From contig DASPRK010000231.1 in the NCBI GenBank assembly GCA_035624495.1, positions 185-64,184 on the forward strand: a stretch of DNA of 64,000 nucleotides, in the 5' to 3' direction. Each line of letters opens with the position of its first letter. Positions within the stretch are counted from its first letter, which is position 1. This document shows, piece by piece, positions 1 through 64,000 of this stretch. The stretch is from Candidatus Methylomirabilis sp. (GTDB taxonomy: Bacteria; Pseudomonadota; Gammaproteobacteria; Acidiferrobacterales; Sulfurifustaceae). The notes under the pieces were generated by a model. The model was not told the origin of the DNA. It saw only the letters and a program-made list of their open reading frames with translations, and ran no database searches. The translations under genes were made by a program, and so were the position numbers.

Positions 1-33
1 GCCTTGATGAAGCAGTATCAGAAGACGAAGTAA
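1..33 (+). CDS. 3' end of an upstream gene (partial, ...ALMKQYQKTK*)
   Basis: Open frame from base 1 to TAA at 31-33, 40 bp before the porin start; too short to identify. Confidence 0.45.
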   Translation, partial: ALMKQYQKTK

Positions 34-73
34 TTTCGAATAACTCAATACCAACACGCAGGGGGAGACGATC

Positions 74-1267
74 ATGTCGAACCAACGGAGGAACATCCCG
101 CATTTCCCGATTCGCGCTGGGCTGTTGACTGCATTTCTGGCGGCCTTGACTCCCACCGCAGCGCTGGCCGGACCCACGATCACTTTCGGCGACCAGGGGT
201 TCGTCACGTTCAGTTACGAAGCCCAGATATGGACGCAATATCGCGGCTACACCTCGGCGACCAACGACGCCAGTTACTACGACACTTTCCTGCGCCGCAG
301 CCGACTGGTCTTCGGCGGGCAGTACAACGACTACGTGGGTTTCTATGCCTCACTGGAGACCACCAACGACAACAAGCTGGGCAACGCCGACAAGGCGCTC
401 TATTACCGCGATGCCTACGTCACGATCGATTACACGGATGGTGTGCGATTCATCGGCGGCCGATTCAAGAACGCCTTCTCGCGCGAGAACCTCGAGGCGT
501 GTTTCGAGCCGCTGACGATCGACCGCGCTGAGGTCATTGCCTACACGCCCTTCGGCGCGAACGGCGGCGGCTCGCGCGACGATGGGTGGGCCATGTGGGG
601 AAATCTCGCCAACGGAAAATTCCAGTACCGCGTGATGGTCGCGGACGGCCGCCAGGGCGATGAGGTGGCCAAGTCCACCCCGCGGCTGACGGCCCGCGTG
701 CACTGGTCGCTGCTTGATCCCGAAACCGACTACGGCTATCTCGGCACCTACCTCGGCACGCGCAAGGTGCTGACGTTCGGGCTCGCCTACGACTACCAGG
801 CCGATGTCGCCTTCGCCAACTTCCCGGCGCGTACCGATTCCGTGGACTACAAGGCCTGGACGGCCGACGTGTTCTACGAGTATCCGACGAAGACCGGCAC
901 CTACACTTTCTCGTCGGCCTATTTCAATTACGACACACAGAATGCAGTCAACGCCAATCCCGACCCCGACTTCCCGGTGACCGCCCAGCTCAAGGCCTAC
1001 TACGTCAAGGGCGGCTATCTCCTGCCAAGAAAGGTCGGGATCGGCCGCCTGCAGCCGTATTTCCGCTTCGAGAAGTCGGACTATGGGGTCAATACCGGTC
1101 TTTTCGACCAGACCTGGAAGGGCGCGGGTTTCAACTACTACTTCGACGGCCAGAACCTCAAGCTCACCTTCGAGTTCGCGAAAATCGAATTCGACAAGCA
1201 GGACCCGACGAACGCCTCGTTGCGCGACTACAATCAGGCGACTGCCGGTTTTCAGCTTATTTTCTAG
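74..1267 (+). CDS. extI: Outer-membrane porin, ExtI-like (selenite/tellurite reduction operon porin family)
   Basis: Signal peptide ending ALA-GP and a C-terminal aromatic strand (FQLIF). Motifs GPTITFG, FSRENLEACFEPLTIDR, LLDPETDYGYLGTYLG..KVLT and DYKAWT..YEYP match the Geobacter ExtI family as recalled. RBS GGGGAG. Confidence 0.8.
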   Translation: MSNQRRNIPHFPIRAGLLTAFLAALTPTAALAGPTITFGDQGFVTFSYEAQIWTQYRGYTSATNDASYYDTFLRRSRLVFGGQYNDYVGFYASLETTNDNKLGNADKALYYRDAYVTIDYTDGVRFIGGRFKNAFSRENLEACFEPLTIDRAEVIAYTPFGANGGGSRDDGWAMWGNLANGKFQYRVMVADGRQGDEVAKSTPRLTARVHWSLLDPETDYGYLGTYLGTRKVLTFGLAYDYQADVAFANFPARTDSVDYKAWTADVFYEYPTKTGTYTFSSAYFNYDTQNAVNANPDPDFPVTAQLKAYYVKGGYLLPRKVGIGRLQPYFRFEKSDYGVNTGLFDQTWKGAGFNYYFDGQNLKLTFEFAKIEFDKQDPTNASLRDYNQATAGFQLIF

Positions 1268-1299
1268 CTGCGCGGTGATGGCCGGCGCCGACGTCGTTG

Positions 1300-1320
1300 G
1301 CGCGGGTTTCTCGCCCGCGC
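1300..1320 (+). terminator. GC-rich hairpin after the porin gene (no U-tract; may be a stabilising stem)
   Basis: GCGCGGG-TTTCTCG-CCCGCGC. Confidence 0.35.
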
Positions 1321-1329
1321 GGTCCGGGT

Positions 1330-1355
1330 GTATGATCAATACTTGGTTGTCATAC
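1330..1355. promoter_or_regulatory. Inverted-repeat operator candidate GTATGA-N14-TCATAC
   Basis: Perfect 6-bp arms in an AT-richer intergenic stretch upstream of the kinase gene. Confidence 0.4.
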
Positions 1356-1474
1356 GTTAAGCCTTCATGCGCCTGAGCTTTCTCAGTAATTCGAGTAGGG
1401 AAGCGATAGCGATCAAACCGGAAGCGCTGACGGGTGGAATCTGGTCGGTGCCCCACGTGGGGCGATTTTCGGCC

Positions 1475-2902
1475 ATGCGGTGGAAATGGGCCTTCGCCAT
1501 CATGCTTTCACTGGCGGGGGCCGTGGCTGTGTATTACACCCTTGCGCGCGGTACTGCCTGGCAATTCCATCTCGGTATCCTGCTCGCCGGCTTGCTTGTC
1601 GCTGCGCTCGCCGCCCTGTTTTATGTGCATCTCCTGTATCGCAAGGTGCTGCGCGCGATGCGCGACGGCATCCTGCGTGCCCAGGAGGGCAGGCTGGGTC
1701 CGGTTCCCGTTTCCCGGTTCCCTGATCGCTTTCTGCATCGCCTCGTGGCGGACCACAATCTCCTGATGTCGAGCCTCGGCGCCACCTTCGCCGAAATGGA
1801 GGAATGCCAGAACCAGGTCATCGGGGAACGTAACCGCAACGAGGCGATCCTGCGCAGTCTGCCGGGGGCGCTGGTTTGCGTCGATGGAGACCTGCGGATA
1901 AATCTCTCCAATCACGAAGCCGAAAACCTCTTCGGCGTTTCGTACGATGTCCTGCTCGGTCAGAACCTGTTCGACTTGTTCGCGCTCGATGAATCGAGCC
2001 GTGAAATTCTGCGCGACGCTTTCCTGTACGAGCGGCCGATCGTCAACAAGGAAATTCTCCTGCACATCGGTGGCGAAGCGCGCTACTTCGCGCTGAACCT
2101 ATCATTCTTTCGATCGGACAACTTCAACGAAACCGGCGCCGTCGTCAGCATATTGGATATCTCAGACTACAAGCATCTGCAGGAACATATCTACACGATG
2201 GAGAAGCTCGCGGCGATGGGACAGCTCGCGGCGGGAGTGGCGCACGAACTCAACACCCCGCTCGGCAACATCATCGGTTACGCCCAGCTGATAGACGACG
2301 CGCGCAGGGGCACGGACCCGGTCGAGCGATATACGCGGATCATTTCGCAAGAGGCGCGGCGGTGCGCGCGCATCGTCGACGATCTATTGAACTATGCGCG
2401 CCGCGATCATTGCCAGATTGAAACCTGCGAGCTGAACGGCGTCGTCAAGGACGTGGTCGACACCATCATCTTTTGCCAGGGCAAGCGCTACGAGGTCGAC
2501 GTCTCGTTCGATCCGGGACCGGAACTCGCGGTCAAGGCATCGTCGGGACAGGTCGACATCGTGCTGGTGAATCTTCTGCTGAACGCGATTCAGGCCACGG
2601 CCGGCGGCCCGAGTCCGCGCGTGGCGGTAAGCGTCCGGGCCCAGGGGGAACACCAGGCCGTCGTGGTCGTGGAGGATAACGGACCCGGCGTGGCACCCGA
2701 GCTGCGCCGACGCATCTTCGATCCCTTTTTCACCACGAAAGAAGTGGGCGAGGGCACCGGATTGGGTCTCGCGATCAGCCAGTCGATCGTAACCAAGCTT
2801 GGAGGCAAAATACAATGTGATTCCGCGTTCCAGGGCGGCGCGCGGTTCGTGCTCGCTTTGCCCCTGGCGCAACCAACGGAGGCGACGAGTCGTGGCAGCT
2901 GA
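1475..2902 (+). CDS. Membrane sensor histidine kinase (2 TM, HAMP-like, PAS, HisKA, HATPase)
   Basis: H-box AGVAHELNTPL, N-box NLLLNAIQA, G-boxes DNGPG / FDPFFTTK / GTGLGL. Start chosen at ATG 1475; the ORF is open from 1367. Confidence 0.95.
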   Translation: MRWKWAFAIMLSLAGAVAVYYTLARGTAWQFHLGILLAGLLVAALAALFYVHLLYRKVLRAMRDGILRAQEGRLGPVPVSRFPDRFLHRLVADHNLLMSSLGATFAEMEECQNQVIGERNRNEAILRSLPGALVCVDGDLRINLSNHEAENLFGVSYDVLLGQNLFDLFALDESSREILRDAFLYERPIVNKEILLHIGGEARYFALNLSFFRSDNFNETGAVVSILDISDYKHLQEHIYTMEKLAAMGQLAAGVAHELNTPLGNIIGYAQLIDDARRGTDPVERYTRIISQEARRCARIVDDLLNYARRDHCQIETCELNGVVKDVVDTIIFCQGKRYEVDVSFDPGPELAVKASSGQVDIVLVNLLLNAIQATAGGPSPRVAVSVRAQGEHQAVVVVEDNGPGVAPELRRRIFDPFFTTKEVGEGTGLGLAISQSIVTKLGGKIQCDSAFQGGARFVLALPLAQPTEATSRGS

Positions 2903-4295
2903 GATCCGGGAATCGACGCTCGACAAGCGTCCTGACGAACGACCCATCATCCTCCTGGTCGAGGACGACGCCAACATGCGCGAGCTCGTGGCGAACATAC
3001 TCGCGCCGTTGCCGGCCAGCGTGATCAGCGCCAAGAGCGCGCAGGATGCCCTGGCGATACTCGAGGACACCGAAGTCGCGGTGGTCGTGACCGACCTGCG
3101 CATGCCGGGCGTTGATGGGATGGAGGTGCTCCGGTTCGCGAAACGGTGCACTCCATCCACCATGGTGGTGTTGATTACAGGTTACGCGACGGTGGAGTCG
3201 GCCGTCGAAGCCCTCAAGAACGGCGCCTATGAATATCTGCGCAAGCCCTTCGAATCCGACGAGCTGCGTCGCATCGTCGAACGGGCGCTGGAACATTATC
3301 TGCTTTCGCGGGAAAACCTCCGGCTGCGGGTCGCCAACCGGATTTACTATGAAGAAGGGTATGGCCTGATCGGCCGTACCGCGGCCATGGAGAACGTTCG
3401 TCGCCTGATCGATGCCTCGACGGCCTACGATTGCTGTGTGCTGATCACCGGCGAGAGCGGCAGCGGCAAGGAACTGGTCGCGCGTCAGATCCACTCACAG
3501 AGCCGCCGCAAGGAAAATCGCTTCATCGCGATCAACTGTGCGGCGATCCCGGAAAACATCATCGAGAGCGAGTTGTTCGGTTATCAGAAGGGTGCCTTCA
3601 CCGGGGCCGACCGCAACAAGCCTGGACTGTTCGAAACGGCGCACGGCGGGACATTGTTTCTCGATGAAATCAACAATGCGCCGCCAACGCTGCAAGCGAA
3701 GCTGCTGCGTGTGCTGCAGGACGGGAGCTTCTACCGGCTGGGAGACACCGAACCGCGCGTGACTGACGCGCGCGTGCTGGTCGCCAGCAACCGTAAACTG
3801 CCCGAGCTGATCGAGCGCGGATTATTCCGCGAGGACCTCTACTATCGGCTCAAGGTGATCGAAATCAGCGTGCCGCCGCTGCGCGAGCGACGGGACGATA
3901 TCCCGATGCTGACGAATTACTTCGTCAACCGGATCACGACCCAACTGGGAAAGAAGGTAACGGGAGTGACGACGCCGGTCTTGCAGGCGTTCATGCGGTA
4001 CGAGTGGCCGGGCAACGTGCGCGAACTCGAGAACCTCATCAAACGCATGATTATCCTGACGGAGACCGACATGCTCGACGTGGATGTGCTCCCGCCGGAG
4101 CTGTCGAAGGCTCCGGAGGGGCTGAGCCGGGCACTCGATCACCTGGCGCCGCAGAGCCTCGAGGAGATCGAGGCCTACTTCATCGCCAAGACGTTGCGCG
4201 AAACCAAGGGCAACCGTGGGCTCGCCGCCGAAATCCTCGGCATCGACAAGTCCACCCTGTGGCGCAAGATCAAGCGCTACCGGCTGGATGAGTGA
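2892..4295 (+). CDS. Sigma54-dependent response regulator (NtrC/AtoC-type: REC, AAA+, Fis HTH)
   Basis: LLVEDD, VVTDLRMP, GESGSGKE, ESELFGYQKGAFTGA, WPGNVRELEN, DKSTLWRKIK. GTG start overlaps the kinase end. Confidence 0.96.
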   Translation: MAAEIRESTLDKRPDERPIILLVEDDANMRELVANILAPLPASVISAKSAQDALAILEDTEVAVVVTDLRMPGVDGMEVLRFAKRCTPSTMVVLITGYATVESAVEALKNGAYEYLRKPFESDELRRIVERALEHYLLSRENLRLRVANRIYYEEGYGLIGRTAAMENVRRLIDASTAYDCCVLITGESGSGKELVARQIHSQSRRKENRFIAINCAAIPENIIESELFGYQKGAFTGADRNKPGLFETAHGGTLFLDEINNAPPTLQAKLLRVLQDGSFYRLGDTEPRVTDARVLVASNRKLPELIERGLFREDLYYRLKVIEISVPPLRERRDDIPMLTNYFVNRITTQLGKKVTGVTTPVLQAFMRYEWPGNVRELENLIKRMIILTETDMLDVDVLPPELSKAPEGLSRALDHLAPQSLEEIEAYFIAKTLRETKGNRGLAAEILGIDKSTLWRKIKRYRLDE

Positions 4296-4704
4296 AGCCG
4301 CGCCGATGCGGCGACCGGAGCAACGGTGGCGGCTCATTGCGGCGGTTCTTCTCTGGCTGTCGACGACGGCCTGGGCGGGCGGCGGAGTGGCGGCGGAAAG
4401 CACGTGGATCGAGCACGCCGAGGGGCTGGTGGCGGCCGCCAAGGGTCATGCCGATGTCGCGCAGTTCCGGCAGGACGTGGAGACGCAACGCGAACGGCTG
4501 CGCGAGATTGTCCGCCAGGAAGGTCCGCAGCCGACGCCCGAGCGGCGGCAGTTGCATGTCTCGATGATCCTGCTCAACGCGCTGCTCAAGTCCGCCTCCG
4601 ATTGCCATCAGGGAGGGCGGGTCGTATGTCCCGCCCAGCTGCTCCGGCAACTGGACGAGCAGGTCAACGTGGTGCAGGGGCAGCTCAGGGCGGTACAAGG
4701 TTAA
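4288..4704 (+). CDS. Hypothetical secreted helical protein
   Basis: ATG overlaps the regulator stop. Signal-peptide-like LIAAVLLWLSTTAWA; C-X7-C pair (DCHQGGRVVCP). Confidence 0.7.
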   Translation: MSEAAPMRRPEQRWRLIAAVLLWLSTTAWAGGGVAAESTWIEHAEGLVAAAKGHADVAQFRQDVETQRERLREIVRQEGPQPTPERRQLHVSMILLNALLKSASDCHQGGRVVCPAQLLRQLDEQVNVVQGQLRAVQG

Positions 4705-4731
4705 CGGCGAACGCCGCGCGAAGGAGGAGCA

Positions 4732-5844
4732 ATGAGCAATGCACTCGTGCAGATGGCATCCGTTTCCGCCGGCATCGTGCTCGAAGCCGGTTTCTGGATC
4801 GTGATCAGCCTCCTCGCCGGTGGCATGATCCACGAGTTCCTGCCGACCGCGCGCCTACGTGCCGCCATGCACCGGTCAGGGGTGTTCGGCGTGCTCGGCG
4901 CGGTGGGTCTGGGCGCGCTGTTGCCGATCTGCAGCTGCGGCGTGATTCCCCTTGCGGTGAGCTTTTACCTGAGCGGGGTGCGCCTCGCGGCCGTGATGGC
5001 CTTTGCGGTCGCGACCCCCGTGATCAATCCCGCGGCCGTTATTCTGTCCTACGCGTTGCTCGGGCCGCAGCTGACGCTGGCGTACGTGGTCTTCGGTCTG
5101 GTGGCCCCGTTTCTGATCGGATATTTCGTCGAGCAAGGCAGCGGGGCGCGCATGACTCCGGTCGCCGCGCGCCTCGAACCGTGCTGTGCCTCGGGCGCGG
5201 GCAGTACAGCGCAACCGGCCCGCACGTCGGTTGCGCAACGGTTCTGGCGCGCGTTGCGCTGGGGCTTCGGCGAGCTTGGTCCCACGCTCGGGCTCTACAT
5301 CGGTGCCGGCGCGGCCCTCGCCGGGGTGCTCGCTGCAGCGCTGCCGTCGGACTGGATCAGCCACTACCTCGGAGCATCGGCGCCATTCACCTCGCTGCTA
5401 ATTGTGGCGCTCTTCGGCGCGAGTCTCTATGTGTGCGCCGTGGCCCATATCCCGCTCGTCGCCGCGTTGCTCGCCGCCGGAGCCGGTCCCGGCGCCGCGA
5501 TTGTCTTCCTGGTGACCGGCGCTGCCACCAACCTTCCGGAGTTCATCGCGCTCCAGCGGGTGTTTGGCACGCGCGCCGTGCTTCTGTATGTCGGCGGGCT
5601 CGTCGGCTTATCGCTGCTTGCCGGGACGTTCGTCAACGTTTGGCTCGCCGGGTATCGGCCGCTCGTGGATCCCATACGCAGTCTGGATTGGAGCGATCTC
5701 GCCGCGCGGCTGACTCCGGTGATCCCGGAACCGGTTGCTGTCGCGAGCGCGTTGGCCGTCACCGGGCTGATCGCCTGGGGATTCGCGAGATGGCTCTGGC
5801 GGATTCCAAGCCGACTCAAGACGGTACACTCGCCTGGCGGCTAG
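4732..5844 (+). CDS. DUF318/ArsP-family permease (SaoE-like)
   Basis: LLPICSCGVIPL, ATPVINP, YVCAVAHIP, GAATNLPE; central loop PCC; multiple TM segments; RBS AGGAGG. Confidence 0.88.
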   Translation: MSNALVQMASVSAGIVLEAGFWIVISLLAGGMIHEFLPTARLRAAMHRSGVFGVLGAVGLGALLPICSCGVIPLAVSFYLSGVRLAAVMAFAVATPVINPAAVILSYALLGPQLTLAYVVFGLVAPFLIGYFVEQGSGARMTPVAARLEPCCASGAGSTAQPARTSVAQRFWRALRWGFGELGPTLGLYIGAGAALAGVLAAALPSDWISHYLGASAPFTSLLIVALFGASLYVCAVAHIPLVAALLAAGAGPGAAIVFLVTGAATNLPEFIALQRVFGTRAVLLYVGGLVGLSLLAGTFVNVWLAGYRPLVDPIRSLDWSDLAARLTPVIPEPVAVASALAVTGLIAWGFARWLWRIPSRLKTVHSPGG

Positions 5845-6550
5845 CCCGAGCGCTTAAAAAGCAGTTCCATCGAATCACTGAACAGCGTCATCTGTTTGCC
5901 CGGTATGCCCGCAAGGCAACGCGCTGCATGCGCGTCAACGTATCGCCGCGTTCTCGTGTCATGCATGTAACATCTCGCGCTGGGTGACGAGGCATCGAAT
6001 GCAAGGGATGTCGATTTCGAAAATGCGGCGGCGGAACGGCGACCGGGGACGAGATACCGGATCGCGCAGCGGGTATGAAGCGGTATCGGTACTGGATTGT
6101 CGTCAAATGCAACTACAGGCCGGTTACACTTCATGCGGTTGACTTTGAGCTTAAAATGGCGGAGAAGGCGTGTACTAGGTACTCCGCTCATACGACCGGT
6201 TTTGAGTTTGTACAGGTGACGCTGGATGCATCGTTGCGCCAGCGGGAGAAGAACTGAGTGCTCGACTAATCCCATGAAAAAAGTGTCTTGTGCAGAACCT
6301 GATGCCAGCGTGGAACGACAAAATTCGGGTGTTCGCAGGAGCGCGATCTCCGGACCTGCCAGACCTTTCTGATGTTGGCGTGCGCCGCCCGGCCACCGGC
6401 AACCCAATTGGCGGGCATGGACATGCGGGGCCGATCGCCGTCCGGCGGCCGCCGCCCAGCGGCCGGGAGCTGATGCGAACAAAGAGCCACGGCGTGGATT
6501 TATTGCAAAAAACAATTCTGGAGCTATGCATGATCGTGACATTGCGATTT

Positions 6551-6580
6551 ATCACGCGATTCGGTGAGCAATCGCGTGAT
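6551..6580. promoter_or_regulatory. Perfect 11-bp inverted repeat upstream of the sigma54 promoter
   Basis: ATCACGCGATT-N8-AATCGCGTGAT, ending 40 bp before the -24 GG. Confidence 0.5.
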
Positions 6581-6618
6581 CCACGGCCAAAATCCCGTGA
6601 AAATAACATTCTGGCATC

Positions 6619-6635
6619 CAGGCATGATATTTGCT
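6619..6635 (+). promoter_or_regulatory. Sigma54 (-24/-12) promoter
   Basis: CAGGCATGATATTTGCT: GG at 6621-22, exactly 10 nt, GC at 6633-34. It lies about 55 bp before the TusA-like gene, with a sigma54 activator gene 2.3 kb upstream. Confidence 0.75.
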
Positions 6636-6688
6636 GTCTGTCTCGAAACCATGGCCGATAGGCGATCAACAGGAACGGAGCGCAGGTG

Positions 6689-7120
6689 ATGATTAAGGAT
6701 CTGACGATCAGGAAATCCGGCTTTTTGGCCATTCTTGAGCCCGGCGGTTTCGCCGAGTTTCTGGGTCTGCGGACGCCGGAGCCGTGCGACCGGATAATCG
6801 GGGTCAAGGAGGAGTGGGTCGAGATATCCGGTTACGGCTGCCTGTATGTCACCCTGTCCTTGAATTTTCTCGGCGATACGTGTCTCCGAACCAATCTGTT
6901 GACGAAGCGGGCACTCGCTGAGGCAGCGGATAGGGATGTCATCGAGATCATCACCGACAACCTCAGCTCCGTCGAGACCATTCCTTTCATGTCACCGAAC
7001 TATAGCGGTGTGCACCTCGCCACCTGCCAGGACGCGCAGTGCTGGAGGATTTACGTGCAGAAGAACGCGGCCACCATCCACGAGTCGAAGGAGACGCGAG
7101 ATGGGACACGTGACGAATAA
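6689..7120 (+). CDS. TusA/SirA-like domain protein with N-terminal extension
   Basis: C-terminal LNFLGDTCLRTNLLTKRAL...VIEIITDN.SSVETIP...WRIYVQK has the TusA pattern with a degenerate CPxP motif. Confidence 0.75.
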   Translation: MIKDLTIRKSGFLAILEPGGFAEFLGLRTPEPCDRIIGVKEEWVEISGYGCLYVTLSLNFLGDTCLRTNLLTKRALAEAADRDVIEIITDNLSSVETIPFMSPNYSGVHLATCQDAQCWRIYVQKNAATIHESKETRDGTRDE

Positions 7121-8564
7121 CTCGATTCCGGTGCAGGCGGTCGAGACTACGGCGGACGAAGGCCACAATATCCTGCGCGCGTACCTGGTACTCGGATTCT
7201 TCGTCGCGGTGTCGCTGTGGACATTTTCGGTCGACACGCGCTACGTCTACCTCTCCGCTTACCTGTGGTTCGGTTTCATCTACGGCATGGCCCTGCAGTA
7301 CGGCCGCTTCTGCATGGCGTCGGCGATCCGCGACTTGTTCGCGGTCGGGGTGCCGCGCATGGCCGTCGGTATCATGATCGCGATCGTGCTTTTCAGCCTG
7401 GTATCGGCGTACGTCACGGCCGTCGGCAAGAGCACCTTCGGCGCCTCGCCGATCGGTCTCTACTCCGTAATCGGCGGCCTCGTATTCGGCGTCGGCATGG
7501 TGTTTACCGGCGGCTGCGCGTCGGGATCGCTCTATAAGACCGGTGAAGGCAGCATCGCGGCGCTGTTGGTAGTCTTGTCTCTCGCTTTTACGCAGGCGAT
7601 TTTCGTCGATGTGGGCGGATGGCTAAATCACCTCGTTCCGGCAGCGTGGACGGCTTCAGCAGCCGCCAAGAACCTGCCGGCGGCGCTGACGCCGACGGAC
7701 GGCTGGTTCGACCAATTTACCGCCGGCTATATTTGGAATCTGCACGCCAGCACCGTCGGCGAGCTGATCCACTTCTCAAATCCGTTCGCCGCGGCGTTCG
7801 TCGGCAACGCCCTGGTCAACTCCTTCCTGCCGGCGATCGTCATTCTGGCACTGATTTACGTACGCTGGTACCGCAAGAGCTATCTGCGCGACAAATCGGC
7901 CGTCTACCGCGGCTGGCGCACCGAACTCGCCGGTTACTGGAGCATGATTACGGCCTCGAGGCGCACCGCCATCGCCGGTCTGATCCTGGGCGTGGCCGCC
8001 GGGCTGCACATGTGGGTGATGCAGGGGCTGCAGCAGCACTTCGGAATCCTCAACGTCGGCGAACTGCTCAAGGCCATGGGCCATACGAGCGGTCTCAGTA
8101 TCCAGGACACGGTTTTCGACCCGGGCTACTTTTACATCACCACGCAGGAAGCGCAGGGCGCGGGATGGATCCTTCAGAAGCTCGGTGTCAACGAGATGAG
8201 CAATATCTTCTTTGGGCTCGACAACGGCCTGCCGAATCCGATTCTCAACCCGGTATTGTGGATGTCGTTTGCGCTCATCGGCGGCTCGGCCGTCATGGCA
8301 CTCCTCAATAACGAGTTCAAACTCAAGTGGCCATCCGCGGAGATTGCCACGTGGGCGGTGTTCGGGGGCATCCTCATGGGGCTCGGCGCGCGTATCGGGC
8401 TCGGCTGCAACATCGGCGCGTTTTTCGCGACGGTCACCAACGGCGATCCTTCCGGCTGGCTGTTCGGCTTGGGGATGACGGTGGGCGGCTTCATCGGCGT
8501 GAAATTCTTCAATTGGTGGATCGAGCGCAGAATGGCTAAAGAAGTCGTGGGGCTCGAGCTTTGA
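7101..8564 (+). CDS. YeeE/YedE (TsuA-like) sulfur-compound transporter
   Basis: Family Cys motifs GRFCMAS, GGCASG and GLGCNIG; many TM helices; RBS AAGGAG. Confidence 0.92.
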   Translation: MGHVTNNSIPVQAVETTADEGHNILRAYLVLGFFVAVSLWTFSVDTRYVYLSAYLWFGFIYGMALQYGRFCMASAIRDLFAVGVPRMAVGIMIAIVLFSLVSAYVTAVGKSTFGASPIGLYSVIGGLVFGVGMVFTGGCASGSLYKTGEGSIAALLVVLSLAFTQAIFVDVGGWLNHLVPAAWTASAAAKNLPAALTPTDGWFDQFTAGYIWNLHASTVGELIHFSNPFAAAFVGNALVNSFLPAIVILALIYVRWYRKSYLRDKSAVYRGWRTELAGYWSMITASRRTAIAGLILGVAAGLHMWVMQGLQQHFGILNVGELLKAMGHTSGLSIQDTVFDPGYFYITTQEAQGAGWILQKLGVNEMSNIFFGLDNGLPNPILNPVLWMSFALIGGSAVMALLNNEFKLKWPSAEIATWAVFGGILMGLGARIGLGCNIGAFFATVTNGDPSGWLFGLGMTVGGFIGVKFFNWWIERRMAKEVVGLEL

Positions 8565-8607
8565 CGGTATCCGGAACGAATCAGGCGATCGCAGGGGAAG
8601 GTAACTC

Positions 8608-8862
8608 ATGGCAGTAAAATTCGAGAAGGTTAGTGACGGCAGGTACATGCTCGATGTTCAGGGCTACGTTTGTCCGCATCCGCAGTTGTACACCAAGAAG
8701 GCCATGGAAAAGCTGAAACAGGGCGAGGTCTTGGAACTGGTGTTCGACAACCCTTCCTCCGGCGAGTCCATCCTCGCCATGTGCCAGACGGACGGCAACG
8801 AGATCATCGAGCAGGTGCGTCAGAACGGCAACGCCATGCGCTGGCGCATTCGCAAGGGTTGA
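8608..8862 (+). CDS. TusA/YeeD-family sulfur carrier
   Basis: LDVQGYVCPHPQLYTKKAM..L..GEVLELVFDNPSS (CPxP motif); directly after YeeE. Confidence 0.92.
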   Translation: MAVKFEKVSDGRYMLDVQGYVCPHPQLYTKKAMEKLKQGEVLELVFDNPSSGESILAMCQTDGNEIIEQVRQNGNAMRWRIRKG

Positions 8863-8886
8863 GAACCGATCTCGAATGGTGGATGC

Positions 8887-9018
8887 ATGAAAACTAGCTT
8901 GTGGATCGTCATCGTGGTGGTGGTGTTCTTCGTCGGATTCCTGGTCGGTTATACCTTCTGTCCGGGGGGGCAAGGGGCGCCCGCCGGTACGCCGGCGGCC
9001 ACCGATAAGGCGCGGTGA
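8887..9018 (+). CDS. 43-aa single-TM peptide (not in the ORF track)
   Basis: ATG 8887 gives MKTSLWIVIVVVVFFVGFLVGYTFCPGGQGAPAGTPAATDKAR, then TGA; fills the operon gap between TusA and DsrE-like genes. Confidence 0.65.
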   Translation: MKTSLWIVIVVVVFFVGFLVGYTFCPGGQGAPAGTPAATDKAR

Positions 9019-9050
9019 GAATCGGTTCTCCCGACGGAAAATAAACAATC

Positions 9051-9347
9051 ATGCATCTGGGAATCGTGGCGACGAGTGAATCGGCCGAAGACCATGTGGT
9101 TGGTCTGGCGCGCGCGGCCGTCGCACGCGGATGGCAGTGCCGATGTTTCCTGACCGACACCGGTGTGAAGCTGCTGCACTCGGCTCGCCTGCTTGAGCTC
9201 GCACGCACCGGAAAGCTGCGGGTCGACGCTTGCGAGCACAGCTGGCACATCCATGGCAGCGGTACCGCTCCGGAGGGCGCGGTGATGACGGGCCAGATCA
9301 AGAATGCCGAACTGGCCCATGAGTGCGACAAGGTCATCGTGCTCTAG
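9051..9347 (+). CDS. DsrE-like protein (short)
   Basis: CFLTDTGV, conserved DACEHS cysteine, C-terminal CDKVIVL. Confidence 0.8.
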   Translation: MHLGIVATSESAEDHVVGLARAAVARGWQCRCFLTDTGVKLLHSARLLELARTGKLRVDACEHSWHIHGSGTAPEGAVMTGQIKNAELAHECDKVIVL

Positions 9348-9353
9348 CCCGAG

Positions 9354-9608
9354 ATGAAGAAAAACATCCTCGTTATCGCCAAACACAACAAGGTCGAGGC
9401 GCTGCGGGTGGCCGCCGGCCTCACGTTGATGAACGATCTGGTGAAGGTCGCGGTACTCGGCGCACTTGATGATTCTCCCGCGGTGCGGGAGCAGCTTGAG
9501 GCCCTGGACTTCGGGGAAGTGCCGTACGAGGTGTTCGACGACTCCACTCCGGTGACCGAGGCCCTGGCGCGAAACCTGTTCAGCGCCGACGTGGTGTACG
9601 TAATATGA
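9354..9608 (+). CDS. DsrF/DsrE-fold-like small protein
   Basis: KNILVI..EALRVAAGL..VKVAVLG..ADVVYVI pattern; follows the DsrE-like gene; no Cys. Confidence 0.6.
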   Translation: MKKNILVIAKHNKVEALRVAAGLTLMNDLVKVAVLGALDDSPAVREQLEALDFGEVPYEVFDDSTPVTEALARNLFSADVVYVI

Positions 9609-9787
9609 ATGCGACCCGGCACATTCTTATTCTCTACATCGGTAGCGACATGCCCGCCGGACTGATGGAGATGGCCACCATGCTGGGACGCCTCGGGGCG
9701 ATCGTGAATGTACGGATGTGCGGCGGGCGCTACGATGAGATTCTCGACGTCGTGGCGGCCGCCGATACCGTGATCTGCTGGCGCTGA
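9605..9787 (+). CDS. DsrH-like small protein (60 aa)
   Basis: ATGA overlap with the previous gene; ends YDEILDVVAAADTVICW, like DsrH/TusB C-termini. Confidence 0.55.
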   Translation: MNATRHILILYIGSDMPAGLMEMATMLGRLGAIVNVRMCGGRYDEILDVVAAADTVICWR

Positions 9788-10082
9788 GCGGCGTTTCCGG
9801 GAAAATTATACACGCCGTCCGAAAAAGCGATGAGCGGCGCGGCTGCGCCGATTTCAGGCGGGTTCCCCTATCGCCGGTAAATTCGGTCTTGGGCCGTTTC
9901 ATGGCATCGTGGTACGTACGGGTCGACGCGAAATAATTGGGGTGTCCAGGGACTCCCCCTCTCCACCAGCACGATATCGGCCCTGGCAGACGGGTCCGCA
10001 CACGCGAACACTTTCACGTCAGTTTCCCGCGCATGATACTCACGGGCTCCGATATGTACAGTGTTCGGATCGATACCGCGTT

Positions 10083-10096
10083 CTGACCTGCGTCAA
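10083..10096. promoter_or_regulatory. Possible FNR/CRP-family box
   Basis: CTGAC-CTGC-GTCAA (consensus TTGAT-N4-ATCAA), about 70 bp upstream of ATG 10168. Confidence 0.3.
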
Positions 10097-10167
10097 AGAC
10101 ACACGCCGCCACTATGCATATCTTGCACATAATATTGGCGTGCGCGCTATCTCATGCGGAGGGAGTC

Positions 10168-10353
10168 ATGACACCGACCAAACCCGGAGTCGGGCCGCAT
10201 TCGCCGGTGAAGGAACCGAAGTTCTGCCGCTGCCGTCTGTGTCACGAACATTTCTACGGCGAGACCATTGCGCAGGCGCGCGCGTCCTGCGTGGAACACG
10301 CCAGGCGCCGCCATCCCGACTGGCATGTGACCGCGTGTTTCTGTCCCGACTGA
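10168..10353 (+). CDS. Small Cys/His-rich putative metal-binding protein (DUF1059-like)
   Basis: RBS GGAGGGAG; CRCRLCHEHFYGET...CVEHARRRHPD...CFCPD. Confidence 0.6.
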   Translation: MTPTKPGVGPHSPVKEPKFCRCRLCHEHFYGETIAQARASCVEHARRRHPDWHVTACFCPD

Positions 10354-10404
10354 CGCGCCGTATGTTCCCGTCGTGGACAGCCATCGCGTCCCCGGAGGTG
10401 CGAC

Positions 10405-11052
10405 ATGCCGCTTCGAGCTTGGACAGGAGTGTTGCTGATGATCATGACCACTACGACAATCGCCCGGGAAACGCAGTCCTTGCCGCTGCCGCCGCCGCAG
10501 ACTGACGGCGGCAAACCGCTGATGCGGGCACTCAAGGAACGGCATTCCACCCGCGAGTTCAGCTACGAGGCGTTGCCGCCGCAGGTGCTGTCGAACCTGC
10601 TGTGGGCCGCGGCCGGCGTGAACCGGCCGGCGTCGGGTCAGCGCACCGTCCCGTCGGCGCGTGACTGGCGCGAGATCGACGTGTACGTCGCGACGGCGGA
10701 CGGCATGTACCGGTATGATGCCAAGGTGCATGCGTTGCGACTGCTCGTCGCACGCGACCTGCGCGCGCTCACGGGCGTGCAGGAATTCGTTGCGGTGGCG
10801 CCGGTCAACCTGGTCTACGTCGCTGATTTCGACCTCATGGAGGGCGCCGCCGCCGATCAGAAGGAATTCTACGCGGCGACCGATGCCGGTTTCATCGCGC
10901 AGAACGTTTACCTTTACTGCGCCTCCGCGAACCTCGCCACCGTGGTGCGTGGATCGGTCGACCGCGAAGCACTCGCCAAAGCCATGGGCCTGGCGCCGCA
11001 CCTGCGGATTATTCTGGCCCAGACCGTGGGTTATCCCGCCAGGGAGCAGTAA
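10405..11052 (+). CDS. Nitroreductase family (SagB/ThcOx-like) protein
   Basis: LPLPPP..DGG..L..ALKERHSTREF, LLWAAAG, RTVPSA, GFIAQNVYL, QTVGYP; RBS GGAGG. Confidence 0.92.
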   Translation: MPLRAWTGVLLMIMTTTTIARETQSLPLPPPQTDGGKPLMRALKERHSTREFSYEALPPQVLSNLLWAAAGVNRPASGQRTVPSARDWREIDVYVATADGMYRYDAKVHALRLLVARDLRALTGVQEFVAVAPVNLVYVADFDLMEGAAADQKEFYAATDAGFIAQNVYLYCASANLATVVRGSVDREALAKAMGLAPHLRIILAQTVGYPAREQ

Positions 11053-11255
11053 ACTGACCGGAACAGCTGCGTTCCAATGCCCTGGACCCGTTCAGTTCAC
11101 GCCAGTGTCGAGGCGGCGCATGTGAGCTGCGTTCATTCCTGCCGTGTTGCTGTTTCCGCTCCCGCTGGTGGCCGTTTTCTTCGCCGGACTCAGAATAACG
11201 AGCGAATGCTATGCTAAAGACAAAGTTCCGGTTGCTATGAAGGAATTCAAAAGCC

Positions 11256-11510
11256 ATGGACTTCGGCAAGACAGTCGACAGCACTATGAAATACTTTCAG
11301 GGCCACCCACTCATGGGCGCCGGTGCTGTCCTGGCCCTGATCGTACTGATCTATCTCAAGCCAAAGGCCGTGTTCAAGCTCGCGGCGGCGGCGATGATCC
11401 TGGTCGCGGTGTTGTACGTGGGTTCGTTTCTGATCGACCTCACGAACACCGGCATTCACGAGCAGGACAAGTCTCTCAGCGACCCCCACCTCAAGCAGCA
11501 GGACCTGTAG
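11256..11510 (+). CDS. Hypothetical small membrane protein
   Basis: 84 aa with two hydrophobic segments; RBS-like AAGGAA; host-like codons. Confidence 0.7.
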   Translation: MDFGKTVDSTMKYFQGHPLMGAGAVLALIVLIYLKPKAVFKLAAAAMILVAVLYVGSFLIDLTNTGIHEQDKSLSDPHLKQQDL

Positions 11511-11603
11511 CAACAGGACGTCGGATCGGATTGCCGGCCGTGATAAAATATGAATAAGGTGCCGGTTTGCGGATCGCGCGAACCTCAGGTCAGGCTATGC
11601 TGA

Positions 11604-12437
11604 ATGATGGACTGTCGAGCGCGCTGCATGGAAAGTCTGAATGACGAATCGCAAGAACTGCTGACCAGGCTTCCGGGCACCGCGAGCCGCCGGCGCGCCG
11701 GCGAGTTGGATGACGCCGTTTTCGCAACACTGTATTTTTTCTACTGGCAGATCGCTCGGCACGGCGCGCGGTTCGCCTCACGCAAGTGCAAGCGTGATCC
11801 TCGCCCGGACATCGGCGCCTGTCTGGCCGACATCGCGAGCACGGACGGTGACACCTTGCGGGGCCTTTTGCTCGCTTGGCTCGATCGATATCAATTTCAC
11901 GGCGTGATCGCCAATGTGCCGGTGGCGCTGGCACAATGGCTGCGCGGCGCCTGGCGCCTCGCGTTGCGCGAAGATATTCCGGACCCGCGCGAGGTACTGC
12001 GCATGCAGGCGCATGGCATGCGTCCCGTGACGGTGCTTACGGCGTGGCCGCGCCTGCGTCAGCCGGTACTGAACAAACCGGATGCGTTCGCGTTTTTCCT
12101 GCACGATCTCGAGCACGCCTACAAGTTTTTTCACTCGCCGGCGCTGCACGCCGGCCAGCTCGCGTTTTTTGCGGCGCTGGACCGTGCCATCGACCGCGGC
12201 GAGTTTGCGTCGTATTTCGGCGATACCGAGTTCTCCGGAAAGTTCCATTACCTGATGAGCGACATGAACACCCACCCGGAGCACAGCCGGCAGTATTTGC
12301 GTGCGATCCTGGTGGAATTTCACCGGCGCCGCGAACGCAAGCGGACAGCCGAAGCACTCAACCAGACGTCGGAGCGCGCCATCACGAATCTGATACGCGT
12401 CGTGGAGATTCCCGCGCTGCTCGCCGTGCGCGCGTGA
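11604..12437 (+). CDS. Hypothetical protein with HDLEH motif
   Basis: 277-aa ORF with protein-like composition (FFLHDLEHAYKFF, YLMSDMNTHP); start uncertain. Confidence 0.7.
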   Translation: MMDCRARCMESLNDESQELLTRLPGTASRRRAGELDDAVFATLYFFYWQIARHGARFASRKCKRDPRPDIGACLADIASTDGDTLRGLLLAWLDRYQFHGVIANVPVALAQWLRGAWRLALREDIPDPREVLRMQAHGMRPVTVLTAWPRLRQPVLNKPDAFAFFLHDLEHAYKFFHSPALHAGQLAFFAALDRAIDRGEFASYFGDTEFSGKFHYLMSDMNTHPEHSRQYLRAILVEFHRRRERKRTAEALNQTSERAITNLIRVVEIPALLAVRA

Positions 12438-12492
12438 ACCACGGTGGGGCGCGCCATGCCCGGCGCGCCCCGACGCGTTCTGCCGACCGGGG

Positions 12493-12828
12493 TTACGAAT
12501 GATCCTCGTCCTCGTCATGGTCCTCGTGTGTGCCGTTGCCGGCGTGGTCGCGATGCGCGTCGTGGTCCTCGGCACGCTTGCCGGGTTCCGCGACTTGGGC
12601 GAACGGTTTCGACGTGGCGGAGTCGTTCCGCCTGAATTTTTCCTGTGCGACCAGGGCGGTATGAACTGGCAGATCGATTCCGAGTCCCGGGGACCATTCG
12701 CGTCATCGGCCCAGTTGTTCCATCAGCCGAACTTGCGCGGCGGCCGGGGATTCGGCGCCATTGGCGGGCGTGGCCAGGGTGATCGTGGTACCGTCGAAGG
12801 CCGCCAGCGATAACAAATTGGATTTCAT
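12493..12828 (-). pseudogene. His/Asp/Glu-tailed protein interrupted by in-frame TGA
   Basis: 41 codons from ATG 12828, TGA at 12705-12703, then 69 more in-frame codons ending EDHDAHRDHAGNGTHEDHDEDEDHS and TAA at 12495-12493. Confidence 0.6.
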
Positions 12829-13124
12829 GGGTGCCAATCCACTTAATTTGAGGTTGTAACGGGCGCCTGAGCGGGCGGATTTCCTCGAGTTGCGCCGGAG
12901 CTTACTCCTGAAATCTCGATTCTCCCTGCATGAAAACCGTCGTCCGAGCATGAAACAAAGCCCGATTGGGCTGTGGGTCCGCCCGAACCAAGCGTTCTCG
13001 GCGTTGTCTTATCTCGATTTGTCCGATACCACCCGGAAATCACATGACACGGCGACTGACTACAATTAGATACAGGAAGACGAGGATCCCCGCGTTCCTC
13101 CCATAGATCAGTCAGGACGACACG

Positions 13125-13562
13125 ATGCCATCGGCACAAGAGCGGGCCAAGGCGCTGGCCCAGGAAATGAGAAAAGCCATCCGCGACGCGAAGGCCGCCG
13201 AGGCGCGCGCGCGACGGCTGGGCGAAGAAGTGATGCAGGCTTTGGCCGAGGCCAGGGAAGAGGCCGAAGCGGCCAGTGTTGTCGTCGAATATCCCGTCGG
13301 CCGTTATGAATGCAAGCGTTGCGGTCAGAGCACGATATTGTCGCGTCCGTATCACGATCTGCCGGCGTGCGATAACTGCGGCAGTCACGAATACGTTGGC
13401 GCCGAGCCCAAGGTCACGCGAATCGAGCCCCCGCCGCCCAAGCAATATCGCGCCGGCCTGTACGAGTGCACCGCCTGCGGCACGCGCGTCGCCCTGGCGA
13501 CCGATGACGACGAGCTTCCGGCGTGCGATCTGTGCGGCGCCGCCGAACTCAAACCGCTGTAA
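13125..13562 (+). CDS. Coiled-coil plus tandem zinc-ribbon protein
   Basis: Two repeats: G.YECxxCG...LPACxxCG. Confidence 0.85.
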
Positions 13563-13697
13563 CAAACTCCGCCGTTTTCGCGTTTCACGACGCGGCCCTT
13601 TCCGCCCGGATGCCCCCGGAATAAGATAATCCCTCAGACGTAAATTTTCTGCGGCGCCTGAAAAGTGGCGCTGCATTTCCTGCGTGGAGGAATCACT

Positions 13698-14192
13698 ATG
13701 CGACTGAAAAGGCTCGTACCTTTCATGCTGGGTGCAGTGGTGTCGGCGCCACTACCGGCGGCGGACGTGCTGAACGTGAAACTGATGACGCTCGATCTGG
13801 CACGCGAAATTGCCAATCACACGCTCGACGCCTGTCGCAATCAAGGCTATCGGGTGTCGGTGGTCGTGGTCGATCGCGACGGTGCGCCGCAGGTGGTATT
13901 TCGCGACGCCTACGTCGCGCGTTTTGCGACTGACATCGCCGAACGCAAAGCCGGCGCAGTGATTCTCTCTGGCGTCAGTTCGGGGGAGTTTCGCAAGAAC
14001 CGGGACGACATTCATGCCGAACTGAACGAGATCCCAGGGGTGCTGTTGCTGCAGGGCGGCCTGCCGATCCGCGCCGGCGGTTCCCTGATCGGGGCGGTCG
14101 GTGTGAGCGGCGCACCCGGTGGTGACAAGGATGAGTCCTGCGCCGCGGCCGGCATCAAGGCGGTCCAGGAGCGACTCGATTTCGTCGAGTGA
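13698..14192 (+). CDS. GlcG/HbpS-family heme-binding protein (secreted)
   Basis: VSVVVVDRDG, IAERKA, GGLPI...LIGAVGVSGAPGG.KDE.CA; signal peptide; RBS GGAGG. Confidence 0.92.
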   Translation: MRLKRLVPFMLGAVVSAPLPAADVLNVKLMTLDLAREIANHTLDACRNQGYRVSVVVVDRDGAPQVVFRDAYVARFATDIAERKAGAVILSGVSSGEFRKNRDDIHAELNEIPGVLLLQGGLPIRAGGSLIGAVGVSGAPGGDKDESCAAAGIKAVQERLDFVE

Positions 14193-14193
14193 G

Positions 14194-14739
14194 ATGACGA
14201 TGCGCGTCCGGGCAGCCGTCGTCTCGCTGGCGCTGCTGGTTCTCTCCGGCTGCACCGCTGCGCCCAAGGGCGTGCAACCGGTGGGTGATTTCGACGCCGA
14301 GCGTTTCCTCGGCCAGTGGTATGAGATCGCGCGCCTCGACAATCGTTTCGAACGCGGACTCACTCGCATCTCGGCCACGTACACGCGCCGCCGCGACGGT
14401 GGCATCAACGTAATCAATCGCGGCTTCGATCCCGCGGACGGAGAATGGCGCGAGACCAGGGGTCGCGCGTATTTTCTCGGCGATCCGAAAGTCGCGAGCC
14501 TGAAGGTGACGTTCTTCTGGCTGTTTTACGGCGGTTATCACGTGATCGCGCTCGACCGCGCAGGTTACCAGTATGCGCTGGTGTGCGGCCCGTCGCGTTC
14601 GCATCTGTGGATACTGGCGCGCGAGCCGCGCCTGCCGCAAGATACGCTGCGTTCGCTGATCAAGGTCGCGAAAGATGACGGATTCAATACCGAAGCGTTG
14701 ATATTCGCGGATCAGGACGGCAGTGGCGCGCCCCGCTAG
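14194..14739 (+). CDS. blc: Outer-membrane lipoprotein lipocalin Blc
   Basis: Lipobox LSGC; [32 protein letters not shown]. Confidence 0.92.
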
Positions 14740-14777
14740 CGGCGCCGCCACCGTACCGTTCGACGCAGGAGGACATT

Positions 14778-15413
14778 ATGCTCGATTTCATGAAGAAACT
14801 GAAAATGCCCGGATTAAACGAGGCCTTGCCAGGGCGCGCCGAGAAAATGCGAGTGCCGGCGAAACATTTCGTCAACGGCAATGCGCTCGAGCCGCCGTTT
14901 CCGGAGGGCATGGAGCTGGCGCTGTTCGGGCTCGGATGTTTCTGGGGCGCGGAGAAATATTTCTGGCAGTTGCCGGGCGTCTACGTGACCGCGGTCGGTT
15001 ACGCCGGTGGCCACACGCCCAACCCGACCTACCAGGAAGTGTGCAGCGGCATGACCGGTCACAACGAAGTGGTGCGCGTGGTGTTCGACCCGAAGCGGAT
15101 CGGTTACGCGCAGCTGCTCAAGGCATTCTGGGAAGCGCACGATCCGACCCAGGGCATGCGCCAGGGCAACGACGTCGGTACGCAGTACCGCTCCGGTGTC
15201 TATGTCTACAACGAGGCGCAGAAGCAGGCGGCGCGCGCTTCGCTGACGCGTTACCAGGATGAGCTCAAGAAGGCGGGTTATCCTCCGATCACCACTGAAA
15301 TTCACGATGCGCCCGAGTTCTACTACGCCGAGGATTACCACCAGCAGTATCTGGCGAAAAACCCGCGCGGATACTGCGGCCACGGCGGCACCGGCGTGAC
15401 CTGTCCGCTGTAG
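14778..15413 (+). CDS. msrA: Peptide-methionine (S)-S-oxide reductase
   Basis: [39 protein letters not shown]. Confidence 0.98.
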
Positions 15414-15416
15414 TGC

Positions 15417-15965
15417 GTGATTTCGCAGACGATTTACACCGTCGGGCACGGCAACCGCAAGCTCGACGACTTGATCACGCTGCTGACGGCGGCGCGCATC
15501 GAGTCGCTGGTCGACGTGCGTGCGCAACCGCGCTCGCAGCACAATCCGCAGTTCAACGACGATTCCCTGCGCGCGGCCTGTGAGCGCGCCGGCATCGTTT
15601 ACCATTGGGCCGGGCGGCAACTCGGCGGTCTGCGCACGCCGCGCCCGGGCTCGCCGCACGTGGCCCTCGAGGAGAGCCGGCGCGGTTTTGCCGATCACAT
15701 GGACACGGAGGCGTTCAGGAAGGGCGCATCGCAGTTGCAACATCTGGCGGCGCGTGGCGCGTGCGCGATCCTGTGCGCCGAGCGCGAACCGGCGCACTGT
15801 CATCGCGCACTGATCGCGGATTATCTGACGTTGCAGGGTATGCGCGTGGTGCACCTGATCGCGCCCGGCGAATCGCGCGAGCATCTGCTGTCACCCGAGG
15901 CGCGGCGCGAATCCGCGGCGCTCATATACGACCGCCAAACGACGGGGCCGCTGGATCTGGGCTAA
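15417..15965 (+). CDS. DUF488 family protein
   Basis: [33 protein letters not shown]. Confidence 0.9.
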
Positions 15966-16366
15966 CGCAGCTGGATCTTGCCGCCGCCGGGCAAGCCGCC
16001 GGGGCCGAAACCGCCCGCGCCCTTGTCCGGGATGACGATGGACGAAGCCGCCTCGCGCCGCATCTCCTGCAATTCCTTCATGGCGCGTTCGAACGCCTGT
16101 TTCACTGCGGCGGCGTAATTGGTTACCGCTTCCTCGAGCGACTGCGCGTTGATCTCGAAGGAGAGTGGCAGCGCGCCGACGTTGGTCAGCAACTGCGCCT
16201 CGCCGATGAAAACGCTCTTGCGTGCCGGATCGGGCGCACCGTCGGCCTTGACCGGCGTGAGCCGGCGGATCGTGCCCACGCGGCGATCGGTGAAGATCTC
16301 CTCGCGATACAGGGTGGTGCCATCCATTTGCAAATCATTGGTCGTGTTTTCAGGTTTGGTGTTCAT
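15962..16366 (-). CDS. Conserved hypothetical protein
   Basis: LYREEIFTDRRVGTIRRLTPV; protein-like composition; convergent 4-bp overlap with the DUF488 gene. Confidence 0.8.
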   Translation of the reverse strand: MNTKPENTTNDLQMDGTTLYREEIFTDRRVGTIRRLTPVKADGAPDPARKSVFIGEAQLLTNVGALPLSFEINAQSLEEAVTNYAAAVKQAFERAMKELQEMRREAASSIVIPDKGAGGFGPGGLPGGGKIQLR

Positions 16367-16448
16367 GAAGTGTGGCCTCCGCTACGGTCCGGATTCTACC
16401 AAACGAATTGACCGAATGCCGCATCTCGATGCGCCCGGCATGCTCGCC

Positions 16449-18302
16449 TTATTCCGAATCCGGCCGGTTGGGACGCGCCGGGGAATGCAGGGGTTTGAAG
16501 ACGCGGCCTTCGGCTCGCAGGAAGCGGATGAAGAATTCGAAAAAAATCAGCCGCGTGGTTTGCACGAATACCACCAGGGTTTCCAGTGTCACGATCACGA
16601 TCTGCGAGATGAAAAGCACTATCCAGTAGCTCCAGCGATTGGGCATCATGCCCGCCAACTGCATCATGGCCGAGGAGATGGCCGCGTGCCCCAGCGCGAA
16701 CACGCCGACACGCATGAATGAAATGGTGTTCACGGCCAGCTGGAACACGCTTTCCAGCAAACGGCCGAGGGAGCGGCCAATGCCGTGCCTTGGGTTCATT
16801 CGATACAAGATCAGGCTGCCGGCCAAAAACCAGATCAACGCGATCGCCGCGGCGTAGTATCCGACGCGATGAAAAAACGCCGATAACGAACTGACGTACA
16901 ACACCAGCAACGCGCCGTCTGCGAGCAGCCAATCCTGGAGTTCCTCGCGCCAGTAGGATTCCACCGCGGAGAACAGCAGCCCCAGAAAAATCAGACCCGC
17001 CCCGAAGAACAGCGGCGCAAACAGCACCGCGACCGGATGCACCAGGGGTTTCAGCCACAGCGGTTGAATCACGCCGTCGAAGCCGAACAGCTCGCCAAAC
17101 ACCAGACCGAACACCATGGCAGACATTCCGCACGGGATCAGGAAACGGGCTTCCGGCCAACGCCGGTACAACACCAGGCTGAAAAGGACCAGAAGCAGGC
17201 CGTGACCGAGATCCGGAAACATGTATCCGAAGAGCAGCGGCACCACGAACACCACCACAACGCTGGGATCGACCTCGCCTTCCTCCGGCATGCCATACAT
17301 GCTGAGGAAAGGTTGAAAGGGCCGCGCCCACCAGGTGTCGAGGGTTTTCAACGGCGCGGCCGGATTGATGGGAAAACTTACAAACCGCACGAAGGCGTCG
17401 ATGCCATGTTTGCGCAACAGCTCCTGGAGCTGCCCCGGGTCTGCATAGCTGGTCCAGCCGGCGATGTGGCAATACTTCCCCTCCGCGCGCAGCGCCGCCG
17501 CCTGCTGCGTGTACCACTTGAGCAATGCCATGTCTTCCAGGGCCTCGCGCAGTTTCCGGTCGTCTTTCACCGACCCGGCCGCGCGTTGCAACATCGCGAT
17601 ATTGTTCAGCACCACGTCCAGGCGCGCGCCGACTTGCCCGGGCCAATCCTCGCTCCGCGGGGCCAGCCACGCCGGCATTTCAACGCGGTAGCACGTTCCT
17701 TCCCGGACCGCGGTTTCTATCTCGGGGGCTTGCTCTGGCAGACCGACCAGGATCAGAAAACGGTGGCGCAGCCCCGAGACCACTTCCTTGAAAACGTCTA
17801 CCAGTGTCTCATCCAGGGATTGCTCGTGCGGGCACGCGTATAAACCCTTGTACAGCAGCTCGCCCGGATGCGCCAACAGCGACACGTCTTCGCGGCTTTG
17901 TCCGAAGGAGGCCAGGTATTCCTGGAGCAGCATCAGGTTGTCGCGTTCCGTTTCCAACTCGTGCAGGCGATCCAGCAGGGGGCCGATATCCGTGAGCCAT
18001 CTCTCGAGCACGGCCATGGCACTTTGCGCGGACTGATCGGGTTTTTTATCGAGCGCGTAGGGCCGGCGCTCATGCTCGGGCAGGTAATCCTGATACGGCT
18101 GCGCCAGGCGGTCGAATCGCTGAATGGCGTCCACGATGGCGCCGGTTTCCAGGCCGGCGTCGATTTTTGGATTGGTATCCAGTTCCACCTCGCCCGTGCC
18201 CGCCAGCACCTCAAGCGCGTGAACCGTCTGGTGACGCGGGGTGTACAGCTCGAATAACTGGGTTGAGCGGGGCCGCAGCCTCATGATGTCAGTGTAATTC
18301 AT
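16449..18302 (-). CDS. V/A-type ATPase subunit I (a) homologue
   Basis: Soluble N-half followed by PF...YG.P...EVDP, FGYMFPDLGHG, NTISFMRV (essential Arg) and QTTRLIFFEFF. Start may be 18284. Confidence 0.9.
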   Translation of the reverse strand: MNYTDIMRLRPRSTQLFELYTPRHQTVHALEVLAGTGEVELDTNPKIDAGLETGAIVDAIQRFDRLAQPYQDYLPEHERRPYALDKKPDQSAQSAMAVLERWLTDIGPLLDRLHELETERDNLMLLQEYLASFGQSREDVSLLAHPGELLYKGLYACPHEQSLDETLVDVFKEVVSGLRHRFLILVGLPEQAPEIETAVREGTCYRVEMPAWLAPRSEDWPGQVGARLDVVLNNIAMLQRAAGSVKDDRKLREALEDMALLKWYTQQAAALRAEGKYCHIAGWTSYADPGQLQELLRKHGIDAFVRFVSFPINPAAPLKTLDTWWARPFQPFLSMYGMPEEGEVDPSVVVVFVVPLLFGYMFPDLGHGLLLVLFSLVLYRRWPEARFLIPCGMSAMVFGLVFGELFGFDGVIQPLWLKPLVHPVAVLFAPLFFGAGLIFLGLLFSAVESYWREELQDWLLADGALLVLYVSSLSAFFHRVGYYAAAIALIWFLAGSLILYRMNPRHGIGRSLGRLLESVFQLAVNTISFMRVGVFALGHAAISSAMMQLAGMMPNRWSYWIVLFISQIVIVTLETLVVFVQTTRLIFFEFFIRFLRAEGRVFKPLHSPARPNRPDSE

Positions 18303-18487
18303 CGACTCCGGACCGGGGAATCACTTTACCGACTGCGGAACGCGGCCAAGCACCGCCCCGGGCCCCGGAAATCCGCCTTCGTGGGCAGCGATCCCTTACA
18401 ATGAGGCGGAGACTATGATCCGGTATTTACCCGTCGATTCGATTCCAGGCGCGTATTCGCGGCGACAATGCATGCGGCAATAACGGC

Positions 18488-18982
18488 ATGAACGGGATAA
18501 ACCGACGCGCAGGCGCTTCGCCGCCGGAGGCGAGTAATGACTATTTGGCCGAACACGCCGACCTGCTGATCGCGAGCTATCGCCATTGGACCGGCCGCGA
18601 ACTGGTGGACGCCGGGCCGTCGGCGCTCGTGCGGGCCCGGACGCTCTACGAGGCGCCGTTCGTGGTGGCCTCGCACGGCACCGAACCGGACCCGGTATTC
18701 AATTACGGCAACCGCGCCGCGCTCGCGCTGTTCGAGACGACCTGGGAGGCTTTCACGTCTTTGCCTTCGCGCCTCTCCGCCGAAACCGTGGTGCGCGCGG
18801 AACGCGAGCGGCTGCTGGCGCGGGTGCACGCCCACGGATTCATCGACGACTACAGCGGCGTGCGCATCTCGACCCGCGGGCGCCGGTTCCGGATCGCGCG
18901 CGCCACGGTATGGAACGTGGTGGATGCGAACCGCGCGCCTCGCGGTCAGGCGGTGATGTTCCGCGACTGGGAATATCTTTGA
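18488..18982 (+). CDS. MEKHLA (PAS-like) domain protein
   Basis: LYEAPFVVASHG...DPVFNYGN, LPSRLSAE, DYSGVRIS..GRRF.I. Confidence 0.9.
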   Translation: MNGINRRAGASPPEASNDYLAEHADLLIASYRHWTGRELVDAGPSALVRARTLYEAPFVVASHGTEPDPVFNYGNRAALALFETTWEAFTSLPSRLSAETVVRAERERLLARVHAHGFIDDYSGVRISTRGRRFRIARATVWNVVDANRAPRGQAVMFRDWEYL

Positions 18983-19071
18983 CTGGATATTAGCGATGGG
19001 GTGATTTATAAATGGACAGTGCGGCCGCAGGTCGGGTCGCCACGTCAGCGCGAGCAGAGCGGAGTTGCGGG

Positions 19072-19722
19072 ATGACGCAGCAGCGAGTCTTGTGGTATTT
19101 CGCCGATCCCATGTGTTCCTGGTGCTGGGGGTTCGCGCCGGTGATGAGCGCGATCAAGGAGAAATATTCAGACAGATTCCGGATCGCCCTGGTGCTCGGC
19201 GGTCTGCGTCCGGGCACGAATGAACCGGTCACGCCGCAATTCCGCGACGAGATCCTGCATCACTGGCGCGACGTCCAGCGCATGACCGGGCAGACCTTCA
19301 TGTTCGAGGGCGCGATGCCGGACGGATTCGTGTACGACACCGAACCGCCGTCGCGCGCGGTGATCACCGTGTCCGAATTCGATCCGGAAACGACCTTTCC
19401 CTATTTCAAATCGGTGCAGGCGGCCTTTTATGCGCGCAGGCAGGACATCACGCAGGCACACACGCTGGCCATGCTGGCGGAACCGTACGGCGTCAAGCCG
19501 CCGCAATTCCTCGAACGATTCCATTCGGAAGAAGCCAGAACCGGAACCCGCAAGCATTTCGAGATCACACGGCAGTCCGGCGTGCGCGGTTTTCCGACCG
19601 CCGTGCTGCAAAACGAATCCGGGCACCGGCTCCTGACCAACGGCTATCAGCCGTTCGAGGACCTGCGTCCGCAAATCGAGGCATGGCTGGCGCAAACGGA
19701 CGCGCCGGGCACCCCAACCTGA
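19072..19722 (+). CDS. DsbA-family (thioredoxin-fold) protein
   Basis: YFADPMCSWCWGF, GVRGFPT. Confidence 0.92.
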   Translation: MTQQRVLWYFADPMCSWCWGFAPVMSAIKEKYSDRFRIALVLGGLRPGTNEPVTPQFRDEILHHWRDVQRMTGQTFMFEGAMPDGFVYDTEPPSRAVITVSEFDPETTFPYFKSVQAAFYARRQDITQAHTLAMLAEPYGVKPPQFLERFHSEEARTGTRKHFEITRQSGVRGFPTAVLQNESGHRLLTNGYQPFEDLRPQIEAWLAQTDAPGTPT

Positions 19723-19729
19723 GGTTAGC

Positions 19730-20617
19730 ATGCATCTCGTCACATTTATCGAAGGCGGCGAGCGTCGCATCGGGCTGCACGACACGGCGCGCGGCGAGAT
19801 CGTGGACCTGGCGCAAGCGGCGCCGGAACTGCCGCGCGACATGATCGCATTCATCGCGCTCGGCGAAGCGGGTCTGGCGGCGGCGCAACGCGCGCTGACG
19901 GACAAGTCGGCGCGTCTACCGCTGGCGCAGTTGCGGTTGGCAGCGCCGATTCCGCGGCCGGTCCGCAATGTATTCTGCGTCGGCAAGAACTATCGCGAGC
20001 ACGCGCAGGAATTGCAGAAGGAAGGCTCGACGATTGCGGCCCGGGACGCGATTCCCGAGGTACCGATATTCTTCACCAAGGCGACATCGACGGTGATCGG
20101 CCCGGGCGATCCGATCCCGGCGTGGCTCGACCCGACGCGCTCGACCGATTACGAAGGCGAGCTTGCGGTGGTGATCGGTCCCGGCGGCCGCGGCATCGCG
20201 CGTGCCGACGCGATGCGCCATGTGTACGGCTACACCATTATTAATGACGCCACCGCGCGCGTGTTGCAGGGCCGTCACCAGCAGTGGTTCCTCGGCAAGA
20301 GTATCGACGGGTTCTGCCCGATGGGCCCGGCGGTCGTGACCACCGACAGCGTGCCGGATCCGGGACAACTGCGGGTGCAGACACGGGTGAACGGCGAATT
20401 GCGGCAGAACGCCACGGTTTCCGGCCTTATTTTCGACATCCCGGCACTGATCGAAACCTTGTCACGCACGCTCACGCTCGAGCCGGGCGACCTCATCGCC
20501 ACCGGCACACCCGCTGGCGTCGGCATGGGTTTCAAGCCGCCGAAATATCTGAAGAAGGGCGACGTGGTCGCGATCACCATCGAACCCATCGGCACGCTCG
20601 AGAATCCCGTGGCGTGA
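19730..20617 (+). CDS. Fumarylacetoacetate hydrolase family protein
   Basis: CVGKNY.EHA, DYEGELAVVIG, GKSIDGFCPMGP, GDLIATGTPAGVG. Confidence 0.95.
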   Translation: MHLVTFIEGGERRIGLHDTARGEIVDLAQAAPELPRDMIAFIALGEAGLAAAQRALTDKSARLPLAQLRLAAPIPRPVRNVFCVGKNYREHAQELQKEGSTIAARDAIPEVPIFFTKATSTVIGPGDPIPAWLDPTRSTDYEGELAVVIGPGGRGIARADAMRHVYGYTIINDATARVLQGRHQQWFLGKSIDGFCPMGPAVVTTDSVPDPGQLRVQTRVNGELRQNATVSGLIFDIPALIETLSRTLTLEPGDLIATGTPAGVGMGFKPPKYLKKGDVVAITIEPIGTLENPVA

Positions 20618-20631
20618 CGGGAACCGCTCGA

Positions 20632-20898
20632 TTACGGATTTTCCGCGGGTTTGCGTTCCCAGATGATCCGGCCGTCGCGCCAGACGCGGCGCACGCGGTG
20701 AAACGGCACGCGATGGTATCCGCCTTCGGCGTCGAACACCTCGAAGAGCTGCGGCGAGCCGGCCGGGAATTCGACTGCCTCGAGCGGCACCACCAGAATA
20801 CGGCGCTGCAGGCGGTCGTAGTAGCCGATCTCGAACCTGCCCGCGCGGAACCGCGGATCCCAGCGGATGCGTTGCAGCAATTTATGGATAGGCATCAC
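20632..20898 (-). CDS. DUF504 (MJ1316-like) family protein
   Basis: PIHKLLQRIRWD...IGYYDR...VPFHRVRRV...GRIIWER. Confidence 0.8.
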   Translation of the reverse strand: MMPIHKLLQRIRWDPRFRAGRFEIGYYDRLQRRILVVPLEAVEFPAGSPQLFEVFDAEGGYHRVPFHRVRRVWRDGRIIWERKPAENP

Positions 20899-20962
20899 GG
20901 CTTCCTTGCACCGATGCGAATGATCAGCGCGCGGACCGTCTGTTGTCGCGGGGGAATCCGGA

Positions 20963-21640
20963 CTAAAACCATCGCGGCGCGGTGCTCCTGGAATCGCGCA
21001 CGGACTTGATCAACCCCGCCGTCATCGCGAGCATGCCCAGACTGAATACGCCCCAGCTGAAGGCGCCCGGCCGGTAATCGCGAAAGCCTTCGACTCCCTG
21101 GGCGAGAAGGGGAAACCCCGGTAACAGAAATGTGGCCAGCACCAGCGCCGCGCCGGCAAGGAACAATGTGCCGGAGAACGGTGTGAGGCGTACATGGGTA
21201 CCCGCGATCAGTGCCCACGCGCTCCACGCGACGAAGAGCAGCGCCACGGCCACGGGTGCGATCCATGGGCTCAGCCACGGCCAAGGGATGAGGAACAGCA
21301 CGTCCCACTCGAGCCAGCTCACCGGCCAGCCGAGCACGAGTTTGAGCCAGACGTAATAAAAAATATCCCACAGACCGAAGATGAATAGAAACGCCGCAAA
21401 CACGCGCGTGAAATTTTTTTCCGCCAGCCAGGCGACACACAGGATTATTATCAACGTGCCCAGTTCGCGCGCCAGCTCGACCTGCAAGGCATCCTCGGGC
21501 AGCAGCCGCAGGGGAAATATCATGAGCGGACGATCCGGATAATAGAGGGCGCGCAGGTGCACTACGACCGCCGCTTCCAGGAAAGCCATCGCGATGGCGA
21601 CGATGAAGAGTAAGGACAGGGATTTGACGGCTTTATGCAT
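20963..21640 (-). CDS. Hypothetical integral membrane protein
   Basis: About six hydrophobic segments; LEAAVVVHLR, WDIFYYVWL, LFLIPWPW. Confidence 0.8.
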   Translation of the reverse strand: MHKAVKSLSLLFIVAIAMAFLEAAVVVHLRALYYPDRPLMIFPLRLLPEDALQVELARELGTLIIILCVAWLAEKNFTRVFAAFLFIFGLWDIFYYVWLKLVLGWPVSWLEWDVLFLIPWPWLSPWIAPVAVALLFVAWSAWALIAGTHVRLTPFSGTLFLAGAALVLATFLLPGFPLLAQGVEGFRDYRPGAFSWGVFSLGMLAMTAGLIKSVRDSRSTAPRWF

Positions 21641-21675
21641 CGGTCGCGGGTCGTGGCCGGGTGGCGCAGGCGGAA

Positions 21676-22254
21676 TCAGGTTTCGGTTTCTCTCTTTTCT
21701 GCATGAGCGAACCGGAGCGGTTGACGGCAGCGGCGACAGTAATAGCGCCGGCCGCGCAGCGCATTGCGGTGGCGCCGCGTCCCCAGCGTGTGTCCGTCGG
21801 GGCAGCTGCAGTGATAACGATACGCCGCCGTCATGCCGGGCCGGACGTCGTAATCATGGCAGCGCCGCGGTTCGAGCCCGAAGACCTCGCGCATGATCGC
21901 CGCCCACTGCGCGCCGTGCGGCGCGATCGTCGGACCATGCAACCGGTGCGCGAGAAGATGACTGACTTCGTGCGGCACGGTGTTGCCCAGGAAATCCTCG
22001 ATATTGCGCTCGAGCAGCGGGCGGTTGATACGGATCGCGTTGCCAGTGGTGTGCGCTACGGCGGCCGCCATCCCGCGCAGGTTGAAAGCGAGACGCGGGC
22101 GCTCGAAACGGCGCCGGAAGTGAATTTCGGCGCGACGGTAACACGCCTCGACGGCGGCGAGCAGCCGCGACTCCGGTGACACCGCGGAGACGTCATTCGC
22201 CTCGGTGTTCGCGGACACCAGTTCCAGGGTCAATTGCAAATGTGTGTCATCCAT
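21676..22254 (-). CDS. sprT: SprT-family zinc metalloprotease
   Basis: TVPHEVSH (HExxH), PHG..W, C-terminal Y.CSC...Y.CRRC. Confidence 0.92.
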   Translation of the reverse strand: MDDTHLQLTLELVSANTEANDVSAVSPESRLLAAVEACYRRAEIHFRRRFERPRLAFNLRGMAAAVAHTTGNAIRINRPLLERNIEDFLGNTVPHEVSHLLAHRLHGPTIAPHGAQWAAIMREVFGLEPRRCHDYDVRPGMTAAYRYHCSCPDGHTLGTRRHRNALRGRRYYCRRCRQPLRFAHAEKRETET

Positions 22255-22952
22255 GGATCGTCGGGTCGCCTGATTGGCGGATTATGCGGGGCCGGATGCG
22301 CGCGGTCCAATCGGCGCGGCGTGCGCGCGCAACCCGTGTCCGGCCCGCCGTGACAGAGGAGAGTCTTTGGAGAATCGGCGGCGCGCTTGCAAAATTCATC
22401 CGTGCACGCGGCAGGCGCCATCGTCTGGGCGCGGATCGCGTTGTTATTTCTTGACTTTTCGCCCGGGCTCCATAAAACTCTTCGATGATTTGCGTCCCCG
22501 GAGGTTCAAAGGATTGGCCAGCACGGGTTTGCAAACCGCGATATCCACGGCGCCGCCGTCGAGGCGGGGAGGTGGCGCATTCACCACCGCGTAGCCGATC
22601 CGACGATGCCGTCGGCCCGGCTTCGGGGATGGCGTCTTTTCCGCCCCGGCGCCGCCGTTATCTTCCCCTCTAATAAATCAGTTACCAATCGCGCGTTCGC
22701 GCGCGTCCCGGCTCGTCCCGTTGTGGGCGATAGGCAAGACGCTCGCGCCGGGCGAATGCGCCGTGGCAAGCAATGGCGCGGCGGAAAATCAGCAGGAGAT
22801 GCTTCGCTTCATCGAATAATACATCCAACCGAATCGCGTTTCGTTGCCGTCCGACCGCGATCGTCGGACGCGACGCGGAACGCAAAACCAGGAAGGGGCG
22901 AATTACCGCCCCTTTTCATTTCTCTCGACCGAAATCCGGAGGTGTTTTTCAC

Positions 22953-24089
22953 ATGAAGATCATAGCGATTGCCAATCAGAAGGGTGGGTGCGGCAAGACC
23001 ACCACCGCGATCAATCTGGCCGCCTGTCTCGGGAAGAAGGAACGGCGCGTACTGCTGATCGACCTCGATCCCCAGGGCCACTCGTCGCTCGGTTTCGGGG
23101 TTTACGATGAACACGCGCGCGATTTGTACGACGTGTTCACTGGTGAAGTGAAACTCGAGGAGATCATCCTGCCGGGCGTCTTCCCCGGCGTGGACGTGGT
23201 ACCGGCGACCATGACGCTCGCGGCCGCGGAGCATCTGCCGGTGAGCCGCGACGAACGCGACCGGTTGCTGGAGTTGCATCTGAAACCGCTTCGCAAGCGC
23301 TACGACTACGCCGTCATTGACTGTCCGCCCTCGCTCGGTCTGCTGTCGTTCAACGCGCTTGCGGTATCGGACCTGGTATTGATCCCGATCGAGATGAGCC
23401 TGTTCGGTCTCAACGGCATCGAGCACATGTACGAAACCATCGCCCTGCTGCGCGAGCGCCATGAACGCGAGATTCCCATCCGCGTGCTTCCGACGCTGAT
23501 CGACAGCCGCACGCGACTGTGCCGGCAATTCCTGCACGAGGTGGCGGAGCGCTTCGCCGACGACGTCTCGCCGGTGATGGTGCAATTCACGGTGCGCCTG
23601 AAGGAAGCGGTGCGTCAGGGTAAGCCAATCGTTGCATACGATCCCAGTTCGGTCGCGGCGGTACAGTACGGCCGTCTGGCCGATGAAATCATTTCCTGCG
23701 TGCACGAAGGCGCCACCATCGCGGAGAATGGCCAGACCGAGGCACGCGTTACCAGCGTGAAACTTGCCTTCGATGACGCCCGCTCGGCGCTCGGCCGCCG
23801 GCGCGGCCAGCAGAAAGTGGTGCTGCATCTTTTCGGCTACGAGGGAAAGCGTGTTCAGCTCGCCGGCGATTTCAACGATTGGAAGCCGGATCAGGGCGTG
23901 CTCACCCGCACCGTTGACGGCGTGGTGGAAAAAACCGTGATGCTGATGCCGGGGACATACCAGTACCGTTACATTATCGATGACGTTTGGCAGGAGGATC
24001 CCTCGAATCCCGAAGTGGTGGAAAATTTCTCGGGCGGGTATAACTCGATCCTGCACGTCGTGGAGGAGCACGACGCCGTCAGCGTCTAG
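22953..24089 (+). CDS. ParA/Soj-family ATPase fused to a C-terminal CBM48 (AMPK-beta-like glycogen-binding) domain
   Basis: Deviant Walker A NQKGGCGKTTT, DLDPQG, IDCPP; C-terminal VQLAGDFNDW...PGTYQYRYIIDDVWQEDPSNP...GGYNSIL; RBS GGAGG. Confidence 0.92.
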   Translation: MKIIAIANQKGGCGKTTTAINLAACLGKKERRVLLIDLDPQGHSSLGFGVYDEHARDLYDVFTGEVKLEEIILPGVFPGVDVVPATMTLAAAEHLPVSRDERDRLLELHLKPLRKRYDYAVIDCPPSLGLLSFNALAVSDLVLIPIEMSLFGLNGIEHMYETIALLRERHEREIPIRVLPTLIDSRTRLCRQFLHEVAERFADDVSPVMVQFTVRLKEAVRQGKPIVAYDPSSVAAVQYGRLADEIISCVHEGATIAENGQTEARVTSVKLAFDDARSALGRRRGQQKVVLHLFGYEGKRVQLAGDFNDWKPDQGVLTRTVDGVVEKTVMLMPGTYQYRYIIDDVWQEDPSNPEVVENFSGGYNSILHVVEEHDAVSV

Positions 24090-24315
24090 TCGCCCGTCGG
24101 GAAAAATTCTCGCCGCGCGCACGAAACCGGGAATTGAAAACCGGCAATCGCTGAATAAACAGGTCTGGACTTTGGACCCCGACGGCGTGACACTGGAAGC
24201 CGTCAATTCAGGATCTTGCGGCGGCGCGCCGGACCTGCCGAAAGGCGCAATGCCCCGGGTCGCGGTGTTGACCCCCATAGGCTGTTCCCTTATCTCCAGG
24301 CCGAAGGAGCGATTC

Positions 24316-24702
24316 ATGTACAAGCGAATCCTGATTGCGGTCGACGGCAGCGACAGCGCCGATCGCGCCTTGGAGGAAGCCGTGCGCCTGGCCAAAGCGG
24401 ACGCAGCGGCGCTGAAAATCGTGTTTGTCGACGGGGAGGATGAGATCAGCCGGCAGATCATGGAAGTGGCCGTGGCGAAGGCGCGCAACGCCGGACTGGT
24501 TCCGGAAAGCGGGCTGTTGGTCAAGCTTCCGACTGAGGGAATCAGCGACGTCATCTTGCAGGAAGCGGGGCGCTGGACCGCCGATCTTGTCGTGATCGGT
24601 ACCCATGGGCGCCGCGGAATCGCGCATGCGCTGGTCGGCAGCGTGGCGGAAGCAGTGATCCGCACCGCGACCATACCGGTGCTAGTCGTGCGACGGTCGT
24701 GA
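24316..24702 (+). CDS. Universal stress protein
   Basis: YKRILIAVDGS, DLVVIGTHGRRG...LVGSVAE.V. Confidence 0.93.
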   Translation: MYKRILIAVDGSDSADRALEEAVRLAKADAAALKIVFVDGEDEISRQIMEVAVAKARNAGLVPESGLLVKLPTEGISDVILQEAGRWTADLVVIGTHGRRGIAHALVGSVAEAVIRTATIPVLVVRRS

Positions 24703-24734
24703 AACAAACCGCCTTGGCCGGAAAGATATCGATC

Positions 24735-25163
24735 TCAGATGAATTCTTTCCTGGCCCGGGCAAACGAATGTTTCAGGTCTTCGATGGCGCTATCCATGCC
24801 GGATTTCAGTTTTTTCCAGGCCTGGACATTGACCGCTTTCACGTCACCCAGCTTCGATTCAGTGGCATCCCATTTCTTGTCGAGCGCCTTGATATCGGCG
24901 TCGAGCTTGGCCTTGGCGTCGACGCGCGCCTCCCGCGCCTTGACGCCCAGCCGGTCGATGCCGACCCTCAGCTCATCGATCTCTTTTTGCGCCTCGTGGA
25001 CGTATTTGTCCCGTTCCTGTTCCGCGTAAGTCGCCGCGCTGTGCGTCGCCCGTGCCGTGTCGTGCGTCACGTCCTTCGCCGTGACATCGGCGTGCACATT
25101 TTTGCCGAAACCGGCAAGGGAGATCATCAACATCAGCGTCATTAAGAATATGAACCTAATCAT
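24735..25163 (-). CDS. Secreted helical hypothetical protein
   Basis: Signal peptide, amphipathic helices (AWKKLKSGMDSAIEDL); RBS GGAGG. Confidence 0.8.
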   Translation of the reverse strand: MIRFIFLMTLMLMISLAGFGKNVHADVTAKDVTHDTARATHSAATYAEQERDKYVHEAQKEIDELRVGIDRLGVKAREARVDAKAKLDADIKALDKKWDATESKLGDVKAVNVQAWKKLKSGMDSAIEDLKHSFARARKEFI

Positions 25164-25501
25164 GTTGAACCTCCTGGTTAGCTGTAGTTTATCCGGAGCA
25201 GGCTGCTTAAGCCGTTGAGCAGTTTGATGGTTGTTGGTCCTGAAGTTCCCATTGGTTCTGCTGTCTATCGCTTTCGACCGGATTCGATCCTAAATATCGT
25301 CCATGCGCGCGACAAGCGCCGTTCCGATCGGTCCGGTGTAAATTCGGACGGACGGCGAATTCCCCCGCCCATCCCGAGATAATCGAACGGAATCGCGTTG
25401 CGGCGTGGGTTCCTTAAATCAATTGTGGCTCCTACAATGACCGCATCCCGTCGGCCAAGTTTCCGGGGCCAACGTCAATAATTACGGGAGGATTCCTGAA
25501 C

Positions 25502-26451
25502 ATGATCGCGCTTTCGGCATTGAACGTGCGTTACGGCATTCCCGGCCAGCTCACCTTCAAGGAAGGTTCCGGCGGGATGACCGTGGGCGAGGTAACGAGT
25601 ATGCATGCGGCCGCGGCGGTGACGCTGCAAGGCGCGCAGGTGATGATGTGGACGCCGCAGGGACAATCACCGGTGATCTGGCTCTCGCGTGCCGCCCGGT
25701 TCGCGCCCGGCAGGTCGATGCGCGGGCGGCGCGCCGGTATGCTGGCCGTGGTTCGGTCTGCATGCGACCGGTCCGGTCTTGCCCGCGCACGGTTTCGCCC
25801 GCACCGTGCCGTGGGAGGTGACCGAATCGCGCGCGCTTGCCGACGGCACCACCGAGATGGCGCTGGCACTGGTGGAGAACGAGCAGACGCGCGCCCAGTG
25901 GCCGCATCGTGCACGGCTTTCCCATCGCATCAGCGTCGGACACACGCTCAAGCTCGCGCTCACTGCGGTAAACACCGGCGATCACGATTTTGTCATCGGC
26001 GAGGCGCTGCACACCTATTTTGAAATCGGCGATATCGACGATATCCGCATCACCGGTCTGGAAGGCGCTGAATATCTCGACAAGGTCGGCGGGGGCAGCG
26101 CGCGACGACGTCAGGACGGGCCGGTGACCTTTGCGGCCGAGACTGACCGGATTTATCTGAATACCGAATACCGAAGCCGAATGCGTCATCGAAGACGCGC
26201 GCTTGAAGCGGCGCATCCGTATCGCCAAGAGCGGTAGTCGCTCGACCGTGGTGTGGAACCCGTGGGCGGCGAAGGCGGACAGGATGGGCGACCTGGGGCC
26301 GGACGGCTGGCGCCGGATGGTGTGCGTGGAAAGCGCCAACGCGGCCGACGACGTCGTGACGGTCAAAGCCGGTGCCACCCACACGCTGGCGGTGGAGTAT
26401 CGTGTCGAAACGCCGTATCGGCGACGAAGGATGGTGCCTTGTTATTTATGA
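25502..26451 (+). pseudogene. D-hexose-6-phosphate mutarotase (YeaD / aldose 1-epimerase family), two frameshifts
   Basis: Motifs QGAQV, RGG.PVCWPWFG, HGFAR, ALHTYF, STVVWNPW and MVCVE span three frames. There is one extra G at 25724-26 and a 7-bp tandem duplication AATACCG at 26160-26173. Confidence 0.9.
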
Positions 26452-27240
26452 ATAATGACCCTGCGCACCCGGAGCCGTCAGTGCCTCGTCCCAGGCCTGG
26501 CTGACGGGAAACAGACTGCGATAACTGCAGTAACAGCTGGTCGCCGCGAGAGGCAGGATCACGCTGCCGGCTACGAGCCAGAGAAGATTCCCGATCCAGA
26601 ACGAGAGGTATGAGGCGACGCCGCCCAGAAGGATCGGTGCCAGCAGCAAAAGCGGCAGTACTACCAGCAGACCGGCGGCGTAGTGGATGCCGGTCCTGAA
26701 GCTGCGCAGGAGCGCCGGGAACAACGGTTCATCGCGCAGGAACGCGAGCGGTAGCGCGTAGATCAAGGAGGCGGCCAGACCGAAATAAAGCACGATCACG
26801 ACCAGCGCCGCGGCGAGCGCGGCGAGCAGCGCACCGGGTTCGAGGTTGCTCCAGCGATTGACCCAGAGGTCGCCCGCCAGCAACTGCACGAGTATGTTGA
26901 TCATGAGCGAGCCGATCATGCAGTACAGGCCCGCGGCGATGGCCGGCATCAGGCCATTCGGGTCGCGGAATATCTTGAGAAATTCCCGGGGCGATTGCTC
27001 GACGGCGGCACGGCGCAGTTCCGCCGGCAATGCGATCTTCTGCCGGCTCACGGCGTCGATGCTGAGGGTGGCATTCGCGAGCAGCATCGGCGCCAGCAGG
27101 GCGATCAGCAGGTTGCCAGCCAACGGTATCAGCGTGAGCACGCTGACCGTCAAGGCGCAGAGAAACCCCATCGGCGCGAGCAGCCAAGGGTTGCGCCGGA
27201 ACAGGCGCCAGCCGCATCTTAGCCAGCGGAATCCCAGCAC
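26446..27240 (-). CDS. Hypothetical membrane protein (BPSS1780-like)
   Basis: GFRWL..GWRLFRRNP, LIPLAG.L, several TM helices; start uncertain. Confidence 0.75.
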   Translation of the reverse strand: MLGFRWLRCGWRLFRRNPWLLAPMGFLCALTVSVLTLIPLAGNLLIALLAPMLLANATLSIDAVSRQKIALPAELRRAAVEQSPREFLKIFRDPNGLMPAIAAGLYCMIGSLMINILVQLLAGDLWVNRWSNLEPGALLAALAAALVVIVLYFGLAASLIYALPLAFLRDEPLFPALLRSFRTGIHYAAGLLVVLPLLLLAPILLGGVASYLSFWIGNLLWLVAGSVILPLAATSCYCSYRSLFPVSQAWDEALTAPGAQGHYS

Positions 27241-27443
27241 CGTGTGTCTCTTGAATCGTTGCAGGCGGTCCTCCCAGAGTCGGCCGTCACTTTCCGCGTC
27301 GCGGTCGAGCCGGACAGCTCAGTTAAGCTTAGGCCCGACCCGGCGCGTTTCGGTCCTCGACATCGTGCGTATATCGCGCGCGCCGTACCGCCGGTCCCCG
27401 GCGCCGGCTGAGGCGAGCGCAAACCTTGGGGTCGCGGGGCCTC

Positions 27444-27746
27444 TCAGCGCTGGCAACGCAGTGAGTTCTCGAGGCGGGTAATCTGGTTGTTGTTGGCCTG
27501 CTGTTGCGCGTCGCAATTGACCGTCGAGTTCTTGTTGATGCACTCGCGGATCTGTTCAAGCAGCTGGTCGATCTCCCGGTTGCAGCGGGCATTCCGGGTA
27601 TGCGGGCGTCCGATCCCGAACTCTTCGGGCGTGAAGTCGCTGCGGTGCTCGGTAATAATCTCCGGTGGCGCCTCCGGCGGCGGTTTGTGACAGGCCGCCA
27701 GGCTGAGGGCCAGGAGCGTAATGGCGATCAACGGGCGCATGCGCAT
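27444..27746 (-). CDS. Hypothetical lipoprotein
   Basis: Lipobox LAAC; four further Cys. Confidence 0.75.
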   Translation of the reverse strand: MRMRPLIAITLLALSLAACHKPPPEAPPEIITEHRSDFTPEEFGIGRPHTRNARCNREIDQLLEQIRECINKNSTVNCDAQQQANNNQITRLENSLRCQR

Positions 27747-27911
27747 ATTCTTGAAGTCTAGCTCAGAGCGGCTAATCCACGTAAAAAAGCGTAATTTCGA
27801 GGTTTGCGTATACCCCAGCCTTACGGCGCCGCCGCGCCCGAGCCTGTGCTACGATTTTCTGGACCATCTGGATTCGGACGATCGGGTTCTTTTTTCACGG
27901 ATAACCAGCGC

Positions 27912-28211
27912 ATGTCATCCGACGACAAGAACAAAGATGAACGTCGCCAGCACCAGCGTCGTGTCATATCGCTCGAGGGCGAATTGCTCGAACCGTCGAT
28001 CGGGGTGGTGAAAATTTACACCATCGACCTGAGCGAGGGTGGTGCATTTGTGGCGCTGGCAGCCGATAAATGTCCGCCAGTTGGCACCACGATCACGCTA
28101 CGCCTGCCCGGGGTCCTGTGGGGCGAGCAGATGTCGACCGTCTCCGGACGCGTCGTTCGGGTTACCGATCAAGGAATGGCAGTGCAGTTTTTCGATTTCG
28201 ACGTCGGCTAG
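27912..28211 (+). CDS. Stand-alone PilZ-domain protein
   Basis: RRQHQR (RxxxR), DLSEGG (DxSxxG), RVVR...GMAVQF. Confidence 0.93.
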   Translation: MSSDDKNKDERRQHQRRVISLEGELLEPSIGVVKIYTIDLSEGGAFVALAADKCPPVGTTITLRLPGVLWGEQMSTVSGRVVRVTDQGMAVQFFDFDVG

Positions 28212-28260
28212 CGCGCCAGAATCGTATTTCCTCGGGGCGTAATATAAACAGAATGAAATG

Positions 28261-28284
28261 AATCTCCGCCGGCCGGCGGAGATT
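28261..28284. terminator. Palindromic hairpin between convergent genes
   Basis: AATCTCCGCCGGCCGGCGGAGATT perfect 24-bp palindrome, followed by TT on the + strand. Confidence 0.6.
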
Positions 28285-28295
28285 TTGCGTATTCT

Positions 28296-28610
28296 TTAAG
28301 ATGAGGAGGTTGTGGCGGGTTTACGGCCGCGCGGGCTCCAGATGGACTGTCCCGTCAGGCCGCGGGCATTGAGCTGATCGGCGCACTGCGCTGCATAGGC
28401 CAGCACGTCCTTGCGCGAGCCGCAGCGTTGTCCGGTGATGGTCGAGCGCCCGCTGTCGAGGACGTAACGATACCATTCGCGCCCATGACCGCCCTCGGGA
28501 GCGTCGGTTTTCTCGACGCGCACGACCTTGAACGGGCGCAGCTTGGCGTCGCCCCCGTCCTTGGCGGCAGTGGAATTCTTGATTTCGGTCGTCTGTTGGG
28601 CCATGGGCAA
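28296..28610 (-). CDS. Hypothetical protein
   Basis: 104 aa; VEKTDAPEG..W.RYVL...ITG.RCG pattern; RBS-like GGAG. Confidence 0.75.
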   Translation of the reverse strand: MPMAQQTTEIKNSTAAKDGGDAKLRPFKVVRVEKTDAPEGGHGREWYRYVLDSGRSTITGQRCGSRKDVLAYAAQCADQLNARGLTGQSIWSPRGRKPATTSSS

Positions 28611-28886
28611 ATCTCCGTCTGGATGGCGGACAAATTACGTTAACAGCAGGAAAACAGCCTTACACCGGCCGGCGGCACTGCGCGGGGGCAACCCGAAGAA
28701 ACATTGTACCACATTGATACCGTCGAGGGGACCCCGGCACGTTTCAAGGTGCGGCGGGGCCCGGTGTGCGGGCCGGCTACGGCAGCAGTTCTGCCCACGG
28801 GCTAGCCGCGGCGTCGTCGTCGAATTCCGGGTCGCACAGGAAAAGACGGTCGATCGTGACCCCGTTGATCTATATTTCTCATTTAG

Positions 28887-29465
28887 ATGCCGGATAACCC
28901 ATTCAAGGGCGCCATTCTTGCGTTGATCAGGGAATTTCCCCTCGGCCTCACCGAGTACGACCTGATTCAGCGCTTGCAGGAACGCGATGAGACTTTCGCC
29001 GTCGACGGCGAAAACGCGGATCTGGCGCTGTTCCGCAAACATTTCCTGGTGATGAACGCGCTGTATCAGCTGCAGTCCGAACTCTATGACGCCGGAATGT
29101 ATCTTTCGATTTCCCCGTTAGATATTCGGCTGGAGCCGGTGCAGGCGTCGGGACTGCCGTCACCGCCGGCGGAGAACTCCGCCGCGCTGCGCGACTATTA
29201 CTTGAGCTGGGATAATTTGCTGCAGACCGGCAGCGCCGATGTCGCGGCGATGTTGCGGCGTTTCCATGCGCGTTATCTGGCGCTCGACGAGCGCCAGAAG
29301 GCGATGCAGACGCTCGAGCTTCCGGCCGATGCGCGGTGGGAAACGATCAAGCAGACCTATCGACGGCTTGCGGCCCAGCACCACCCGGACAAGGGCGGCG
29401 ATCCGGCGCGCTTCCGGGCGATTCGCGCGGCGTATGAAATTCTTTTGCAGTGTTATTCAATGTGA
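28887..29465 (+). CDS. DNA-J-related protein with C-terminal J domain
   Basis: LFRKHFLVMNALYQL N-domain; IKQTYRRLA..HHPDKGGD. Confidence 0.9.
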   Translation: MPDNPFKGAILALIREFPLGLTEYDLIQRLQERDETFAVDGENADLALFRKHFLVMNALYQLQSELYDAGMYLSISPLDIRLEPVQASGLPSPPAENSAALRDYYLSWDNLLQTGSADVAAMLRRFHARYLALDERQKAMQTLELPADARWETIKQTYRRLAAQHHPDKGGDPARFRAIRAAYEILLQCYSM

Positions 29466-29560
29466 AAATAAATTCACGAGATCGTTCGGCGCTATAATTG
29501 ACTATTTTACTCAATTATTGCATCATGTCGTTTCATCGAAATCGAATCAGAGGAAGTTTC

Positions 29561-29854
29561 ATGGAAATTCCACAACGGGACGGCGACGGATATCTTCTCG
29601 ACCGCGATACGTGGACGCCGGAAATCGCCCGCGCCATGGCGCAGGCCGACGGTGTTGCGCTGGACGATGTGAAATGGTCGCACGTCCTCAAAGCGCGCGA
29701 ATTCTATGAGGAGTTCGGTGTCGTGCCGCCGATCCGGAAGTTCGCCAAGTACGTCGAGGTCGACCAGAAGGACATGTTCAGGCTCTGGATGACCGGCCCG
29801 ATGAAGCCGATCACCAAATACGGTGGATTACCGAAACCCACCGGTTGTGTCTGA
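29561..29854 (+). CDS. TusE/DsrC-family sulfur relay protein (only the C-terminal Cys)
   Basis: RDGDGYL...WT, PPIR, GGLPKPTGCV. Confidence 0.92.
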   Translation: MEIPQRDGDGYLLDRDTWTPEIARAMAQADGVALDDVKWSHVLKAREFYEEFGVVPPIRKFAKYVEVDQKDMFRLWMTGPMKPITKYGGLPKPTGCV

Positions 29855-29951
29855 CTCGCCGCGCTGATCCCGCTGAGAGCAGGACGATCATTTGATGAGG
29901 CCGGAGCGCGGCATGAGCTCCGGCCTCTTCATTTCGTAACACGGAGCGCCC

Positions 29952-30647
29952 ATGATTGACCTTTATTATTGGACCACGCCCAATGGTCACAAGATCACAA
30001 TTCTTCTCGAAGAGGCCGGATTTCTGTACACAATGAAACCGGTGAACATCTCGAAAGGCGAACAGTTCGCCGCGGTCTTCCTCAGGATATCGCCGAACAA
30101 TCGCATTCCGGCGATAGTCGATCAGCAGCCGTCGGATGGCGGGGCGCCGATCAGTATTTTCGAATCCGGGGCGATTCTGCAATACCTCGCCGAGAAGGCG
30201 GGCCAGTTCCTACCTTCCGATCTGCGTCGCCGTTTCGAGGTCATGCAATGGCTATTCTGGCAGGTGGGCGGCCAGGGTCCGATGCTCGGGCAGAACCACC
30301 ATTTTCTGCAGTATGCCCCGGAAAAAATCCCGTACGCGATCGAGCGTTACCGCAAGGAGGCCGAGCGGCTCTACAGCGTGCTCGACCGGCGGCTGGCGGA
30401 GCGAGAATTCATCGTGGATGACTATTCCATCGCCGACATCGCGGCTTATCCATGGACGGTGCCGCACGACAAACAGGGTATCCGGCTGGAGGATTTTCCC
30501 AACGTGAAACGCTGGTTCCATGCGGTGGGCGCGCGCCCCGCGGTAATTCGTGCGTACGAGATCGCCCGCGGGGTGAACAAGGCGAAAACCGTTACCGAAG
30601 AATCGAAATCCATTCTGTTCGGCCAGGGGCGGCAAGTGCCGCGCTGA
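29952..30647 (+). CDS. Glutathione S-transferase family (YfcG/Nu-class)
   Basis: TPNGHK, SPNNRIPAI, FESGAIL, WLFWQ, YSIADIA. Confidence 0.95.
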   Translation: MIDLYYWTTPNGHKITILLEEAGFLYTMKPVNISKGEQFAAVFLRISPNNRIPAIVDQQPSDGGAPISIFESGAILQYLAEKAGQFLPSDLRRRFEVMQWLFWQVGGQGPMLGQNHHFLQYAPEKIPYAIERYRKEAERLYSVLDRRLAEREFIVDDYSIADIAAYPWTVPHDKQGIRLEDFPNVKRWFHAVGARPAVIRAYEIARGVNKAKTVTEESKSILFGQGRQVPR

Positions 30648-30648
30648 C

Positions 30649-30684
30649 AAAAAAGCCGCGTGTCTTTACATGAAGGCACGCGGC
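30649..30684 (-). terminator. Rho-independent terminator after adk
   Basis: GCCGCGTGTCTT/AAGGCACGCGGC stem with an A6 tract on + (U6 on -). Confidence 0.75.
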
Positions 30685-30701
30685 CCAGATTATCCGACGC
30701 C

Positions 30702-31349
30702 CTACCTGCCGAGTTTCTTCTTGATTGCGTCGATGACCGCTTCGCTCGAAATGGCGCTGACCGTGAGCAGCAGGCCTTCCTTTTGGTAAAAGCCGATGAG
30801 CGGGGCGGTTTTCTTATTGTAGGTATCGAGCCGGTAGCTGATGGCCGCTTCAGTCTCGTCCTCGCGCTGCACCACCGGACTGCCGCACTTGTCGCAGATG
30901 CCTTCCTTTTTCGGCGGCATGCTCTTGACGTTGTAGATCGCCTGGCACTTGGGATTGGAGCAGGTGCGGCGGGTGGTCAGGCGGTCGAGGATTACATTGC
31001 GCGGCACGTCGATATTGACCGCCATGTCGAGCTTGATGCCGAGCTTGCCGAGCAGCACCTTCAGCGCCTCGGCTTGGGGAATGGTGCGCGGAAAACCGTC
31101 GAGCAGGAAACCCTTTTTGCAGTCGGGTTCCTGCAGGCGTTTTTCCATGATGCCCATGATGAGGTCATCCGGCACCAGGTCTCCGCGGTCCATGAACGCC
31201 TTGGCCTGTTTGCCGAGATCGGAGCCGGCCTGCACCGCTCCGCGCAGTATGTCGCCGGTGGAAATCTGCACCGAGCCGTCGAGTTTGGTGAGCAGCTTGG
31301 CAACCGTGCCCTTGCCGGCGCCTGGCGCGCCCAAAAGAATCAATTTCAT
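30702..31349 (-). CDS. adk: Adenylate kinase (Cys4 LID)
   Basis: GAPGAGKGT, ISTGDILR, LDGFPRT, LID with C-X4-C-X16-C-X2-C. Confidence 0.97.
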   Translation of the reverse strand: MKLILLGAPGAGKGTVAKLLTKLDGSVQISTGDILRGAVQAGSDLGKQAKAFMDRGDLVPDDLIMGIMEKRLQEPDCKKGFLLDGFPRTIPQAEALKVLLGKLGIKLDMAVNIDVPRNVILDRLTTRRTCSNPKCQAIYNVKSMPPKKEGICDKCGSPVVQREDETEAAISYRLDTYNKKTAPLIGFYQKEGLLLTVSAISSEAVIDAIKKKLGR

Positions 31350-31568
31350 GGATTTTCCCTTTTAGCGATAAGTCAAATGAAAGAACCGCGGCGTCCGACC
31401 CCTCAGCAGGCGCGACCCGAAATGAAAGTGGCGCATTTTGCCCGTCGTGGCCGGCAACATCAACCGGAAAAAAGCGGCTGACGCGGCTGGCTGGGTAATT
31501 CGATATAAAAGGAATGGTTCGACCCGTGACCAGCGGGGATGATCGGAGACCTGTACCAGGCGTATTTC

Positions 31569-32117
31569 ATGAGGAAAATTGGCAAAATCATCTACTCGTT
31601 GTGGCTGGGCGTGGCAGTGTTGGCCCCATTATGTTCCGCCGCCGAGGAGGTTGAAATGAATGTCGGTAGTCCGGCCCCGGATTTTTCATTGCCGGACCAG
31701 CAAGGACGGACGTGCAGCCTGTCGGCCTTTCGCGGCCAGTGGGTGGTGCTGTATTTCTATCCCAAGGACGATACCCCCGGGTGCACCACGGAGGCTTGCG
31801 GCTTTCGCGACGATTATCTCGCGGCCAGAAAGCTTGGCGTGGAGATCCTCGGGGTCAGCGTAAACAGCCCGGAAAGCCACGCGAAATTTTCCGATAAATA
31901 TGGTCTGCCGTTTCCACTGCTGGCGGATACCGACGGCAAGGTCGCCAGTCTATATGGCGCCCTGTGGTCGCTTGGGCCGATCCGATTCGCCCGCCGCCAG
32001 ACGTTCCTGATCGATCCACAGGGCCGGATCGCCAGGATTTACCGCAAGGTCGATCCCGGTAGTCACACCCGGGAGGTGATCGAAGCGATCCGGCTTCTGC
32101 AGCATGCAGCGAAATAA
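31569..32117 (+). CDS. bcp: Peroxiredoxin BCP/PrxQ
   Basis: YFYPKDDTPGCTTEAC; N-terminal signal-like stretch. Confidence 0.93.
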   Translation: MRKIGKIIYSLWLGVAVLAPLCSAAEEVEMNVGSPAPDFSLPDQQGRTCSLSAFRGQWVVLYFYPKDDTPGCTTEACGFRDDYLAARKLGVEILGVSVNSPESHAKFSDKYGLPFPLLADTDGKVASLYGALWSLGPIRFARRQTFLIDPQGRIARIYRKVDPGSHTREVIEAIRLLQHAAK

Positions 32118-32239
32118 GCGCGGAAATAATGAATTATTGATGTCGGTCAAGACGTGCGCCGATTTTCAGGTGCAGGTAAAATCGATATACATCAGTGGAC
32201 AGACCGTAATAGCCATATGACAACTCGGAGGTGACAGCC

Positions 32240-32608
32240 ATGGCCAGCTTGATTGAAACCATCGTTAAAGGCGGAAACGGCGTGGACCAGGATCCCAAGT
32301 TTCCGTATGCACCGGAAGGCTGGACGAGCAAGCTCGCCCTCAAGGCCGCGCAGGGTGAAGGCCTGAAAGTTCAGGAGGAGCATTGGGAGGCTATGCGCGC
32401 CCTGCAAGAGTATTTCGCCAAACACAAGGACCGCGCCATCAACGTGCGCGAGCTGCACGATGCGCTCGAAGAAAGATTTCACGCCAAGGGCGGCATCAAG
32501 CATCTTTATACGCTGTTCCCGGGTGGTCCGGTGGCGCAGGGTTGTCGGCTCGCGGGCCTCAAGGCCCCGGCCGGGGTCGTCGACAAGGGCTTCGGCAGCG
32601 TGGTCTAG
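32240..32608 (+). CDS. DsrC/TusE-like protein lacking the C-terminal Cys (RspA-type)
   Basis: LFPGGPVAQGCRLAGL..P.G..DKGFGSVV; RBS GGAGG. Confidence 0.88.
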   Translation: MASLIETIVKGGNGVDQDPKFPYAPEGWTSKLALKAAQGEGLKVQEEHWEAMRALQEYFAKHKDRAINVRELHDALEERFHAKGGIKHLYTLFPGGPVAQGCRLAGLKAPAGVVDKGFGSVV

Positions 32609-32615
32609 CCGCATC

Positions 32616-33806
32616 GTGGCCGTCCGGCGAGTGGGCAAGCGGCGGGCCCGAATCGCGGCCGTTCACTGGCAAGTCCGATTTCTGATTCTGGCCATCATCG
32701 TCGGCGTGGGGGGCGGTGCCCTCCCATCGGCGCGGGCGGACACGACACCGAAACAGAAACCGCACGGTGCAACCGTCACGGTCACGCCCGAAATGCGCGG
32801 CGCTGGCGTCGTTTCGAGTGGCGTGACGCTGCCGAGTCGGCCGCCGGTGACCGGCAGTCGCCAGGCGCCGGTGCCGTCTTGGGGCAAGCCGCTGTCGTAC
32901 CCGGTCGTCATTGCCGACCGGCGCAATAACCGCCTGCTCGAAGTCACGCCCGACAAGCATATCGTCTGGGAATTCCCTTCGCCCAATCTGAAGATTTATC
33001 GCGGTAACGAGGATGTCAATTTCTCGCACGATGGACGGCTGCTGGCGGTCAGCGAGGAGGATAATTTCGACATTCATCTGGTCGATTATGAAAAGCGCGA
33101 GATCGTCTGGACCTACGGCGTGCCGGACGTACGCGGCGGGAATCCGGGATATCTCAATTATCCGGACGACGCGCATATGCTGGTCGATGGCAAGGTGCTG
33201 ACGGCCGACCTGCGCAACTGCCGGGTCCTTATTATCGATCCGCAAAGCAATCAAGTAACGACCCAGTGGGGCCAGGTGAGCCAATGCCGGCACGATCCGC
33301 CGCACGCCTTTGGTCTTCCGAACGGCGCCACCCCGATGGAAAACGGCGACCTTCTGATCAGCGAGATCATCGACTCGTGGATTTCGCGCATCACGCGCGC
33401 GGGCAAGGTTGTCTGGAGCGTGCGCGCGCCGCACGTGCACTATCCGTCCGACGCATTTCCGACCGCCGATGGCAAACAGGTGATTGTGGCCGACTTCTCC
33501 AAGCCCGGGCGCATCGTGATCTTCGAACCCGCGAACCGGCGCGTAACCTGGGAATATTACGTGGCCGAAGGAGAGGGGATGCTCGACCATCCCTCGCTCG
33601 CGCGCGAGCTGCCCGACACCGGTGACATCATCGTCGCGGACGACTGGCGCGAGCGGGTGCTGGTTATCGATCGCAAAACCAGGAAGATCATCTGGCAGTA
33701 TGGGGTGACCGGTCAGAAGGGAAGTACACCCGGCTATCTCAATTACCCGGATGGATTCGACATTGACGTTTTCCGCGATTGGAAGAGCGCGCTCGCCATG
33801 CACTAG
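32616..33806 (+). CDS. Exported beta-propeller protein (NHL/arylsulfotransferase-like repeats)
   Basis: Repeated blades (IVWEF, IVWTYG, VTWEY, IIWQYG) and a duplicated PGYLNYPD; signal-like N-terminus; start uncertain. Confidence 0.75.
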   Translation: MAVRRVGKRRARIAAVHWQVRFLILAIIVGVGGGALPSARADTTPKQKPHGATVTVTPEMRGAGVVSSGVTLPSRPPVTGSRQAPVPSWGKPLSYPVVIADRRNNRLLEVTPDKHIVWEFPSPNLKIYRGNEDVNFSHDGRLLAVSEEDNFDIHLVDYEKREIVWTYGVPDVRGGNPGYLNYPDDAHMLVDGKVLTADLRNCRVLIIDPQSNQVTTQWGQVSQCRHDPPHAFGLPNGATPMENGDLLISEIIDSWISRITRAGKVVWSVRAPHVHYPSDAFPTADGKQVIVADFSKPGRIVIFEPANRRVTWEYYVAEGEGMLDHPSLARELPDTGDIIVADDWRERVLVIDRKTRKIIWQYGVTGQKGSTPGYLNYPDGFDIDVFRDWKSALAMH

Positions 33807-33818
33807 CCGAAGTTCGCC

Positions 33819-34910
33819 TCAAACACCGCCCAATTCCGTAACCAGGTTTTTCAGTTGTGCTTCCTGCCTCTCGATGTCGGAAACGAGCGCGAATTGCACC
33901 CGTGCACGGTACAAATTCTGTTCCGGCCAATCTGTTTTGAAATAATGATCGCCTTCCAGAAAATCCGTGAGAAAGCGTAAGCCGAGCTCGAAGGGTATCA
34001 GGCGGATCGCGCCGTACATATGGCGGTAATCCTCGGGCACGAGGAAGTGGCGGGTCTCGGCCACGTAGCTTTTCAGGATCGCGTTGCCGACGTCCAGATC
34101 GAAGCCGACCGCGTTGATATTCGCCGGCGATTCGCCCGCGCGGTTCGCGCAGGAACGCAGGCAGTCGCCGATATCATAGTGGATCAATCCAGGCTGAACC
34201 GTGTCGAGGTCGATCAGGCTGACGGCTCGTCCGCTGCCTGCGTCGAACAGGATATTATTGAGCTTGGTGTCGCCGTGGACGACGCGGATCGCAAGCCGCC
34301 CGTCGCGCCTGGCTGTTTCGAGGATGCGCGCGAGGCTCGAGCGCGCCTCCACGAACGCCAGGCAGTAAACCAATTCCCGGCTCGCGACCCGGATTCGTGG
34401 CCGCGCGGAGGCGCGCAGAAAGCGCGCGAAGTAGGCCGGGGCATTGTGAAACCCCGGCAGGGTTTCATGCAGTCCCGAGGGATCGAGATCGTGCACCAGC
34501 TCGTGAAACCGGCCGAGCGCGAAACCCACTTCTTCGGCCTGCGCCGTGTTCGCCAGGGTTTCGAAAGTTCGCGTATTTTCGATGAAACCGAGCGCGCGCC
34601 AGAAGCCGCCCTGCGAATCGACCAGGTAGTCCTTGCCGTCACGGGCGACCAGTATTTGGGGCAGGCGCAGATGTCGCGCGTCGGGCGCCGGTTCACGCCG
34701 TTGCACGTGCTCGACGAGCATGCGCAGGTTTTCCATGATGCATTCCGGCCGCGGAAACACATGGCGGTTGATGCGTTGCAGGATCGCACGCCGGCCCGAG
34801 GCGGTGGTCACCAAAAAGCTGTCATTGATCAGCCCGTGCCCGTGAGGTTGCACGCTGAGCACTTCGGCGCCCAGATCGAAGCGGACGGCGATGTCGTGTT
34901 CGAGGCTCAT
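33819..34910 (-). CDS. Aminoglycoside-phosphotransferase/choline-kinase-fold kinase (NahK-like)
   Basis: GHGLINDSF, HGDTKLNNILF, IDLDT, ELGLRFLTD. Confidence 0.92.
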   Translation of the reverse strand: MSLEHDIAVRFDLGAEVLSVQPHGHGLINDSFLVTTASGRRAILQRINRHVFPRPECIMENLRMLVEHVQRREPAPDARHLRLPQILVARDGKDYLVDSQGGFWRALGFIENTRTFETLANTAQAEEVGFALGRFHELVHDLDPSGLHETLPGFHNAPAYFARFLRASARPRIRVASRELVYCLAFVEARSSLARILETARRDGRLAIRVVHGDTKLNNILFDAGSGRAVSLIDLDTVQPGLIHYDIGDCLRSCANRAGESPANINAVGFDLDVGNAILKSYVAETRHFLVPEDYRHMYGAIRLIPFELGLRFLTDFLEGDHYFKTDWPEQNLYRARVQFALVSDIERQEAQLKNLVTELGGV

Positions 34911-34920
34911 GTCCGAGAGC

Positions 34921-35295
34921 TTAGACGATCTGGATGAGGTAGCCGCTCCACGGATGATCGGCGGTGCCGATCCGCTGCGCCAGTCCGCGTTCGTCGAAAC
35001 GGCCGTAGATCTGGGAGTCATCCCAAAGCTTGAGCGTTTTCATTTCCGTATTTACGCGAAATTTGCCGCCGCCGATTACAGTCAAGTCCGGCGCCTCGAT
35101 TTCCAGCAAATGTTCATTGTTCCAGCGATGCGGGAGACGTCGCTCCGCGAGAAAATGCGCCAGGATCTGGTTGTGGAAACGATGTAGTTCGCGCGGGGCG
35201 AAGACGAGGTACTCCCGGCCGCCCAGTGTGAATTGTATGAACTTGCCCTCGCCGTTGCCCGATGCGAGATAGGAGAGGATGATGGTCTTCGTCAT
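34921..35295 (-). CDS. Hypothetical protein
   Basis: GKFIQF..EYLVF..HNQIL..GGGKF..DDSQIYGRF; 10 bp before the kinase gene. Confidence 0.75.
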   Translation of the reverse strand: MTKTIILSYLASGNGEGKFIQFTLGGREYLVFAPRELHRFHNQILAHFLAERRLPHRWNNEHLLEIEAPDLTVIGGGKFRVNTEMKTLKLWDDSQIYGRFDERGLAQRIGTADHPWSGYLIQIV

Positions 35296-35350
35296 AATAG
35301 TACGGATATGAATGAGGATCTGTAAGTAAATATTAACACCGGAGTCGTTG

Positions 35351-35728
35351 ATGGGCCTGAATCTGGTCTGCTGGAAATGCGGCGCCTCACTCGCGGTCCT
35401 GCCTTTGCCGTTGTCGCGCCTGGCCGAATGTCCCAAATGCCGCGCCTACCTGCATGCCTGTCGCCTGTGCGAATTCTACGATCCGCGCTTGGCCGACAAA
35501 TGCAGCGAGGACCGGGCGGAAGAGGTACGCGATAAGGAGGGCGCGAATTTCTGCGATTGGTTCAAGCCGCGGCCAAACGCGCACTGTCCGCCGGACCATG
35601 TCAGGACTCGAGCGGCCAAGGCCAGGCTCGACGATTTGTTCGGCGGCGCCGCGGCCGACGATCGATCCAGTGCGGCGCGGGACAAGCTCGATGAAATTTT
35701 TTCCCCGGGTGGCAAGACAAAAAAATAA
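35351..35728 (+). CDS. Hypothetical Cys-rich (zinc-binding) protein
   Basis: CWKC..CPKC..HACRLCEFY..C..NFCDWF. Confidence 0.82.
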   Translation: MGLNLVCWKCGASLAVLPLPLSRLAECPKCRAYLHACRLCEFYDPRLADKCSEDRAEEVRDKEGANFCDWFKPRPNAHCPPDHVRTRAAKARLDDLFGGAAADDRSSAARDKLDEIFSPGGKTKK

Positions 35729-35729
35729 A

Positions 35730-36242
35730 ATGATGTATGCCATTCATGAATGCGATACCTGTCGCGCATTGAATCCAGATTTGAACGCGCGCATCGCGCG
35801 GCTTGGAGAACGGGAGATTCTGCATCGGAACCACTATCTCGGAGGACGCTACGAGAATCTCTAGGTGGCCCTGGACGCGCTGCCGGAGATGCGGGTGATC
35901 CTGGTCGCGGCTCAGCGGGTGGTCGCGCGTATGCTCGAGCGGGCGGAGGAATCGCTTCACGTCGGCTGGTGGCTCAACGTAATGCGACCGGAAGAAATCA
36001 CTTACGCGCACACGCATGACGCCGCCGATGAGTTGTTGTCGGGCGTTTATTACGTCGATGTGCCGTCGAACTCGGGGCGACTCATCATGCAGCGGGACAA
36101 ACGGCGCGAGGAGGTCGAACCGCGGGCGGGGACGTTCGTGTTCTTGGCCCCCGACGTATTGCATGAGGTTACGCGCAACGATTCCGGCCGCGTGCGTGTT
36201 TCCGTGGGACTCAATTTCGGGCCGGCCGATGCGCCTGCATGA
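35730..36242 (+). pseudogene. Putative 2OG-Fe(II) oxygenase (TIGR02466-like) with in-frame TAG
   Basis: 44 codons from ATG 35730, TAG at 35862-64, then the same frame continues with HTHD..LSGVYYV..HEV..RVSVGLN. Confidence 0.8.
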
Positions 36243-36428
36243 TGGCATGAAGGAAACGCGCAAGCGGCGGTCCGCCCCGCCCGGCGAGCCTGACGACGAC
36301 GTACGACATCGGGCATCCCAAGCTCATCGTTCAGACGCGCAAAATTCTGCCCGCACATTCCGTGGCAGGAGCTCGTGCGCCTTGATCCAATCGGAATTTA
36401 TTCCTTGGCAACTGGTATAATGCATCGC

Positions 36429-36795
36429 GGAGTTGGCCAGACAGCCGCTGCCCGAGCGCCTTGTGCGCCTGGGCGGAGGAAAGTCCGGGCTCCACAGGGC
36501 AGGGTGCCAGGTAACGCCTGGGCGGCGTGAGCCGATGGAAAGCGCCACAGAAAATACACCGCCTACGTCTCACTGAGTTATTTCAGCGGGACCGGCAAGG
36601 GTGAAATGGTGCGGTAAGAGCGCACCGCGCGGGTGGCAACATCCGCGGCACGGCAAGCCCCACCCGGAGTAAGGCCGAATAGGGGAACCATGATGCGGCC
36701 CGCATCGTTCCCGGGTTGGCCGCTTGAGGCGCGTGGCGACGTGCGTCCCAGAGGAATGGCTGTCCACGACAGAACCCGGCTTATCGGCCGACTCC
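36429..36795 (+). ncRNA. rnpB: RNase P RNA, bacterial class A
   Basis: GAGGAAAGTCCGGGCTCC, GGGTGAAATGGTGCGGTAAGAGCGCACC, ACAGAACCCGGCTTA; complementary ends GGAGTTGGCC / GGCCGACTCC followed by a T-tract. Confidence 0.98.
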
Positions 36796-37028
36796 TTTTT
36801 TATTTTGACTTTAAGAGAAGATTTTAATTTTATGTTTTTGTTACTGATTTGCGTCTAATTTTGGCTGACAAACGGTGCTGCATTCAGCTCTTATTGCAAC
36901 GCGTTTCTGATTCAGGCTTCGTTGTTTCAGCTTCCCTTCCTAACTTGCTGTCCTGCAAAGAAGAAATTTTGCGGCCTAGCCAGTTTTTTCTTGACACCCC
37001 TCAGTACCGCTATCTATAGTGTCATTAA

Positions 37029-37063
37029 GTGGAGAAATGTGGTTTTTTGTGGTTTAGAGCGGG
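37029..37063 (+). promoter_or_regulatory. MraZ-binding direct repeats in the dcw promoter
   Basis: GTGGA/GTGGT/GTGGT/GCGGG at exact 10-bp spacing just upstream of mraZ. Confidence 0.75.
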
Positions 37064-37078
37064 AAGAAAAGGGAAAAA

Positions 37079-37534
37079 ATGTTTCGCGGTGTCAACGCAT
37101 TATCGCTCGACAGCAAGGGCCGCATGGCGGTGCCAACGCGCTATCGCGAACAACTTGCGCGCCTGTGCAACGGGCAGATGGTACTCACGGTCGATCGCGA
37201 CCACTGTCTGCTGCTGTATCCGCAGCCGGAATGGGAGGAGATCGAGCGCAAGATCATGAAGCTGTCGAGCTTCAACAAACAGACCCGCAAGCTTCAACGG
37301 CTGCTCGTCGGGCACGCCACTGAATGCGAGCTTGACGGCAACGGCCGCATATTGCTGGCGCCGCCGCTGCGCGAGTTCGCGGGACTGAACAAGGACGTCG
37401 TGTTGATCGGTCAGGGAAACAAATTCGAAATCTGGGACGAGGACGCGTGGAACGCTCGTCGTGCGGAATGGCTCGAGGCGGAAGGCGAGGATGAAGGCAA
37501 ACTGCCGCCGGATCTCGAATCGCTTTCGCTCTAG
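37079..37534 (+). CDS. mraZ: Division/cell wall cluster transcriptional repressor MraZ
   Basis: MFRG...LDSKGR, LDGNGRILL, GQGNKFEIWD. Confidence 0.98.
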   Translation: MFRGVNALSLDSKGRMAVPTRYREQLARLCNGQMVLTVDRDHCLLLYPQPEWEEIERKIMKLSSFNKQTRKLQRLLVGHATECELDGNGRILLAPPLREFAGLNKDVVLIGQGNKFEIWDEDAWNARRAEWLEAEGEDEGKLPPDLESLSL

Positions 37535-37543
37535 AAAGAACGC

Positions 37544-38500
37544 GTGAATGAACACCGCCACGTCCCGGTGCTGCTGGAGGAGGCATTGCAAGCACTGCGG
37601 CTGAAAACAGACGGCGTATATGTCGATGCCACGTATGGTCGGGGCGGGCACGCGCGGGAAATCTTGAATCGGTTGGAGGAGCGGGGACGGTTGCTGTTGT
37701 TCGATCGGGACCCGCAAGCCTGTGAGGACGCGCGTCGCCACTACGGCGCGGACGCACGCGTGCACGTGATCGCGGGATCGTTCTCCCATCTCGGGCGCAG
37801 CGTCGAGCAGCTCGGTCTCACCGGCAAGGTGGATGGATTGCTTTTCGACCTCGGCGTGTCATCGCCGCAGCTCGACGACGCCAGCCGCGGTTTCAGTTTT
37901 CGCCTCGAAGGCCCGCTCGACATGCGCATGGATCCGCGTACCGGTGAGTCCGCGGCCGAATGGATCAACCGCGCCGCGGAAGATGATATCGCGCGCGTCG
38001 TTCGCGAGTACGGCGAGGAACGTTTCGCCAAGCGCATCGCCCGCGCCATCGTACGCGAACGTTCGATCGAGCCGATCTCGACGACGCAACGGCTGGCAGA
38101 GATCGTCAAACGCGCCGTACCGAAGCGCGAGGCCCGCAAGGATCCGGCGACGCGCACCTTCCAGGCCATCCGTATTCACGTCAACCGCGAACTCGACGAG
38201 CTCAAAGACGCACTGCCGCAGGCCGTGCAGGCGTTGGCGCGGGGTGGGCGGCTGGTCGTGATCAGTTTTCATTCGCTCGAAGATCGCATCGTGAAGCATT
38301 TCATGCGCGCCGAAGCAAAGGGCGAAGAGCCGCCGCCTGACTTGCCGGTGCGGCATGAAGCGTTCCGCGGCCGTCTCAAAATAATCGGCAAGGCGATTCA
38401 GGCGAGCGAAGCCGAAGCACGGCGCAATCCGCGCGCCCGTAGTGCCGTGCTGCGTGTTGCCGAGCGCACAGTCGGCAAAGGGGCGACGAGCCATGTCTAA
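37544..38500 (+). CDS. rsmH: 16S rRNA m4C1402 methyltransferase
   Basis: HVPVLL, DATYGRGGH, DLGVSSPQLD, FHSLEDRIVK, NPRARSA. Confidence 0.98.
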   Translation: MNEHRHVPVLLEEALQALRLKTDGVYVDATYGRGGHAREILNRLEERGRLLLFDRDPQACEDARRHYGADARVHVIAGSFSHLGRSVEQLGLTGKVDGLLFDLGVSSPQLDDASRGFSFRLEGPLDMRMDPRTGESAAEWINRAAEDDIARVVREYGEERFAKRIARAIVRERSIEPISTTQRLAEIVKRAVPKREARKDPATRTFQAIRIHVNRELDELKDALPQAVQALARGGRLVVISFHSLEDRIVKHFMRAEAKGEEPPPDLPVRHEAFRGRLKIIGKAIQASEAEARRNPRARSAVLRVAERTVGKGATSHV

Positions 38501-38771
38501 ACGCCTGATCGTTTTGCTGGCCGCGGTCATGGTGACATCGATCGCGGTGATACAGGCCCGGCAGGAAAGCCGTCAGTTGTTCGCCGAATTGCAGACCGGC
38601 CAGGCCGAACGCGACGCGTTCAATATTGAATGGGGCAAGCTGCTGCTCGAGGAAGCGACGTGGTCGCAGCACCGTCGTGTCGAAGCCATGGCGCGCGGCC
38701 GCCTGAACATGAGTACGCCCGACGCTGCGCACATCCGCGTGGTGCGGCTCACCGCAGAGGCCAAGCCATGA
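38493..38771 (+). CDS. ftsL: Cell division protein FtsL
   Basis: TM plus coiled coil, EWGKLLLEEATWS; position between rsmH and ftsI. Confidence 0.95.
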   Translation: MSKRLIVLLAAVMVTSIAVIQARQESRQLFAELQTGQAERDAFNIEWGKLLLEEATWSQHRRVEAMARGRLNMSTPDAAHIRVVRLTAEAKP

Positions 38772-40483
38772 GTCGCCGCGCCCAGATGCGCCATACGGTG
38801 CGCAACGCGATCGTGTTGCTGTTTTACCTGGGCGGCATGGTGTCGCTGGCGGTGCGTGCCATGTATCTGCAGGTGTTCAACGCCGATTTCCTTCAGGAGC
38901 AGGGCAACGCCCGGCATTCGCGCCTGGTCAAGGACAACTCGCATCGCGGCATGATCCTCGACCGCAACGGCGCTCCACTCGCCGTCAGCACGCCGGTGGA
39001 TTCGGTGTGGGCGAACCCGGAGATGCTGGCGCAACAGCGTCGCAGCTGGCCGCGACTCGCGGCGCTGCTCGACATCAGTCCGAGCGAGATCGCGCAACTG
39101 GAAAGGAAATTTAACGATCGCGAATTCATGTATCTCAAGCGGCACGTCCCGCCGGCGCTGGCCGAGCGCGTGATGGCGCAAAAGGTGCCCGGGGTGGCGC
39201 TGCAGCGTGAATATCGACGCTATTATCCGCTCGGGCCAGTGGCCGGGCACGTAATCGGATTCACGAACGTCGACGACCAGGGCCAGGAGGGCGCGGAGCT
39301 ATCCTTCGATTCTTGGCTGCGCGCCGTGCCGGGCGCCAAGCGCGTGCTGCGCGACCTGCAGGGCAACGCCGTGGAGGCGGCCGAAAGCGTGGTGTTGCCC
39401 AGACCCGGCAAAGATTTGGTGCTTTCGATCGACCGCCGCATCCAGTATCTGGCCTACCGCGAGCTAAAGAACGCGGTGCAGGAACACGGCGCGCACGCGG
39501 GCAGCGCCGTGGTGATCGACGCGCATACCGGCGAGGTGCTGGCACTGGTGAACGAACCGGACTTCAATCCGAACAACCGCGCTGGTTTGCACAGCCGCGT
39601 CTTCCGCAATCGCGCGGTGACGGATCTGTTCGAACCGGGGTCGACCGTCAAGCCCTTCACCATCGCTTGCGCGCTCGAAAGCGGCAAGTACAAACCCGGC
39701 ACGGTGATCGACACCACGCCCGGAATGCTCCAGATCGGCGACCGCACCATTCGCGACGTGCATAACTACGGGGTGTTGACAGTCGCCGGCGTGATCGAGA
39801 AATCGAGCAATGTCGGTGCCTCCAAGATCGCGCTCTCGCTCAACAAGAACACCATGTGGCAAATGCTGCGCAGCGTCGGCTTCGGTCAACCGACCGGCGC
39901 GCAGCTGCCGGGCGAGATCGACGGTCTGCTCAACCCGTCGTCAAGCTGGGTTCCGGTGGAACAGGCGACCATCTCCTACGGTTACGGCATTTCCGTGACC
40001 CCGCTGCAGCTCGCGCGCGCGTACGTGGCGCTGGCCAACGATGGCGAAGAACTGCCGCTTACTTTAGTGGCGGTGGACGCGCCGCCCCCGGGTCAGCGCG
40101 TGATGTCGGCGGATACCGCGCATCGCATCCGGTCGATGCTTGAGCTCGCGGTGAGCGACGCCGGCACCGGCGTCCGCGCCCAGGTCGCGGATTATCGCGT
40201 GGCCGGCAAGACCGGCACCGTGCGCAAGCTGACCGCGAGTGGATATTCGGAAGAGAAATATGTCGCCTGGTTTGCCGGTTTCGCGCCGGCGTCTTCGCCC
40301 AGGCTCGTGATGGTTGTCGCGGTCGATGAACCCACGCGTGGCGGTTATTTCGGCGGGGAGATTGCGGCACCGGTGTTCGGGCGGGTGATGGCCGGCGCGC
40401 TGCGCTTGCTCGACGTCCCGCCCGATGCTCCGCGTCTGGGGCCGCGCGTCCTGACGGTGAAAAACGAACGGGTGGCAGAATGA
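38768..40483 (+). CDS. ftsI: Penicillin-binding protein 3
   Basis: RG.ILDRNG, EPGSTVKP (SxxK), SSN, KTGT. Confidence 0.98.
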   Translation: MSRRAQMRHTVRNAIVLLFYLGGMVSLAVRAMYLQVFNADFLQEQGNARHSRLVKDNSHRGMILDRNGAPLAVSTPVDSVWANPEMLAQQRRSWPRLAALLDISPSEIAQLERKFNDREFMYLKRHVPPALAERVMAQKVPGVALQREYRRYYPLGPVAGHVIGFTNVDDQGQEGAELSFDSWLRAVPGAKRVLRDLQGNAVEAAESVVLPRPGKDLVLSIDRRIQYLAYRELKNAVQEHGAHAGSAVVIDAHTGEVLALVNEPDFNPNNRAGLHSRVFRNRAVTDLFEPGSTVKPFTIACALESGKYKPGTVIDTTPGMLQIGDRTIRDVHNYGVLTVAGVIEKSSNVGASKIALSLNKNTMWQMLRSVGFGQPTGAQLPGEIDGLLNPSSSWVPVEQATISYGYGISVTPLQLARAYVALANDGEELPLTLVAVDAPPPGQRVMSADTAHRIRSMLELAVSDAGTGVRAQVADYRVAGKTGTVRKLTASGYSEEKYVAWFAGFAPASSPRLVMVVAVDEPTRGGYFGGEIAAPVFGRVMAGALRLLDVPPDAPRLGPRVLTVKNERVAE

Positions 40484-41955
40484 CTGCGTCCACCGAAACC
40501 CGACGCCTGCGCGAACTCCTCGACGGCATCGTGCGCGTGCCCGGTCTCGCAAACCGCGAGATCGGCGGTCTGCAGACCGACAGCCGCCGCGTACGACGCG
40601 GCGATCTTTTTCTGGCGTTGCCGGGCATGGTCGCGGACGGTCGCGACTACATCGGCGATGCCGTAGCCGGCGGCGCGGCGGCGGTCGTATATGAGTCCAA
40701 TGACGGTTATGCCCTGGACGGTGCGCCGGTGCCGGCGCTCGCCGTCGCCGACCTGCGCCGCAAAATCGGTTTCATCGCCGATCGTTTCTACGGATCGCCA
40801 TCACGGCGCCTGGTCGTCGTCGGCGTCACCGGCACGAACGGCAAAACCACTTGCACGCAGTTGCTGGCCCAGGCGCTGGACCGGCCGCCGCGGCGGTGCG
40901 CCGTGATTGGCACTCTGGGGTCCGGTTATCCCGGCGCGCTGAATGCCTCGCTGCACACCACGCCGGATGCGGTGACGGTGCAGCGCCTGATGGCGGAATT
41001 TCTCGTCCACGGCGCGTCGCACGTTTCGATGGAGGTGTCCTCACATGCGCTGGAGCAAGGACGGGTGAACGGCATTGCGTTTCACGTCGCGGTGTTCACC
41101 AATCTCACGCGTGATCACCTCGATTATCACGGCGACATGGAATCCTACGGCGCGGCCAAGGCCGGGTTGTTCGCGATGGAAGGTCTGCAGTACGCCGTGA
41201 TCAATCACGACGACTCCTTCGGGCTCGGCCTGCTGGCCGACATCGACGCGCGGATCAAGACGCTGAGCTACGGGATCGAAGGTGGCGACGTGCGAGCACG
41301 CGAGCTGCGGCTGTCGCCGGAAGGCATACATCTGCTCATCGCCACGCCGGCCGGTGATACCGAGCTGCGCAGTCCTCTGATCGGACGCTTCAATGCCTAC
41401 AACCTGCTCGCCGTACTGGCGACATTGCTGGCCTTGGGTGTGGAGCTGAAAGAGGCGGTGGCGCGGCTCTCGCGGGCGTACGCACCGCCAGGACGCGCCG
41501 AGCGTTTCGGCGGCGTGAAAGGTCTGCCGCTGGTCGTGATCGATTACGCCCATACCCCCGACGCGCTGGAAAAAATCCTGCTGGCATTGCGCGAGCACGC
41601 GCACGGGACGCTCTGGTGCGTTTTCGGCTGCGGAGGCGACCGCGATCGCGGCAAGCGCCCGGTCATGGGCGAGATCGCCGAACGGCTCGCGGACGCGGTA
41701 GTGCTGACCGACGACAACCCGCGGCACGAGTCCGGCGATACCATCATCCGCGACATCGTCGGCGGCATGACCGCGACGCCCAGGATCGTCCGCGATCGCC
41801 GCTGCGCCATCGCCGAGGCTGTCGGCGAAGCCGGCGAAGGTGACATCGTGCTGATCGCCGGCAAGGGGCATGAGGATTATCAGCAGGTGGGAGATACGCG
41901 CCTGCCGTACAGCGACCGCGATGCCGTGCGCGAGATATTGGGGGTGGCAGCATGA
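40480..41955 (+). CDS. murE: UDP-MurNAc-dipeptide--DAP ligase
   Basis: GVTGTNGKTT, MEVSSH, DYAHTPD, DDNPR, IAGKGHE. Confidence 0.98.
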   Translation: MTASTETRRLRELLDGIVRVPGLANREIGGLQTDSRRVRRGDLFLALPGMVADGRDYIGDAVAGGAAAVVYESNDGYALDGAPVPALAVADLRRKIGFIADRFYGSPSRRLVVVGVTGTNGKTTCTQLLAQALDRPPRRCAVIGTLGSGYPGALNASLHTTPDAVTVQRLMAEFLVHGASHVSMEVSSHALEQGRVNGIAFHVAVFTNLTRDHLDYHGDMESYGAAKAGLFAMEGLQYAVINHDDSFGLGLLADIDARIKTLSYGIEGGDVRARELRLSPEGIHLLIATPAGDTELRSPLIGRFNAYNLLAVLATLLALGVELKEAVARLSRAYAPPGRAERFGGVKGLPLVVIDYAHTPDALEKILLALREHAHGTLWCVFGCGGDRDRGKRPVMGEIAERLADAVVLTDDNPRHESGDTIIRDIVGGMTATPRIVRDRRCAIAEAVGEAGEGDIVLIAGKGHEDYQQVGDTRLPYSDRDAVREILGVAA

Positions 41956-42199
41956 GCCACGAAGCACTGGCCCCTTTGGGGATGCGAGTGCGGGCCGGGA
42001 GGAGGGGCCGCGCGAAGCGGCGATGCAACCGTCCGCGAGTCGCTCGTGGCCGCCAGAATGGGGCTGCCTTAGCGTGGCAAGAGTCTTGTCGGGTGGTGCG
42101 TGGTCTGAGAACGGCACGCTGGTGGCGACCGGCGAAGGCTGCCGGACGCCGGCAGTTCGGCGCGGCGCGTCTGCACGATTTTTCAGAGGCGCCAGCGTG
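41952..42199 (+). repeat. dcw junction insert A (murE-murF); open 82-codon ORF 41952-42200
   Basis: Shares GCGACCGGCGAA (42125-36) and flanking blocks with inserts B and C. The ORF overlaps the murE stop (ATGA) and the murF start (TGATG). Confidence 0.75.
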
Positions 42200-43564
42200 A
42201 TGTCTCTCGCCATTCTCGCCGATGTCCTCAAATCGCCGCTCGTCGGGCGGGACGCGGTCTTCACCGGCATCGGCCACGACACGCGCACGTTGCAGGCCGG
42301 TGATCTTTACGTGGCGATCAAGGGCGAACATTTCGACGGGCACCATTTCCTCGCCGAGGCGATCGCCGCCGGTGCCGCCGGCGCGCTGCTCGCGCGAGAC
42401 ATGGAAACGCCGTTGCCGTACGTGCGGGTGCCGAACACCCGCCTGGCGCTCGGCAACGTCGCCGCCTTCTGGCGCAATCAGTTCCGGGATATTCCCGTGA
42501 TCGCGGTGACCGGCAGCAACGGCAAGACCACGGTCAAGGAAATGATCGGCGCAATTATGGGCGAGACCGGACCCGGTTGTGTCACGCGCGGTAACCTCAA
42601 CAACGATATCGGCGTGCCGCTCACGCTTGCGCGCCTGCGTGCGGAACATCGCTATGCCGTGATCGAGATGGGGATGAACCATCCCGGCGAAATCGAATAT
42701 CTGTCGCGCCTGACGCATCCAACCATTGCGGTCATTACCAACGCCGGCGAGGCGCATCTCGCGGGCGTGGGCACGGTCGAGGACGTGGCGCGCGCCAAGG
42801 GCGAAATCTTCATTGGATTGGCGCGTGACGGCACCGCCGTGCTCAACGCCGACGACGCGCATTTCGCCCTATGGAGGACGCTGACCGGGCTGAAGAGGAG
42901 CATCACCTTCGGCCTCGACAACCCGGCGGACGTGAGCGCCGAGTACCGGCTCACCGACGTCGGCAGCGCCATTCATCTCAAAACCATCACACATGGGGAA
43001 ATCGACATGCGTGTACCACTGCTGGGTCGACACAACGTCATGAATACGCTCGCCGCCACCACCGCCGCGATCGCCGCCGGCGCTACGCTCGCGCAGGTGA
43101 AAACCGGCCTCGAGAAGCTCATGGCCGTTTCCGGCCGTCTCGAGGTGAAGCCGGGAATCAGCGGCGCGCGCGTCATTGACGACACCTACAACGCCAATCC
43201 TGCCTCGCTCGCGGCCGGCATCCAGGTGCTCAAGGAGTTCAGCGGCGAACGCGTGCTGGTGATGGGCGACATGGCCGAACTGGGCGCCGCCGCCGCCGAC
43301 ATTCATTACCGCGTCGGCGAACTCGCGAATCGCGTCGGTATCCAGCGCCTGTTCGCCATCGGCGAGTTGGCCCGCGTGGCGGTCGCCGGGTTCGGCAAGG
43401 GCGCGCGGCACTTCGAAAGTCCGGAGGCGCTGATCGAGGCGCTGCAGGACTGCATGCACGCCGATATGACGGTGCTGGTCAAGGGTTCGCGTGTGATGCG
43501 CATGGAGCGCATCGTGGCCGGCATCACCAAATCGACCGTGGCCGAAAACGGGAGGACCCGTTAA
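42200..43564 (+). CDS. murF: UDP-MurNAc-tripeptide--D-Ala-D-Ala ligase
   Basis: AVTGSNGKTTVKE, NNDIGVP, EMGMNH.GEI, DDTYNANP, GDMAELG, VKGSR. Confidence 0.98.
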   Translation: MSLAILADVLKSPLVGRDAVFTGIGHDTRTLQAGDLYVAIKGEHFDGHHFLAEAIAAGAAGALLARDMETPLPYVRVPNTRLALGNVAAFWRNQFRDIPVIAVTGSNGKTTVKEMIGAIMGETGPGCVTRGNLNNDIGVPLTLARLRAEHRYAVIEMGMNHPGEIEYLSRLTHPTIAVITNAGEAHLAGVGTVEDVARAKGEIFIGLARDGTAVLNADDAHFALWRTLTGLKRSITFGLDNPADVSAEYRLTDVGSAIHLKTITHGEIDMRVPLLGRHNVMNTLAATTAAIAAGATLAQVKTGLEKLMAVSGRLEVKPGISGARVIDDTYNANPASLAAGIQVLKEFSGERVLVMGDMAELGAAAADIHYRVGELANRVGIQRLFAIGELARVAVAGFGKGARHFESPEALIEALQDCMHADMTVLVKGSRVMRMERIVAGITKSTVAENGRTR

Positions 43565-44647
43565 GTGCTCTTTTATCTCTTTGAGACGTTGACGCGTGAT
43601 TTCTCGTTCTTCAACGTCTTTCGCTATCTCACGCTGCGCGGGATTCTCGGCGTGTTGACGGCGCTTGGCATCAGCTTTTGGATCGGCCCCGCGGTGATCC
43701 GCCGTCTCGGCTACCGCCAGCTCGGCCAGACCGTGCGCAAGGACGGGCCGCAAAGCCACCTGTCCAAGGCCGGAACGCCGACCATGGGCGGGGCCATGAT
43801 TCTCATCGCGGTCTTCATCGCCACGCTATTGTGGGCGGATCTGTCCAACCGTTTCGTGTGGACGGTGCTGTTCACCACCGCGGCGTTCGGGGCGATCGGC
43901 TGGGTCGACGATTACAAGAAGATCATCAATAAGGATCCGCGCGGCATCGGCGCCAAAGCCAAGTTCTTCTGGCAGACGGTCGCGGGGTTGGTGGCAGCGC
44001 TGTTCCTTTATTACACCGCCAAGACCCCGGCCGAGACCTCGCTGATCGTGCCGGTTTTCAAGAACATCATCATTCCCCTCGGTCCGGCGTTCATCCTGCT
44101 CGCTTATTTCGTGATCGTGGGCAGCAGCAACGCCGTGAACCTCACCGACGGACTCGACGGGCTTGCGATCATGCCGACGGTGATGGTCGCGGGCGCGCTC
44201 GGCATCTTCGCCTACGTCATGGGTCACGTGAAATTTTCCGCCTACCTCGGCTTTCCCTACGTCGCCGGCGCGGGTGAGGTGCTGATTTTCTGCGGCGCCA
44301 TCGTCGGCGCCGGCCTCGGGTTCCTGTGGTTCAACACCTACCCCGCCGTGGTGTTCATGGGTGACATCGGCGCGCTCGCGCTCGGCGCGGCGCTCGGGAC
44401 GGTGGCGGTCGCGGTGCGCCAGGAGATCGTGTTGTTCGTGATGGGCGGCATCTTCGTCATGGAAACGGTGTCGGTGATGCTGCAGGTGGCCTCGTTCAAG
44501 CTCACCGGCAAGCGCATCTTCCGAATGGCGCCACTGCATCACCATTTCGAACTTAAAGGCTGGCCGGAACCGCGGGTGATCGTGCGCTTCTGGATCATCT
44601 CGCTGATCCTGGTGCTGATCGGACTGGCAACATTGAAGATTCGGTGA
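43565..44647 (+). CDS. mraY: Phospho-N-acetylmuramoyl-pentapeptide transferase
   Basis: [33 protein letters not shown]. Confidence 0.98.
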
Positions 44648-44888
44648 AAATGAACATTTTTAAAATGAAATTGACCGCTAGCGCGCCAGGATCGCCAGGG
44701 CGAGCGGGAGGCAGACGAAGACTCTTGACTTGTCTTCGTCCCGGCGAGCGCTCGCACACGGATGTGCGGACTGGTGTTTATGGAAGTCTGTGCGTTGCGC
44801 CAGGGATGGCTGCACATAGGCGTCCTGGCGCTTCAGAAGTAGATTCATATTGTTCGAGGCTCCAAGACGAAAGGTGAAGGCAGTTGCA
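44644..44888 (+). repeat. dcw junction insert D (mraY-murD), self-complementary; ORF 44644-44877
   Basis: GCGCCAGGA ... TCCTGGCGC inverted pair and an internal GACGAAGAC / GTCTTCGTC hairpin. The ORF starts on the mraY stop (GTGA). Confidence 0.55.
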
Positions 44889-46229
44889 ATGACAAAACCG
44901 GAGACAAAACGCGCGCTGGTGGTGGGCCTCGGGCTCACGGGACTTTCGTGCGTGCGTCATCTCGCCGGGCGCGGCTATGCCGTCACGGTCGTGGACACCC
45001 GCGCGCAGCCGCCCAAGCTCGACGAGCTCGAGCGCGAATTCCCGCGCGTTCCGGTGCACCTCGGCGGGCTGCCGGCGGCGTTGTTCGACGATCCGGGGCT
45101 GCTCGTGGTGAGTCCCGGCGTATCGGTGAAGGAATCGCCGATCGCGCGTGCCATCGAACGGGGCGCGCAGGCGATCGGCGACATCGAGCTGTTCGCGCGT
45201 GAGGCGACCGCGCCGGTCATCGCGGTCACGGGCGCCAACGGCAAGAGCACGGTGACGGCATTGACCGGCGAAATGTGCCGGCAGGGGGGGCTGCGGACTG
45301 CGGTCGGCGGCAATATCGGCGTGCCGGCGCTCGAACTACTCGCCGGTTCCGAGCCGGAGGTGTACGTACTCGAACTGTCGAGCTTCCAGCTTGAGACGAC
45401 CTGGAGCCTCAACGCACGCGCGGCCGCAGTGCTCAACATCACGCCCGATCACATGGATCGCTACCGCAACATCGACGGCTATGCTGCGGCCAAGGCGCGT
45501 ATTTTCCGCGGCAACGGCACGATGGTGCTGAACGCCGACGATCACCTGGTGATGCGCATGCGCGACTCGGGGCGACGCACGGTCAGCTTTAGTCTGAGCC
45601 GGCCGCTGGAGGCACAGGATTACGGTCTGGATGAAATCGTCGGCGAAACCTGGCTGGTGCGCGGCAAACAGCCATTGATGCGGGCGCGCGAGGTGTCGCT
45701 CGCCGGCCGTCACAACCTGGCGAACGTGCTGGCAGCAATGGCGCTCGCTGAAGCCGCGGGCGTGAGCGTCGACGCCGCCCGTGCCGCGGTGCGCGGCTTC
45801 AAGGGCCTCAAGCATCGCACCGAGCTGGTGGCCGAGCGCGACAACGTGCGTTGGTACGACGACTCGAAAGGCACGAACGTCGGCGCCACGGTCGCGGCGC
45901 TGAACGGCATGACCGCGCCGGTGATCCTGATCGCAGGCGGCGACGGCAAGGGACAGGATTTCAGCGAGCTCCGCCCGGCGTGCGTGCTGCACGCACGCGC
46001 CGTGGTGCTCATCGGGCGCGATGCGCCGCTCATTGAAGCCGCGCTCGGCGGCTCGGTCCCGGTGCATCGCGCGCCGGACATGCACAACGCGGTGCGCCGC
46101 GCCGCCGGTTTGGCGCAACCGGGCGACGTGGTGTTGCTGTCGCCGGCATGCGCGAGCTTCGACATGTTCCGCAACTACGAGCATCGCGCTGAAGTCTTCC
46201 GCGCCGCGGTGCAGGAGGTAGTGGCATGA
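44889..46229 (+). CDS. murD: UDP-MurNAc-L-Ala--D-Glu ligase
   Basis: VTGANGKSTVT, ELSSFQL, DHMDRY, DSKGTNV, LSPACAS.DMF. Confidence 0.98.
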   Translation: MTKPETKRALVVGLGLTGLSCVRHLAGRGYAVTVVDTRAQPPKLDELEREFPRVPVHLGGLPAALFDDPGLLVVSPGVSVKESPIARAIERGAQAIGDIELFAREATAPVIAVTGANGKSTVTALTGEMCRQGGLRTAVGGNIGVPALELLAGSEPEVYVLELSSFQLETTWSLNARAAAVLNITPDHMDRYRNIDGYAAAKARIFRGNGTMVLNADDHLVMRMRDSGRRTVSFSLSRPLEAQDYGLDEIVGETWLVRGKQPLMRAREVSLAGRHNLANVLAAMALAEAAGVSVDAARAAVRGFKGLKHRTELVAERDNVRWYDDSKGTNVGATVAALNGMTAPVILIAGGDGKGQDFSELRPACVLHARAVVLIGRDAPLIEAALGGSVPVHRAPDMHNAVRRAAGLAQPGDVVLLSPACASFDMFRNYEHRAEVFRAAVQEVVA

Positions 46230-46506
46230 GCCGCGGAGGCCGCTTTGGACATTCCATGCAGGTACCTCGCGTGGAGCGTGGGGGTGTGAGCGCGAGCAGG
46301 GAGCAGGCTCCACCGGCGAAGAAGCGTGTGGAGGCGACCGTCGCAAGTCGCGCGCGGCCACCGGAGAGAATTTTGTATTTTCCGGCAACACTTCGACGGT
46401 CTGGCACAAAATTGCACCAGGGCACGCCGGTAGCGACCGGCGAATGGCCACAGGCCACCAGTGGTTTGGCGTGCGGAACTTGTTCGACCGTACAGAGGTG
46501 GCTCAC
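46226..46506 (+). repeat. dcw junction insert B (murD-ftsW); open 94-codon ORF 46226-46510
   Basis: GCGACCGGCGAA at 46433-44; ATGA overlaps with both the murD stop and the ftsW start. Confidence 0.75.
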
Positions 46507-47670
46507 ATGAGCGCCGTGCTGACCGCGGGCTCGACGCGCGCCGCCGGCCGCGCGCGGCCGGCGTGGGATCCCTGGTTGCTCGGCAGCACCGTGGCGCTGC
46601 TTGCGCTCGGTGTGATCATGGTTTATTCGGCCTCGGTGGCATACGCCCAACGCGAGATGCACAACGACGCCTATTTCCTCATCCGGCACGCGATCTCGAC
46701 GGGAGTCGGGCTGGTCCTGATGGTGTTCGTGACACGCACGCGCGTGCGCTGGTGGGAGGCGGCCGGGCCGTATCTGCTTCTGATCGGTATCGCCTCGCTG
46801 TTCGTGGTGCTGGTGCCGGGCATCAGCGCGCACGTCAACGGCAGCTCGCGCTGGATCAAGCTCGGTATCTTCAATCTGCAGCCGTCCGAATTCATGAAGC
46901 TCTTCATGGTGGTGTACGTGGCGGGCTATCTGGTGCGCAAACAGGAGGAACTCCGGAATTTCACTCAGGGCATCGTGATGGTCAGCCTTGTGGTGGCGGC
47001 GATCGGCGTCCTGCTGATCCTCGAACCGGACATGGGCACGCTGGTCGTGATCACCGTGACGGTTTTCACCATGCTTTTTCTCGGCGGCGTGCGCTTCTGG
47101 CACTTCATGGTGGTGCTCGGTGCAGGCGTGGGCAGCATGGTGTTGCTGACAATCATCTCGCCGTACCGCATGGCGCGCGCCACCAGCTTCCTCAATCCCT
47201 GGGCCGATCCGTTCAACACCGGTTTCCAGCTGGTGCAGGCGCTGATCGCTTTCGGGCGCGGCCAGTGGTTCGGCGTGGGCTTGGGCGCGAGCGTACAGAA
47301 GCTTTTCTATTTGCCGGCGGCGCACACCGATTTCGTGTTCGCGGTAATGGCCGAGGAGCTCGGTTTGATTTTCGTGCTCGGCGTGATGGTGCTGTTCGGC
47401 ATCATCATCGTGCGCGCCTTCGCCATTGCGCGCCAGGCTGAGGTGGCGGGCATGATCTACGGCGCGCGGCTGGCGCAGGGGCTCGGTCTGCTGATCGGCA
47501 GCCAGGCCATGATCAACATGGGCGTTAACATGGGTCTGCTGCCGACCAAGGGTTTGACGCTGCCGTTCCTGAGCTATGGCGGATCGAGCATGATCGTGAG
47601 CTGCATCGCCGTCGGCCTGCTGCTGTTGATCGGGCGCGAGGCGCGCGGCGGCAAGTGGGGAAAGGAATGA
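46507..47670 (+). CDS. ftsW: Peptidoglycan glycosyltransferase FtsW
   Basis: RWI...QPSEF.K, EPDMG, HTDFVFAV..EELG, LPFLSYGGSS. Confidence 0.98.
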   Translation: MSAVLTAGSTRAAGRARPAWDPWLLGSTVALLALGVIMVYSASVAYAQREMHNDAYFLIRHAISTGVGLVLMVFVTRTRVRWWEAAGPYLLLIGIASLFVVLVPGISAHVNGSSRWIKLGIFNLQPSEFMKLFMVVYVAGYLVRKQEELRNFTQGIVMVSLVVAAIGVLLILEPDMGTLVVITVTVFTMLFLGGVRFWHFMVVLGAGVGSMVLLTIISPYRMARATSFLNPWADPFNTGFQLVQALIAFGRGQWFGVGLGASVQKLFYLPAAHTDFVFAVMAEELGLIFVLGVMVLFGIIIVRAFAIARQAEVAGMIYGARLAQGLGLLIGSQAMINMGVNMGLLPTKGLTLPFLSYGGSSMIVSCIAVGLLLLIGREARGGKWGKE

Positions 47671-48740
47671 GCCGCGTGCTGATCATGGCGGGCGGCACCG
47701 GTGGGCACGTGTTCCCGGGCCTCGCCGTTGCGCGCCGTCTGATCGAAAAGCAAGTGCAGGTCGTCTGGCTCGGTACGCAACGCGGCCTCGAGGCACGCGC
47801 GGTCCCGGCCTCGGGATTGGCCATCGACATGGAATGGATCACGATCCAGGGCGTGCGGCGCAAGGGCTGGCTCGGCTGGTTGCTGCTGCCGTTCACGCTT
47901 CTTTATGCGATGGCGCAGGTGTTTCGCGTGCTGCGCCGCCGCAAACCCGACGCGGTGCTGTCGATGGGCGGTTTCGTCGCCGGGCCTGGCGGTCTTATGG
48001 CCTGGATCACGCACACGCCGTTGCTGATTCACGAGCAGAATGCGATCCCGGGCATGACCAATAAGTGGCTGGCACTGCTCGCGGACCAGGTCCTGAGCGG
48101 TTTCCCCGACGCCTTCGGCAGCCATATTGCAGCACGGCCGGTCGGTAATCCGGTGCGTGATGAGATCGCCCGGCTCTCCCCGCCGGAGCAGCGGTTTGCC
48201 GACCGTGGCGGCTGCCTGCATCTGCTTGTCGTCGGCGGCAGCCAGGGCGCGAAAATTTTCAATGACGTCATCCCGGACGCCGTGAAAACGCTGCCCGCCG
48301 GCAGTTGTCCGGAGGTTTGGCATCAGTGCGGACGCAATGCCGCGGCCCGGGTCACCATGGCCTATGACGGAGTTCCGGCCAAGGTCACCGAATTCATCGA
48401 CGACATGGCCGCTGCCTACGCCTGGGCGGACGTGATTCTCTGCCGCGCTGGCGCCATGACCATCGCCGAACTGGCGGCCTCGGGTTCGGCCGCGATTCTG
48501 GTTCCGTATCTGCAGGCAGTGGACGACCATCAGACAGCCAACGCGCGTTTTCTCGCCAGCCGCGACGCCGCCGTGCTGGTGCCGCAACCGGAGTTCACGG
48601 CGGCGCGGGTGCGCGAATTGCTGGAAGGTTTCAGCGCGAATCGCGAGCTCTTACTGAAGATGGCGCGCGCGGCGCGCCATCTCGCTGTCACCGACGCTGC
48701 CGAGACAGTAGCGAATCTCTGCCTGGAGGTAGCGACATGA
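47667..48740 (+). CDS. murG: Undecaprenyl-PP-MurNAc-pentapeptide GlcNAc transferase
   Basis: GGTGGHVFP, HEQN, GGSQGA, RAGA.T..E, HQ..NA. Confidence 0.98.
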   Translation: MSRVLIMAGGTGGHVFPGLAVARRLIEKQVQVVWLGTQRGLEARAVPASGLAIDMEWITIQGVRRKGWLGWLLLPFTLLYAMAQVFRVLRRRKPDAVLSMGGFVAGPGGLMAWITHTPLLIHEQNAIPGMTNKWLALLADQVLSGFPDAFGSHIAARPVGNPVRDEIARLSPPEQRFADRGGCLHLLVVGGSQGAKIFNDVIPDAVKTLPAGSCPEVWHQCGRNAAARVTMAYDGVPAKVTEFIDDMAAAYAWADVILCRAGAMTIAELAASGSAAILVPYLQAVDDHQTANARFLASRDAAVLVPQPEFTAARVRELLEGFSANRELLLKMARAARHLAVTDAAETVANLCLEVAT

Positions 48741-48845
48741 GCCGCGGAGCAGGGGCCACACGCAGTGGGGATGCGACCGGCGAATTGGCGCAGGACGCCG
48801 ACAAGATGGCGCATCGTGTTCCACGATCTTACGGAGGCGGCGCGC
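48737..48845 (+). repeat. dcw junction insert C (murG-murC); open 38-codon ORF 48737-48853
   Basis: GCGACCGGCGAA at 48773-84; first 13 nt identical to insert B. The [41 protein letters not shown] overlaps the murG stop and the murC start. Confidence 0.75.
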
Positions 48846-50249
48846 ATGCGTGACCGCGTTAAATGCGTTCATTTCGTCGGCGTCGGCGGCGTCGGCATGT
48901 GCGGCATTGCTGAGGTCCTGCACAACCTTCAATTCGAGGTATCCGGCTCGGACGTGCGGGAATCGCCCAATACCCGGCGCTTGACATCGCTCGGGGTGAA
49001 AGTCGCCATCGGTCACGACCCGCAACTGGTCAGGGGTGTGGATGTGGTGGTGGTGTCGTCGGCGGTCGATGAAACCAACCCCGAGGTCCGCGCCGCACGT
49101 GCAGCGAAGATTCCGGTTATCCCGCGCGCGGAAATGCTCGGTGAACTGATGCGTCTGCAACGTGGCATCGCCATCGCCGGCACGCACGGCAAGACCACGA
49201 CGACGAGTCTGGTGGCGAGCTGTCTGGCCGAAGGTGGCCTCGATCCGACCTTCGTGATCGGCGGACGCCTGAACAGCGCCGGCACCAACGCGCGCCTGGG
49301 GCGCGGCCAGTATCTGGTGGCGGAGGCCGACGAGAGTGACGCTTCGTTTCTGCACCTGGCTCCGTTCATGGCGGTAGTGACCAACATCGATGCCGACCAC
49401 ATGGGCACGTACGGCGGCGATTTCAACCGCCTGAAGCAGGCATTCGTTGATTTCCTCCAGCAGCTTCCGTTCTACGGACTGGCGCTGCTGTGCCTCGACG
49501 ATCCGGCGGTGCGCGAGGTCATCCCGCGCGTGCACCGGCCGGTGCTGACCTATGGCACGACGCCAGAGGCCGATCTGCGCGCGGTCGATATCCGCCAGGA
49601 AGAGCTCAAGATGCATTTCACCGCCGAGCTGCGCGGCCGCAAGAAATGGCTGCCGGTGACGCTCAACCAGCCCGGGCGCCACAACGTGCTGAACGCGCTC
49701 GCCGCGATCGGCATCGCGCATGAGCTCGGCGTGAAGGAGGTCGCCATCACGCGCGCTCTTGCCGGCTTCGCCGGGATCGGGCGGCGCTTCCAGATCAACG
49801 GCCGCGTTGCGTGCGACGGCGGCGACGTAATCCTGGTGGACGATTATGCGCATCATCCGCGCGAGATCGCGGCCACGGTCGAGGCGGCGCGCGCGAGCTG
49901 GCCGCGGCGCCGGCTGGTGGTGGTGTTCCAGCCGCACCGCTACACGCGCACCCACGATCTGTTGGACGACTTCAGCACCGTGCTTTCCGGGATTGACGCG
50001 TTGATCGTCACCGAAGTGTATGCCGCCGGCGAGGCGCCGATCAGCGGTGCCGATGGACGCGCGTTGTGCCGCGCCATCCGCGCGCGTGGCAAGACCGACC
50101 CGGTATTCATCGAAGATGTCGCGACGCTCCCGCAGGCACTGGCCGATGTGCTGCAGGCAAATGACGTGCTGCTGACGATGGGGGCGGGTTCCATCGGTGC
50201 GGTCGCTGCTTCACTGCCGCAGGCGCTCGGGCAGAGGAGAACCGGATGA
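48846..50249 (+). CDS. murC: UDP-N-acetylmuramate--L-alanine ligase
   Basis: [38 protein letters not shown]. Confidence 0.98.
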
Positions 50250-51145
50250 TGCCGGCGAAATCGAAACAAAGCCTGCGCGGCGAACTGCTCTTGAACGAGC
50301 CAATGTCGCGTCACACCAGCTGGCGCGTCGGCGGTCCCGCCGACCGGGTCTACATTCCGGCCGATCTCGACGACCTCGTGGCGTTCCTGAAATCATTGCC
50401 GCCACAGGAACCGGTGCATTGGATCGGCCTCGGCAGTAACTTGCTGGTGCGCGACGGCGGCGTGCGCGGCGCCGTCGTCATGACCAGCGGCGCGCTCAAT
50501 TGCCTGAGTATCCTGCGTGTTGGAATCGTGCGTGCCGAGGCCGGCGTGGCCGGCGCCAAGGTTGCGCGCTTCTGCGCCGAGCACGGCCTGACCGGCGGCG
50601 AGTTCCTGGCCGGGATTCCCGGCACGATCGGCGGCGCGCTCGCCATGAATGCCGGCGCCTTCGGCGGCGAGACCTGGAGCATCGTCGAGGCGGTCGAGAC
50701 GATCGATCGTCACGGCGAGCGTCGCACGCGCCGGCCTTCGGAATACCAGATCGGTTACCGCCACGTAAGCGGCCCGCCGGATGAATGGTTCGTGGCGGCG
50801 CATTTCCGCCTCGATGTCGGGGATGCGCGCCAAGGCAAATCCCTGATCAAGTCCTTGCTCGCCAAGCGCGGGGCGACGCAACCAACGCAATTGCCGAATG
50901 CCGGTTCGGTGTTCAAGAACCCGCCGGGGAATTTTGCCGCGCGCCTGATCGAATCCTGCGGACTCAAGGGCACATGCATCGGTGCAGCCTGCGTGTCCGA
51001 GCTGCACGCCAATTTTATTGTCAACGCCGGCGGCGCGAGCGCCGCCGATATCGAACAGTTGATCGTACGCGTGCAGGCGGAGGTGGAAAAACGCCATGGC
51101 GTCAAACTGGAACCCGAGGTGCGGGTGATGGGTGAAACGAAATGA
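50246..51145 (+). CDS. murB: UDP-N-acetylenolpyruvoylglucosamine reductase
   Basis: [41 protein letters not shown]. Confidence 0.98.
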
Positions 51146-52062
51146 CGCGTCGCGACTTCGGAAAAGTCGCGGTACTAATGGGAGGACCTTCCGCCGAACG
51201 CGAAGTCTCGCTCAAAAGCGGCAACGCCGTTTTGGCGGCGCTGAAGCGCCAAGGCATCGAGGCGCACAGCATCGACGCCGACAAGTCGACGTTGCGCCTG
51301 CTCGAGGACGGTCGGTTCGACCGGGCCTTCATTGCGTTGCACGGACGCTGGGGTGAGGACGGCGTAATCCAGGGCGCGCTCGAGGTGTTGGACATCCCTT
51401 ACACCGGTAGTGGCGTGCTCGGCTCGGCGCTCGGCATGGATAAATTGAGGACCAAATTCCTCTGGACGGCGGCTGGGATTCCCACGCCGGAGTTCGCCGT
51501 GCTCGCGCCCGGAACGGATCTCGATAGGGTTGCCGTCGGGCTCGGCTTGCCGGTTTTCGTCAAGCCCGTGCGCGAGGGATCGAGTCTGGGTGTGAGCAAG
51601 GCCAAGACCGCCGCGGAGCTCAAGACCGCTTGGGCGACGGCGGCGAAATTCGACGACCAGGTGATCGCAGAGCGCTTCATCGACGGCGCCGAGATCACCT
51701 GCGGCATTCTCGGCGATCAGGCGCTTCCGCTCATCAAGATCGAGACCGATCGCGAGTTTTACGACTACGAGGCCAAGTACCTGCTCGATACCACGCGCTA
51801 TTTCTGCCCGTGCGGCCTGCCCGCCGCGCAGGAGCGCGAGATGCAGCAACTTGCGCGCCGGGCGTTCGAGGTGCTCGGTTGTGCCGGCTGGGGGCGGGTG
51901 GATTTCATGCTGGACCGGACCGGGCGCGCCTACGCGCTCGAGGTGAATACGGTTCCGGGGATGACCGATCACAGCCTGGTGCCCAAGGCGGCAAGGCAGG
52001 CGGGCATTGATTTCGACCAACTGGTCCTGCGCATCCTGGAGACGGCCGATGTCGAACGCTGA
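51142..52062 (+). CDS. ddl: D-alanine--D-alanine ligase
   Basis: [40 protein letters not shown]. Confidence 0.98.
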
Positions 52063-52867
52063 AGTCAGACATGACAAACCGGAGGAAGGTATGGGCCTGA
52101 CGAAGGCCGCGGCATTGCTGTTCTCGCTTCTCTTCGTCCTGCTCGTAGTGGCCCTCGGCGCCGACTGGCTGCTGCGCACCGACAATTTCCCGGTGCGCCA
52201 TGTGCGCTTTGAAGGCGAGTTTCGACACGTCACGCAACAGGAGCTCGAAAAGGCGGTGATAAACGCAGTGCACGGAAATTTCTTCCTGATTGATCTCGAT
52301 GCCGTGAAGGCACGGGTGGAGTCGCTGCCCTGGATTTACAAGGCCTCGGTGCGACGCGAATGGCCGCAGGACGTGTACGTGCGGTTCACCGAACAGCAAA
52401 TCGCCGCGCACTGGGGCGAAGCGGCCTTCCTCAACCAGGCGGGCGACATCGTGCGCATCGGCGGCGCGGACCTGCCCATCAACCTGCCCCGGCTCGACGG
52501 ACCGGACAATACCGGCGCGCAGGTGCTCGGACATTACAAGAGTCTTGGCGGGATTCTATCGGCGGCCGGTCTGACCCTGGAGCGATTGACCCTAACGGCA
52601 CGGCGTACGTGGCAACTGGGGCTTTCCAACGGAATAACGATCGTGATCGACCACGAACAGCCTGAAGACAAGCTCGAGCGCTTCGCGCGCGTCTACGCGC
52701 AAGCGCTGACGCCGTTGGTCTCGAATATCAAGCAAGTGGACCTGCGTTACACCAACGGTTTTGCCGTGGAGTGGCTTGATGGCCATGCCACTGCCGATGT
52801 ACGCGATGCGCGGAAGCGCATGGGAAATGCCGGCGCGAGACTCGCAGGAACGGATAACAAGGGGTGA
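52049..52867 (+). CDS. ftsQ: Cell division protein FtsQ
   Basis: TM, POTRA domain ([14 protein letters not shown]), [11 protein letters not shown]. Confidence 0.96.
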
Positions 52868-52869
52868 CT

Positions 52870-54111
52870 ATGGCGAAGCGAGACGATGACAAGCTGATCG
52901 TGGGCCTCGATATCGGGACCTCCAAGGTGCTCGCCATCGTCGGCGAAGTCACGGCGGCGGGAGAAGTCGAGATTATTGGCGTCGGGCATCATCCCTCGCG
53001 CGGGATGAAGAAAGGCGTGGTGGTGAACATCGAATCCACAGTGCAGTCGATTCAGCGCGCGGTGGAGGAGGCCGAGCTCATGGCGGGATGCCAGATCCAC
53101 TCCGTGTACGCCGGCATCGCCGGTTCACACATCTCAAGCTTCAACTCGCACGGGATCGTGGCGATCAAGGACAAGGAGGTCGGCCAGGGCGACGTGGAAC
53201 GCGTGATCGAGGCGGCCCGCGCTCTCGCGATTCCGGCCGACCAGAAGGTTCTGCATATCCTGCCGCAGGAATTCATCATCGACAAACAGGAAGGCATCCG
53301 CGAGCCGATCGGCATGAGCGGCGTGCGCCTCGAGGCCAAAGTGCACATCGTCACCGGCGCCGTCAGCGCCGCGCAGAACATCGTCAAGTGCGTGCGCCGT
53401 TGCGGGTTGGAGGTGGACGACATCATTCTCGAGCAGCTGGCGTCCAGCATCTCGACCTTGACCGACGACGAAAAGGAATTGGGGGTATGCCTGGTCGACA
53501 TCGGCGGCGGTACCACCGATATCTCGGTCTTCACCGACGGTGCCATCCGGCATACGGCCGTCATCCCGATCGCGGGCGACCAGGTGACGAACGACATCGC
53601 GGTGGCGCTGCGCACGCCGACGCAGCATGCCGAGGACATCAAGAAAAAGTTCGGTTGTGCGCTCACGCAGCTCGCGCATCGCGACGAAACGATTGAAGTA
53701 CCGAGCGTGGGCGACCGCGCTCCGCGCAAGCTTTCGCGCCAGACGCTCGCCGAGGTCATCGAACCGCGCATCGAGGAACTCTATAGCCTGGTGCAGGCGG
53801 AACTGCGGCGCAGCGGTTTTGAGGACGTGATCGGCAGCGGCATCGTCATCACCGGCGGCAGCGCCAAGATGGAGGGCATGGTCGATCTCGCCGAAGAGGT
53901 GTTTCACATGCCGGTGCGCCTGGGCGTGCCGCAGTACGTCGGCGGACTCAAGGGCGTGGTGCAGAACCCGATTTTCGCGACCGGCGTCGGATTGGTGTTG
54001 TACGGCGCCCGCGGCCGTGAGGGCAAGTCATACACGCGCAACCCGGGGGTGTCGATGGGCGTGAAGGGAGTCTGGAACAAGATGAAAAGCTGGTTTCAGG
54101 GGAATTTCTGA
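52870..54111 (+). CDS. ftsA: Cell division protein FtsA
   Basis: [18 protein letters not shown]-terminal amphipathic [10 protein letters not shown]. Confidence 0.98.
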
Positions 54112-54175
54112 GGTTGGGGAACGGGCAGACGGATCATTCGATTGGTTATTCAGGAAACCTACACTGGAGGCAAAC

Positions 54176-55312
54176 ATGTTCGAACTGATGGATACTTACG
54201 GACAACAGGCGGTAATCAAGGTGATCGGTGTCGGTGGCGGCGGCGGTAACGCCGTCGACCACATGGTCGCGGCGAACATCGAAGGCGTGGAGTTCATCAA
54301 CGCCAACACGGATTCGCAAGCGCTCAAGCGTTCGCAGGCGAAGACCATCCTGCAACTTGGCACCAATCTAACAAAGGGACTCGGCTGCGGCGCCAATCCT
54401 GACATCGGACGCCAGGCCGCGGTGGAAGACCGGGAGCGTCTCGCCGAAGTGCTTACCGGCGCGGACATGGTGTTCATCACCGCCGGCATGGGCGGTGGCA
54501 CCGGGACCGGCGCCGCGCCGGTGGTGGCGCAGGTGGCGAAGGACATGAACATCCTGACGGTCGCGGTCGTCACCAAGCCGTTTCCATTCGAGGGCCGCAA
54601 GCGCATGGGGGTGGCAGAGCAGGGCATCGCCGATCTGGGTCAATATGTCGATTCCATCATCACCATCCCGAACGAGAAACTGGTGACCGTGCTCGGCAAG
54701 GAAGCATCGCTGCTCGATGCGTTCGGCAAGGCGAACCAGGTGCTGCAGAATGCGGTCCAAGGTATTGCCGAGCTGATCACGCGTCCGGGACTGATCAACG
54801 TGGACTTCGCCGACGTGCGCACGGTGATGTCGGAAATGGGTTTGGCGATGATGGGCGCGGCTTCGGCGAGCGGTCCGTCGCGTGCCCGCGAGGCGGCCAC
54901 GGCCGCGGTCTCGAGCCCGCTGCTCGAGGACATCAATATATCCGGTGCGCGCGGCATTCTGGTGAATGTCACCGCCGGTCTCGACATGTCCATCGGCGAG
55001 TTCGAGGAAGTCGGCAACACCATCAAAGAATTCGCCGCGGAGGATGCGACCGTGGTGATCGGTACGGTGATCGAGCCCGAGATGCGCGACGAGTTGCGGG
55101 TGACCATCGTGGCTACCGGTCTGGGGCAGGAGAAGATGCGCAAACAGCCTTACAAGGTGGTCAAAACCGGCACCGGCACGACGGATTACGAAGATCTCGA
55201 GACTCCGACGGTGATCCGAAACCGGCGCACGGAACGCCCTGCGGCGGTAGCGGCGGAAGCGGCCATCGAGTACCTGGACATTCCGGCGTTCTTGCGCAAA
55301 CAGGCCGACTAA
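54176..55312 (+). CDS. ftsZ: Cell division protein FtsZ
   Basis: [36 protein letters not shown]. Confidence 0.99.
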
Positions 55313-55702
55313 CACTCGGCGCCCGAAGCCAACGCCCTGTCTGCCATGGGCGCAGATAGCCGCAATGAAACCTGCGTCCTTGGGCGATGCCGCCGCCGTT
55401 TGCAAAAGCGCTGCGGAACGGAATCCGACGGCTAGACGCGAGTTTCGCATACCAGGAGGGCCGTTTATCGGGGCGGTTGCCACGGATAACCACGTCCGAT
55501 CGGAAATTTGGCTGGACAGGGCCGCAAATTTGTCCTTAAATAACGGAAAGGGATTGATTTTCCGGATTTTAGCCCTGTGAGCTGAGGTTAAATCAAGCAT
55601 GCGGGGCGCACGCCTGTAACAGAGAATTAACCACGTATTTCTCCTGTCCCAGTGGGGATAGAGCTTTGTTGTGTGGTAAAGACAAGGACAAATTAAAATT
55701 TG

Positions 55703-56614
55703 ATGATTAAGCAACGGACTCTGAAGAACGTCATTCGCGCTACTGGTGTAGGGCTGCATACGGGCGAAAAGGTTTATTTAACCCTCAGGCCTGCTCCATC
55801 CGACACAGGAATTGTCTTCCGTCGGATCGATTTAACCGATCCGGTCGATATCCGCGCCTGTCCGGAAAACGTGTCCGATACCCGTCTCTCGACTACACTG
55901 GAGAGTAATGGTGTACGGGTATCCACAGTAGAGCATCTTATGTCTGCATTCGCCGGTCTTGGCATTGATAATGCCTACGTCGACCTCACGGCGGCCGAAG
56001 TACCCATCATGGATGGCAGCGCTGGACCGTTCGTTTTTCTCGTGCAGTCGGCCGGAATCGCTGAACAGTCCGCGCCGAAACGCTTTATACGCATCAAGAA
56101 GGAAATCCGCGTCGAAGACGGCGACAAGTGGGCCTGCTTCGAACCGTTCGAAGGCTTCAAGGTTTCGTTCGCCATCGAGTTCAACCATCCCACGTTCCAG
56201 AATTCGACCCAGCATGCCAGTGTCGATTTTTCCACGACTTCCTTCGTGAAGGAAATCAGTCGCGCGCGTACCTTCGGTTTCATGGGTGATCTGGAAGCAC
56301 TGCGACAGGCGGGGCTTGCCCGAGGCGGCGGGCTCGATAATGCCATCGTCCTGGATGATTACCGTATCTTGAATGACGACGGCTTGCGTTATGAAGACGA
56401 GTTCGTCAAACATAAAGTTCTGGATGCGATCGGCGACCTGTATCTACTTGGTCATCCGCTGATCGGTTCCTTCAGCGCCCACAAATCCGGGCATTCCCTT
56501 AACAACCGTTTGTTGCGCAGACTGGTTACCAACCAGGAGGCGTGGGAACTCATCACCTACAACGAAAACGAAGAGGCGCCGATCGCTTTTGTCCGCACCG
56601 TTCCCGCTGTTTGA
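55703..56614 (+). CDS. lpxC: UDP-3-O-acyl-GlcNAc deacetylase
   Basis: KQRTLK, TVEHL, HK.LD..GDL, KSGH.LN. Confidence 0.98.
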
Positions 56615-56683
56615 GGGGATGTGGCGGAATGTGGCGGCTTCTTCTATGTCGGTCATGATGAGTAGATACGGGAGGCAACCGGC

Positions 56684-57613
56684 ATGAACATCATCCTGAT
56701 TCCCAACAGCCGTCATGGCAAGGGCCGTAACGCCACGCTGACCCCCCGGCACCTGATCCTGATTGCGCTCGTTGTTTTTGTCGCCTTGCCGGTTTTCCTC
56801 GGTATTCTGGCGTACAAGACCAAAGACATGCTGTCCGGCGGCGGCGCGGATTCGCTCCTCATCGCGCAACGTCGCGAGCTCGCCGCTCAGCGCATGGAAA
56901 TCACTGAAGCCAAGCGCAATGCCGAAGCGCATCTGAACGCACTTGCCCAGCGCCTCGGCCAGTTGCAGGCGCAGGTCATGCGGTTGAATGCTTTAGGGGG
57001 TCGTCTGACCCGCATGGCCGGATTGGACCCGCGGGAATTCAACTTTTCCGCCGATGCCGCCATGGGCGGTCCGGAAAAGAGCATCGGCTCCTCAAATTCG
57101 CCGGAAGTCACGGCTTCGCTCGACAGCCTGGCGCAGGAAGTCGAACGCCAGCAGGAACGCCTTTCCGCGCTTGAGAATCTTTTGCTCGATCGCAAACTCA
57201 GCGCTGCCGTTACGCCGTCGGGTTGGCCCGTGGATGGGGGCTGGATTTCCTCCGGATTCGGCGTGCGCGCTGATCCGTTCAATGGTCATCAGGCCATGCA
57301 TGAAGGCGTGGACATCGCCTCACGAATGGGCTCCCCGGTGCTGGCCGTCGCCGACGGCGTCGTGACTCACAGCGGTGAAAGCGCGGGCTACGGCCTGCTC
57401 GTGGAGGTTACGCACGAATCCGGCTTGATTACCCGCTATGCCCACACCAGCGCCACCCTCGTCAAAGTTGGGGATCGCGTCAAGAAGGGTCAGGAGATTG
57501 CCTTGGTCGGGACCTCGGGCCGTTCCACCGGACCGCATCTGCATTTCGAGGTGGTGCGTAATGGTAACCCGGTCAATCCCATGCGTTACCTGCAGCAGGC
57601 GGCCGCGAAATAA
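56684..57613 (+). CDS. M23-family metallopeptidase
   Basis: HEGVD (HxxxD), TRYAH, STGPHLHFEV; position before secA. Confidence 0.95.
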   Translation: MNIILIPNSRHGKGRNATLTPRHLILIALVVFVALPVFLGILAYKTKDMLSGGGADSLLIAQRRELAAQRMEITEAKRNAEAHLNALAQRLGQLQAQVMRLNALGGRLTRMAGLDPREFNFSADAAMGGPEKSIGSSNSPEVTASLDSLAQEVERQQERLSALENLLLDRKLSAAVTPSGWPVDGGWISSGFGVRADPFNGHQAMHEGVDIASRMGSPVLAVADGVVTHSGESAGYGLLVEVTHESGLITRYAHTSATLVKVGDRVKKGQEIALVGTSGRSTGPHLHFEVVRNGNPVNPMRYLQQAAAK

Positions 57614-57708
57614 GCTCGCCCGCTGCCGGCCAAGCTTCAAGTCTCGCCGTTTTTCCTCCATAATTGCCGACTTTCCGATACGCCTCCGCGTGAGGCGCGT
57701 GGATTTTC

Positions 57709-60411
<2,703 letters not shown>

Positions 60412-60414
60412 TCC

Positions 60415-61635
60415 ATGGCCGTCGGTCTGCTCGGGTTACCGGCGCTGCATCCCGTTTCCGGCATACGCTTGGGCACCGCCGCCGCCGGAATCCGCAAAAA
60501 AGAACGGCGCGATCTGGTCGTGATCGACTGCGCACCGGGCACGCAGAGTGCCGCCACCTTCACCCGGAATCGATTTTGCGCCGCCCCCGTGATTGTGGCA
60601 CGCGAGCATCTTGCGGCCCGCGCGCCGCGCGCGTTGCTGATCAATACCGGATTCGCCAATGCCGGAACCGGGTCTCCGGGCGTTGAAGACGCCCGCGCAT
60701 GCTGCGCGGCGCTCGCGCAGCGGCTTGAATGCCTGCCGGAAGAAATTCTGCCGTTTTCCACCGGCGTAATCGGAGAGCGGCTGCCGCGGGATCGTATCAT
60801 CGCCGGCCTGCCGCTTTGCCTGGCGCATCTGCGCGAAGACGGTTGGGCCGAGGCGGCGCACGGAATCATGACCACGGACACCGTTCCCAAAGGCAGCTCG
60901 CGCCAGTTCCATATTGGCGGAAAAGTCATTACCGTCACCGGCATCGCCAAGGGTGCCGGCATGATACGTCCAGACATGGCCACCATGCTGGCGTTCGTCG
61001 CCACCGATGCGGCCGCGGCTCCCGCGGTGCTGCGGGCTTGCGTGACGTCCGCCGTGAAGCAATCCTTCAACCGGATCACCGTTGACGGCGATACCTCGAC
61101 CAATGACGCTTGCGTGTTGCTGGCGACATTTGGCGCGGGCAATCCCATGATCGAGCGCGCGGAAGGCGAAGCCAATGCCGGTTTGTCACGCGCGATCACT
61201 GAGGTGTTCACCGAACTGGCGCAGGCGATCGTGCGTGACGCCGAAGGCGCGACCAAGTTCATTACCATCGAGGTGAGCGGCGGCCGGACGGAAGCCGATT
61301 GTCTCGCGGTCGCGTACTCTATCGCGCATTCGCCGTTGGTGAAGACGGCGTTTTTTGCCTCCGACCCGAACTGGGGACGCATTCTGGCCGCCGTAGGGCG
61401 CGCCCCGATCGCGCAGCTGGATGTCGATAAGGTGGCGATTCAACTCAACGAGGTGCGCGTCGTGCGTCACGGCGCACCCGACCCGGAATATACCGAAGCC
61501 AAAGGACTTGCCGTGATGCGTCTGCCGGAAATCCGGCTCGGTGTGGACCTCGGAGCCGGGTTCGCCGCGGCGCGCATCTGGACCTCGGACCTCTCGCACG
61601 ATTATGTCCGGATCAACGCCGAATACCGCAGCTGA
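60415..61635 (+). CDS. argJ: Bifunctional ornithine acetyltransferase / N-acetylglutamate synthase
   Basis: AKGAGMI.PDMATML, DGDTSTND, DPNWGRI, RINAEYRS. Confidence 0.97.
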   Translation: MAVGLLGLPALHPVSGIRLGTAAAGIRKKERRDLVVIDCAPGTQSAATFTRNRFCAAPVIVAREHLAARAPRALLINTGFANAGTGSPGVEDARACCAALAQRLECLPEEILPFSTGVIGERLPRDRIIAGLPLCLAHLREDGWAEAAHGIMTTDTVPKGSSRQFHIGGKVITVTGIAKGAGMIRPDMATMLAFVATDAAAAPAVLRACVTSAVKQSFNRITVDGDTSTNDACVLLATFGAGNPMIERAEGEANAGLSRAITEVFTELAQAIVRDAEGATKFITIEVSGGRTEADCLAVAYSIAHSPLVKTAFFASDPNWGRILAAVGRAPIAQLDVDKVAIQLNEVRVVRHGAPDPEYTEAKGLAVMRLPEIRLGVDLGAGFAAARIWTSDLSHDYVRINAEYRS

Positions 61636-62611
61636 CGAACCTCTGCACGTGGCGGTGGGAATCCTCACGGACGGCAATAAAGTTTTCATCACTCGCCGTT
61701 CCCGTCACAGCCATCAAGGCGGCAAATGGGAATTTCCCGGCGGTAAGATCGAACCGGGGGAGGACACGCTGTCGGCTCTCAAGCGTGAGCTCATGGAGGA
61801 ATTGGGTATTGAAGTCGTGACGGCGGAACCGAGCATGCAGATTCGCCACGCCTATCGCGAGCGCCATGTTCTTCTCGATGTCTGGCGTATTTTGGATTAT
61901 CGGGGCACGCCGATCGGACGTGAAGGCCAGGAAACGCGCTGGACGGCTTTGCCTGACCTGATGCGGCTCGAATTCCCCGCGGCCGACCTGCCGATCCTGC
62001 GCCGGCTCTGGTTGCCGCCGCTTTATCTCATCACCGATTCGCGACGTTTCGGAAAAAGCGAGTTTTTGGCGCCACTCGAACGTGCTCTGCAATCCGGCGC
62101 GCGACTGGTGCAGTTGCGCGAACCGCACATGCCACCCGAGGAGTACCGCGATTACGCGCGCCGAATCGCCAGCCTGTGCCATCGACATGAGGCGAAACTG
62201 TTGCTCAATGCCGAACCGGAATGGGTGTTAGCCTGTGAGGCTGACGGCGTGCATCTCAACAGCCGACGTTTGATGCAATGCCGCGAACGTCCTCTCGACG
62301 ACCGATACTGGGTCGCGGCATCGTGCCATAACGTGGAGGAGCTTCGACAAGCGAAACGCCTGGCGGTGGATTTTGCCGTGTTGTCACCCGTCGCCGACAC
62401 AGCCTCGCACCCCGACGCCACGCCGATTGGATGGAACAAGTTCGCGCAATGGCGTGCCGGCGCGAATCTGCCGGTATATGCGCTCGGGGGAATGCAGGTA
62501 CAGGATCTTGACCGCGCGCGTCGGCACGGCGCGCAAGGGTTAGCCATGGTCAGTGAAATCTGGGGTGCCCGCTCGATCGAGCAGACGGTGGGGTCGCTCG
62601 CGGCGGTTTAA
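61604..62611 (+). CDS. MutT-type Nudix hydrolase fused to a thiamine-phosphate-synthase-like (TenI) domain
   Basis: Nudix box GGKIEPGE..LKRELMEELG; C-terminal VQLREP, GVHL, SCH, SPV..T.SHP, ALGG. Confidence 0.93.
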   Translation: MSGSTPNTAADEPLHVAVGILTDGNKVFITRRSRHSHQGGKWEFPGGKIEPGEDTLSALKRELMEELGIEVVTAEPSMQIRHAYRERHVLLDVWRILDYRGTPIGREGQETRWTALPDLMRLEFPAADLPILRRLWLPPLYLITDSRRFGKSEFLAPLERALQSGARLVQLREPHMPPEEYRDYARRIASLCHRHEAKLLLNAEPEWVLACEADGVHLNSRRLMQCRERPLDDRYWVAASCHNVEELRQAKRLAVDFAVLSPVADTASHPDATPIGWNKFAQWRAGANLPVYALGGMQVQDLDRARRHGAQGLAMVSEIWGARSIEQTVGSLAAV

Positions 62612-63216
62612 TTTTTCCGGATCGTCGCTGCGAGAGAAAGATACCAGTGGTGCAGACGTTCCACCTCTTTTTCCAACTGTTTGCGGTCCGTGTTGTTTTC
62701 GATCACATCGTCCGCCTTTTGCAGGCGCTGCGCCCGCGTCGCCTGGACCGATATGATTTTACGAATTTCCGATTCGTTCAACCCGCTGCGTGCCATGGTA
62801 CGCTGGATTTGCAGAGTCTCTGCGGCGTCAACAACCAGTACACGGTCCACCAAATCGTTAAACCCCGACTCGATCAGTAACGGCACGACCACAATGCAGT
62901 AAGGTGAATCGAGCTCGGCAACTTTGGTGCGCACGACCTCTCGAATGCGCGGATGCAGGATTGCCTCAAGTCGCTGACGTTCCACGGCGTTGTCGAAGAC
63001 GCGTGCACGCAACTTGTCACGGTCGATCCGGCGCCTGCGATCGAGAATATCTTCACCGAAGTTTCGAATTATGTCGTCAAACGCCGGTTGGCCGGGCTCG
63101 ACCAGAACACGGGCGATTTCATCGGTATCGATGACCGGTACGCCGCGCGAGCTGAAAAGCAGTGCCGCGGCGGATTTTCCGCTTCCGATGCCGCCTGTCA
63201 GGCCGATCCGCAACAT
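62608..63216 (-). CDS. coaE: Dephospho-CoA kinase
   Basis: IGLTGGIGSGKS, LEAILHP, VVPLLIE, ADDVIEN. Confidence 0.97.
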   Translation of the reverse strand: MLRIGLTGGIGSGKSAAALLFSSRGVPVIDTDEIARVLVEPGQPAFDDIIRNFGEDILDRRRRIDRDKLRARVFDNAVERQRLEAILHPRIREVVRTKVAELDSPYCIVVVPLLIESGFNDLVDRVLVVDAAETLQIQRTMARSGLNESEIRKIISVQATRAQRLQKADDVIENNTDRKQLEKEVERLHHWYLSLAATIRKN

Positions 63217-63225
63217 GTGCCAGAA

Positions 63226-64000
63226 TCAATTGGTGAGGCGGGCGAACTGCAGATACGAACGGATGAGGGATTCGCCCCACATCAGCGCGATCCAGCCGGC
63301 GACGCACAGAAACGGCCCGAAGGGAATCGGTACCCGACGATCGTGGCCGAAAAAGAGGATGAAAGCGATCCCGACCGATGCACCGACCAGTGATGCGATC
63401 AGGATGATAATGGAAAGACTTTGCCAGCCCAGCCAGGCACCGAGCGCGGCAAAGAGCTTGAAGTCGCCGTAACCCATGCCTTCTTTGCCCGTTGCCAGTT
63501 TGAAGAGCTGGTATACCAGCCACAGGAAGAGGTAACCCACCGCGGCACCGATAACCGCTGAAACAAGGGGTGTGAAGACTGCGAAGATGTTGACGAACAG
63601 ACCGGCCCAGAGCAGTGGCAGCGTGATGCCATCCGGCAACAACTGCCGGTCATAGTCTATGAAGGCGAGCGCGATGAGGCTCCATGTCAGGAACAGCGCG
63701 GCCAAACCACCGAAATTGAAACCGAAATGCCAAGCCACCCAGACCGAGAGGCCGGCGGTCAACAGTTCCACCGCGGGATAGCGCCATGAGATCGGTTTGC
63801 CGCATTCGGAACACTTCCCTCTCAGCCAGAGGAAACTCAGGATGGGAATATTTTCCAGCGCCGTGATCGCGTGCCCGCAATGCGGGCAGCGCGAACGTGG
63901 CAGAACGAGGTTGAACGGTACCGATGCAGCGGGAGGTTTATCCGGGTGGACCAGCTCGTGGCATTGACTGCGCCAGCGCTGCTCCAAGATGACCGGCAGG
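63226..64000 (-). CDS. pilD: Prepilin peptidase/N-methyltransferase (5' end outside the window)
   Basis: PRSRCPHC, GKCSEC..ISWRYP.VE, GMGYGDFKL, PFGPFL. Confidence 0.96.
   Translation of the reverse strand, partial: LPVILEQRWRSQCHELVHPDKPPAASVPFNLVLPRSRCPHCGHAITALENIPILSFLWLRGKCSECGKPISWRYPAVELLTAGLSVWVAWHFGFNFGGLAALFLTWSLIALAFIDYDRQLLPDGITLPLLWAGLFVNIFAVFTPLVSAVIGAAVGYLFLWLVYQLFKLATGKEGMGYGDFKLFAALGAWLGWQSLSIIILIASLVGASVGIAFILFFGHDRRVPIPFGPFLCVAGWIALMWGESLIRSYLQFARLTN

What the first reader, a model, noticed from the sequence alone, without database searches (positions are those of the whole stretch)
74..9787. Candidate complete S/Se-oxyanion uptake, relay and export locus under its own sigma54 two-component system
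Seen: one co-oriented block of ExtI-like porin, kinase, sigma54 activator, secreted protein, DUF318 permease, sigma54 promoter, TusA-like, YeeE, TusA, a small TM peptide and a DsrE/F/H-like trio. Established: YeeE/YeeD import thiosulfate, YedE/YedF-type genes co-occur with selenium utilisation, ExtI belongs to the Geobacter selenite/tellurite reduction operon, and TusA/DsrE proteins carry persulfides. Inference: the locus could route a chalcogen oxyanion from outer membrane to inner membrane to a cytoplasmic persulfide relay, with the permease exporting excess or a metal(loid) adduct. There is no ExtKL-type cytochrome conduit here, so it would be a different use of an ExtI-type porin. I know of no description of this combination.
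Basis: partly seen in the sequence, partly recalled or inferred. Interest (0 to 1): 0.8.

Follow-up and report, generated by a model that had tools for sequence, protein, structure and literature searches.

The report
Sulfur uptake-relay cluster with cytochromes
This peat sulfur-oxidiser locus joins a known inner-membrane sulfur importer and relay (the YTD cluster) to an outer-membrane porin and periplasmic haem proteins resembling a Geobacter polysulfide-reducing cluster, which suggests how sulfur crosses the whole cell envelope.

Summary
The locus is not complete, though. The window starts inside a triheme cytochrome gene, and a same-population contig shows a pentaheme cytochrome and a small CxC protein just upstream. 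The claim of "no ExtKL-type cytochrome" is therefore an edge artefact.

The right half (TusA-like, YeeE, TusA, TM peptide, three small proteins) is the published YTD cluster, yeeE-tusA-dsrEFH type II. The 98-aa protein folds like DsrE and has an invariant Cys.

The left half resembles Geobacter extHIJKL. The porin passes NCBI's ExtI model. The pentaheme cytochrome is a remote relative of MccSep/ExtKL but lacks its catalytic Cys and Sec.

The two halves are adjacent in about 35 further genomes, in three different gene orders. A sigma54 promoter with phased upstream boxes precedes the YTD operon in 30 of 32 loci. The ArsP-type permease occurs in only about a third of them.

Best reading: an envelope-spanning system for acquiring and relaying sulfane sulfur or polysulfide, induced through its own two-component system. 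A selenium role is unsupported. The modules are known; their linkage appears undescribed.

The parts
1..33 (+). 3' end of the membrane-anchored triheme c-type cytochrome gene (cyt3h). The rest of the gene lies off the window. Further upstream are a CxC small secreted protein and a pentaheme cytochrome.
   Evidence: translation is ALMKQYQKTK*, identical to the end of L001 2397-2933..
74..1267 (+). ExtI-type outer-membrane porin (Porin_O_P superfamily).
   Evidence: NCBIfam NF040900 ExtI, 331 bits (cutoff 150). Found next to the cytochromes in 30 loci.
1367..2902 (+). Sensor histidine kinase. It has two TM helices with almost no periplasmic loop, then PAS, HisKA and HATPase domains. Four invariant Cys (333, 349, 354, 370) lie between the H-box and N-box.
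2892..4295 (+). NtrC-type sigma54-dependent response regulator (REC, AAA+ sigma54 activator, Fis HTH).
4288..4704 (+). Secreted 138-aa protein of unknown family. It overlaps the regulator's stop codon and always co-occurs with the permease.
   Evidence: (no family hit).
4732..5844 (+). ArsP_1/DUF318 permease with a CSC motif. An accessory gene, present in about a third of related loci.
   Evidence: ArsP_1, 154.6 bits. SaoE 267 bits, below the 325 cutoff..
5845..6486 (.). Lineage-specific spacer with no conserved feature. Gene callers place a 233-aa minus-strand ORF here that has no family hit.
6503..6554 (+). Two phased TTGC[AG] boxes: TTGCAAAAAACAA at 6503, and ATTGCGAT with its TTGCG starting at 6542. 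These are candidate enhancer sites for the sigma54 activator.
   Evidence: Boxes sit at about -118/-79 in Sulfuricaulis-type loci and -110/-70 in betaproteobacterial loci, relative to the start of the -24/-12 element.
6620..6635 (+). Sigma54 -24/-12 promoter element, AGGCATGATATTTGCT.
   Evidence: It is one of only two matches of this quality in 13 kb on both strands. It is conserved in 30 of 32 orthologous upstream regions.
6689..7120 (+). TusA-like protein, 143 aa. It has an N-terminal extension and an invariant G..CLRTNL motif in place of CPxP.
   Evidence: (TusA 26.8 bits, just below GA).
7101..8564 (+). Long (487-aa) YeeE/YedE-family sulfur transporter with three invariant Cys (C71, C139, C436).
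8608..8862 (+). TusA/YeeD-type sulfur carrier with an invariant CPHP cysteine.
   Evidence: (67.5 bits).
8887..9018 (+). 43-aa single-pass membrane peptide. The N-terminal TM segment is conserved after TusA, even in Nitrospirota and Rokubacteria loci.
9051..9347 (+). DsrE type II-like sulfurtransferase subunit with invariant Cys61 (CEHSW).
   Evidence: alignment; AF2 pLDDT 95.5; best PDB fold match 2hy5_A DsrE, TMq 0.86, E 4e-6.
9354..9608 (+). 84-aa conserved protein. It occupies the position of the second subunit (chp / DsrF-H type II) of the YTD cluster.
   Evidence: Homologues of 38-44% identity occur in distant YTD loci. There is no sequence-level hit to DsrF/H.
9605..9787 (+). 60-aa conserved protein. 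It occupies the position of the third subunit of the YTD cluster.
   Evidence: No sequence-level hit.

Best explanation
The locus is one lineage's version of a conserved supercluster in sulfur-oxidising Gamma- and Betaproteobacteria. It couples an Ext-like envelope module to the YTD cytoplasmic sulfur relay.

**Proposed route**
1. A sulfur anion crosses the outer membrane through the ExtI-type porin. The anion is most likely polysulfide or another sulfane-sulfur species derived from S0, with thiosulfate as an alternative.
2. In the periplasm a membrane-anchored triheme cytochrome and a pentaheme cytochrome exchange electrons with the sulfur substrate. The pair is arranged like NrfH/NrfA. The pentaheme protein has the c552/MccSep architecture.
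3. The substrate is probably held on Cys-bearing carriers. Here that is the small CxC protein. In most sister loci it is an ExtH-like rhodanese lipoprotein ending in NPCG(G).
4. The 487-aa YeeE passes sulfur across the inner membrane to TusA.
5. TusA hands it to Cys61 of the DsrE type II subunit, and from there to DsrC and the Dsr pathway.
6. The adjacent kinase has no periplasmic sensor domain and has four invariant Cys. With its NtrC-type regulator it switches on the TusA-like/YeeE/TusA/DsrEFH-II operon from a sigma54 promoter with phased upstream boxes.

**Shown here:** gene identities, fold of the DsrE-like subunit, remote homology of the pentaheme cytochrome, conserved linkage, conserved promoter architecture.

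**Inferred:** the substrate, the direction of electron flow, carrier roles, who activates the promoter, and the link to DsrC.
For: - **Family assignments:**
- **Upstream genes:** upstream cytochromes in the same population.
- **Linkage starting from YeeE:** 32 of 36 genome loci with YeeE at or above 66% identity carry the porin or the cytochromes next to the YTD genes. The exceptions are the four loci with under 3 kb of upstream flank. The arrangement is either co-oriented or divergent.
- **Linkage starting from the cytochrome:** homologues at about 50% identity return the same cluster in a third gene order in three more gammaproteobacterial MAGs.
- **DsrE-like fold and invariant Cys:**
- **Pentaheme cytochrome:** five invariant CXXCH motifs plus GHxxPTY. 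Profile hits to T. tepidum c552 at E 4e-8 and to MccSep at E 3e-7, collinear over all haem motifs. The fold hit to 5ze8 has E 1e-9.
- **ExtH-like lipoprotein in sister loci:** NCBIfam ExtH 108 bits, E 4e-31. A C-terminal NPCG(G) is present in 24 of 24 complete sequences.
- **CxC protein:** found in all 18 cytochrome-bearing loci inspected.
- **Promoter:** sigma54 element in 30 of 32 loci, and none upstream of the other genes. Phased boxes.
- **Literature:** the YTD cluster equals yeeE-tusA-dsrEFH type II, with sulfur transfer TusA to DsrE-Cys67 to DsrC shown in vitro (PMC13293266). ExtKL equals the periplasmic polysulfide reductase MccSep (PMC13510729). The outer-membrane route for YTD systems is stated to be unknown (PMC13490349).
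Against: - There is no experimental data for this clade. All carriers found are MAGs.
- The pentaheme cytochrome lacks both catalytic residues of MccSep, so a polysulfide-reductase activity cannot be transferred by homology.
- The 84-aa and 60-aa proteins have no detectable similarity to DsrF/H.
- dsrAB and dsrC are not in the window, and their presence in this genome was not tested.
- This lineage lacks the ExtH-like lipoprotein.
- No sigma54 element was found upstream of the cytochrome/porin genes, so the two halves may be regulated differently.
- Peat metatranscriptome contigs cover the kinase-to-permease stretch but barely touch the YTD operon. That shows only low in situ expression.
Confidence: 0.6

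Rival explanations
1. Selenium or tellurium oxyanion handling. The porin admits selenite or tellurite, the cytochromes reduce it, and a YedE/YedF-like pair imports selenium for use or detoxification.
For: ExtI is implicated in selenite uptake and reduction in Geobacter (PMC5877670). MccSep also reduces selenite (PMC13510729). The best NCBIfam hits of YeeE and TusA are the YedE/FdhT and YedF models.
Against: Those hits are far below cutoff: 131 against 350 bits, and 54 against 79 bits. The cytochrome lacks Sec and the catalytic Cys. The DsrE type II relay is characterised as a sulfur transferase (PMC13293266). The carriers belong to sulfur-oxidiser lineages. No selD, selA or selB gene is in the window's annotated part.
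Confidence: 0.08
2. The cytochromes and porin form an extracellular electron-transfer conduit, for example for Fe(II) oxidation or metal reduction. On this view they sit beside the sulfur relay without a shared function.
For: extHIJKL was first described as a putative outer-membrane conduit (PMC6148476). Several carriers are labelled Gallionella or Rubrivivax.
Against: There is no outer-surface cytochrome. The porin is a roughly 400-aa Porin_O_P-type anion channel. Adjacency to YTD is kept through three rearrangements. Sister loci carry a rhodanese lipoprotein with a Cys tail. ExtKL itself is now known to be a periplasmic polysulfide reductase (PMC13510729).
Confidence: 0.07
3. The YeeE/TusA pair acts mainly as a signalling input, as SoxT1B does. 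It would report external sulfur to the Cys-rich kinase rather than carry bulk sulfur for oxidation.
For: SoxT1B of Hyphomicrobium is a YeeE-type signal transducer (PMC11582611). The kinase has no periplasmic domain and has four invariant Cys. Two TusA paralogues flank YeeE.
Against: The operon also encodes the DsrE type II relay, which is a mass-flow component (PMC13293266). The YTD genes lie downstream of the sigma54 promoter, so they are an output of the system, not only an input.
Confidence: 0.12
4. The kinase, regulator, secreted protein and permease form a separate metal(loid) efflux unit. On this view the unit is unrelated to sulfur, and the permease exports Cu/Zn or an organo-metalloid.
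For: The permease's nearest curated families are the SaoE and SO_0444 efflux transporters, and it keeps the CSC motif (10.1101/2022.07.06.499078). These four genes are closely packed or overlapping. All four are covered by exact-match RNA contigs.
Against: The kinase and regulator stay with the cluster in most loci that lack the permease. The only sigma54 promoter found lies in front of the YTD operon. The permease scores below the SaoE cutoff and has none of the SaoP/A/B/X partners that SaoE always accompanies.
Confidence: 0.1

Closest known systems
[quoted passage not shown]
   Same: The order is YeeE, TusA, DsrE-like, then two small conserved proteins. TusA has the CPxP cysteine. The DsrE-like subunit has the DsrE fold and one invariant active-site-type Cys (Cys61 here, Cys67 in Electronema). 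No sequence tool recognises the small subunits, as that paper reports.
   Different: This locus has an extra TusA-like gene upstream, a 43-aa TM peptide after TusA and a 487-aa YeeE. The host is a sulfur-oxidising gammaproteobacterium, not a sulfate reducer or disproportionator. The cluster is physically linked to a porin, multiheme cytochromes and a sigma54 two-component system. That paper mentions none of these (no occurrence of 'cytochrome' or 'porin').
Geobacter sulfurreducens extHIJKL cluster, including MccSep (PMC6148476, PMC5877670, PMC13510729)
   Same: Both have an ExtI-type porin (above the NCBIfam equivalog cutoff), a periplasmic pentaheme cytochrome of the same architecture, and a small periplasmic protein. 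Most sister loci also have an ExtH-like rhodanese lipoprotein.
   Different: The pentaheme protein lacks Sec325 and the haem-ligating Cys239, and scores 33-49 bits against a 250-bit cutoff. A membrane-anchored triheme cytochrome is added. This lineage has no ExtH. Regulation is by a sigma54 two-component system, not LysR. The cluster is coupled to a cytoplasmic import and relay module.
Thermochromatium tepidum low-potential pentaheme cytochrome c552 (PDB 5ze8)
   Same: It is the best sequence-profile match (E 4e-8) and the best fold match (E 1e-9, TM about 0.5). It has five haems plus an Ig-like domain, and it comes from a sulfur oxidiser.
   Different: Identity is only about 19%. The function of c552 is itself unknown. 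Its gene context was not examined here.
E. coli TsuA/TsuB (YeeE/YeeD) thiosulfate uptake, and Hyphomicrobium SoxT1A/B
   Same: All are YeeE-family membrane proteins with three conserved Cys, partnered with a TusA-like cytoplasmic protein.
   Different: This YeeE is about 130 residues longer and scores well below the TsuA cutoffs. Its context is dissimilatory and it is under sigma54 control.
NrfH/NrfA-type quinol:periplasmic-substrate reductase modules
   Same: A small membrane-anchored multiheme cytochrome is encoded beside a soluble pentaheme cytochrome. There are weak NrfH and NapC/NirT hits.
   Different: The small cytochrome has three haems, not four. No CXXCK catalytic haem is present. 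The similarity is weak and is offered only as an architectural analogy.

Membership tests
YTD cluster / yeeE-tusA-dsrEFH type II | YeeE/YedE-family transporter gene | tested here: met
   Pfam Sulf_transp 127.8 bits (GA 27). Three invariant Cys.
YTD cluster / yeeE-tusA-dsrEFH type II | Adjacent TusA with the conserved sulfur-binding cysteine | tested here: met
   Pfam TusA 67.5 bits. Invariant VCPHPQ in 40 orthologues.
YTD cluster / yeeE-tusA-dsrEFH type II | DsrE-like subunit with the DsrE fold and one conserved active Cys | tested here: met
   AF2 pLDDT 95.5. Top PDB fold hit 2hy5_A DsrE, TMq 0.86. Invariant C61.
YTD cluster / yeeE-tusA-dsrEFH type II | Two further small subunits (DsrF/DsrH type II) that form a heterotrimer with DsrE | tested here: inconclusive
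   Two conserved small ORFs sit in the expected position. No sequence or profile similarity to each other or to PDB DsrF/H. A complex prediction was not possible.
YTD cluster / yeeE-tusA-dsrEFH type II | Co-occurrence with dsrAB and dsrC in the genome | not testable with these tools
   Only 64 kb of the genome is available. The rest of the window is the dcw cluster, secA and argJ.
Geobacter extHIJKL cluster | ExtI porin | tested here: met
   NF040900, 331 bits against a cutoff of 150. 357 bits in L088.
Geobacter extHIJKL cluster | ExtH rhodanese-family lipoprotein | tested here: not met
   No homologue in the window or L001. Sister loci have one at 99-108 bits, below the 200 cutoff.
Geobacter extHIJKL cluster | ExtKL pentaheme (seleno)protein | tested here: not met
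   NF040886 scores 32.6 bits (L001) and 48.5 bits (L088) against a cutoff of 250. The protein is a remote relative only.
MccSep polysulfide reductase family | Five conserved haem c motifs | tested here: met
   Five invariant CXXCH in 16 and in 35 sequences. Collinear with MccSep.
MccSep polysulfide reductase family | Conserved Sec/Cys at the U325 position and haem-ligating Cys239 | tested here: not met
   By residue counting from the aligned GHxxP motif, GHSIPDGU lines up with GHYFPTYV, putting a V/I/L column at the U325 position. The CC of MccSep aligns to the segment 'llentyee' in the family consensus. No extra conserved Cys anywhere.
SaoE efflux transporter (SAO system) | Score above the NCBIfam cutoff, and presence of SaoP/A/B/X partners | tested here: not met
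   267 bits against a cutoff of 325. No ABC transporter genes in the locus. The CSC motif is present.
Sigma54-dependent promoter with bacterial enhancer-binding protein | GG-N10-GC element matching TGGCAC-N5-TTGCW in front of the operon, and an activator gene nearby | tested here: met
   10 of 12 consensus positions at 6620-6635. Conserved in 30 of 32 loci. Phased upstream boxes. Activator gene at 2892-4295. The transcription start and rpoN dependence are not testable here.
YedE/YedF selenium metabolism proteins | Score above the NCBIfam cutoffs | tested here: not met
   YedE/FdhT 130.8 bits against 350. YedF 54.2 bits against 79.
TsuA/TsuB thiosulfate uptake | Score above the NCBIfam cutoffs | tested here: not met
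   TsuA 69.5-90.6 bits against cutoffs of 645 and 400. TsuB 31.8 bits against 147.5.

The most novel reading that the evidence does not exclude
The Ext-like module and the YTD relay together form one previously unrecognised pathway that spans the whole envelope. The Ext-like module comprises the porin, the CxC protein, an NrfH-like triheme cytochrome, a Sec-free MccSep-like pentaheme cytochrome and, in many genomes, a rhodanese lipoprotein with a SoxY-like C-terminal Cys arm. Chemolithotrophic Gamma- and Betaproteobacteria would use this pathway to mobilise external S0 or polysulfide. Sulfur would be processed by redox chemistry in the periplasm on protein-bound cysteines. It would then be imported as sulfane sulfur for Dsr-dependent oxidation. 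The whole system would be switched on by a thiol-based cytoplasmic sensor kinase through sigma54.
Probability: 0.35. Interest if true: 0.75.

Novelty: new variant of a known kind. Interest (0 to 1): 0.6.

Why it matters
How reduced sulfur crosses the outer membrane and periplasm to reach YeeE-type importers is an acknowledged gap. It is stated explicitly for YTD-carrying organisms (PMC13490349) and for MccSep (PMC13510729).

This locus and its roughly 35 relatives put a candidate outer-membrane channel, periplasmic redox proteins and Cys-bearing carriers next to the importer and relay. That yields a concrete, testable gene set.

It also defines two further things:
- A large family of pentaheme cytochromes related to MccSep but lacking Sec and Cys: more than 3,000 database proteins, all unnamed.
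- A conserved sigma54 promoter and enhancer architecture for a dissimilatory sulfur operon. Regulation of such operons has so far been tied mainly to ArsR-type repressors.

Tried and rejected
- **Rfam:** a scan of 1-13000 at E up to 1 found nothing.
- **Sigma70 promoters and terminators:** not above the shuffled expectation.
- **Paralogy of the three small proteins:** profile-profile comparison gave no support.
- **PDB sequence-profile searches:** nothing meaningful for the 98-, 84- and 60-aa families. Only the fold search identified DsrE.
- **Structure prediction from locus-derived alignment A3:** It was repeated with database homologues (A6).
- **The 840-bp gap (5845-6685):** only the last 200 bp or so is conserved, which is the promoter region. 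The 233-aa minus-strand ORF called there has no family hit and no homologue outside this population, so it is treated as doubtful.
- **Sigma54 elements upstream of the cytochrome, porin, kinase and permease genes:** none at the same stringency.
- **RNA evidence:** only sparse peat metatranscriptome contigs, which cannot define operons or transcript starts.
- **SAO-system membership of the permease:** rejected, because the score is below cutoff and the partner genes are missing.
- **Sequence-level search for relatives of the porin in the PDB:** none found.

Full report
**What is in the window.** ORF listing and family scans confirm a co-oriented block on the + strand.
- Porin, 74-1267. It passes NCBI's ExtI equivalog model: 331 bits against a cutoff of 150.
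- PAS/HisKA/HATPase kinase, 1367-2902.
- NtrC-type sigma54 activator, 2892-4295.
- Secreted 138-aa protein with no family, 4288-4704.
- ArsP_1/DUF318 permease, 4732-5844. Its nearest curated family is SaoE, at 267 bits, below the 325 cutoff.
- An 840-bp gap.
- TusA-like 143-aa protein, 6689-7120.
- YeeE-family protein of 487 aa, 7101-8564.
- Canonical TusA, 8608-8862.
- 43-aa membrane peptide, 8887-9018.
- Three small ORFs: 9051-9347, 9354-9608 and 9605-9787.

Rfam finds nothing in the region. The rest of the window carries the dcw cell-division cluster, secA and argJ, so this is core chromosome. The closest named relatives are Sulfuricaulis MAGs, with YeeE at 91% identity. The DNA occurs in peat metagenomes.

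**The locus is cut by the window edge.** Contig L001 differs from the window at 24 of 18,564 positions and extends 2.9 kb further left. It encodes three proteins directly upstream of the porin:
- a 419-aa cytochrome with five CXXCH motifs;
- a 107-aa secreted protein with a CTCEC motif;
- a 178-aa protein with an N-terminal anchor and three CXXCH motifs.

Window bases 1-33 are the last ten codons of the triheme gene.

[quoted passage not shown] A 2026 study reinterpreted it as yeeE-tusA-dsrEFH type II (PMC13293266). That study showed sulfur transfer in vitro from TusA to DsrE-Cys67 to DsrC. It also noted that sequence tools do not recognise the subunits.

The same holds here. The 98-aa protein has no significant Pfam, NCBIfam or PDB sequence hit. 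Its AlphaFold model has pLDDT 95.5. The best PDB fold match of that model is chain A (DsrE) of A. vinosum DsrEFH, 2hy5, with TMq 0.86 and E 4e-6. Cys61, in the motif CEHSW, is invariant in 33 homologues.

The 84-aa and 60-aa proteins are conserved and sit in the right positions. I could not show that they are DsrF/H-like. TusA keeps an invariant VCPHPQ motif. The upstream TusA-like protein keeps an invariant Cys in the motif G..CLRTNL. YeeE keeps three invariant Cys.

**The left half resembles Geobacter extHIJKL.** That cluster encodes the rhodanese lipoprotein ExtH, the porin ExtI, the small periplasmic ExtJ and the pentaheme ExtKL (PMC6148476). ExtKL is now known to be MccSep, a periplasmic selenoprotein. 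MccSep reduces polysulfide and, less efficiently, selenite. It uses a haem-ligating Cys239 and Sec325 (PMC13510729).

A profile of 16 orthologues of the pentaheme cytochrome found here gives two PDB hits:
- T. tepidum pentaheme c552 (5ze8) at E 4e-8;
- MccSep (9wt8) at E 3e-7, collinear across the haem motifs and the GHxxP motif.

The fold search returns 5ze8 at E 1e-9. However, this family has no Cys or Sec at either catalytic position of MccSep, and no other conserved Cys. It scores only 33-49 bits against the 250-bit ExtKL cutoff. It is a remote relative, not a member. The family is large, with more than 3,000 database proteins, and is unnamed.

**The two halves are linked across genomes.** A scan of one genome per species with a YeeE alignment found 494 genomes with a relative, and I examined the best 80 loci. 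There are 36 loci with YeeE at or above 66% identity. They are labelled Sulfuricaulis, Muproteobacteria, Acidiferrobacteraceae, Gallionella, Sterolibacterium, Rubrivivax, Usitatibacter and other Burkholderiales.

In 32 of those 36, the porin or the cytochromes lie within 10 kb of the YTD genes. The four exceptions are the loci with under 3 kb of upstream flank. Three gene orders occur:
- In Sulfuricaulis-type loci the order matches the window.
- In betaproteobacteria the cytochrome-porin-kinase-regulator operon is divergent from the YTD operon.
- Starting independently from cytochrome homologues at about 50% identity gave a third order in three more gammaproteobacterial MAGs, two of them labelled Ectothiorhodospiraceae and Thiohalomonadaceae. 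Here the YTD genes come first, followed by the cytochromes, porin, kinase and regulator.

More distant loci (57-63% identity; Rokubacteria, Nitrospirota, Desulfobacterota and others) keep only the YTD core, with the DsrE-like genes upstream and no porin or cytochromes. The permease and the 138-aa protein are accessory: they occur in 11 of the 36 loci.

**Variable periplasmic parts.** Most betaproteobacterial and the three extra gammaproteobacterial loci carry a 440-490-aa lipoprotein. Its best NCBIfam match is ExtH: 99-108 bits, E 4e-31, full length, below the 200 cutoff. All 24 complete sequences end in a Gly/Ser-rich linker followed by NPCG(G). From my own knowledge, this resembles the GGCGG carrier arm of SoxY.

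A second set of loci instead has a 660-aa lipoprotein ending in CNPCGGC, together with the permease and the 138-aa protein. The window's lineage has neither lipoprotein.

A small secreted protein with the motif RL(K/R)F(K/R)..GP.C.C...SE.DI lies between the two cytochrome genes in every locus inspected. The triheme cytochrome is membrane-anchored and gives weak NrfH and NapC/NirT hits. This suggests an NrfH/NrfA-like link to the quinone pool, which is an inference.

**Regulation.** A sigma54 -24/-12 element sits at 6620-6635. Only two matches of this quality occur in 13 kb on both strands. An equivalent element lies 8-72 nt upstream of the TusA-like gene in 30 of 32 loci. None is found upstream of the cytochrome, porin, kinase, 138-aa or permease genes.

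TTGC[AG] boxes, typically TTGCA-N6-YCAA, recur at fixed distances from the start of the -24/-12 element:
- about -110 and -70 in betaproteobacteria, often with a second pair at -190 and -153;
- about -118 and -79 in the Sulfuricaulis group, which corresponds to window 6503 and 6542.

This is the layout expected for enhancer-binding-protein sites. Within the 840-bp gap, only this promoter region, roughly 200 bp, is conserved.

The kinase has two TM helices with almost no periplasmic loop. It has four Cys between the H-box and N-box that are invariant in 20 orthologues. It therefore probably senses a cytoplasmic or membrane signal.

Exact-match peat metatranscriptome contigs cover the kinase-to-permease stretch, but only one fragment of YeeE. 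This is weak evidence. It is compatible with a constitutively expressed sensor operon and an uninduced sigma54 operon.

**Interpretation.** The most economical model is an envelope-spanning system that acquires and relays sulfur. The steps are porin entry, periplasmic redox handling on Cys-bearing carriers by the two cytochromes, YeeE import, then TusA and DsrE type II relay towards DsrC. The YTD operon would be induced through the adjacent sigma54 two-component system.

- Shown here: gene identities, the DsrE fold, remote homology of the cytochrome, conserved linkage, promoter conservation.
- Inferred: the substrate (polysulfide or S0-derived sulfane sulfur is favoured, by analogy with MccSep and the YTD proposals), the direction of electron flow, carrier roles, and the regulator-promoter pairing.

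A selenium role has no positive support. An extracellular electron conduit is unlikely, given the porin type and the missing surface cytochrome.

**Novelty.** Both modules are published. No paper in the searchable library contains ExtH together with YeeE. The four-term search for YeeE, TusA, multiheme and porin returned only sulfur-cycling genome and proteome papers, none of which describes this linkage. The dsrEFH type II paper mentions neither cytochromes nor porins. The MccSep paper mentions neither YeeE nor TusA. A 2026 proteomics paper states that the outer-membrane route for YTD organisms is still unidentified. I therefore rate this a new variant of a known kind. It is of moderate to high interest because it turns an open question into a defined gene set.

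Noticed in passing
L088 8383-9846; L019 7789-9108 (minus strand); about 24 sister loci: ExtH-like rhodanese lipoproteins next to the pentaheme cytochrome all end in a Gly/Ser-rich linker plus NPCG(G) at the extreme C-terminus. An alternative 660-aa lipoprotein in five complete loci ends in CNPCGGC. This looks like a SoxY-style Cys carrier arm. Both lipoproteins are absent from the window's lineage.
   Followed up: partly
L001 1984-2307, just left of the window; equivalents in all 18 cytochrome-bearing loci inspected: A small secreted protein lies between the two cytochrome genes. It has the conserved motif RL(K/R)F(K/R)..GP.C.C...SE.DI. tblastn missed it in most loci, and it was found by inspecting ORFs. 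It may be a counterpart of ExtJ.
   Followed up: partly
window 2363-2476 (kinase codons 333-370): Four cysteines between the H-box and N-box of the histidine kinase are invariant in 20 of 20 orthologues. A fifth, at residue 484, is conserved in 18 of 20. This may be a thiol, persulfide or metal sensing site.
   Followed up: partly
window 5845-6486: The first 640 bp or so of the long intergenic gap has no similarity even to the closest Sulfuricaulis MAGs. Its G+C is lower (0.56-0.61). Gene callers place a 233-aa minus-strand ORF here with no family hit.
   Followed up: partly
window 1355-1747: RNA contigs from three independent peat metatranscriptomes begin at 1355-1368 and give the highest depth in the region. 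This could mark a transcript 5' end between the porin and the kinase. Contigs cannot prove that.
   Followed up: no
window 8887-9018; L040 11731-12057; L045 11750-12004: The single-pass membrane peptide after TusA is conserved across phyla. In Nitrospirota and Rokubacteria it carries a long Gly/Ala-rich tail. The papers read here list five YTD genes and do not mention it.
   Followed up: partly
L040, L045, L046, L058, L068 (distant YTD loci): Outside the proteobacterial clade, the YTD core is flanked by a 560-600-aa PMT_2-type membrane protein between the DsrE-like genes and YeeE. Downstream lie a universal stress protein, an amine-oxidase-like flavoprotein and a large protein that looks radical-SAM-like by eye. 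The PMT_2 and flavoprotein assignments were checked with Pfam for L040 only.
   Followed up: partly
window 38630-61635: The dcw cluster (PBP3, Mur ligases, FtsW, FtsA, FtsZ) is followed by secA and argJ. This is ordinary chromosomal core and shows that the sulfur locus is not on a mobile element.
   Followed up: yes
P0241; L009: The identical pentaheme protein is deposited under a 'Candidatus Methylomirabilis' MAG. A 92%-identical YeeE locus is deposited under a 'Bacteroidota' MAG. Both are probably binning errors.
   Followed up: no

Follow-up and report, generated by a model that had tools for sequence, protein, structure and literature searches.

This locus raises the question of what a ParA-type ATPase does when no ParB accompanies it and a predicted glycogen-binding module is attached to its C-terminus. 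The gene lies within a 64-kb window (the whole stretch of DNA that was analysed) and encodes a protein with an ATPase domain (residues 1–250), a low-confidence linker of ~35 amino acids and a CBM48 domain (residues 286–372).

22953..24089, forward strand: ParA-CBM48 fusion gene, 378 amino acids plus stop
22953..23702, forward strand: Soj/ParA-type ATPase domain, residues 1–250
23703..23807, forward strand: linker, residues 251–285, low pLDDT
23808..24068, forward strand: CBM48 / AMPK-β-type glycogen-binding module, residues 286–372 (PF16561, phmmer, Foldseek)
22938..22942, forward strand: Shine-Dalgarno sequence GGAGG, invariant in all aligned relatives

The initial annotation described an intact deviant Walker A ParA domain, a linker and an AMPK-β-like CBM48, and this architecture is confirmed by Pfam, the AF2 model and alignments; the linker is present, although nearer to ~35 than to the ~40 residues first given, with the β strands running from residue 287. 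It also knew of no characterised example, and no paper describing a ParA-CBM48 fusion was found in the literature.

The reading frame has no indels in four independent peat-metagenome assemblies, one 1137-nt peat contig is identical across 22787–23923, and the Shine-Dalgarno sequence is located 10 nt 5′ of the ATG. A 438-aa reading from 22773 was rejected as an ORF-caller artefact because a conserved terminator and the Shine-Dalgarno sequence fall within its first 60 codons, and because 378 residues is the length of most homologues. An assignment to anti-phage defence was also rejected, the PADLOC match being confined to the P-loop (E 9e-5). Transcript support was not found, the locus being held by peat and soil DNA metagenomes only, with a single RNA run containing 5% of the sampled words. 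The family has a wide distribution among environmental bacteria, with members in at least eight phyla, and the cultured and fully sequenced Sulfuricaulis limicola encodes the fusion as well (BAV32841.1).

The ATPase domain is assigned by Pfam (AAA_31, residues 1–174, E 9.7e-53; CbiA, residues 4–226), by PDB sequence alignments, by AF2 and Foldseek and by a clade signature. The full-length AF2 model (pLDDT 82.7) has the Soj/ParA fold and matches Soj (PDB code 9A6N) and Myxococcus xanthus ParA (8RAY) with TM scores of 0.92–0.93 (target-normalised), an rmsd of 1.5–1.8 Å and 41–42% identity in the Foldseek alignments, the Soj-NrdR model 9a6n being the top structural match.

22980-23003, forward strand: Walker A motif, K10GGC13GK15TT
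23067-23081, forward strand: D39-P-Q-G-H43
23595-23597, forward strand: DNA-binding arginine R215, by alignment to MxParA R238

The deviant Walker A motif K10-G-G-C-G-K15-T-T with its signature lysine is invariant in 43 homologues. Also invariant are D39, the catalytic aspartate, which aligns with the D60A position of 8RAY (Soj D40, MxParA D60), and the Walker B residue D123 within VIDCPPS. R215 is invariant across the close family and is Arg or Lys in most distant members. The corresponding R238E substitution in M. xanthus ParA abolishes non-specific DNA binding (PMC12462528, also the source of the ParA residue map in MxParA numbering). There is no N-terminal signal sequence, since the first strand of the P-loop fold begins at residue 2 in the AF2 model. 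The protein is predicted to be cytoplasmic, with a complete site for ATP binding and hydrolysis and with the nucleoid-DNA arginine kept, and ATP-dependent dimerisation and non-specific DNA binding may be expected from this arginine and the motifs. Among four basic residues that are presumably the DNA contacts of H. pylori Soj, two have basic counterparts here (R191 and R215), and the other two positions are F212 and S232. The MinD model TIGR01968 is not reached (43.9 bits versus 212.9), and where MinD has a C-terminal amphipathic membrane-targeting helix, the fusion protein ends in the CBM48 instead.

Chromosomal ParA/Soj proteins (8RAY, 6IUB from H. pylori and 2BEK from T. thermophilus) have the same fold, with TM scores of 0.89–0.93 (target-normalised) and 35–42% identity, and share with the fusion the deviant Walker A with the signature lysine, the catalytic Asp, Walker B, the Walker-B-proximal SLGLL loop and the DNA-binding Arg. 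They work with ParB and parS, whereas the fusion has neither and adds the C-terminal linker and CBM48. The fusion is a member of a distinct ParB-less ParA clade, with the motifs KGGCGKT and DPQxH in place of the KGGVGKT and DPQGN of canonical Soj. When parB was sought by tblastn with ParB (up to 8 kb of flank to either side, shorter at contig ends), it was found at none of the 48 KGGCGK/DPQxH loci, 40 of which carry the CBM; among the 33 canonical loci 14 have parB and none a CBM. The earlier observation that no parB is adjacent thus extends to the whole clade, and tblastn finds neither parB nor a second ParA homologue in the 64-kb window. The locus had been said to show no sign of an origin region, and no origin-marker gene was seen near the fusion gene, in a window that had no dedicated dnaA/gidA scan.

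Two residues of the clade motifs, Cys13 (P-loop) and His43 (switch I), are clade-specific and invariant and are located at or near the dimer interface. In the region that binds ParB, the SLGLL loop is identical to the L150/G151/L152 region of MxParA and Y81/E82 align with Y/D, while the acidic residues D110 and E117 are replaced by T and L, and L192 by H. Judging from the alignment, the ParB-binding pocket is partly kept and the acidic H4/H6/H7 patch, which in canonical ParA responds to ParB R13 and is required for ParB-stimulated hydrolysis, is lost. Members of the clade without a CBM exist too (L017, L018 and L041), which indicates that the ATPase can also serve another output.

The linker is of low confidence at residues 253–284, and AF2 predicts an amphipathic, basic helix at 262–282, with the consensus TAMxRAFEEARxRL in the close family. 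Its length and sequence vary by phylum, from a near-zero spacer to ~100 aa in the aligned loci, and it reaches ~280 aa in one protein (P0259).

The C-terminal module is recognised by AMPK1_CBM (PF16561) at residues 296–372 with E 2.9e-12 and 47.0 bits (gathering cut-off 26.8), and phmmer relates it to the AMPK β1/β2 CBM structures (E 2.5e-8). In the AMPK-β CBM, residues W100, K126, W133 and N150 contact the sugar, and in AMPK-β1 they align with the following four positions:

23880-23882, forward strand: CBM48 W310
23967-23969, forward strand: CBM48 R339
23988-23990, forward strand: CBM48 W346
24042-24044, forward strand: CBM48 N364

These residues are invariant in 43 close homologues and are kept in at least eight phyla, from the Gammaproteobacteria to the Planctomycetota, Gemmatimonadota, Omnitrophota and others. 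L146 of AMPK-β1 is not conserved, a serine occupying the aligned position. A word-indexed search with the CBM alone returned 9 fragments only; in an exhaustive HMMER search its nearest relatives are the tandem CBM48s of GH13 amylase and GH57 α-glucan enzymes. A model of the CBM alone has a moderate pLDDT of 66.7, compared with 81–90 for the same region of the full-length model, and its top Foldseek matches are all AMPK-β CBMs (TM ~0.70, target-normalised), SEX4 and branching enzymes. The α-glucan-binding platform appears intact, and glycogen binding is predicted. The preserved sugar contacts and the kinship with α-glucan enzymes are in line with the initial view of the CBM48 as a probable glycogen binder.

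The CBMs of AMPK-β (1Z0M, 4YEE, 4YEF) and of the plant glucan phosphatases SEX4 (3NME/4PYH) and LSF1 (8J5D) have in common with that of the fusion the PF16561 family, the β-sandwich and the Trp/Trp/Asn/basic platform. Those CBMs sit on a kinase scaffold or a phosphatase, while here the module is joined to a P-loop ATPase and L146 is not kept.

The neighbouring genes offer few hints about a partner. All-against-all clustering of the flanking ORFs shows no partner gene conserved across phyla, and by Pfam none recurs among the 20 immediate neighbours and 116 further flanking ORFs. Those 116 ORFs, which lie within 4.5 kb of the fusion at 24 distant loci, contain no recurrent family of glycogen metabolism. 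In tblastn searches with E. coli GlgA/B/C/P/X no glg gene was found in the 64-kb window, and the sole match over all loci is a glgC ~7 kb from the fusion at one of them (L046). In the Sulfuricaulis clade the neighbour is an aldose epimerase of the hexose-6-phosphate mutarotase type, a weak link to glucose-phosphate metabolism. A MerR regulator is located directly 5′ of the fusion gene in some clades, and in the Thiogranum/Thiohalobacter clade two conserved genes, X and Y, lie directly 3′ of it; Y is also present at one Gemmatimonadota locus. Neither belongs to a Pfam family; a stretch of X resembles FleN/FlhG marginally (E 0.005), and Y matches nothing. The suggestion that the cargo adaptor is built in, so that no other is required, is plausible in the Sulfuricaulis-like clade, which has no separate adaptor gene beside the fusion, and across phyla no gene is a constant neighbour; the two conserved downstream genes of some other clades make it less certain there.

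The gene is preceded by a long leader.

22451..22478, forward strand: σ70-like promoter, −35 TTGACT (22451-22456), 16-nt spacer, −10 TAAAAC (22473-22478)
22486..22952, forward strand: 5′ leader of ~470 nt, without a conserved ORF in the alignment of relatives
22500..22519, forward strand: conserved 5′ leader block GGAGGTTCAAAGGATTGGCC
22850..22868, forward strand: small hairpin TCCGAC-CGCGATC-GTCGGA
22891..22925, forward strand: intrinsic terminator with a T-rich tail, stem 22891-22916, GGAAGGGGCG / CGCCCCTTTT

The promoter block TTATTTCTTGAC(A/T)TTTC...CATAAAC shows little or no variation among 11 aligned relatives, and S. limicola has it as well; a consensus scan left the promoter unreported because its −10 element ends in C. 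Transcription would start near 22486. The block GGAGGTTCAAAGGATTGGCC is unique in the window (0.01 occurrences expected by chance) and 9 related loci have it exactly once each, ~350–450 nt 5′ of the fusion gene. Hairpins predicted in this 5′ part of the leader show almost no covariation. A 26-codon leader ORF (GGAGG, 9 nt, TTG at 22514) was considered and rejected, with a codon-position variability of 20/24/26 and the stop absent in three relatives.

Covariation is seen in the 3′ part of the leader. The small hairpin has compensatory changes in 4 of its 6 pairs among 11 sequences and is found in both the MFE and the centroid folds. The terminator, detected by a terminator scan and kept in S. 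limicola, has a stem in which 100% of cells are paired, with two compensatory pairs (GGGGCG/CGCCCC versus GGAGC/GCTCC). The predicted pairing partner of the Shine-Dalgarno sequence is 22832-22837 (AAUCGC region), and the helix they form would enclose both the hairpin and the terminator; 94.5% of cells pair in this helix, its changes are one-sided only, and folding of the single sequence recovers it in the MFE and centroid structures alike. The space between the T-run of the terminator and the Shine-Dalgarno sequence is too short for a promoter, so the fusion gene must presumably be read through the terminator. The leader has no Rfam match at the gathering thresholds or at E ≤ 1 and is a candidate cis-regulatory RNA, either an attenuator or riboswitch-like.

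The reading that is preferred, with a probability of about 0.45, is that the protein acts as an ATP-switched, ParB-independent tether between nucleoid and glycogen with its cargo adaptor built in. The ATP-bound ATPase domains would pair as a sandwich dimer and bind the nucleoid non-specifically, while each subunit would grip a glycogen (α-glucan) particle with the CBM48 at the end of its flexible linker. Many copies on one particle would give it a multivalent tether to chromosomal DNA, so that it would not be expelled to the nucleoid-free poles. Hydrolysis of ATP, whether intrinsic, DNA-stimulated or triggered by a factor, would cut single tethers, so that particles may travel over the nucleoid, remain dispersed and be divided between the daughter cells. 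The outcome could be ratchet-like equidistant positioning, or the particles may do no more than ride dynamically on the nucleoid. The long structured leader appears to act as a gate on expression, with a terminator to be passed and a sequestered ribosome-binding site to be freed. E. coli lacks a system of this kind, and its glycogen gathers at the old pole in space free of the nucleoid; the daughter cells receive unequal shares, and both nucleoid and division site are shifted away from the centre (PMC12706056). Tethering glycogen to the nucleoid would remedy just this.

The orphan positioners McdA/McdB of carboxysomes, ParC/ParP and PpfA/TlpT of chemoreceptor arrays, and PomXYZ likewise rely on ParB-less ParA-like ATPases, with the nucleoid as the presumed matrix for the fusion too; McdA (6NOP/6NON) matches its ATPase in Foldseek with TM 0.83–0.86 and 24–25% identity. 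In those systems a separate adaptor binds the cargo and stimulates the ATPase, and the cargo is a protein assembly, whereas the fusion carries its cargo module on its own chain and presumably handles a polysaccharide. PhaM of Ralstonia eutropha tethers PHB granules to the nucleoid and distributes them with it. It has no ATPase, is unrelated in sequence to the fusion and reaches the polyester granules through PHB synthase, so the likeness is one of concept only, a single protein serving both a carbon-storage granule and DNA. Fusion of the adaptor removes the separate ATPase-stimulating partner of a classical diffusion ratchet, which counts against the tether. Also counted against it are the two missing basic contacts of the four in Soj, the loss of L146, the CBM-less members of the clade and the lack of recurrent linkage to glg genes.

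Other explanations differ in what they make of each domain. That this is the ordinary chromosome-partition ParA of its host with an extra domain is hardly credible: the database labels ‘Soj’ and ‘chromosome partitioning protein’ and the best solved relative, a chromosomal ParA, speak for it, but parB is adjacent at none of the clade loci and absent from the window, the NCBIfam ParA_partition equivalog is not reached (113.7 bits against a cut-off of 180), the acidic patch for ParB R13 appears to be lost, and the Walker A and switch motifs of the clade are distinctive. In S. limicola, moreover, the gene is ~506 kb into the 2.86-Mb record AP014879.1, between dsbA and the epimerase gene. It is very unlikely, if somewhat less so, that the C-terminal β-sandwich binds protein or another ligand and that the cargo is something other than glycogen. 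Modules of this fold are often reused, the AMPK-β CBM also contacts the kinase domain, L146 is not conserved, and the sister model PF02922 (CBM_48) stays below its threshold (17.8 versus 22.4). The invariance across phyla of both stacking tryptophans, the asparagine and the basic residue is, however, difficult to account for unless sugar binding is selected for, PF16561 is well above its cut-off, and the nearest relatives are found on α-glucan enzymes.

Two further explanations accept glycogen as the ligand and assign the ATPase another role. The protein might be a sensor of glycogen status, in which the CBM48 is a regulatory input and glycogen alters the amount of free ParA-like dimer acting on chromosome organisation, replication initiation, division-site placement or another cargo, thereby coupling storage to the cell cycle. 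The AMPK-β type of the CBM is in line with this, as are the CBM-less clade members, the elaborate leader control, the MerR gene directly upstream in some clades and the closeness of the ATPase to chromosomal Soj/ParA, a family with regulatory partners beyond ParB such as NrdR in 9a6n. With no candidate target nearby or conserved across phyla, with the ParB-responsive patch apparently lost, and with tethering being the simplest consequence of a DNA-binding dimer that has two glycan-binding arms, such a sensor is unlikely. Slightly less probable is a granule scaffold that makes no use of the nucleoid, where the CBM would sit on glycogen and the ATPase dimer would recruit or organise enzymes of glycogen metabolism or other proteins, much as BcsQ does for cellulose synthase and FlhG for proteins of the flagellum. 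BcsQ and FlhG of the ParA/MinD superfamily are assembly or localisation factors, Pfam CBP_BcsQ scores 41.7 bits, and the FleN/FlhG-like stretch in X of the Thiogranum/Thiohalobacter clade hints at a protein partner; against this, the domain is far closer to Soj/ParA relatives (183 bits) than to BcsQ/FlhG (≤45), the DNA-binding arginine is retained, and no enzyme partner is conserved nearby.

An extended form of the nucleoid–glycogen tether is decidedly doubtful. The protein would then be a self-contained positioner of a non-protein cargo, with a redox- or metal-sensitive dimer (Cys13, His43), a riboswitch-like carbon-sensing leader and an extension by X and Y in some phyla, and, if this were true, glycogen tethering would be switched by the energy state at both the RNA and the protein level.

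The placement and inheritance of storage polysaccharide in bacteria is a largely unexplored subject. The presence of the fusion in a cultured, sequenced organism, S. limicola, makes the hypothesis directly testable. If the tether is real, this would be the first protein proposed to be dedicated to the positioning of glycogen. Among ParA-type systems it would also be the first whose cargo is a polysaccharide and the first to have ATPase and cargo adaptor in one chain. The fused adaptor would bear on the live question of whether a separate ATPase-stimulating partner is needed for positioning or whether multivalent tethering is enough.

The ParA-CBM48 gene (22953-24089, + strand) lies within an open reading frame at 22773-24089 (+). 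On biological grounds its start is best placed at the ATG at 22953, which has GGAGG before it at 22938-22942. Homologues are mostly exactly 378 residues long, the length obtained from this ATG. The protein contains an AAA_31 domain (residues 1-174, E 9.7e-53), overlapped by a CbiA match at 4-226, and an AMPK1_CBM module (PF16561) at residues 296-372 (E 2.9e-12, 47.0 bits, the gathering cut-off being 26.8); its sister profile CBM_48 (PF02922) reaches 17.8 bits, short of the 22.4 needed. The Walker A motif is K10-G-G-C-G-K15-T-T, and both the catalytic Asp39 and the Walker B Asp123 are present. An AlphaFold2 model made from 43 homologues (mean pLDDT 82.7) shows, with high confidence, an alpha/beta domain at residues 1-251 and an all-beta domain at 287-369; the stretch between them (253-284) is modelled with low confidence and includes a predicted helix at 262-282. 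In Foldseek searches the N-terminal domain matches Soj/ParA structures (target-normalised TM 0.92-0.93, 41-42% identity, rmsd 1.5-1.8 Å), and the C-terminal module, folded separately, matches only AMPK-beta CBMs (target-normalised TM ~0.70), the SEX4 glucan phosphatase and branching enzymes. Contigs of four independent peat-metagenome runs cover the reading frame without insertion or deletion, which rules out an assembly artefact as the source of the fusion. The joining of a ParA ATPase to a CBM48 domain, proposed in the initial annotation from the sequence alone, is thus real.

Among the best 120 of the 90%-identity homologue clusters (59-100% identity to the query), PF16561 is present in all but one truncated entry; their sources are Sulfuricaulis, other Gammaproteobacteria and Burkholderiales, and their annotations go no further than "AAA family ATPase", "Soj" or "chromosome partitioning protein". 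In species-representative genomes the full-length fusion turned up in many further lineages, among them Thiogranum, Thiohalobacter, Pirellulales, Phycisphaerae, Sedimentisphaerales, Gemmatimonadota, Omnitrophota, Eisenbacteria, Glassbacteria, Aegiribacteria and a deltaproteobacterium. The linker is evidently not fixed in length across the family: a 591-residue variant (P0259) has its ParA domain at 1-226 and its CBM at 507-581, with a linker of ~280 residues, and long helix-rich linkers also occur in members from Planctomycetota.

These proteins are not canonical partition ATPases. The best-matching relative of solved structure, 8RAY (E 8.6e-53), is the chromosomal ParA of Myxococcus xanthus, and the score against the NCBIfam model ParA_partition is 113.7 bits, below the cut-off of 180. 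Two signatures divide the loci compared.

P-loop and switch I signatures in all 81 loci
KGGCGK with DPQxH: 48 loci, CBM48 in 40, parB alongside in 0
KGGVGK with DPQxN: 33 loci, CBM48 in 0, parB alongside in 14

The window holds neither a parB nor a second ParA, which, together with the table, confirms the earlier remark that no parB is adjacent. Eight KGGCGK/DPQxH loci have no CBM; two of them (L012, L019) end at a contig edge, and three encode complete proteins.

Complete CBM-less members of the clade
L017, 2536-3348, and L018, 8001-8807: 268-270 aa, Chromatiales and Thioalkalispiraceae
L041, 8001-8990: 329 aa with an acidic tail, Desulfobacterales MAG

The existence of these proteins indicates that the ATPase clade is older or broader than the fusion. 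In Sulfuricaulis limicola, which is cultured and has a complete genome, the gene (BAV32841.1) is placed ~506 kb along the 2.86-Mb record AP014879.1, flanked by genes for DsbA and an aldose epimerase.

Residues were mapped with the M. xanthus ParA map (PMC12462528) and a HMMER alignment to 8RAY, the chain offset being set through the D60A substitution. Arg238, whose replacement by Glu leaves the M. xanthus protein without non-specific DNA binding (PMC12462528), aligns with Arg215, which does not vary in the close family and is Arg or Lys in most distant members. The Walker-B-proximal loop L150/G151/L152, part of the ParB pocket (PMC12462528), is identical here (SLGLL), and Y81/E82 align with Tyr/Asp. 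Leu192, Asp110 and Glu117 align with His, Thr and Leu, respectively; the latter two M. xanthus residues lie in the H4/H6/H7 region, which is linked to ATPase stimulation dependent on ParB Arg13 (PMC12462528). By this comparison, the protein seems to have what it needs for dimerisation, ATP hydrolysis and DNA binding; it does not seem tuned to the N-terminal peptide of a canonical ParB. Cys13 (22989-22991, P-loop) and His43 (23079-23081, switch I) are unusual and invariant: KGGCGKT/DPQxH replaces the canonical KGGVGKT/DPQGN in 48/48 ParB-less loci and 0/33 canonical ones. This signature might make the dimer interface switchable by redox state or a metal; no mention of KGGCGK was found in the searchable literature.

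The C-terminal module belongs to the AMPK1_CBM/CBM48 family by profile, fold and binding residues. Residues 296-370 align by phmmer with the CBMs of AMPK beta1 and beta2 (E 2.5e-8). Trp100, Lys126, Trp133 and Asn150 of AMPK-beta1, which are the cyclodextrin contacts in structure 1Z0M, align with Trp310, Arg339, Trp346 and Asn364; these are invariant in the 43-sequence alignment and are Trp, Arg/Lys, Trp and Asn/Asp across all phyla, while Leu146 of AMPK-beta1 is not conserved. Bacteria have this type of CBM in abundance (an exhaustive HMMER search gave 6,231 representatives at E<=1e-3, many of them tandem arrays), and in the relatives sampled it accompanies catalytic domains of the GH13 alpha-amylase or GH57 type. 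That the sugar platform is under selection and that the module is akin to those of alpha-glucan enzymes both speak for real alpha-glucan binding by this putative binder.

No neighbouring gene is conserved across phyla in the flanks compared. Gene order in the Sulfuricaulis-like clade runs from SprT or DsbA through the leader and ParA-CBM48 to a hexose-6-phosphate mutarotase-type aldose epimerase.

Genes 3' of the fusion in the window
24316-24702 (+): universal stress protein (Usp), 227 nt 3' of the fusion gene
24735-25163 (-): small coiled-coil protein, after the Usp gene
27804-28211 (+): PilZ-domain protein, beyond the coiled-coil gene

The Usp and coiled-coil genes, common only to the window and its closest relative (L001), stand between the fusion and the epimerase gene, which abuts it in other Sulfuricaulis genomes. 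The window epimerase gene (25502-26412, +) is broken over three frames (25502-25726, 25707-26168 and 26167-26412), relatives having an intact gene of ~300 aa. Its second frameshift falls in a 7-nt tandem duplication (GAATACC twice, near 26153-26166) absent in one independent assembly (X1); the gene is a pseudogene or a population-polymorphic variant.

The Thiogranum/Thiohalobacter/gammaproteobacterial clade has two conserved genes, X and Y, directly 3' of the fusion.

X/Y regions by locus
L013: 9123-10562
L014 and L037: 9110-10401
L016: 9052-10098
L027: 5422-6054

Neither product matches a Pfam family. For X (217-270 aa) the one similarity is a marginal FleN/FlhG-like stretch (E 0.005), and Y (~200 aa) also occurs 3' of the fusion in a Gemmatimonadota locus. 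A MerR-family gene directly upstream was confirmed in L013 and L014. Both X and Y are absent from the window; they are possible partner proteins.

The window has no glg genes, and around the fusion in 24 distant loci no family of glycogen metabolism occurs repeatedly, the only match being a glgC ~7 kb off in L046. Genomic linkage thus neither supports nor refutes the glycogen hypothesis. The putative division and cell-wall (dcw) cluster, with ftsZ, is 30 kb from the fusion gene.

Region of the putative dcw cluster
36429-36799 (+): RNase P RNA, bacterial class A, 328.6 bits, just upstream of the cluster
37544-56614 (+): putative dcw cluster, from ORF order and lengths only
54176-55312 (+): FtsZ, 378 aa, the sole member confirmed by Pfam; its length match to the fusion protein is coincidental
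57709-60411: 900-aa ORF, after the cluster

The gap between SprT and the fusion gene is 700 bp and, in an alignment of eleven relatives, contains common elements.

Promoter-leader region, 22441-22952 (leader ~470 nt)
22451-22478 (+): sigma-70-like promoter, kept in eleven relatives
22500-22519 (+): strongly conserved block, unique in the window and present a single time upstream of the gene in each of nine loci
between this block and the small hairpin: variable middle section
22850-22868 (+): small covarying hairpin
22891-22925 (+): intrinsic terminator, common to eleven relatives
22938-22942 (+): Shine-Dalgarno, directly after the terminator

For the proposed 3' structure, 92.9% of cells in the 11-sequence alignment are paired vs 46-53% with partners slid, 7 pairs show compensatory changes vs 1-3 in the slid controls, and 0/500 shuffles matched the observed pairing values. 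An outer helix between an AAUCGC stretch and the Shine-Dalgarno region, which shows one-sided changes only, also appears in single-sequence MFE and centroid folds; it would sequester the Shine-Dalgarno sequence. The terminator and the ribosome-binding site leave no space between them for a promoter, so expression is most likely by regulated read-through. Matching no Rfam family, the leader is a candidate for a new cis-regulatory RNA that would belong to this gene family alone, within the Sulfuricaulis-like clade. A 26-codon ORF in the leader (22514-22594, +; GGAGG, 9 nt, TTG) is probably not coding: its substitutions lack codon periodicity (20/24/26), and in three relatives the frame stays open; its stop holds the same aligned position in 7/11 relatives, with an in-frame 9-nt deletion in an eighth. 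The same leader elements occur in S. limicola, where the annotated 415-aa start (L081 10001-11248, BAV32841.1) is probably wrong, being inside the leader and 5' of the terminator and Shine-Dalgarno; the true start is most likely an internal ATG giving ~378 aa.

The best-supported reading of these sequence features, with a rough probability of 0.45, is that the protein would be an ATP-switched tether between nucleoid and glycogen. Its dimers would bind DNA, each subunit would hold an alpha-glucan particle, many weak links would keep the particles on the nucleoid and ATP hydrolysis would renew them. A sensor of glycogen status acting on another target is a less probable account, and a scaffold that resides on the granule and makes no use of the nucleoid is slightly less probable again. 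A beta-sandwich with a non-glycan role appears improbable, and an ordinary chromosomal Soj, which several tests contradict, very improbable indeed.

Structurally the protein belongs to the ParA/Soj family; it lies outside the ParABS partition systems. Its mode of action probably resembles that of the orphan ParA positioners McdA, ParC, PpfA and PomZ, although the separate adjacent adaptor or activator that defines those systems is missing. The initial annotation knew of no characterised example, and the literature likewise yielded no paper on the ParA-CBM48 architecture or the KGGCGK/DPQxH clade. The fusion is specific, widespread and directly testable, the case for it resting entirely on sequence inference. 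In E. coli, exclusion drives glycogen to the old pole, its inheritance is unequal and the nucleoid is pushed out of place by it (PMC12706056), and a nucleoid-glycogen tether would answer an exclusion problem of this type.

Follow-up and report, generated by a model that had tools for sequence, protein, structure and literature searches.

MIRU-like repeat units with open mini-ORFs at junctions of a dcw operon and of other proteobacterial operons

Among short bacterial repeats, REPs are simple palindromes of 20–40 nt, found in either orientation and also as inverted pairs, with no coupled ORF, and the CREE of Neisseria are bounded by 26-bp terminal inverted repeats and accompanied by a TA duplication. 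The REP/BIME class, mobilised by RAYT, comprises short G+C-rich hairpin repeats that are present in many copies per genome, sometimes intercistronic, and affect mRNA. CREE are described in PMC2649163 (citing Snyder et al. 2003) as small non-autonomous repeats that lie in the dcw cluster too, where they alter the expression of neighbouring genes and give rise to promoters and RNase III sites. With engineered bicistronic designs and natural leader ORFs, according to a section of PMC12548453, ribosomes reach a downstream gene through a short ORF ending on its start codon, which frees that gene from dependence on local mRNA structure. The closest described elements are the MIRUs of Mycobacterium, short intra-operon repeats (Supply et al. 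1997, as described in passages of PMC12548453 and PMC3184786).

To set a new repeat family beside these systems, we analysed a dcw operon within a window of 64,000 nt from Candidatus Methylomirabilis sp. Three of its junctions are opened by inserts, with stop-to-start gaps of 244 nt at murE–murF (insert A), 277 nt at murD–ftsW (B) and 105 nt at murG–murC (C); the sizes of about 248, 281 and 109 bp given by an earlier, sequence-only reading hold when counted from ATGA. The window contains exactly three sites of the core motif GCGACCGGCGAA, against 0.04 expected, and 0 of 100 shuffles contained three. The sites end 64, 63 and 62 nt before the ATG of murF, ftsW and murC, as that reading had stated. 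The other sequence features it had listed were also recovered: a new Shine-Dalgarno (SD)-like site in each insert, a string common to A and B, the first 13 nt common to B and C, and a stop-free mini-ORF spanning each insert (Table 1). All three mini-ORFs begin on ATGA, and they end on TGATG (A), ATGA (B) and ATGCGTGA (C). Taken from the window alone, these open frames are weak evidence, since the mini-ORF frame stays open in 27% (A), 14% (B) and 57% (C) of shuffle trials and the downstream gene's frame is open as well in 3/3 inserts; the strong evidence comes from the family. Single-sequence folding of the inserts gave z values of -0.3 to -1.9, ordinary for their G+C content.

The three inserts are related copies of one large repeat family. 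The unit of this family is ~107–113 nt long and runs SD-N6-(A/G)TGAGC, a hairpin (P2), GGGGATGCGACCG..GCGAA..GCCGAC, ~35 variable nt and GGAGGC-N6-(A/G)TGA, such that the mini-ORF has its start on the upstream NTGA and its stop on the downstream one. At its 5′ flank and its 3′ end the unit carries the common consensus GGAGGYRGCGRCATGA as direct repeats, and the upstream gene takes its last 2–4 codons and its stop from the element. The sequence-only reading had treated A, B and C as one element each, which did not survive the nhmmer profile search: only C is intact, and A and B are, on the profile matches, decayed arrays, each with two to three partial units. The 3′ partial unit of B, weak by profile alone, also carries the exact core motif and aligns with A and C, and a 25-nt repeat (D16) at the 5′ end of B is common to A and C. 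Insert C is orthologous to the copy in the closest relative (L004), with ~80% identity and 4 indels, and a compensatory change in P2 separates the two (CCCCGC/GCGGGG). In C, the 5′ strand of helix P1 consists of the last murG codons plus the A of the mini-ORF ATG, the 3′ strand of helix P3 consists of the end of the murC Shine-Dalgarno plus spacer, and the mini-ORF stop overlaps murC codons 2–3.

Table 1. Coordinates in the window of the dcw genes, the inserts and their parts
Feature	Coordinates	Strand	Basis or note
murE	40480–41955		
murF	42200–43564		
murD	44889–46229		
ftsW	46507–47670		
murG	end at 48740		
murC	48846–50249		
GCGACCGGCGAA, exact sites	42125, 46433, 48773	+	
A mini-ORF, 82 codons	41952–42200	+	ATGA on murE stop, TGATG on murF start
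A partial unit 1: 5′ repeat, start codon, P2-like hairpin	41939–41987	+	nhmmer E = 2.5e-5, profile 4–55
A partial unit 2: GGGGCC..GCGAAGCGGCGATGCAACCGTCCGCGAGTCGC	41994–42059	+	nhmmer E = 2.1e-5, profile 21–88
A partial unit 3: core motif through new SD AGAGG	42125–42200	+	nhmmer E = 5.8e-5, profile 52–130
A SD-like AGAGG	42185–42189		
B mini-ORF, 94 codons	46226–46510	+	ATGA on murD stop, ATGA on ftsW start
B 5′ unit end: last murD codons and start codon ATGAGCCGCGGAG	46212–46238	+	nhmmer E = 0.095, weak
B internal near-complete unit GTGAGC..GGGAGCAGGCTCCAC..GTGGAGGCGACCGTCGCAAGTCGC	46279–46381	+	nhmmer E = 1.2e-4, profile 4–102
B 3′ partial unit: core motif through SD AGAGG	46433–46508	+	nhmmer E = 0.49, weak alone
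B SD-like AGAGG	46494–46498		
Empty ftsW–murG junction (ATGA)	47667–47670	+	unit present at same junction in L004
Insert C, one intact unit	48724–48843	+	nhmmer full-unit profile E = 3.9e-24, profile positions 4–125
C mini-ORF, 38 codons	48737–48853	+	ATG overlaps murG stop (ATGA)
C helix P1, 5′ strand	48730–48737	+	register from family, read on sequence; pairs with 48786–48793, 6/8 pairs
C hairpin P2 (CCAC-ACGCA-GTGG)	48756–48768	+	
C core motif GCGACCGGCGAA	48773–48784	+	
C helix P3, 5′ strand	48794–48799	+	pairs with 48836–48841, 5/6 pairs
C SD-like GGAGG	48833–48837		

Across the family, the ends of the mini-ORF and its phase recur. Among the 64 copies whose contig includes both the start codon and an in-frame stop, 33 have an ORF that ends on an NTGA 99–120 nt downstream, and the start-to-start distance is 2 mod 3 in 34/45 copies (chi-square p = 1.4e-8), a phase that spans the length classes 86, 107, 110, 113 and 122. 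All 10 copies from dcw clusters (5 genomes) have an open ORF that ends at the downstream start. Among 95 distinct copies, 30 are without a canonical start within 75 nt, read-through is seen in 17 and an early stop in 10; the perfect coupling architecture is found in about half of copies. The peptides, as the sequence-only reading had stated, are not conserved, because the frame in which the conserved core is read differs between two subfamilies. Even between orthologous inserts the peptides are unrelated: the L004 insert orthologous to A has an open ORF of 83 codons whose peptide does not resemble that of A. Within the copies compared, reading phase is shown to be preserved through length changes while the peptide drifts. 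The strong SD and start-codon contexts and the open frames could also be expected of functional small proteins encoded by the mini-ORFs, but the drift of the peptides, the reading of the conserved core in two frames, the absence of a Pfam match and the resemblance of only 4 database proteins to the consensus peptide (40 aa query) make this highly improbable, and a microprotein role was rejected. The mini-ORFs are almost never called by gene callers.

Covariation analysis, which the sequence-only reading had proposed as a check, was run and gave three covarying helices across the family, of which P1 pairs the region of the mini-ORF start codon and P3 the region of the downstream Shine-Dalgarno. 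These differ from the small hairpins that the reading had flagged (CTGCCGG/CCGGCAG, TGGCC/GGCCA and GGCG/CGCC), which are present but are local to these copies and not family-conserved helices. RNAalifold recovered only part of P2 from the raw MAFFT alignment because that alignment is gappy, and the named helices were therefore tested in fixed registers. Paired cells made up 80.4% against 71.6 ± 0.6 in shuffles, and the covariation score was 0.280 against 0.145, with 0/500 shuffles as high in either case, where it should be borne in mind that P1–P3 were defined by eye on the same sequences later tested and that related copies inflate shuffle tests. Slid controls reached a covariation score of at most 0.079, both-sided changes were found in 14 of the 18 helix pairs, and duplexes formed within a copy had a better energy than those formed between copies (p <= 0.0005). 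The sense strand outfolds the antisense strand by 51 to 8, and G.U outnumbers A.C at P1 positions, 43 versus 22; for P3 alone the antisense strand is slightly more stable.

The family extends well beyond this operon. A pattern scan of metagenomes gave ~90 profile-confirmed copies; the scan was seeded with the core motif and so finds only those copies whose core is intact. All named hosts belong to the Proteobacteria and include Acidiferrobacterales, Sulfuricella sp. T08, Burkholderiales MAGs and a Ralstonia chromid, where the copy sits between DUF58 and TgpA genes. Other copies occupy dcw junctions (L004, L025, L028, L052, L064), and in a close relative, a Ca. Muproteobacteria MAG, the dcw junctions occupied are partly different ones. 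The idea that the family is specific to dcw junctions did not hold, since only 1 metagenome copy adjoins a dcw gene among ~70 comparable flanking ORFs, and dcw-specific targeting was ruled out. Flanking pairs are classic operon partners (sdhD–sdhA, sucC–sucD, livG–livF, tig–clpP, kinase–regulator), and the orientation of the unit matches both flanking genes by 28 to 1. Among plasmids, the ATG-type unit was found in the one Ralstonia chromid copy and the GTG-type unit was not found; 50,697 phage records gave no match, and a phage origin was set aside. No Rfam family matched the inserts at the gathering threshold or at E <= 5, and literature searches, both for the sequence and for proteobacterial elements resembling MIRUs, returned nothing relevant.

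Empty sites, a comparison also proposed at the outset, were found in both directions: murD–ftsW is filled here by B and empty (ATGA overlap) in L004, and ftsW–murG is the reverse. Such filled and empty junctions are seen between relatives with 84% MurD identity. In both filled/empty pairs, the two copies of the junction carry element-type sequence rather than native spacer, and the comparisons suggest that the unit takes the place of the spacer that separates the native SD from the start codon. Tandem arrays (L110, L124, L153, L189, L197) are head-to-tail. Variable occupancy and tandem copies, together with a conserved hairpin beside conserved flanks, would also be expected of a DNA-level element of REP/RAYT or MITE type, with hairpins that a trans-acting transposase would recognise and a mini-ORF that would be incidental to high G+C, composition alone often leaving a second frame open. 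However, the unit is ~110 nt long, strictly co-oriented and carries SD, start and stop, unlike REP/BIME; only P2 is a simple hairpin, and inverted doublets are absent. Terminal inverted repeats of the MITE or CREE kind are likewise absent, the 5′ end ATGAGCAGGGAG not being complementary to the 3′ end. CREE come close in their dcw location and altered expression of neighbouring genes (PMC2649163, in the part that describes them), whereas no promoter or RNase III site is seen in the unit. The phase bias, the exact NTGA at both ends and the excess of G.U over A.C would also be unexpected of a DNA-level element, and we consider this origin unlikely.

Inside the inserts we found no promoter-like (sigma-70-like) or + strand terminator-like site, leaving a promoter or terminator role unsupported. 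A sigma-54-like GGCACG-N4-TGGC just 5′ of the core motif in A and B was dropped because in the family consensus the 3′ arm of P2 (GGGGAT) occupies that position and the GG is absent from C. The unit could instead be mainly a host cis-regulatory RNA, for instance one that directs processing, affects stability or tunes translation to set subunit stoichiometry, recruited repeatedly and with the mini-ORF secondary. Helices that covary on the transcribed strand, the strict co-orientation with the operon and the high nucleotide conservation between distant hosts (e.g. Sulfuricella versus the Muproteobacteria MAG) agree with this, as does transcription of the inserts, seen in metatranscriptome contigs that extend from murE into and through insert A, although contaminating DNA is a possible source. 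On the other hand, tandem arrays, decayed copies and occupancy differences between close relatives look like proliferation, the flanking operons share no common function, and a purely structural role leaves the conservation of reading phase unexplained. As the primary explanation a cis-regulatory RNA is rather unlikely, though somewhat less so than the DNA-level element, and it is compatible with the main explanation.

The reading that we prefer, with a probability of roughly 0.7, is that the repeat family colonises junctions of co-oriented operon genes and keeps their coupling through a mini-ORF relay. The original proposal, that a repeat with a coupled mini-ORF occupies operon stop/start overlaps, is supported by the occupancy differences, the number of copies, the phase and the orientation. 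Mobility of the unit and translation of its mini-ORF are inferences, as is coupling, which is drawn from the anatomy of the mini-ORF ends. A ribosome terminating on the upstream NTGA would melt P1, in which the spacer, together with the first base of the start codon of the mini-ORF, pairs with bases after GCGAA. It would then re-initiate on the mini-ORF and translate through the unit, melting P3, in which bases before GAC pair with the end of the downstream Shine-Dalgarno and its spacer, and would finally terminate on the downstream NTGA and re-initiate on the downstream gene. Since the native tight coupling would be kept, the insert could be tolerated even in an essential operon. A more far-reaching possibility, which we consider rather improbable, is a structured coupling cassette of an undescribed class. 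At operon junctions it would insert exactly between SD and start codon, in place of the spacer and the last upstream codons. Through two of its RNA helices, initiation downstream would become dependent on translation upstream. Its horizontal spread across Beta- and Gammaproteobacteria would need no conventional transposase and might proceed, for example, through template switching at SD/ATGA microhomology.

The principle of the mini-ORF relay is already known from mycobacterial MIRUs (in the passages of PMC12548453 and PMC3184786 that describe them). MIRUs too lie inside operons and are transcribed within the polycistronic mRNA, their internal ORF overlaps the flanking stop and start codons (-4 spacing), and they form tandem arrays, show filled and empty sites between relatives and have no transposase of their own (same passages). 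The units described here similarly lie between co-oriented operon genes, with ORF ends on the upstream stop and the downstream start and with tandem arrays of varying unit number. The hosts differ, being Beta- and Gammaproteobacteria instead of Mycobacterium, and the present unit is longer; the three covarying helices at the start codon and SD regions and the rewritten upstream C-terminal codons may be further differences. Likened by description, the family is a proteobacterial counterpart of MIRU whose working principle matches. Bicistronic designs share the short ORF that ends on a start codon (PMC12548453, in the section cited above), but these are single designed or native leaders as opposed to a proliferating repeat family.

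The MIRU solution would thus not be confined to mycobacteria, having arisen, or spread, in environmental Proteobacteria too. The family accounts for gaps of 100–300 nt in otherwise overlapping operons, and its units alter C-terminal residues of upstream proteins and can mislead the choice of start codon in annotation. With its range of lengths, two frames and compensatory helix changes, it offers dozens of natural variants for termination–reinitiation coupling, and its variable-length arrays could mark strains in metagenomes, as MIRU-VNTR does for tuberculosis.

The window contains a complete dcw cluster, whose murE-murF, murD-ftsW and murG-murC junctions hold inserts A, B and C, with stop-to-start distances of 244, 277 and 105 nt, respectively. 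The motif that the sequence-only reading had noticed in all three, GCGACCGGCGAA, has exactly three exact matches in the 64 kb, all on the plus strand (42125, 46433 and 48773) and ending 64, 63 and 62 nt before the next ATG, against a chance level of 0.04 matches and with three reached in 0 of 100 shuffles. The inserts can be aligned over their first ∼25 nt, which include the upstream gene's last codons, and their last ∼80 nt, and the mini-ORFs said to run from the upstream ATGA to the downstream start were confirmed at their coordinates in each (see table). When the inserts were shuffled, the frame stayed open in 27% (A), 14% (B) and 57% (C) of trials, and the downstream gene's frame is likewise open in the inserts. 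Within the window the stop-free frame is weakly improbable, and the case must therefore rest on relatives.

We scanned public metagenome contigs with a pattern seeded with the core motif (TGCGACCG-N0-5-GCGAAT-N8-12-GCCGAC) and obtained at least 120 stretches; a profile built from these confirmed, among the matches listed, 99 matches (95 distinct) from 88 loci. The ∼110-nt unit begins with GGAGG-N6 within the end of the upstream gene, followed by (A/G)TGAGC, a hairpin P2 (GGAGCAGGGGCCCC-loop-GGGG), ATGCGACCG-N1-4-GCGAA, ∼14 nt and then GAC, ∼35 variable nt, and (A/C)GGAGGC-N6-(A/G)TGA. By profile search, insert C is one intact unit while inserts A and B are composed of several parts, and no copies beyond A, B and C were detectable in the 64-kb window. 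Inserts A and B also share GGCACGC-N-GGT-N-GCGA directly 5′ of the core motif, a loose likeness to the sigma-54 −24/−12 element (GGCAC-N5-TGC) that is absent from C and from the family consensus.

Coordinates of repeat units, mini-ORFs and neighboring features
Feature	Position	Strand	Detail
Mini-ORF A	41952-42200	+	ATGA start, TGATG end
Mini-ORF B	46226-46510	+	ATGA start, ATGA end
Mini-ORF C	48737-48853	+	ATGA start, ATGCGTGA end
Insert A, three partial units	41939-41987, 41994-42059, 42125-42200	+	profile search
Insert B, 5′ end	46212-46238	+	profile search
Insert B, internal near-complete unit	46279-46381	+	profile search
Insert B, 3′ part	46433-46508	+	profile search
Insert C, intact unit	48724-48843	+	profile match, E = 3.9e-24
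∼50-nt module, window	46239-46283		
∼50-nt module, L025	7298-7518, 14005-14102		
Ralstonia copy (L204)	2506-2619		chromid 609845-609965
GGCACGC-N-GGT-N-GCGA	42113-42128 (A), 46421-46436 (B)		
mraY-murD spacer	44648-44888		241 nt
Spacer hairpin GACGAAGAC/GTCTTCGTC	44714-44740		
Spacer hairpin GCGCCAGG/CCTGGCGC	44797-44831		
Spacer terminator-like stem	44752-44769		
RNase P RNA, bacterial class A	36429-36799	+	328.6 bits

Units also occur in head-to-tail arrays with a period of ∼113 nt (L110, L124, L153, L189 and L197). A second module of ∼50 nt, GAGGCCGCT..CGGCATCCTG..CGCGGCACTCGCGCATCC.TGCGC.TCGCAGGGG, which can stand in place of the unit's normal 5′ part or ahead of it, is seen in the window, in the Acidiferrobacterales locus L025 and in L116, L154, L158 and L200; at murG-murC of L025 it is fused directly to the unit's 3′ end with the core absent. 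The family is modular. A cultured strain, Ralstonia sp. RRA.1, carries a single copy on its 1.98-Mb chromid (NZ_CP146092.1), flanked by genes for a DUF58 protein and a TgpA-like protein; its mini-ORF overlaps the upstream gene by 11 nt, with the ATG lying 8 nt ahead of the TAA stop, and ends on ATGA, and its P1 helix is a perfect 7 bp (GGCAGCA/TGCTGCC). Phage records gave no match to the repeat unit and plasmid records none to its GTG-type form.

Across the family, (A/G)TGAGC is in place in 65 of the 95 distinct copies among the matches listed, nearly always overlapping the TGA that ends a long upstream ORF; the 30 copies lacking a canonical start include point-decayed starts (GCGAGC), the longer 5′ module and truncated copies. 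Of the 64 copies whose contig includes an in-frame stop, 33 terminate 99–120 nt further on, at an NTGA with GGAGG before it; another 17 read through, and 10 stop prematurely. In an independent test that disregards stop codons, 34 of 45 copies have a spacing of 2 mod 3 between the unit's start codon and the following one (chi-square p = 1.4e-8), a phase that spans length classes of 86, 107, 110, 113 and 122 nt. The mini-ORF is thus a property of the family, while its peptide is not conserved, as had been claimed from the window alone: one subfamily translates ATGAGCAGGGAGCAGGGG as MSREQG, then GMRP across the core, and the other, with one extra base, reads GAGAPRSGDATG. Many indels separate the orthologous inserts of the window and of L004, a Ca. 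Muproteobacteria MAG, and their peptides are unrelated, yet both stay open to the downstream start (82 versus 83 codons at murE-murF, 38 versus 36 at murG-murC). A search of 5.8 billion database proteins found only four that resemble the consensus peptide, which has no match in Pfam.

Apart from the reading frame, the unit holds three helices. In P1, the 7 nt before the unit start codon and the codon's first base pair with bases after GCGAA (GACGGCA/TGCCGTC, TGGCAGCA/TGCTGCCA, GAAGGCA/TGCCTTC, AGCGTCA/TGACGCT), and that first base covaries with its partner (A-U in 38, G-C in 30). The P2 hairpin is exemplified by CCCCGC/GCGGGG, CCAC/GTGG and CCTTCC/GGAAGG, and in P3 the 6 nt before GAC pair with the stretch that starts at the fourth base of GGAGG (GTCGCC/GGCGAC, GCTGCC/GGCAGC, TAGCC/GGCTA, GCGGCC/GGCCGC). 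The three helices covary: in 81 sequences, 80.4% of cells were paired versus 71.6 ± 0.6 in shuffles and the covariation score was 0.280 versus 0.145, with 0 of 500 shuffles as high in either, in tests on the very sequences from which the helices were picked by eye and inflated by related copies. Slid-register controls reached at most 55% pairing and a covariation of at most 0.079, both sides change at 14 of 18 helix pairs, fixed registers gave the same result, and duplexes are more stable within than between copies (p ≤ 0.0005). Since the whole unit folds better in sense (51) than in antisense (8) and G.U outnumbers A.C at P1 positions (43 versus 22), RNA-level structure is favored, with P3 alone showing no sense/antisense asymmetry. 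The small hairpins noted in the sequence-only reading pair the P1 3′ strand with the P3 5′ strand and are seen in the copies of the window, L004 and L028 (Sulfuricella sp. T08) but not family-wide.

To place the inserts among relatives, we determined the length of each dcw junction in 80 related loci; overlapping junctions are in the majority, and inserts are variably present or absent. The same murE protein occurs on peat and wetland metagenome contigs, and the closest genome is L004 (MurD identity 84%), which has related inserts at murE-murF, ftsW-murG and murG-murC and an empty murD-ftsW (ATGA overlap). The window is the reverse at two junctions, with murD-ftsW filled and ftsW-murG empty, so the comparison with empty sites proposed in the sequence-only reading yielded filled and empty alleles of both. 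The window's murG start is most likely ATG 47667, which overlaps the ftsW stop (ATGA) and aligns with the L004 start, and not the GTG further 5′ at 47655, where the listed ORF begins. The family is also at dcw junctions of L025, of L028 (two copies) and of two Burkholderiales MAGs, at murB-ddl in L052 and just past ddl, probably at ddl-ftsQ, in L064. In both filled/empty pairs homology is lost at the SD-like purines that precede the stop and restarts at the downstream ATGAGC, and the filled allele has the element-type spacer at both junction copies and the native spacer at neither. For this reason the upstream proteins' ends differ: MurD ends in ...REETK* when empty and ...QEVVA* when filled, and FtsW in ...GGKWGKE* and ...GGGAT*, respectively. 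Family-wide, the 5′ flank (..GGTAGCGGC ATGAGC) is conserved as highly as the 3′ end (GGAGGCGGCGGC ATGA) and upstream proteins share E/G-V/A-A-A/T-like tails, indicating that the unit supplies the upstream gene's last codons and stop. From these two comparisons, it looks as if the unit takes the place of the spacer that separates the native SD from the start codon.

An element specific to dcw genes is ruled out, since among the listed copies with comparable flanking ORFs (∼70 ORFs) only one metagenome copy adjoins a dcw gene. Unit sites are ordinary operon junctions, with, for example, sdhD, sucC, a livG-like ATPase, a NuoF-like subunit, a solute-binding protein, trigger factor or a histidine kinase 5′ of units and sdhA, sucD, livF-like ATPases, an Fe-S subunit, an opp-type permease, def, clpP, bioF-like, ddl or a NarL-type regulator 3′ of them; the dcw cluster just offers many tightly coupled junctions in a row. 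Of the copies with an assignable orientation on both sides, 28 point the same way as both neighbors and 1 is antisense to both. Repeats within dcw clusters have a precedent described for Neisseria (PMC2649163), and unrelated long palindromic repeats of heptamer-like words (e.g., CCGCAAAGGACGCAAAG...CTTTGCGTCCTTTGCGG, CCACAGAGAACACAGAG..., CGCGGAGACGCGGAG...) lie at mraY-murD, ftsW-murG, murG-murC and murB-ddl in Gallionellaceae, Sulfuricella and Burkholderiales (L008, L020, L026, L033, L042, L046, L049, L059 and L061), so several repeat families collect there. The window's mraY-murD spacer is A+T-richer and outside the repeat family, with a minus-strand 56-aa ORF called in it on the source contig (L001), and an RNase P RNA gene lies just 5′ of the mraZ/rsmH start of the cluster.

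In two peat metatranscriptomes, contigs extend from murE past the ATGA into insert A (41732-42004 and 41771-41995) or pass through it (42011-42186), while others match the conserved core of B (46275-46322) or C (48744-48781) only and continue into foreign flanks, as would be expected if other family copies were transcribed in the same communities. These contigs indicate that insert A and other copies are transcribed, with contaminating DNA also a possible source. The inserts have no sigma-70-like promoter and no plus-strand terminator-like site.

The possibility that the family is an already catalogued REP or MITE was raised at the outset. Its ends are direct and not inverted, and it occurs in one orientation and not as inverted pairs; it therefore falls outside the REP and MITE/Correia definitions. 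The inserts also have no Rfam match. Closest in logic are the mycobacterial MIRUs, which, in the cited descriptions, insert at start codons and carry an internal ORF coupled at −4 (PMC12548453, PMC3184786). Unlike MIRUs, the present family has its named hosts in Proteobacteria and not in Mycobacterium, and it adds covarying helices. The papers searched made no mention of the unit sequence or of MIRU-like elements in Proteobacteria.

Taken as a whole, the unit is most likely a translational relay. In line with the original proposal of an element that preserves coupling, the anatomy, the reading phase and the covariation are demonstrated; mini-ORF translation, the order in which the helices open and the way in which the unit spreads are inferred. 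Termination at the upstream NTGA would open P1 and permit re-initiation on the mini-ORF, whose translation would open P3 and free the downstream SD, and termination at the downstream NTGA would then pass the ribosome to the next gene. By maintaining native coupling, such a relay would explain why the unit is tolerated in essential operons, why its reading phase is conserved when its peptide is not, and why its orientation is strict.
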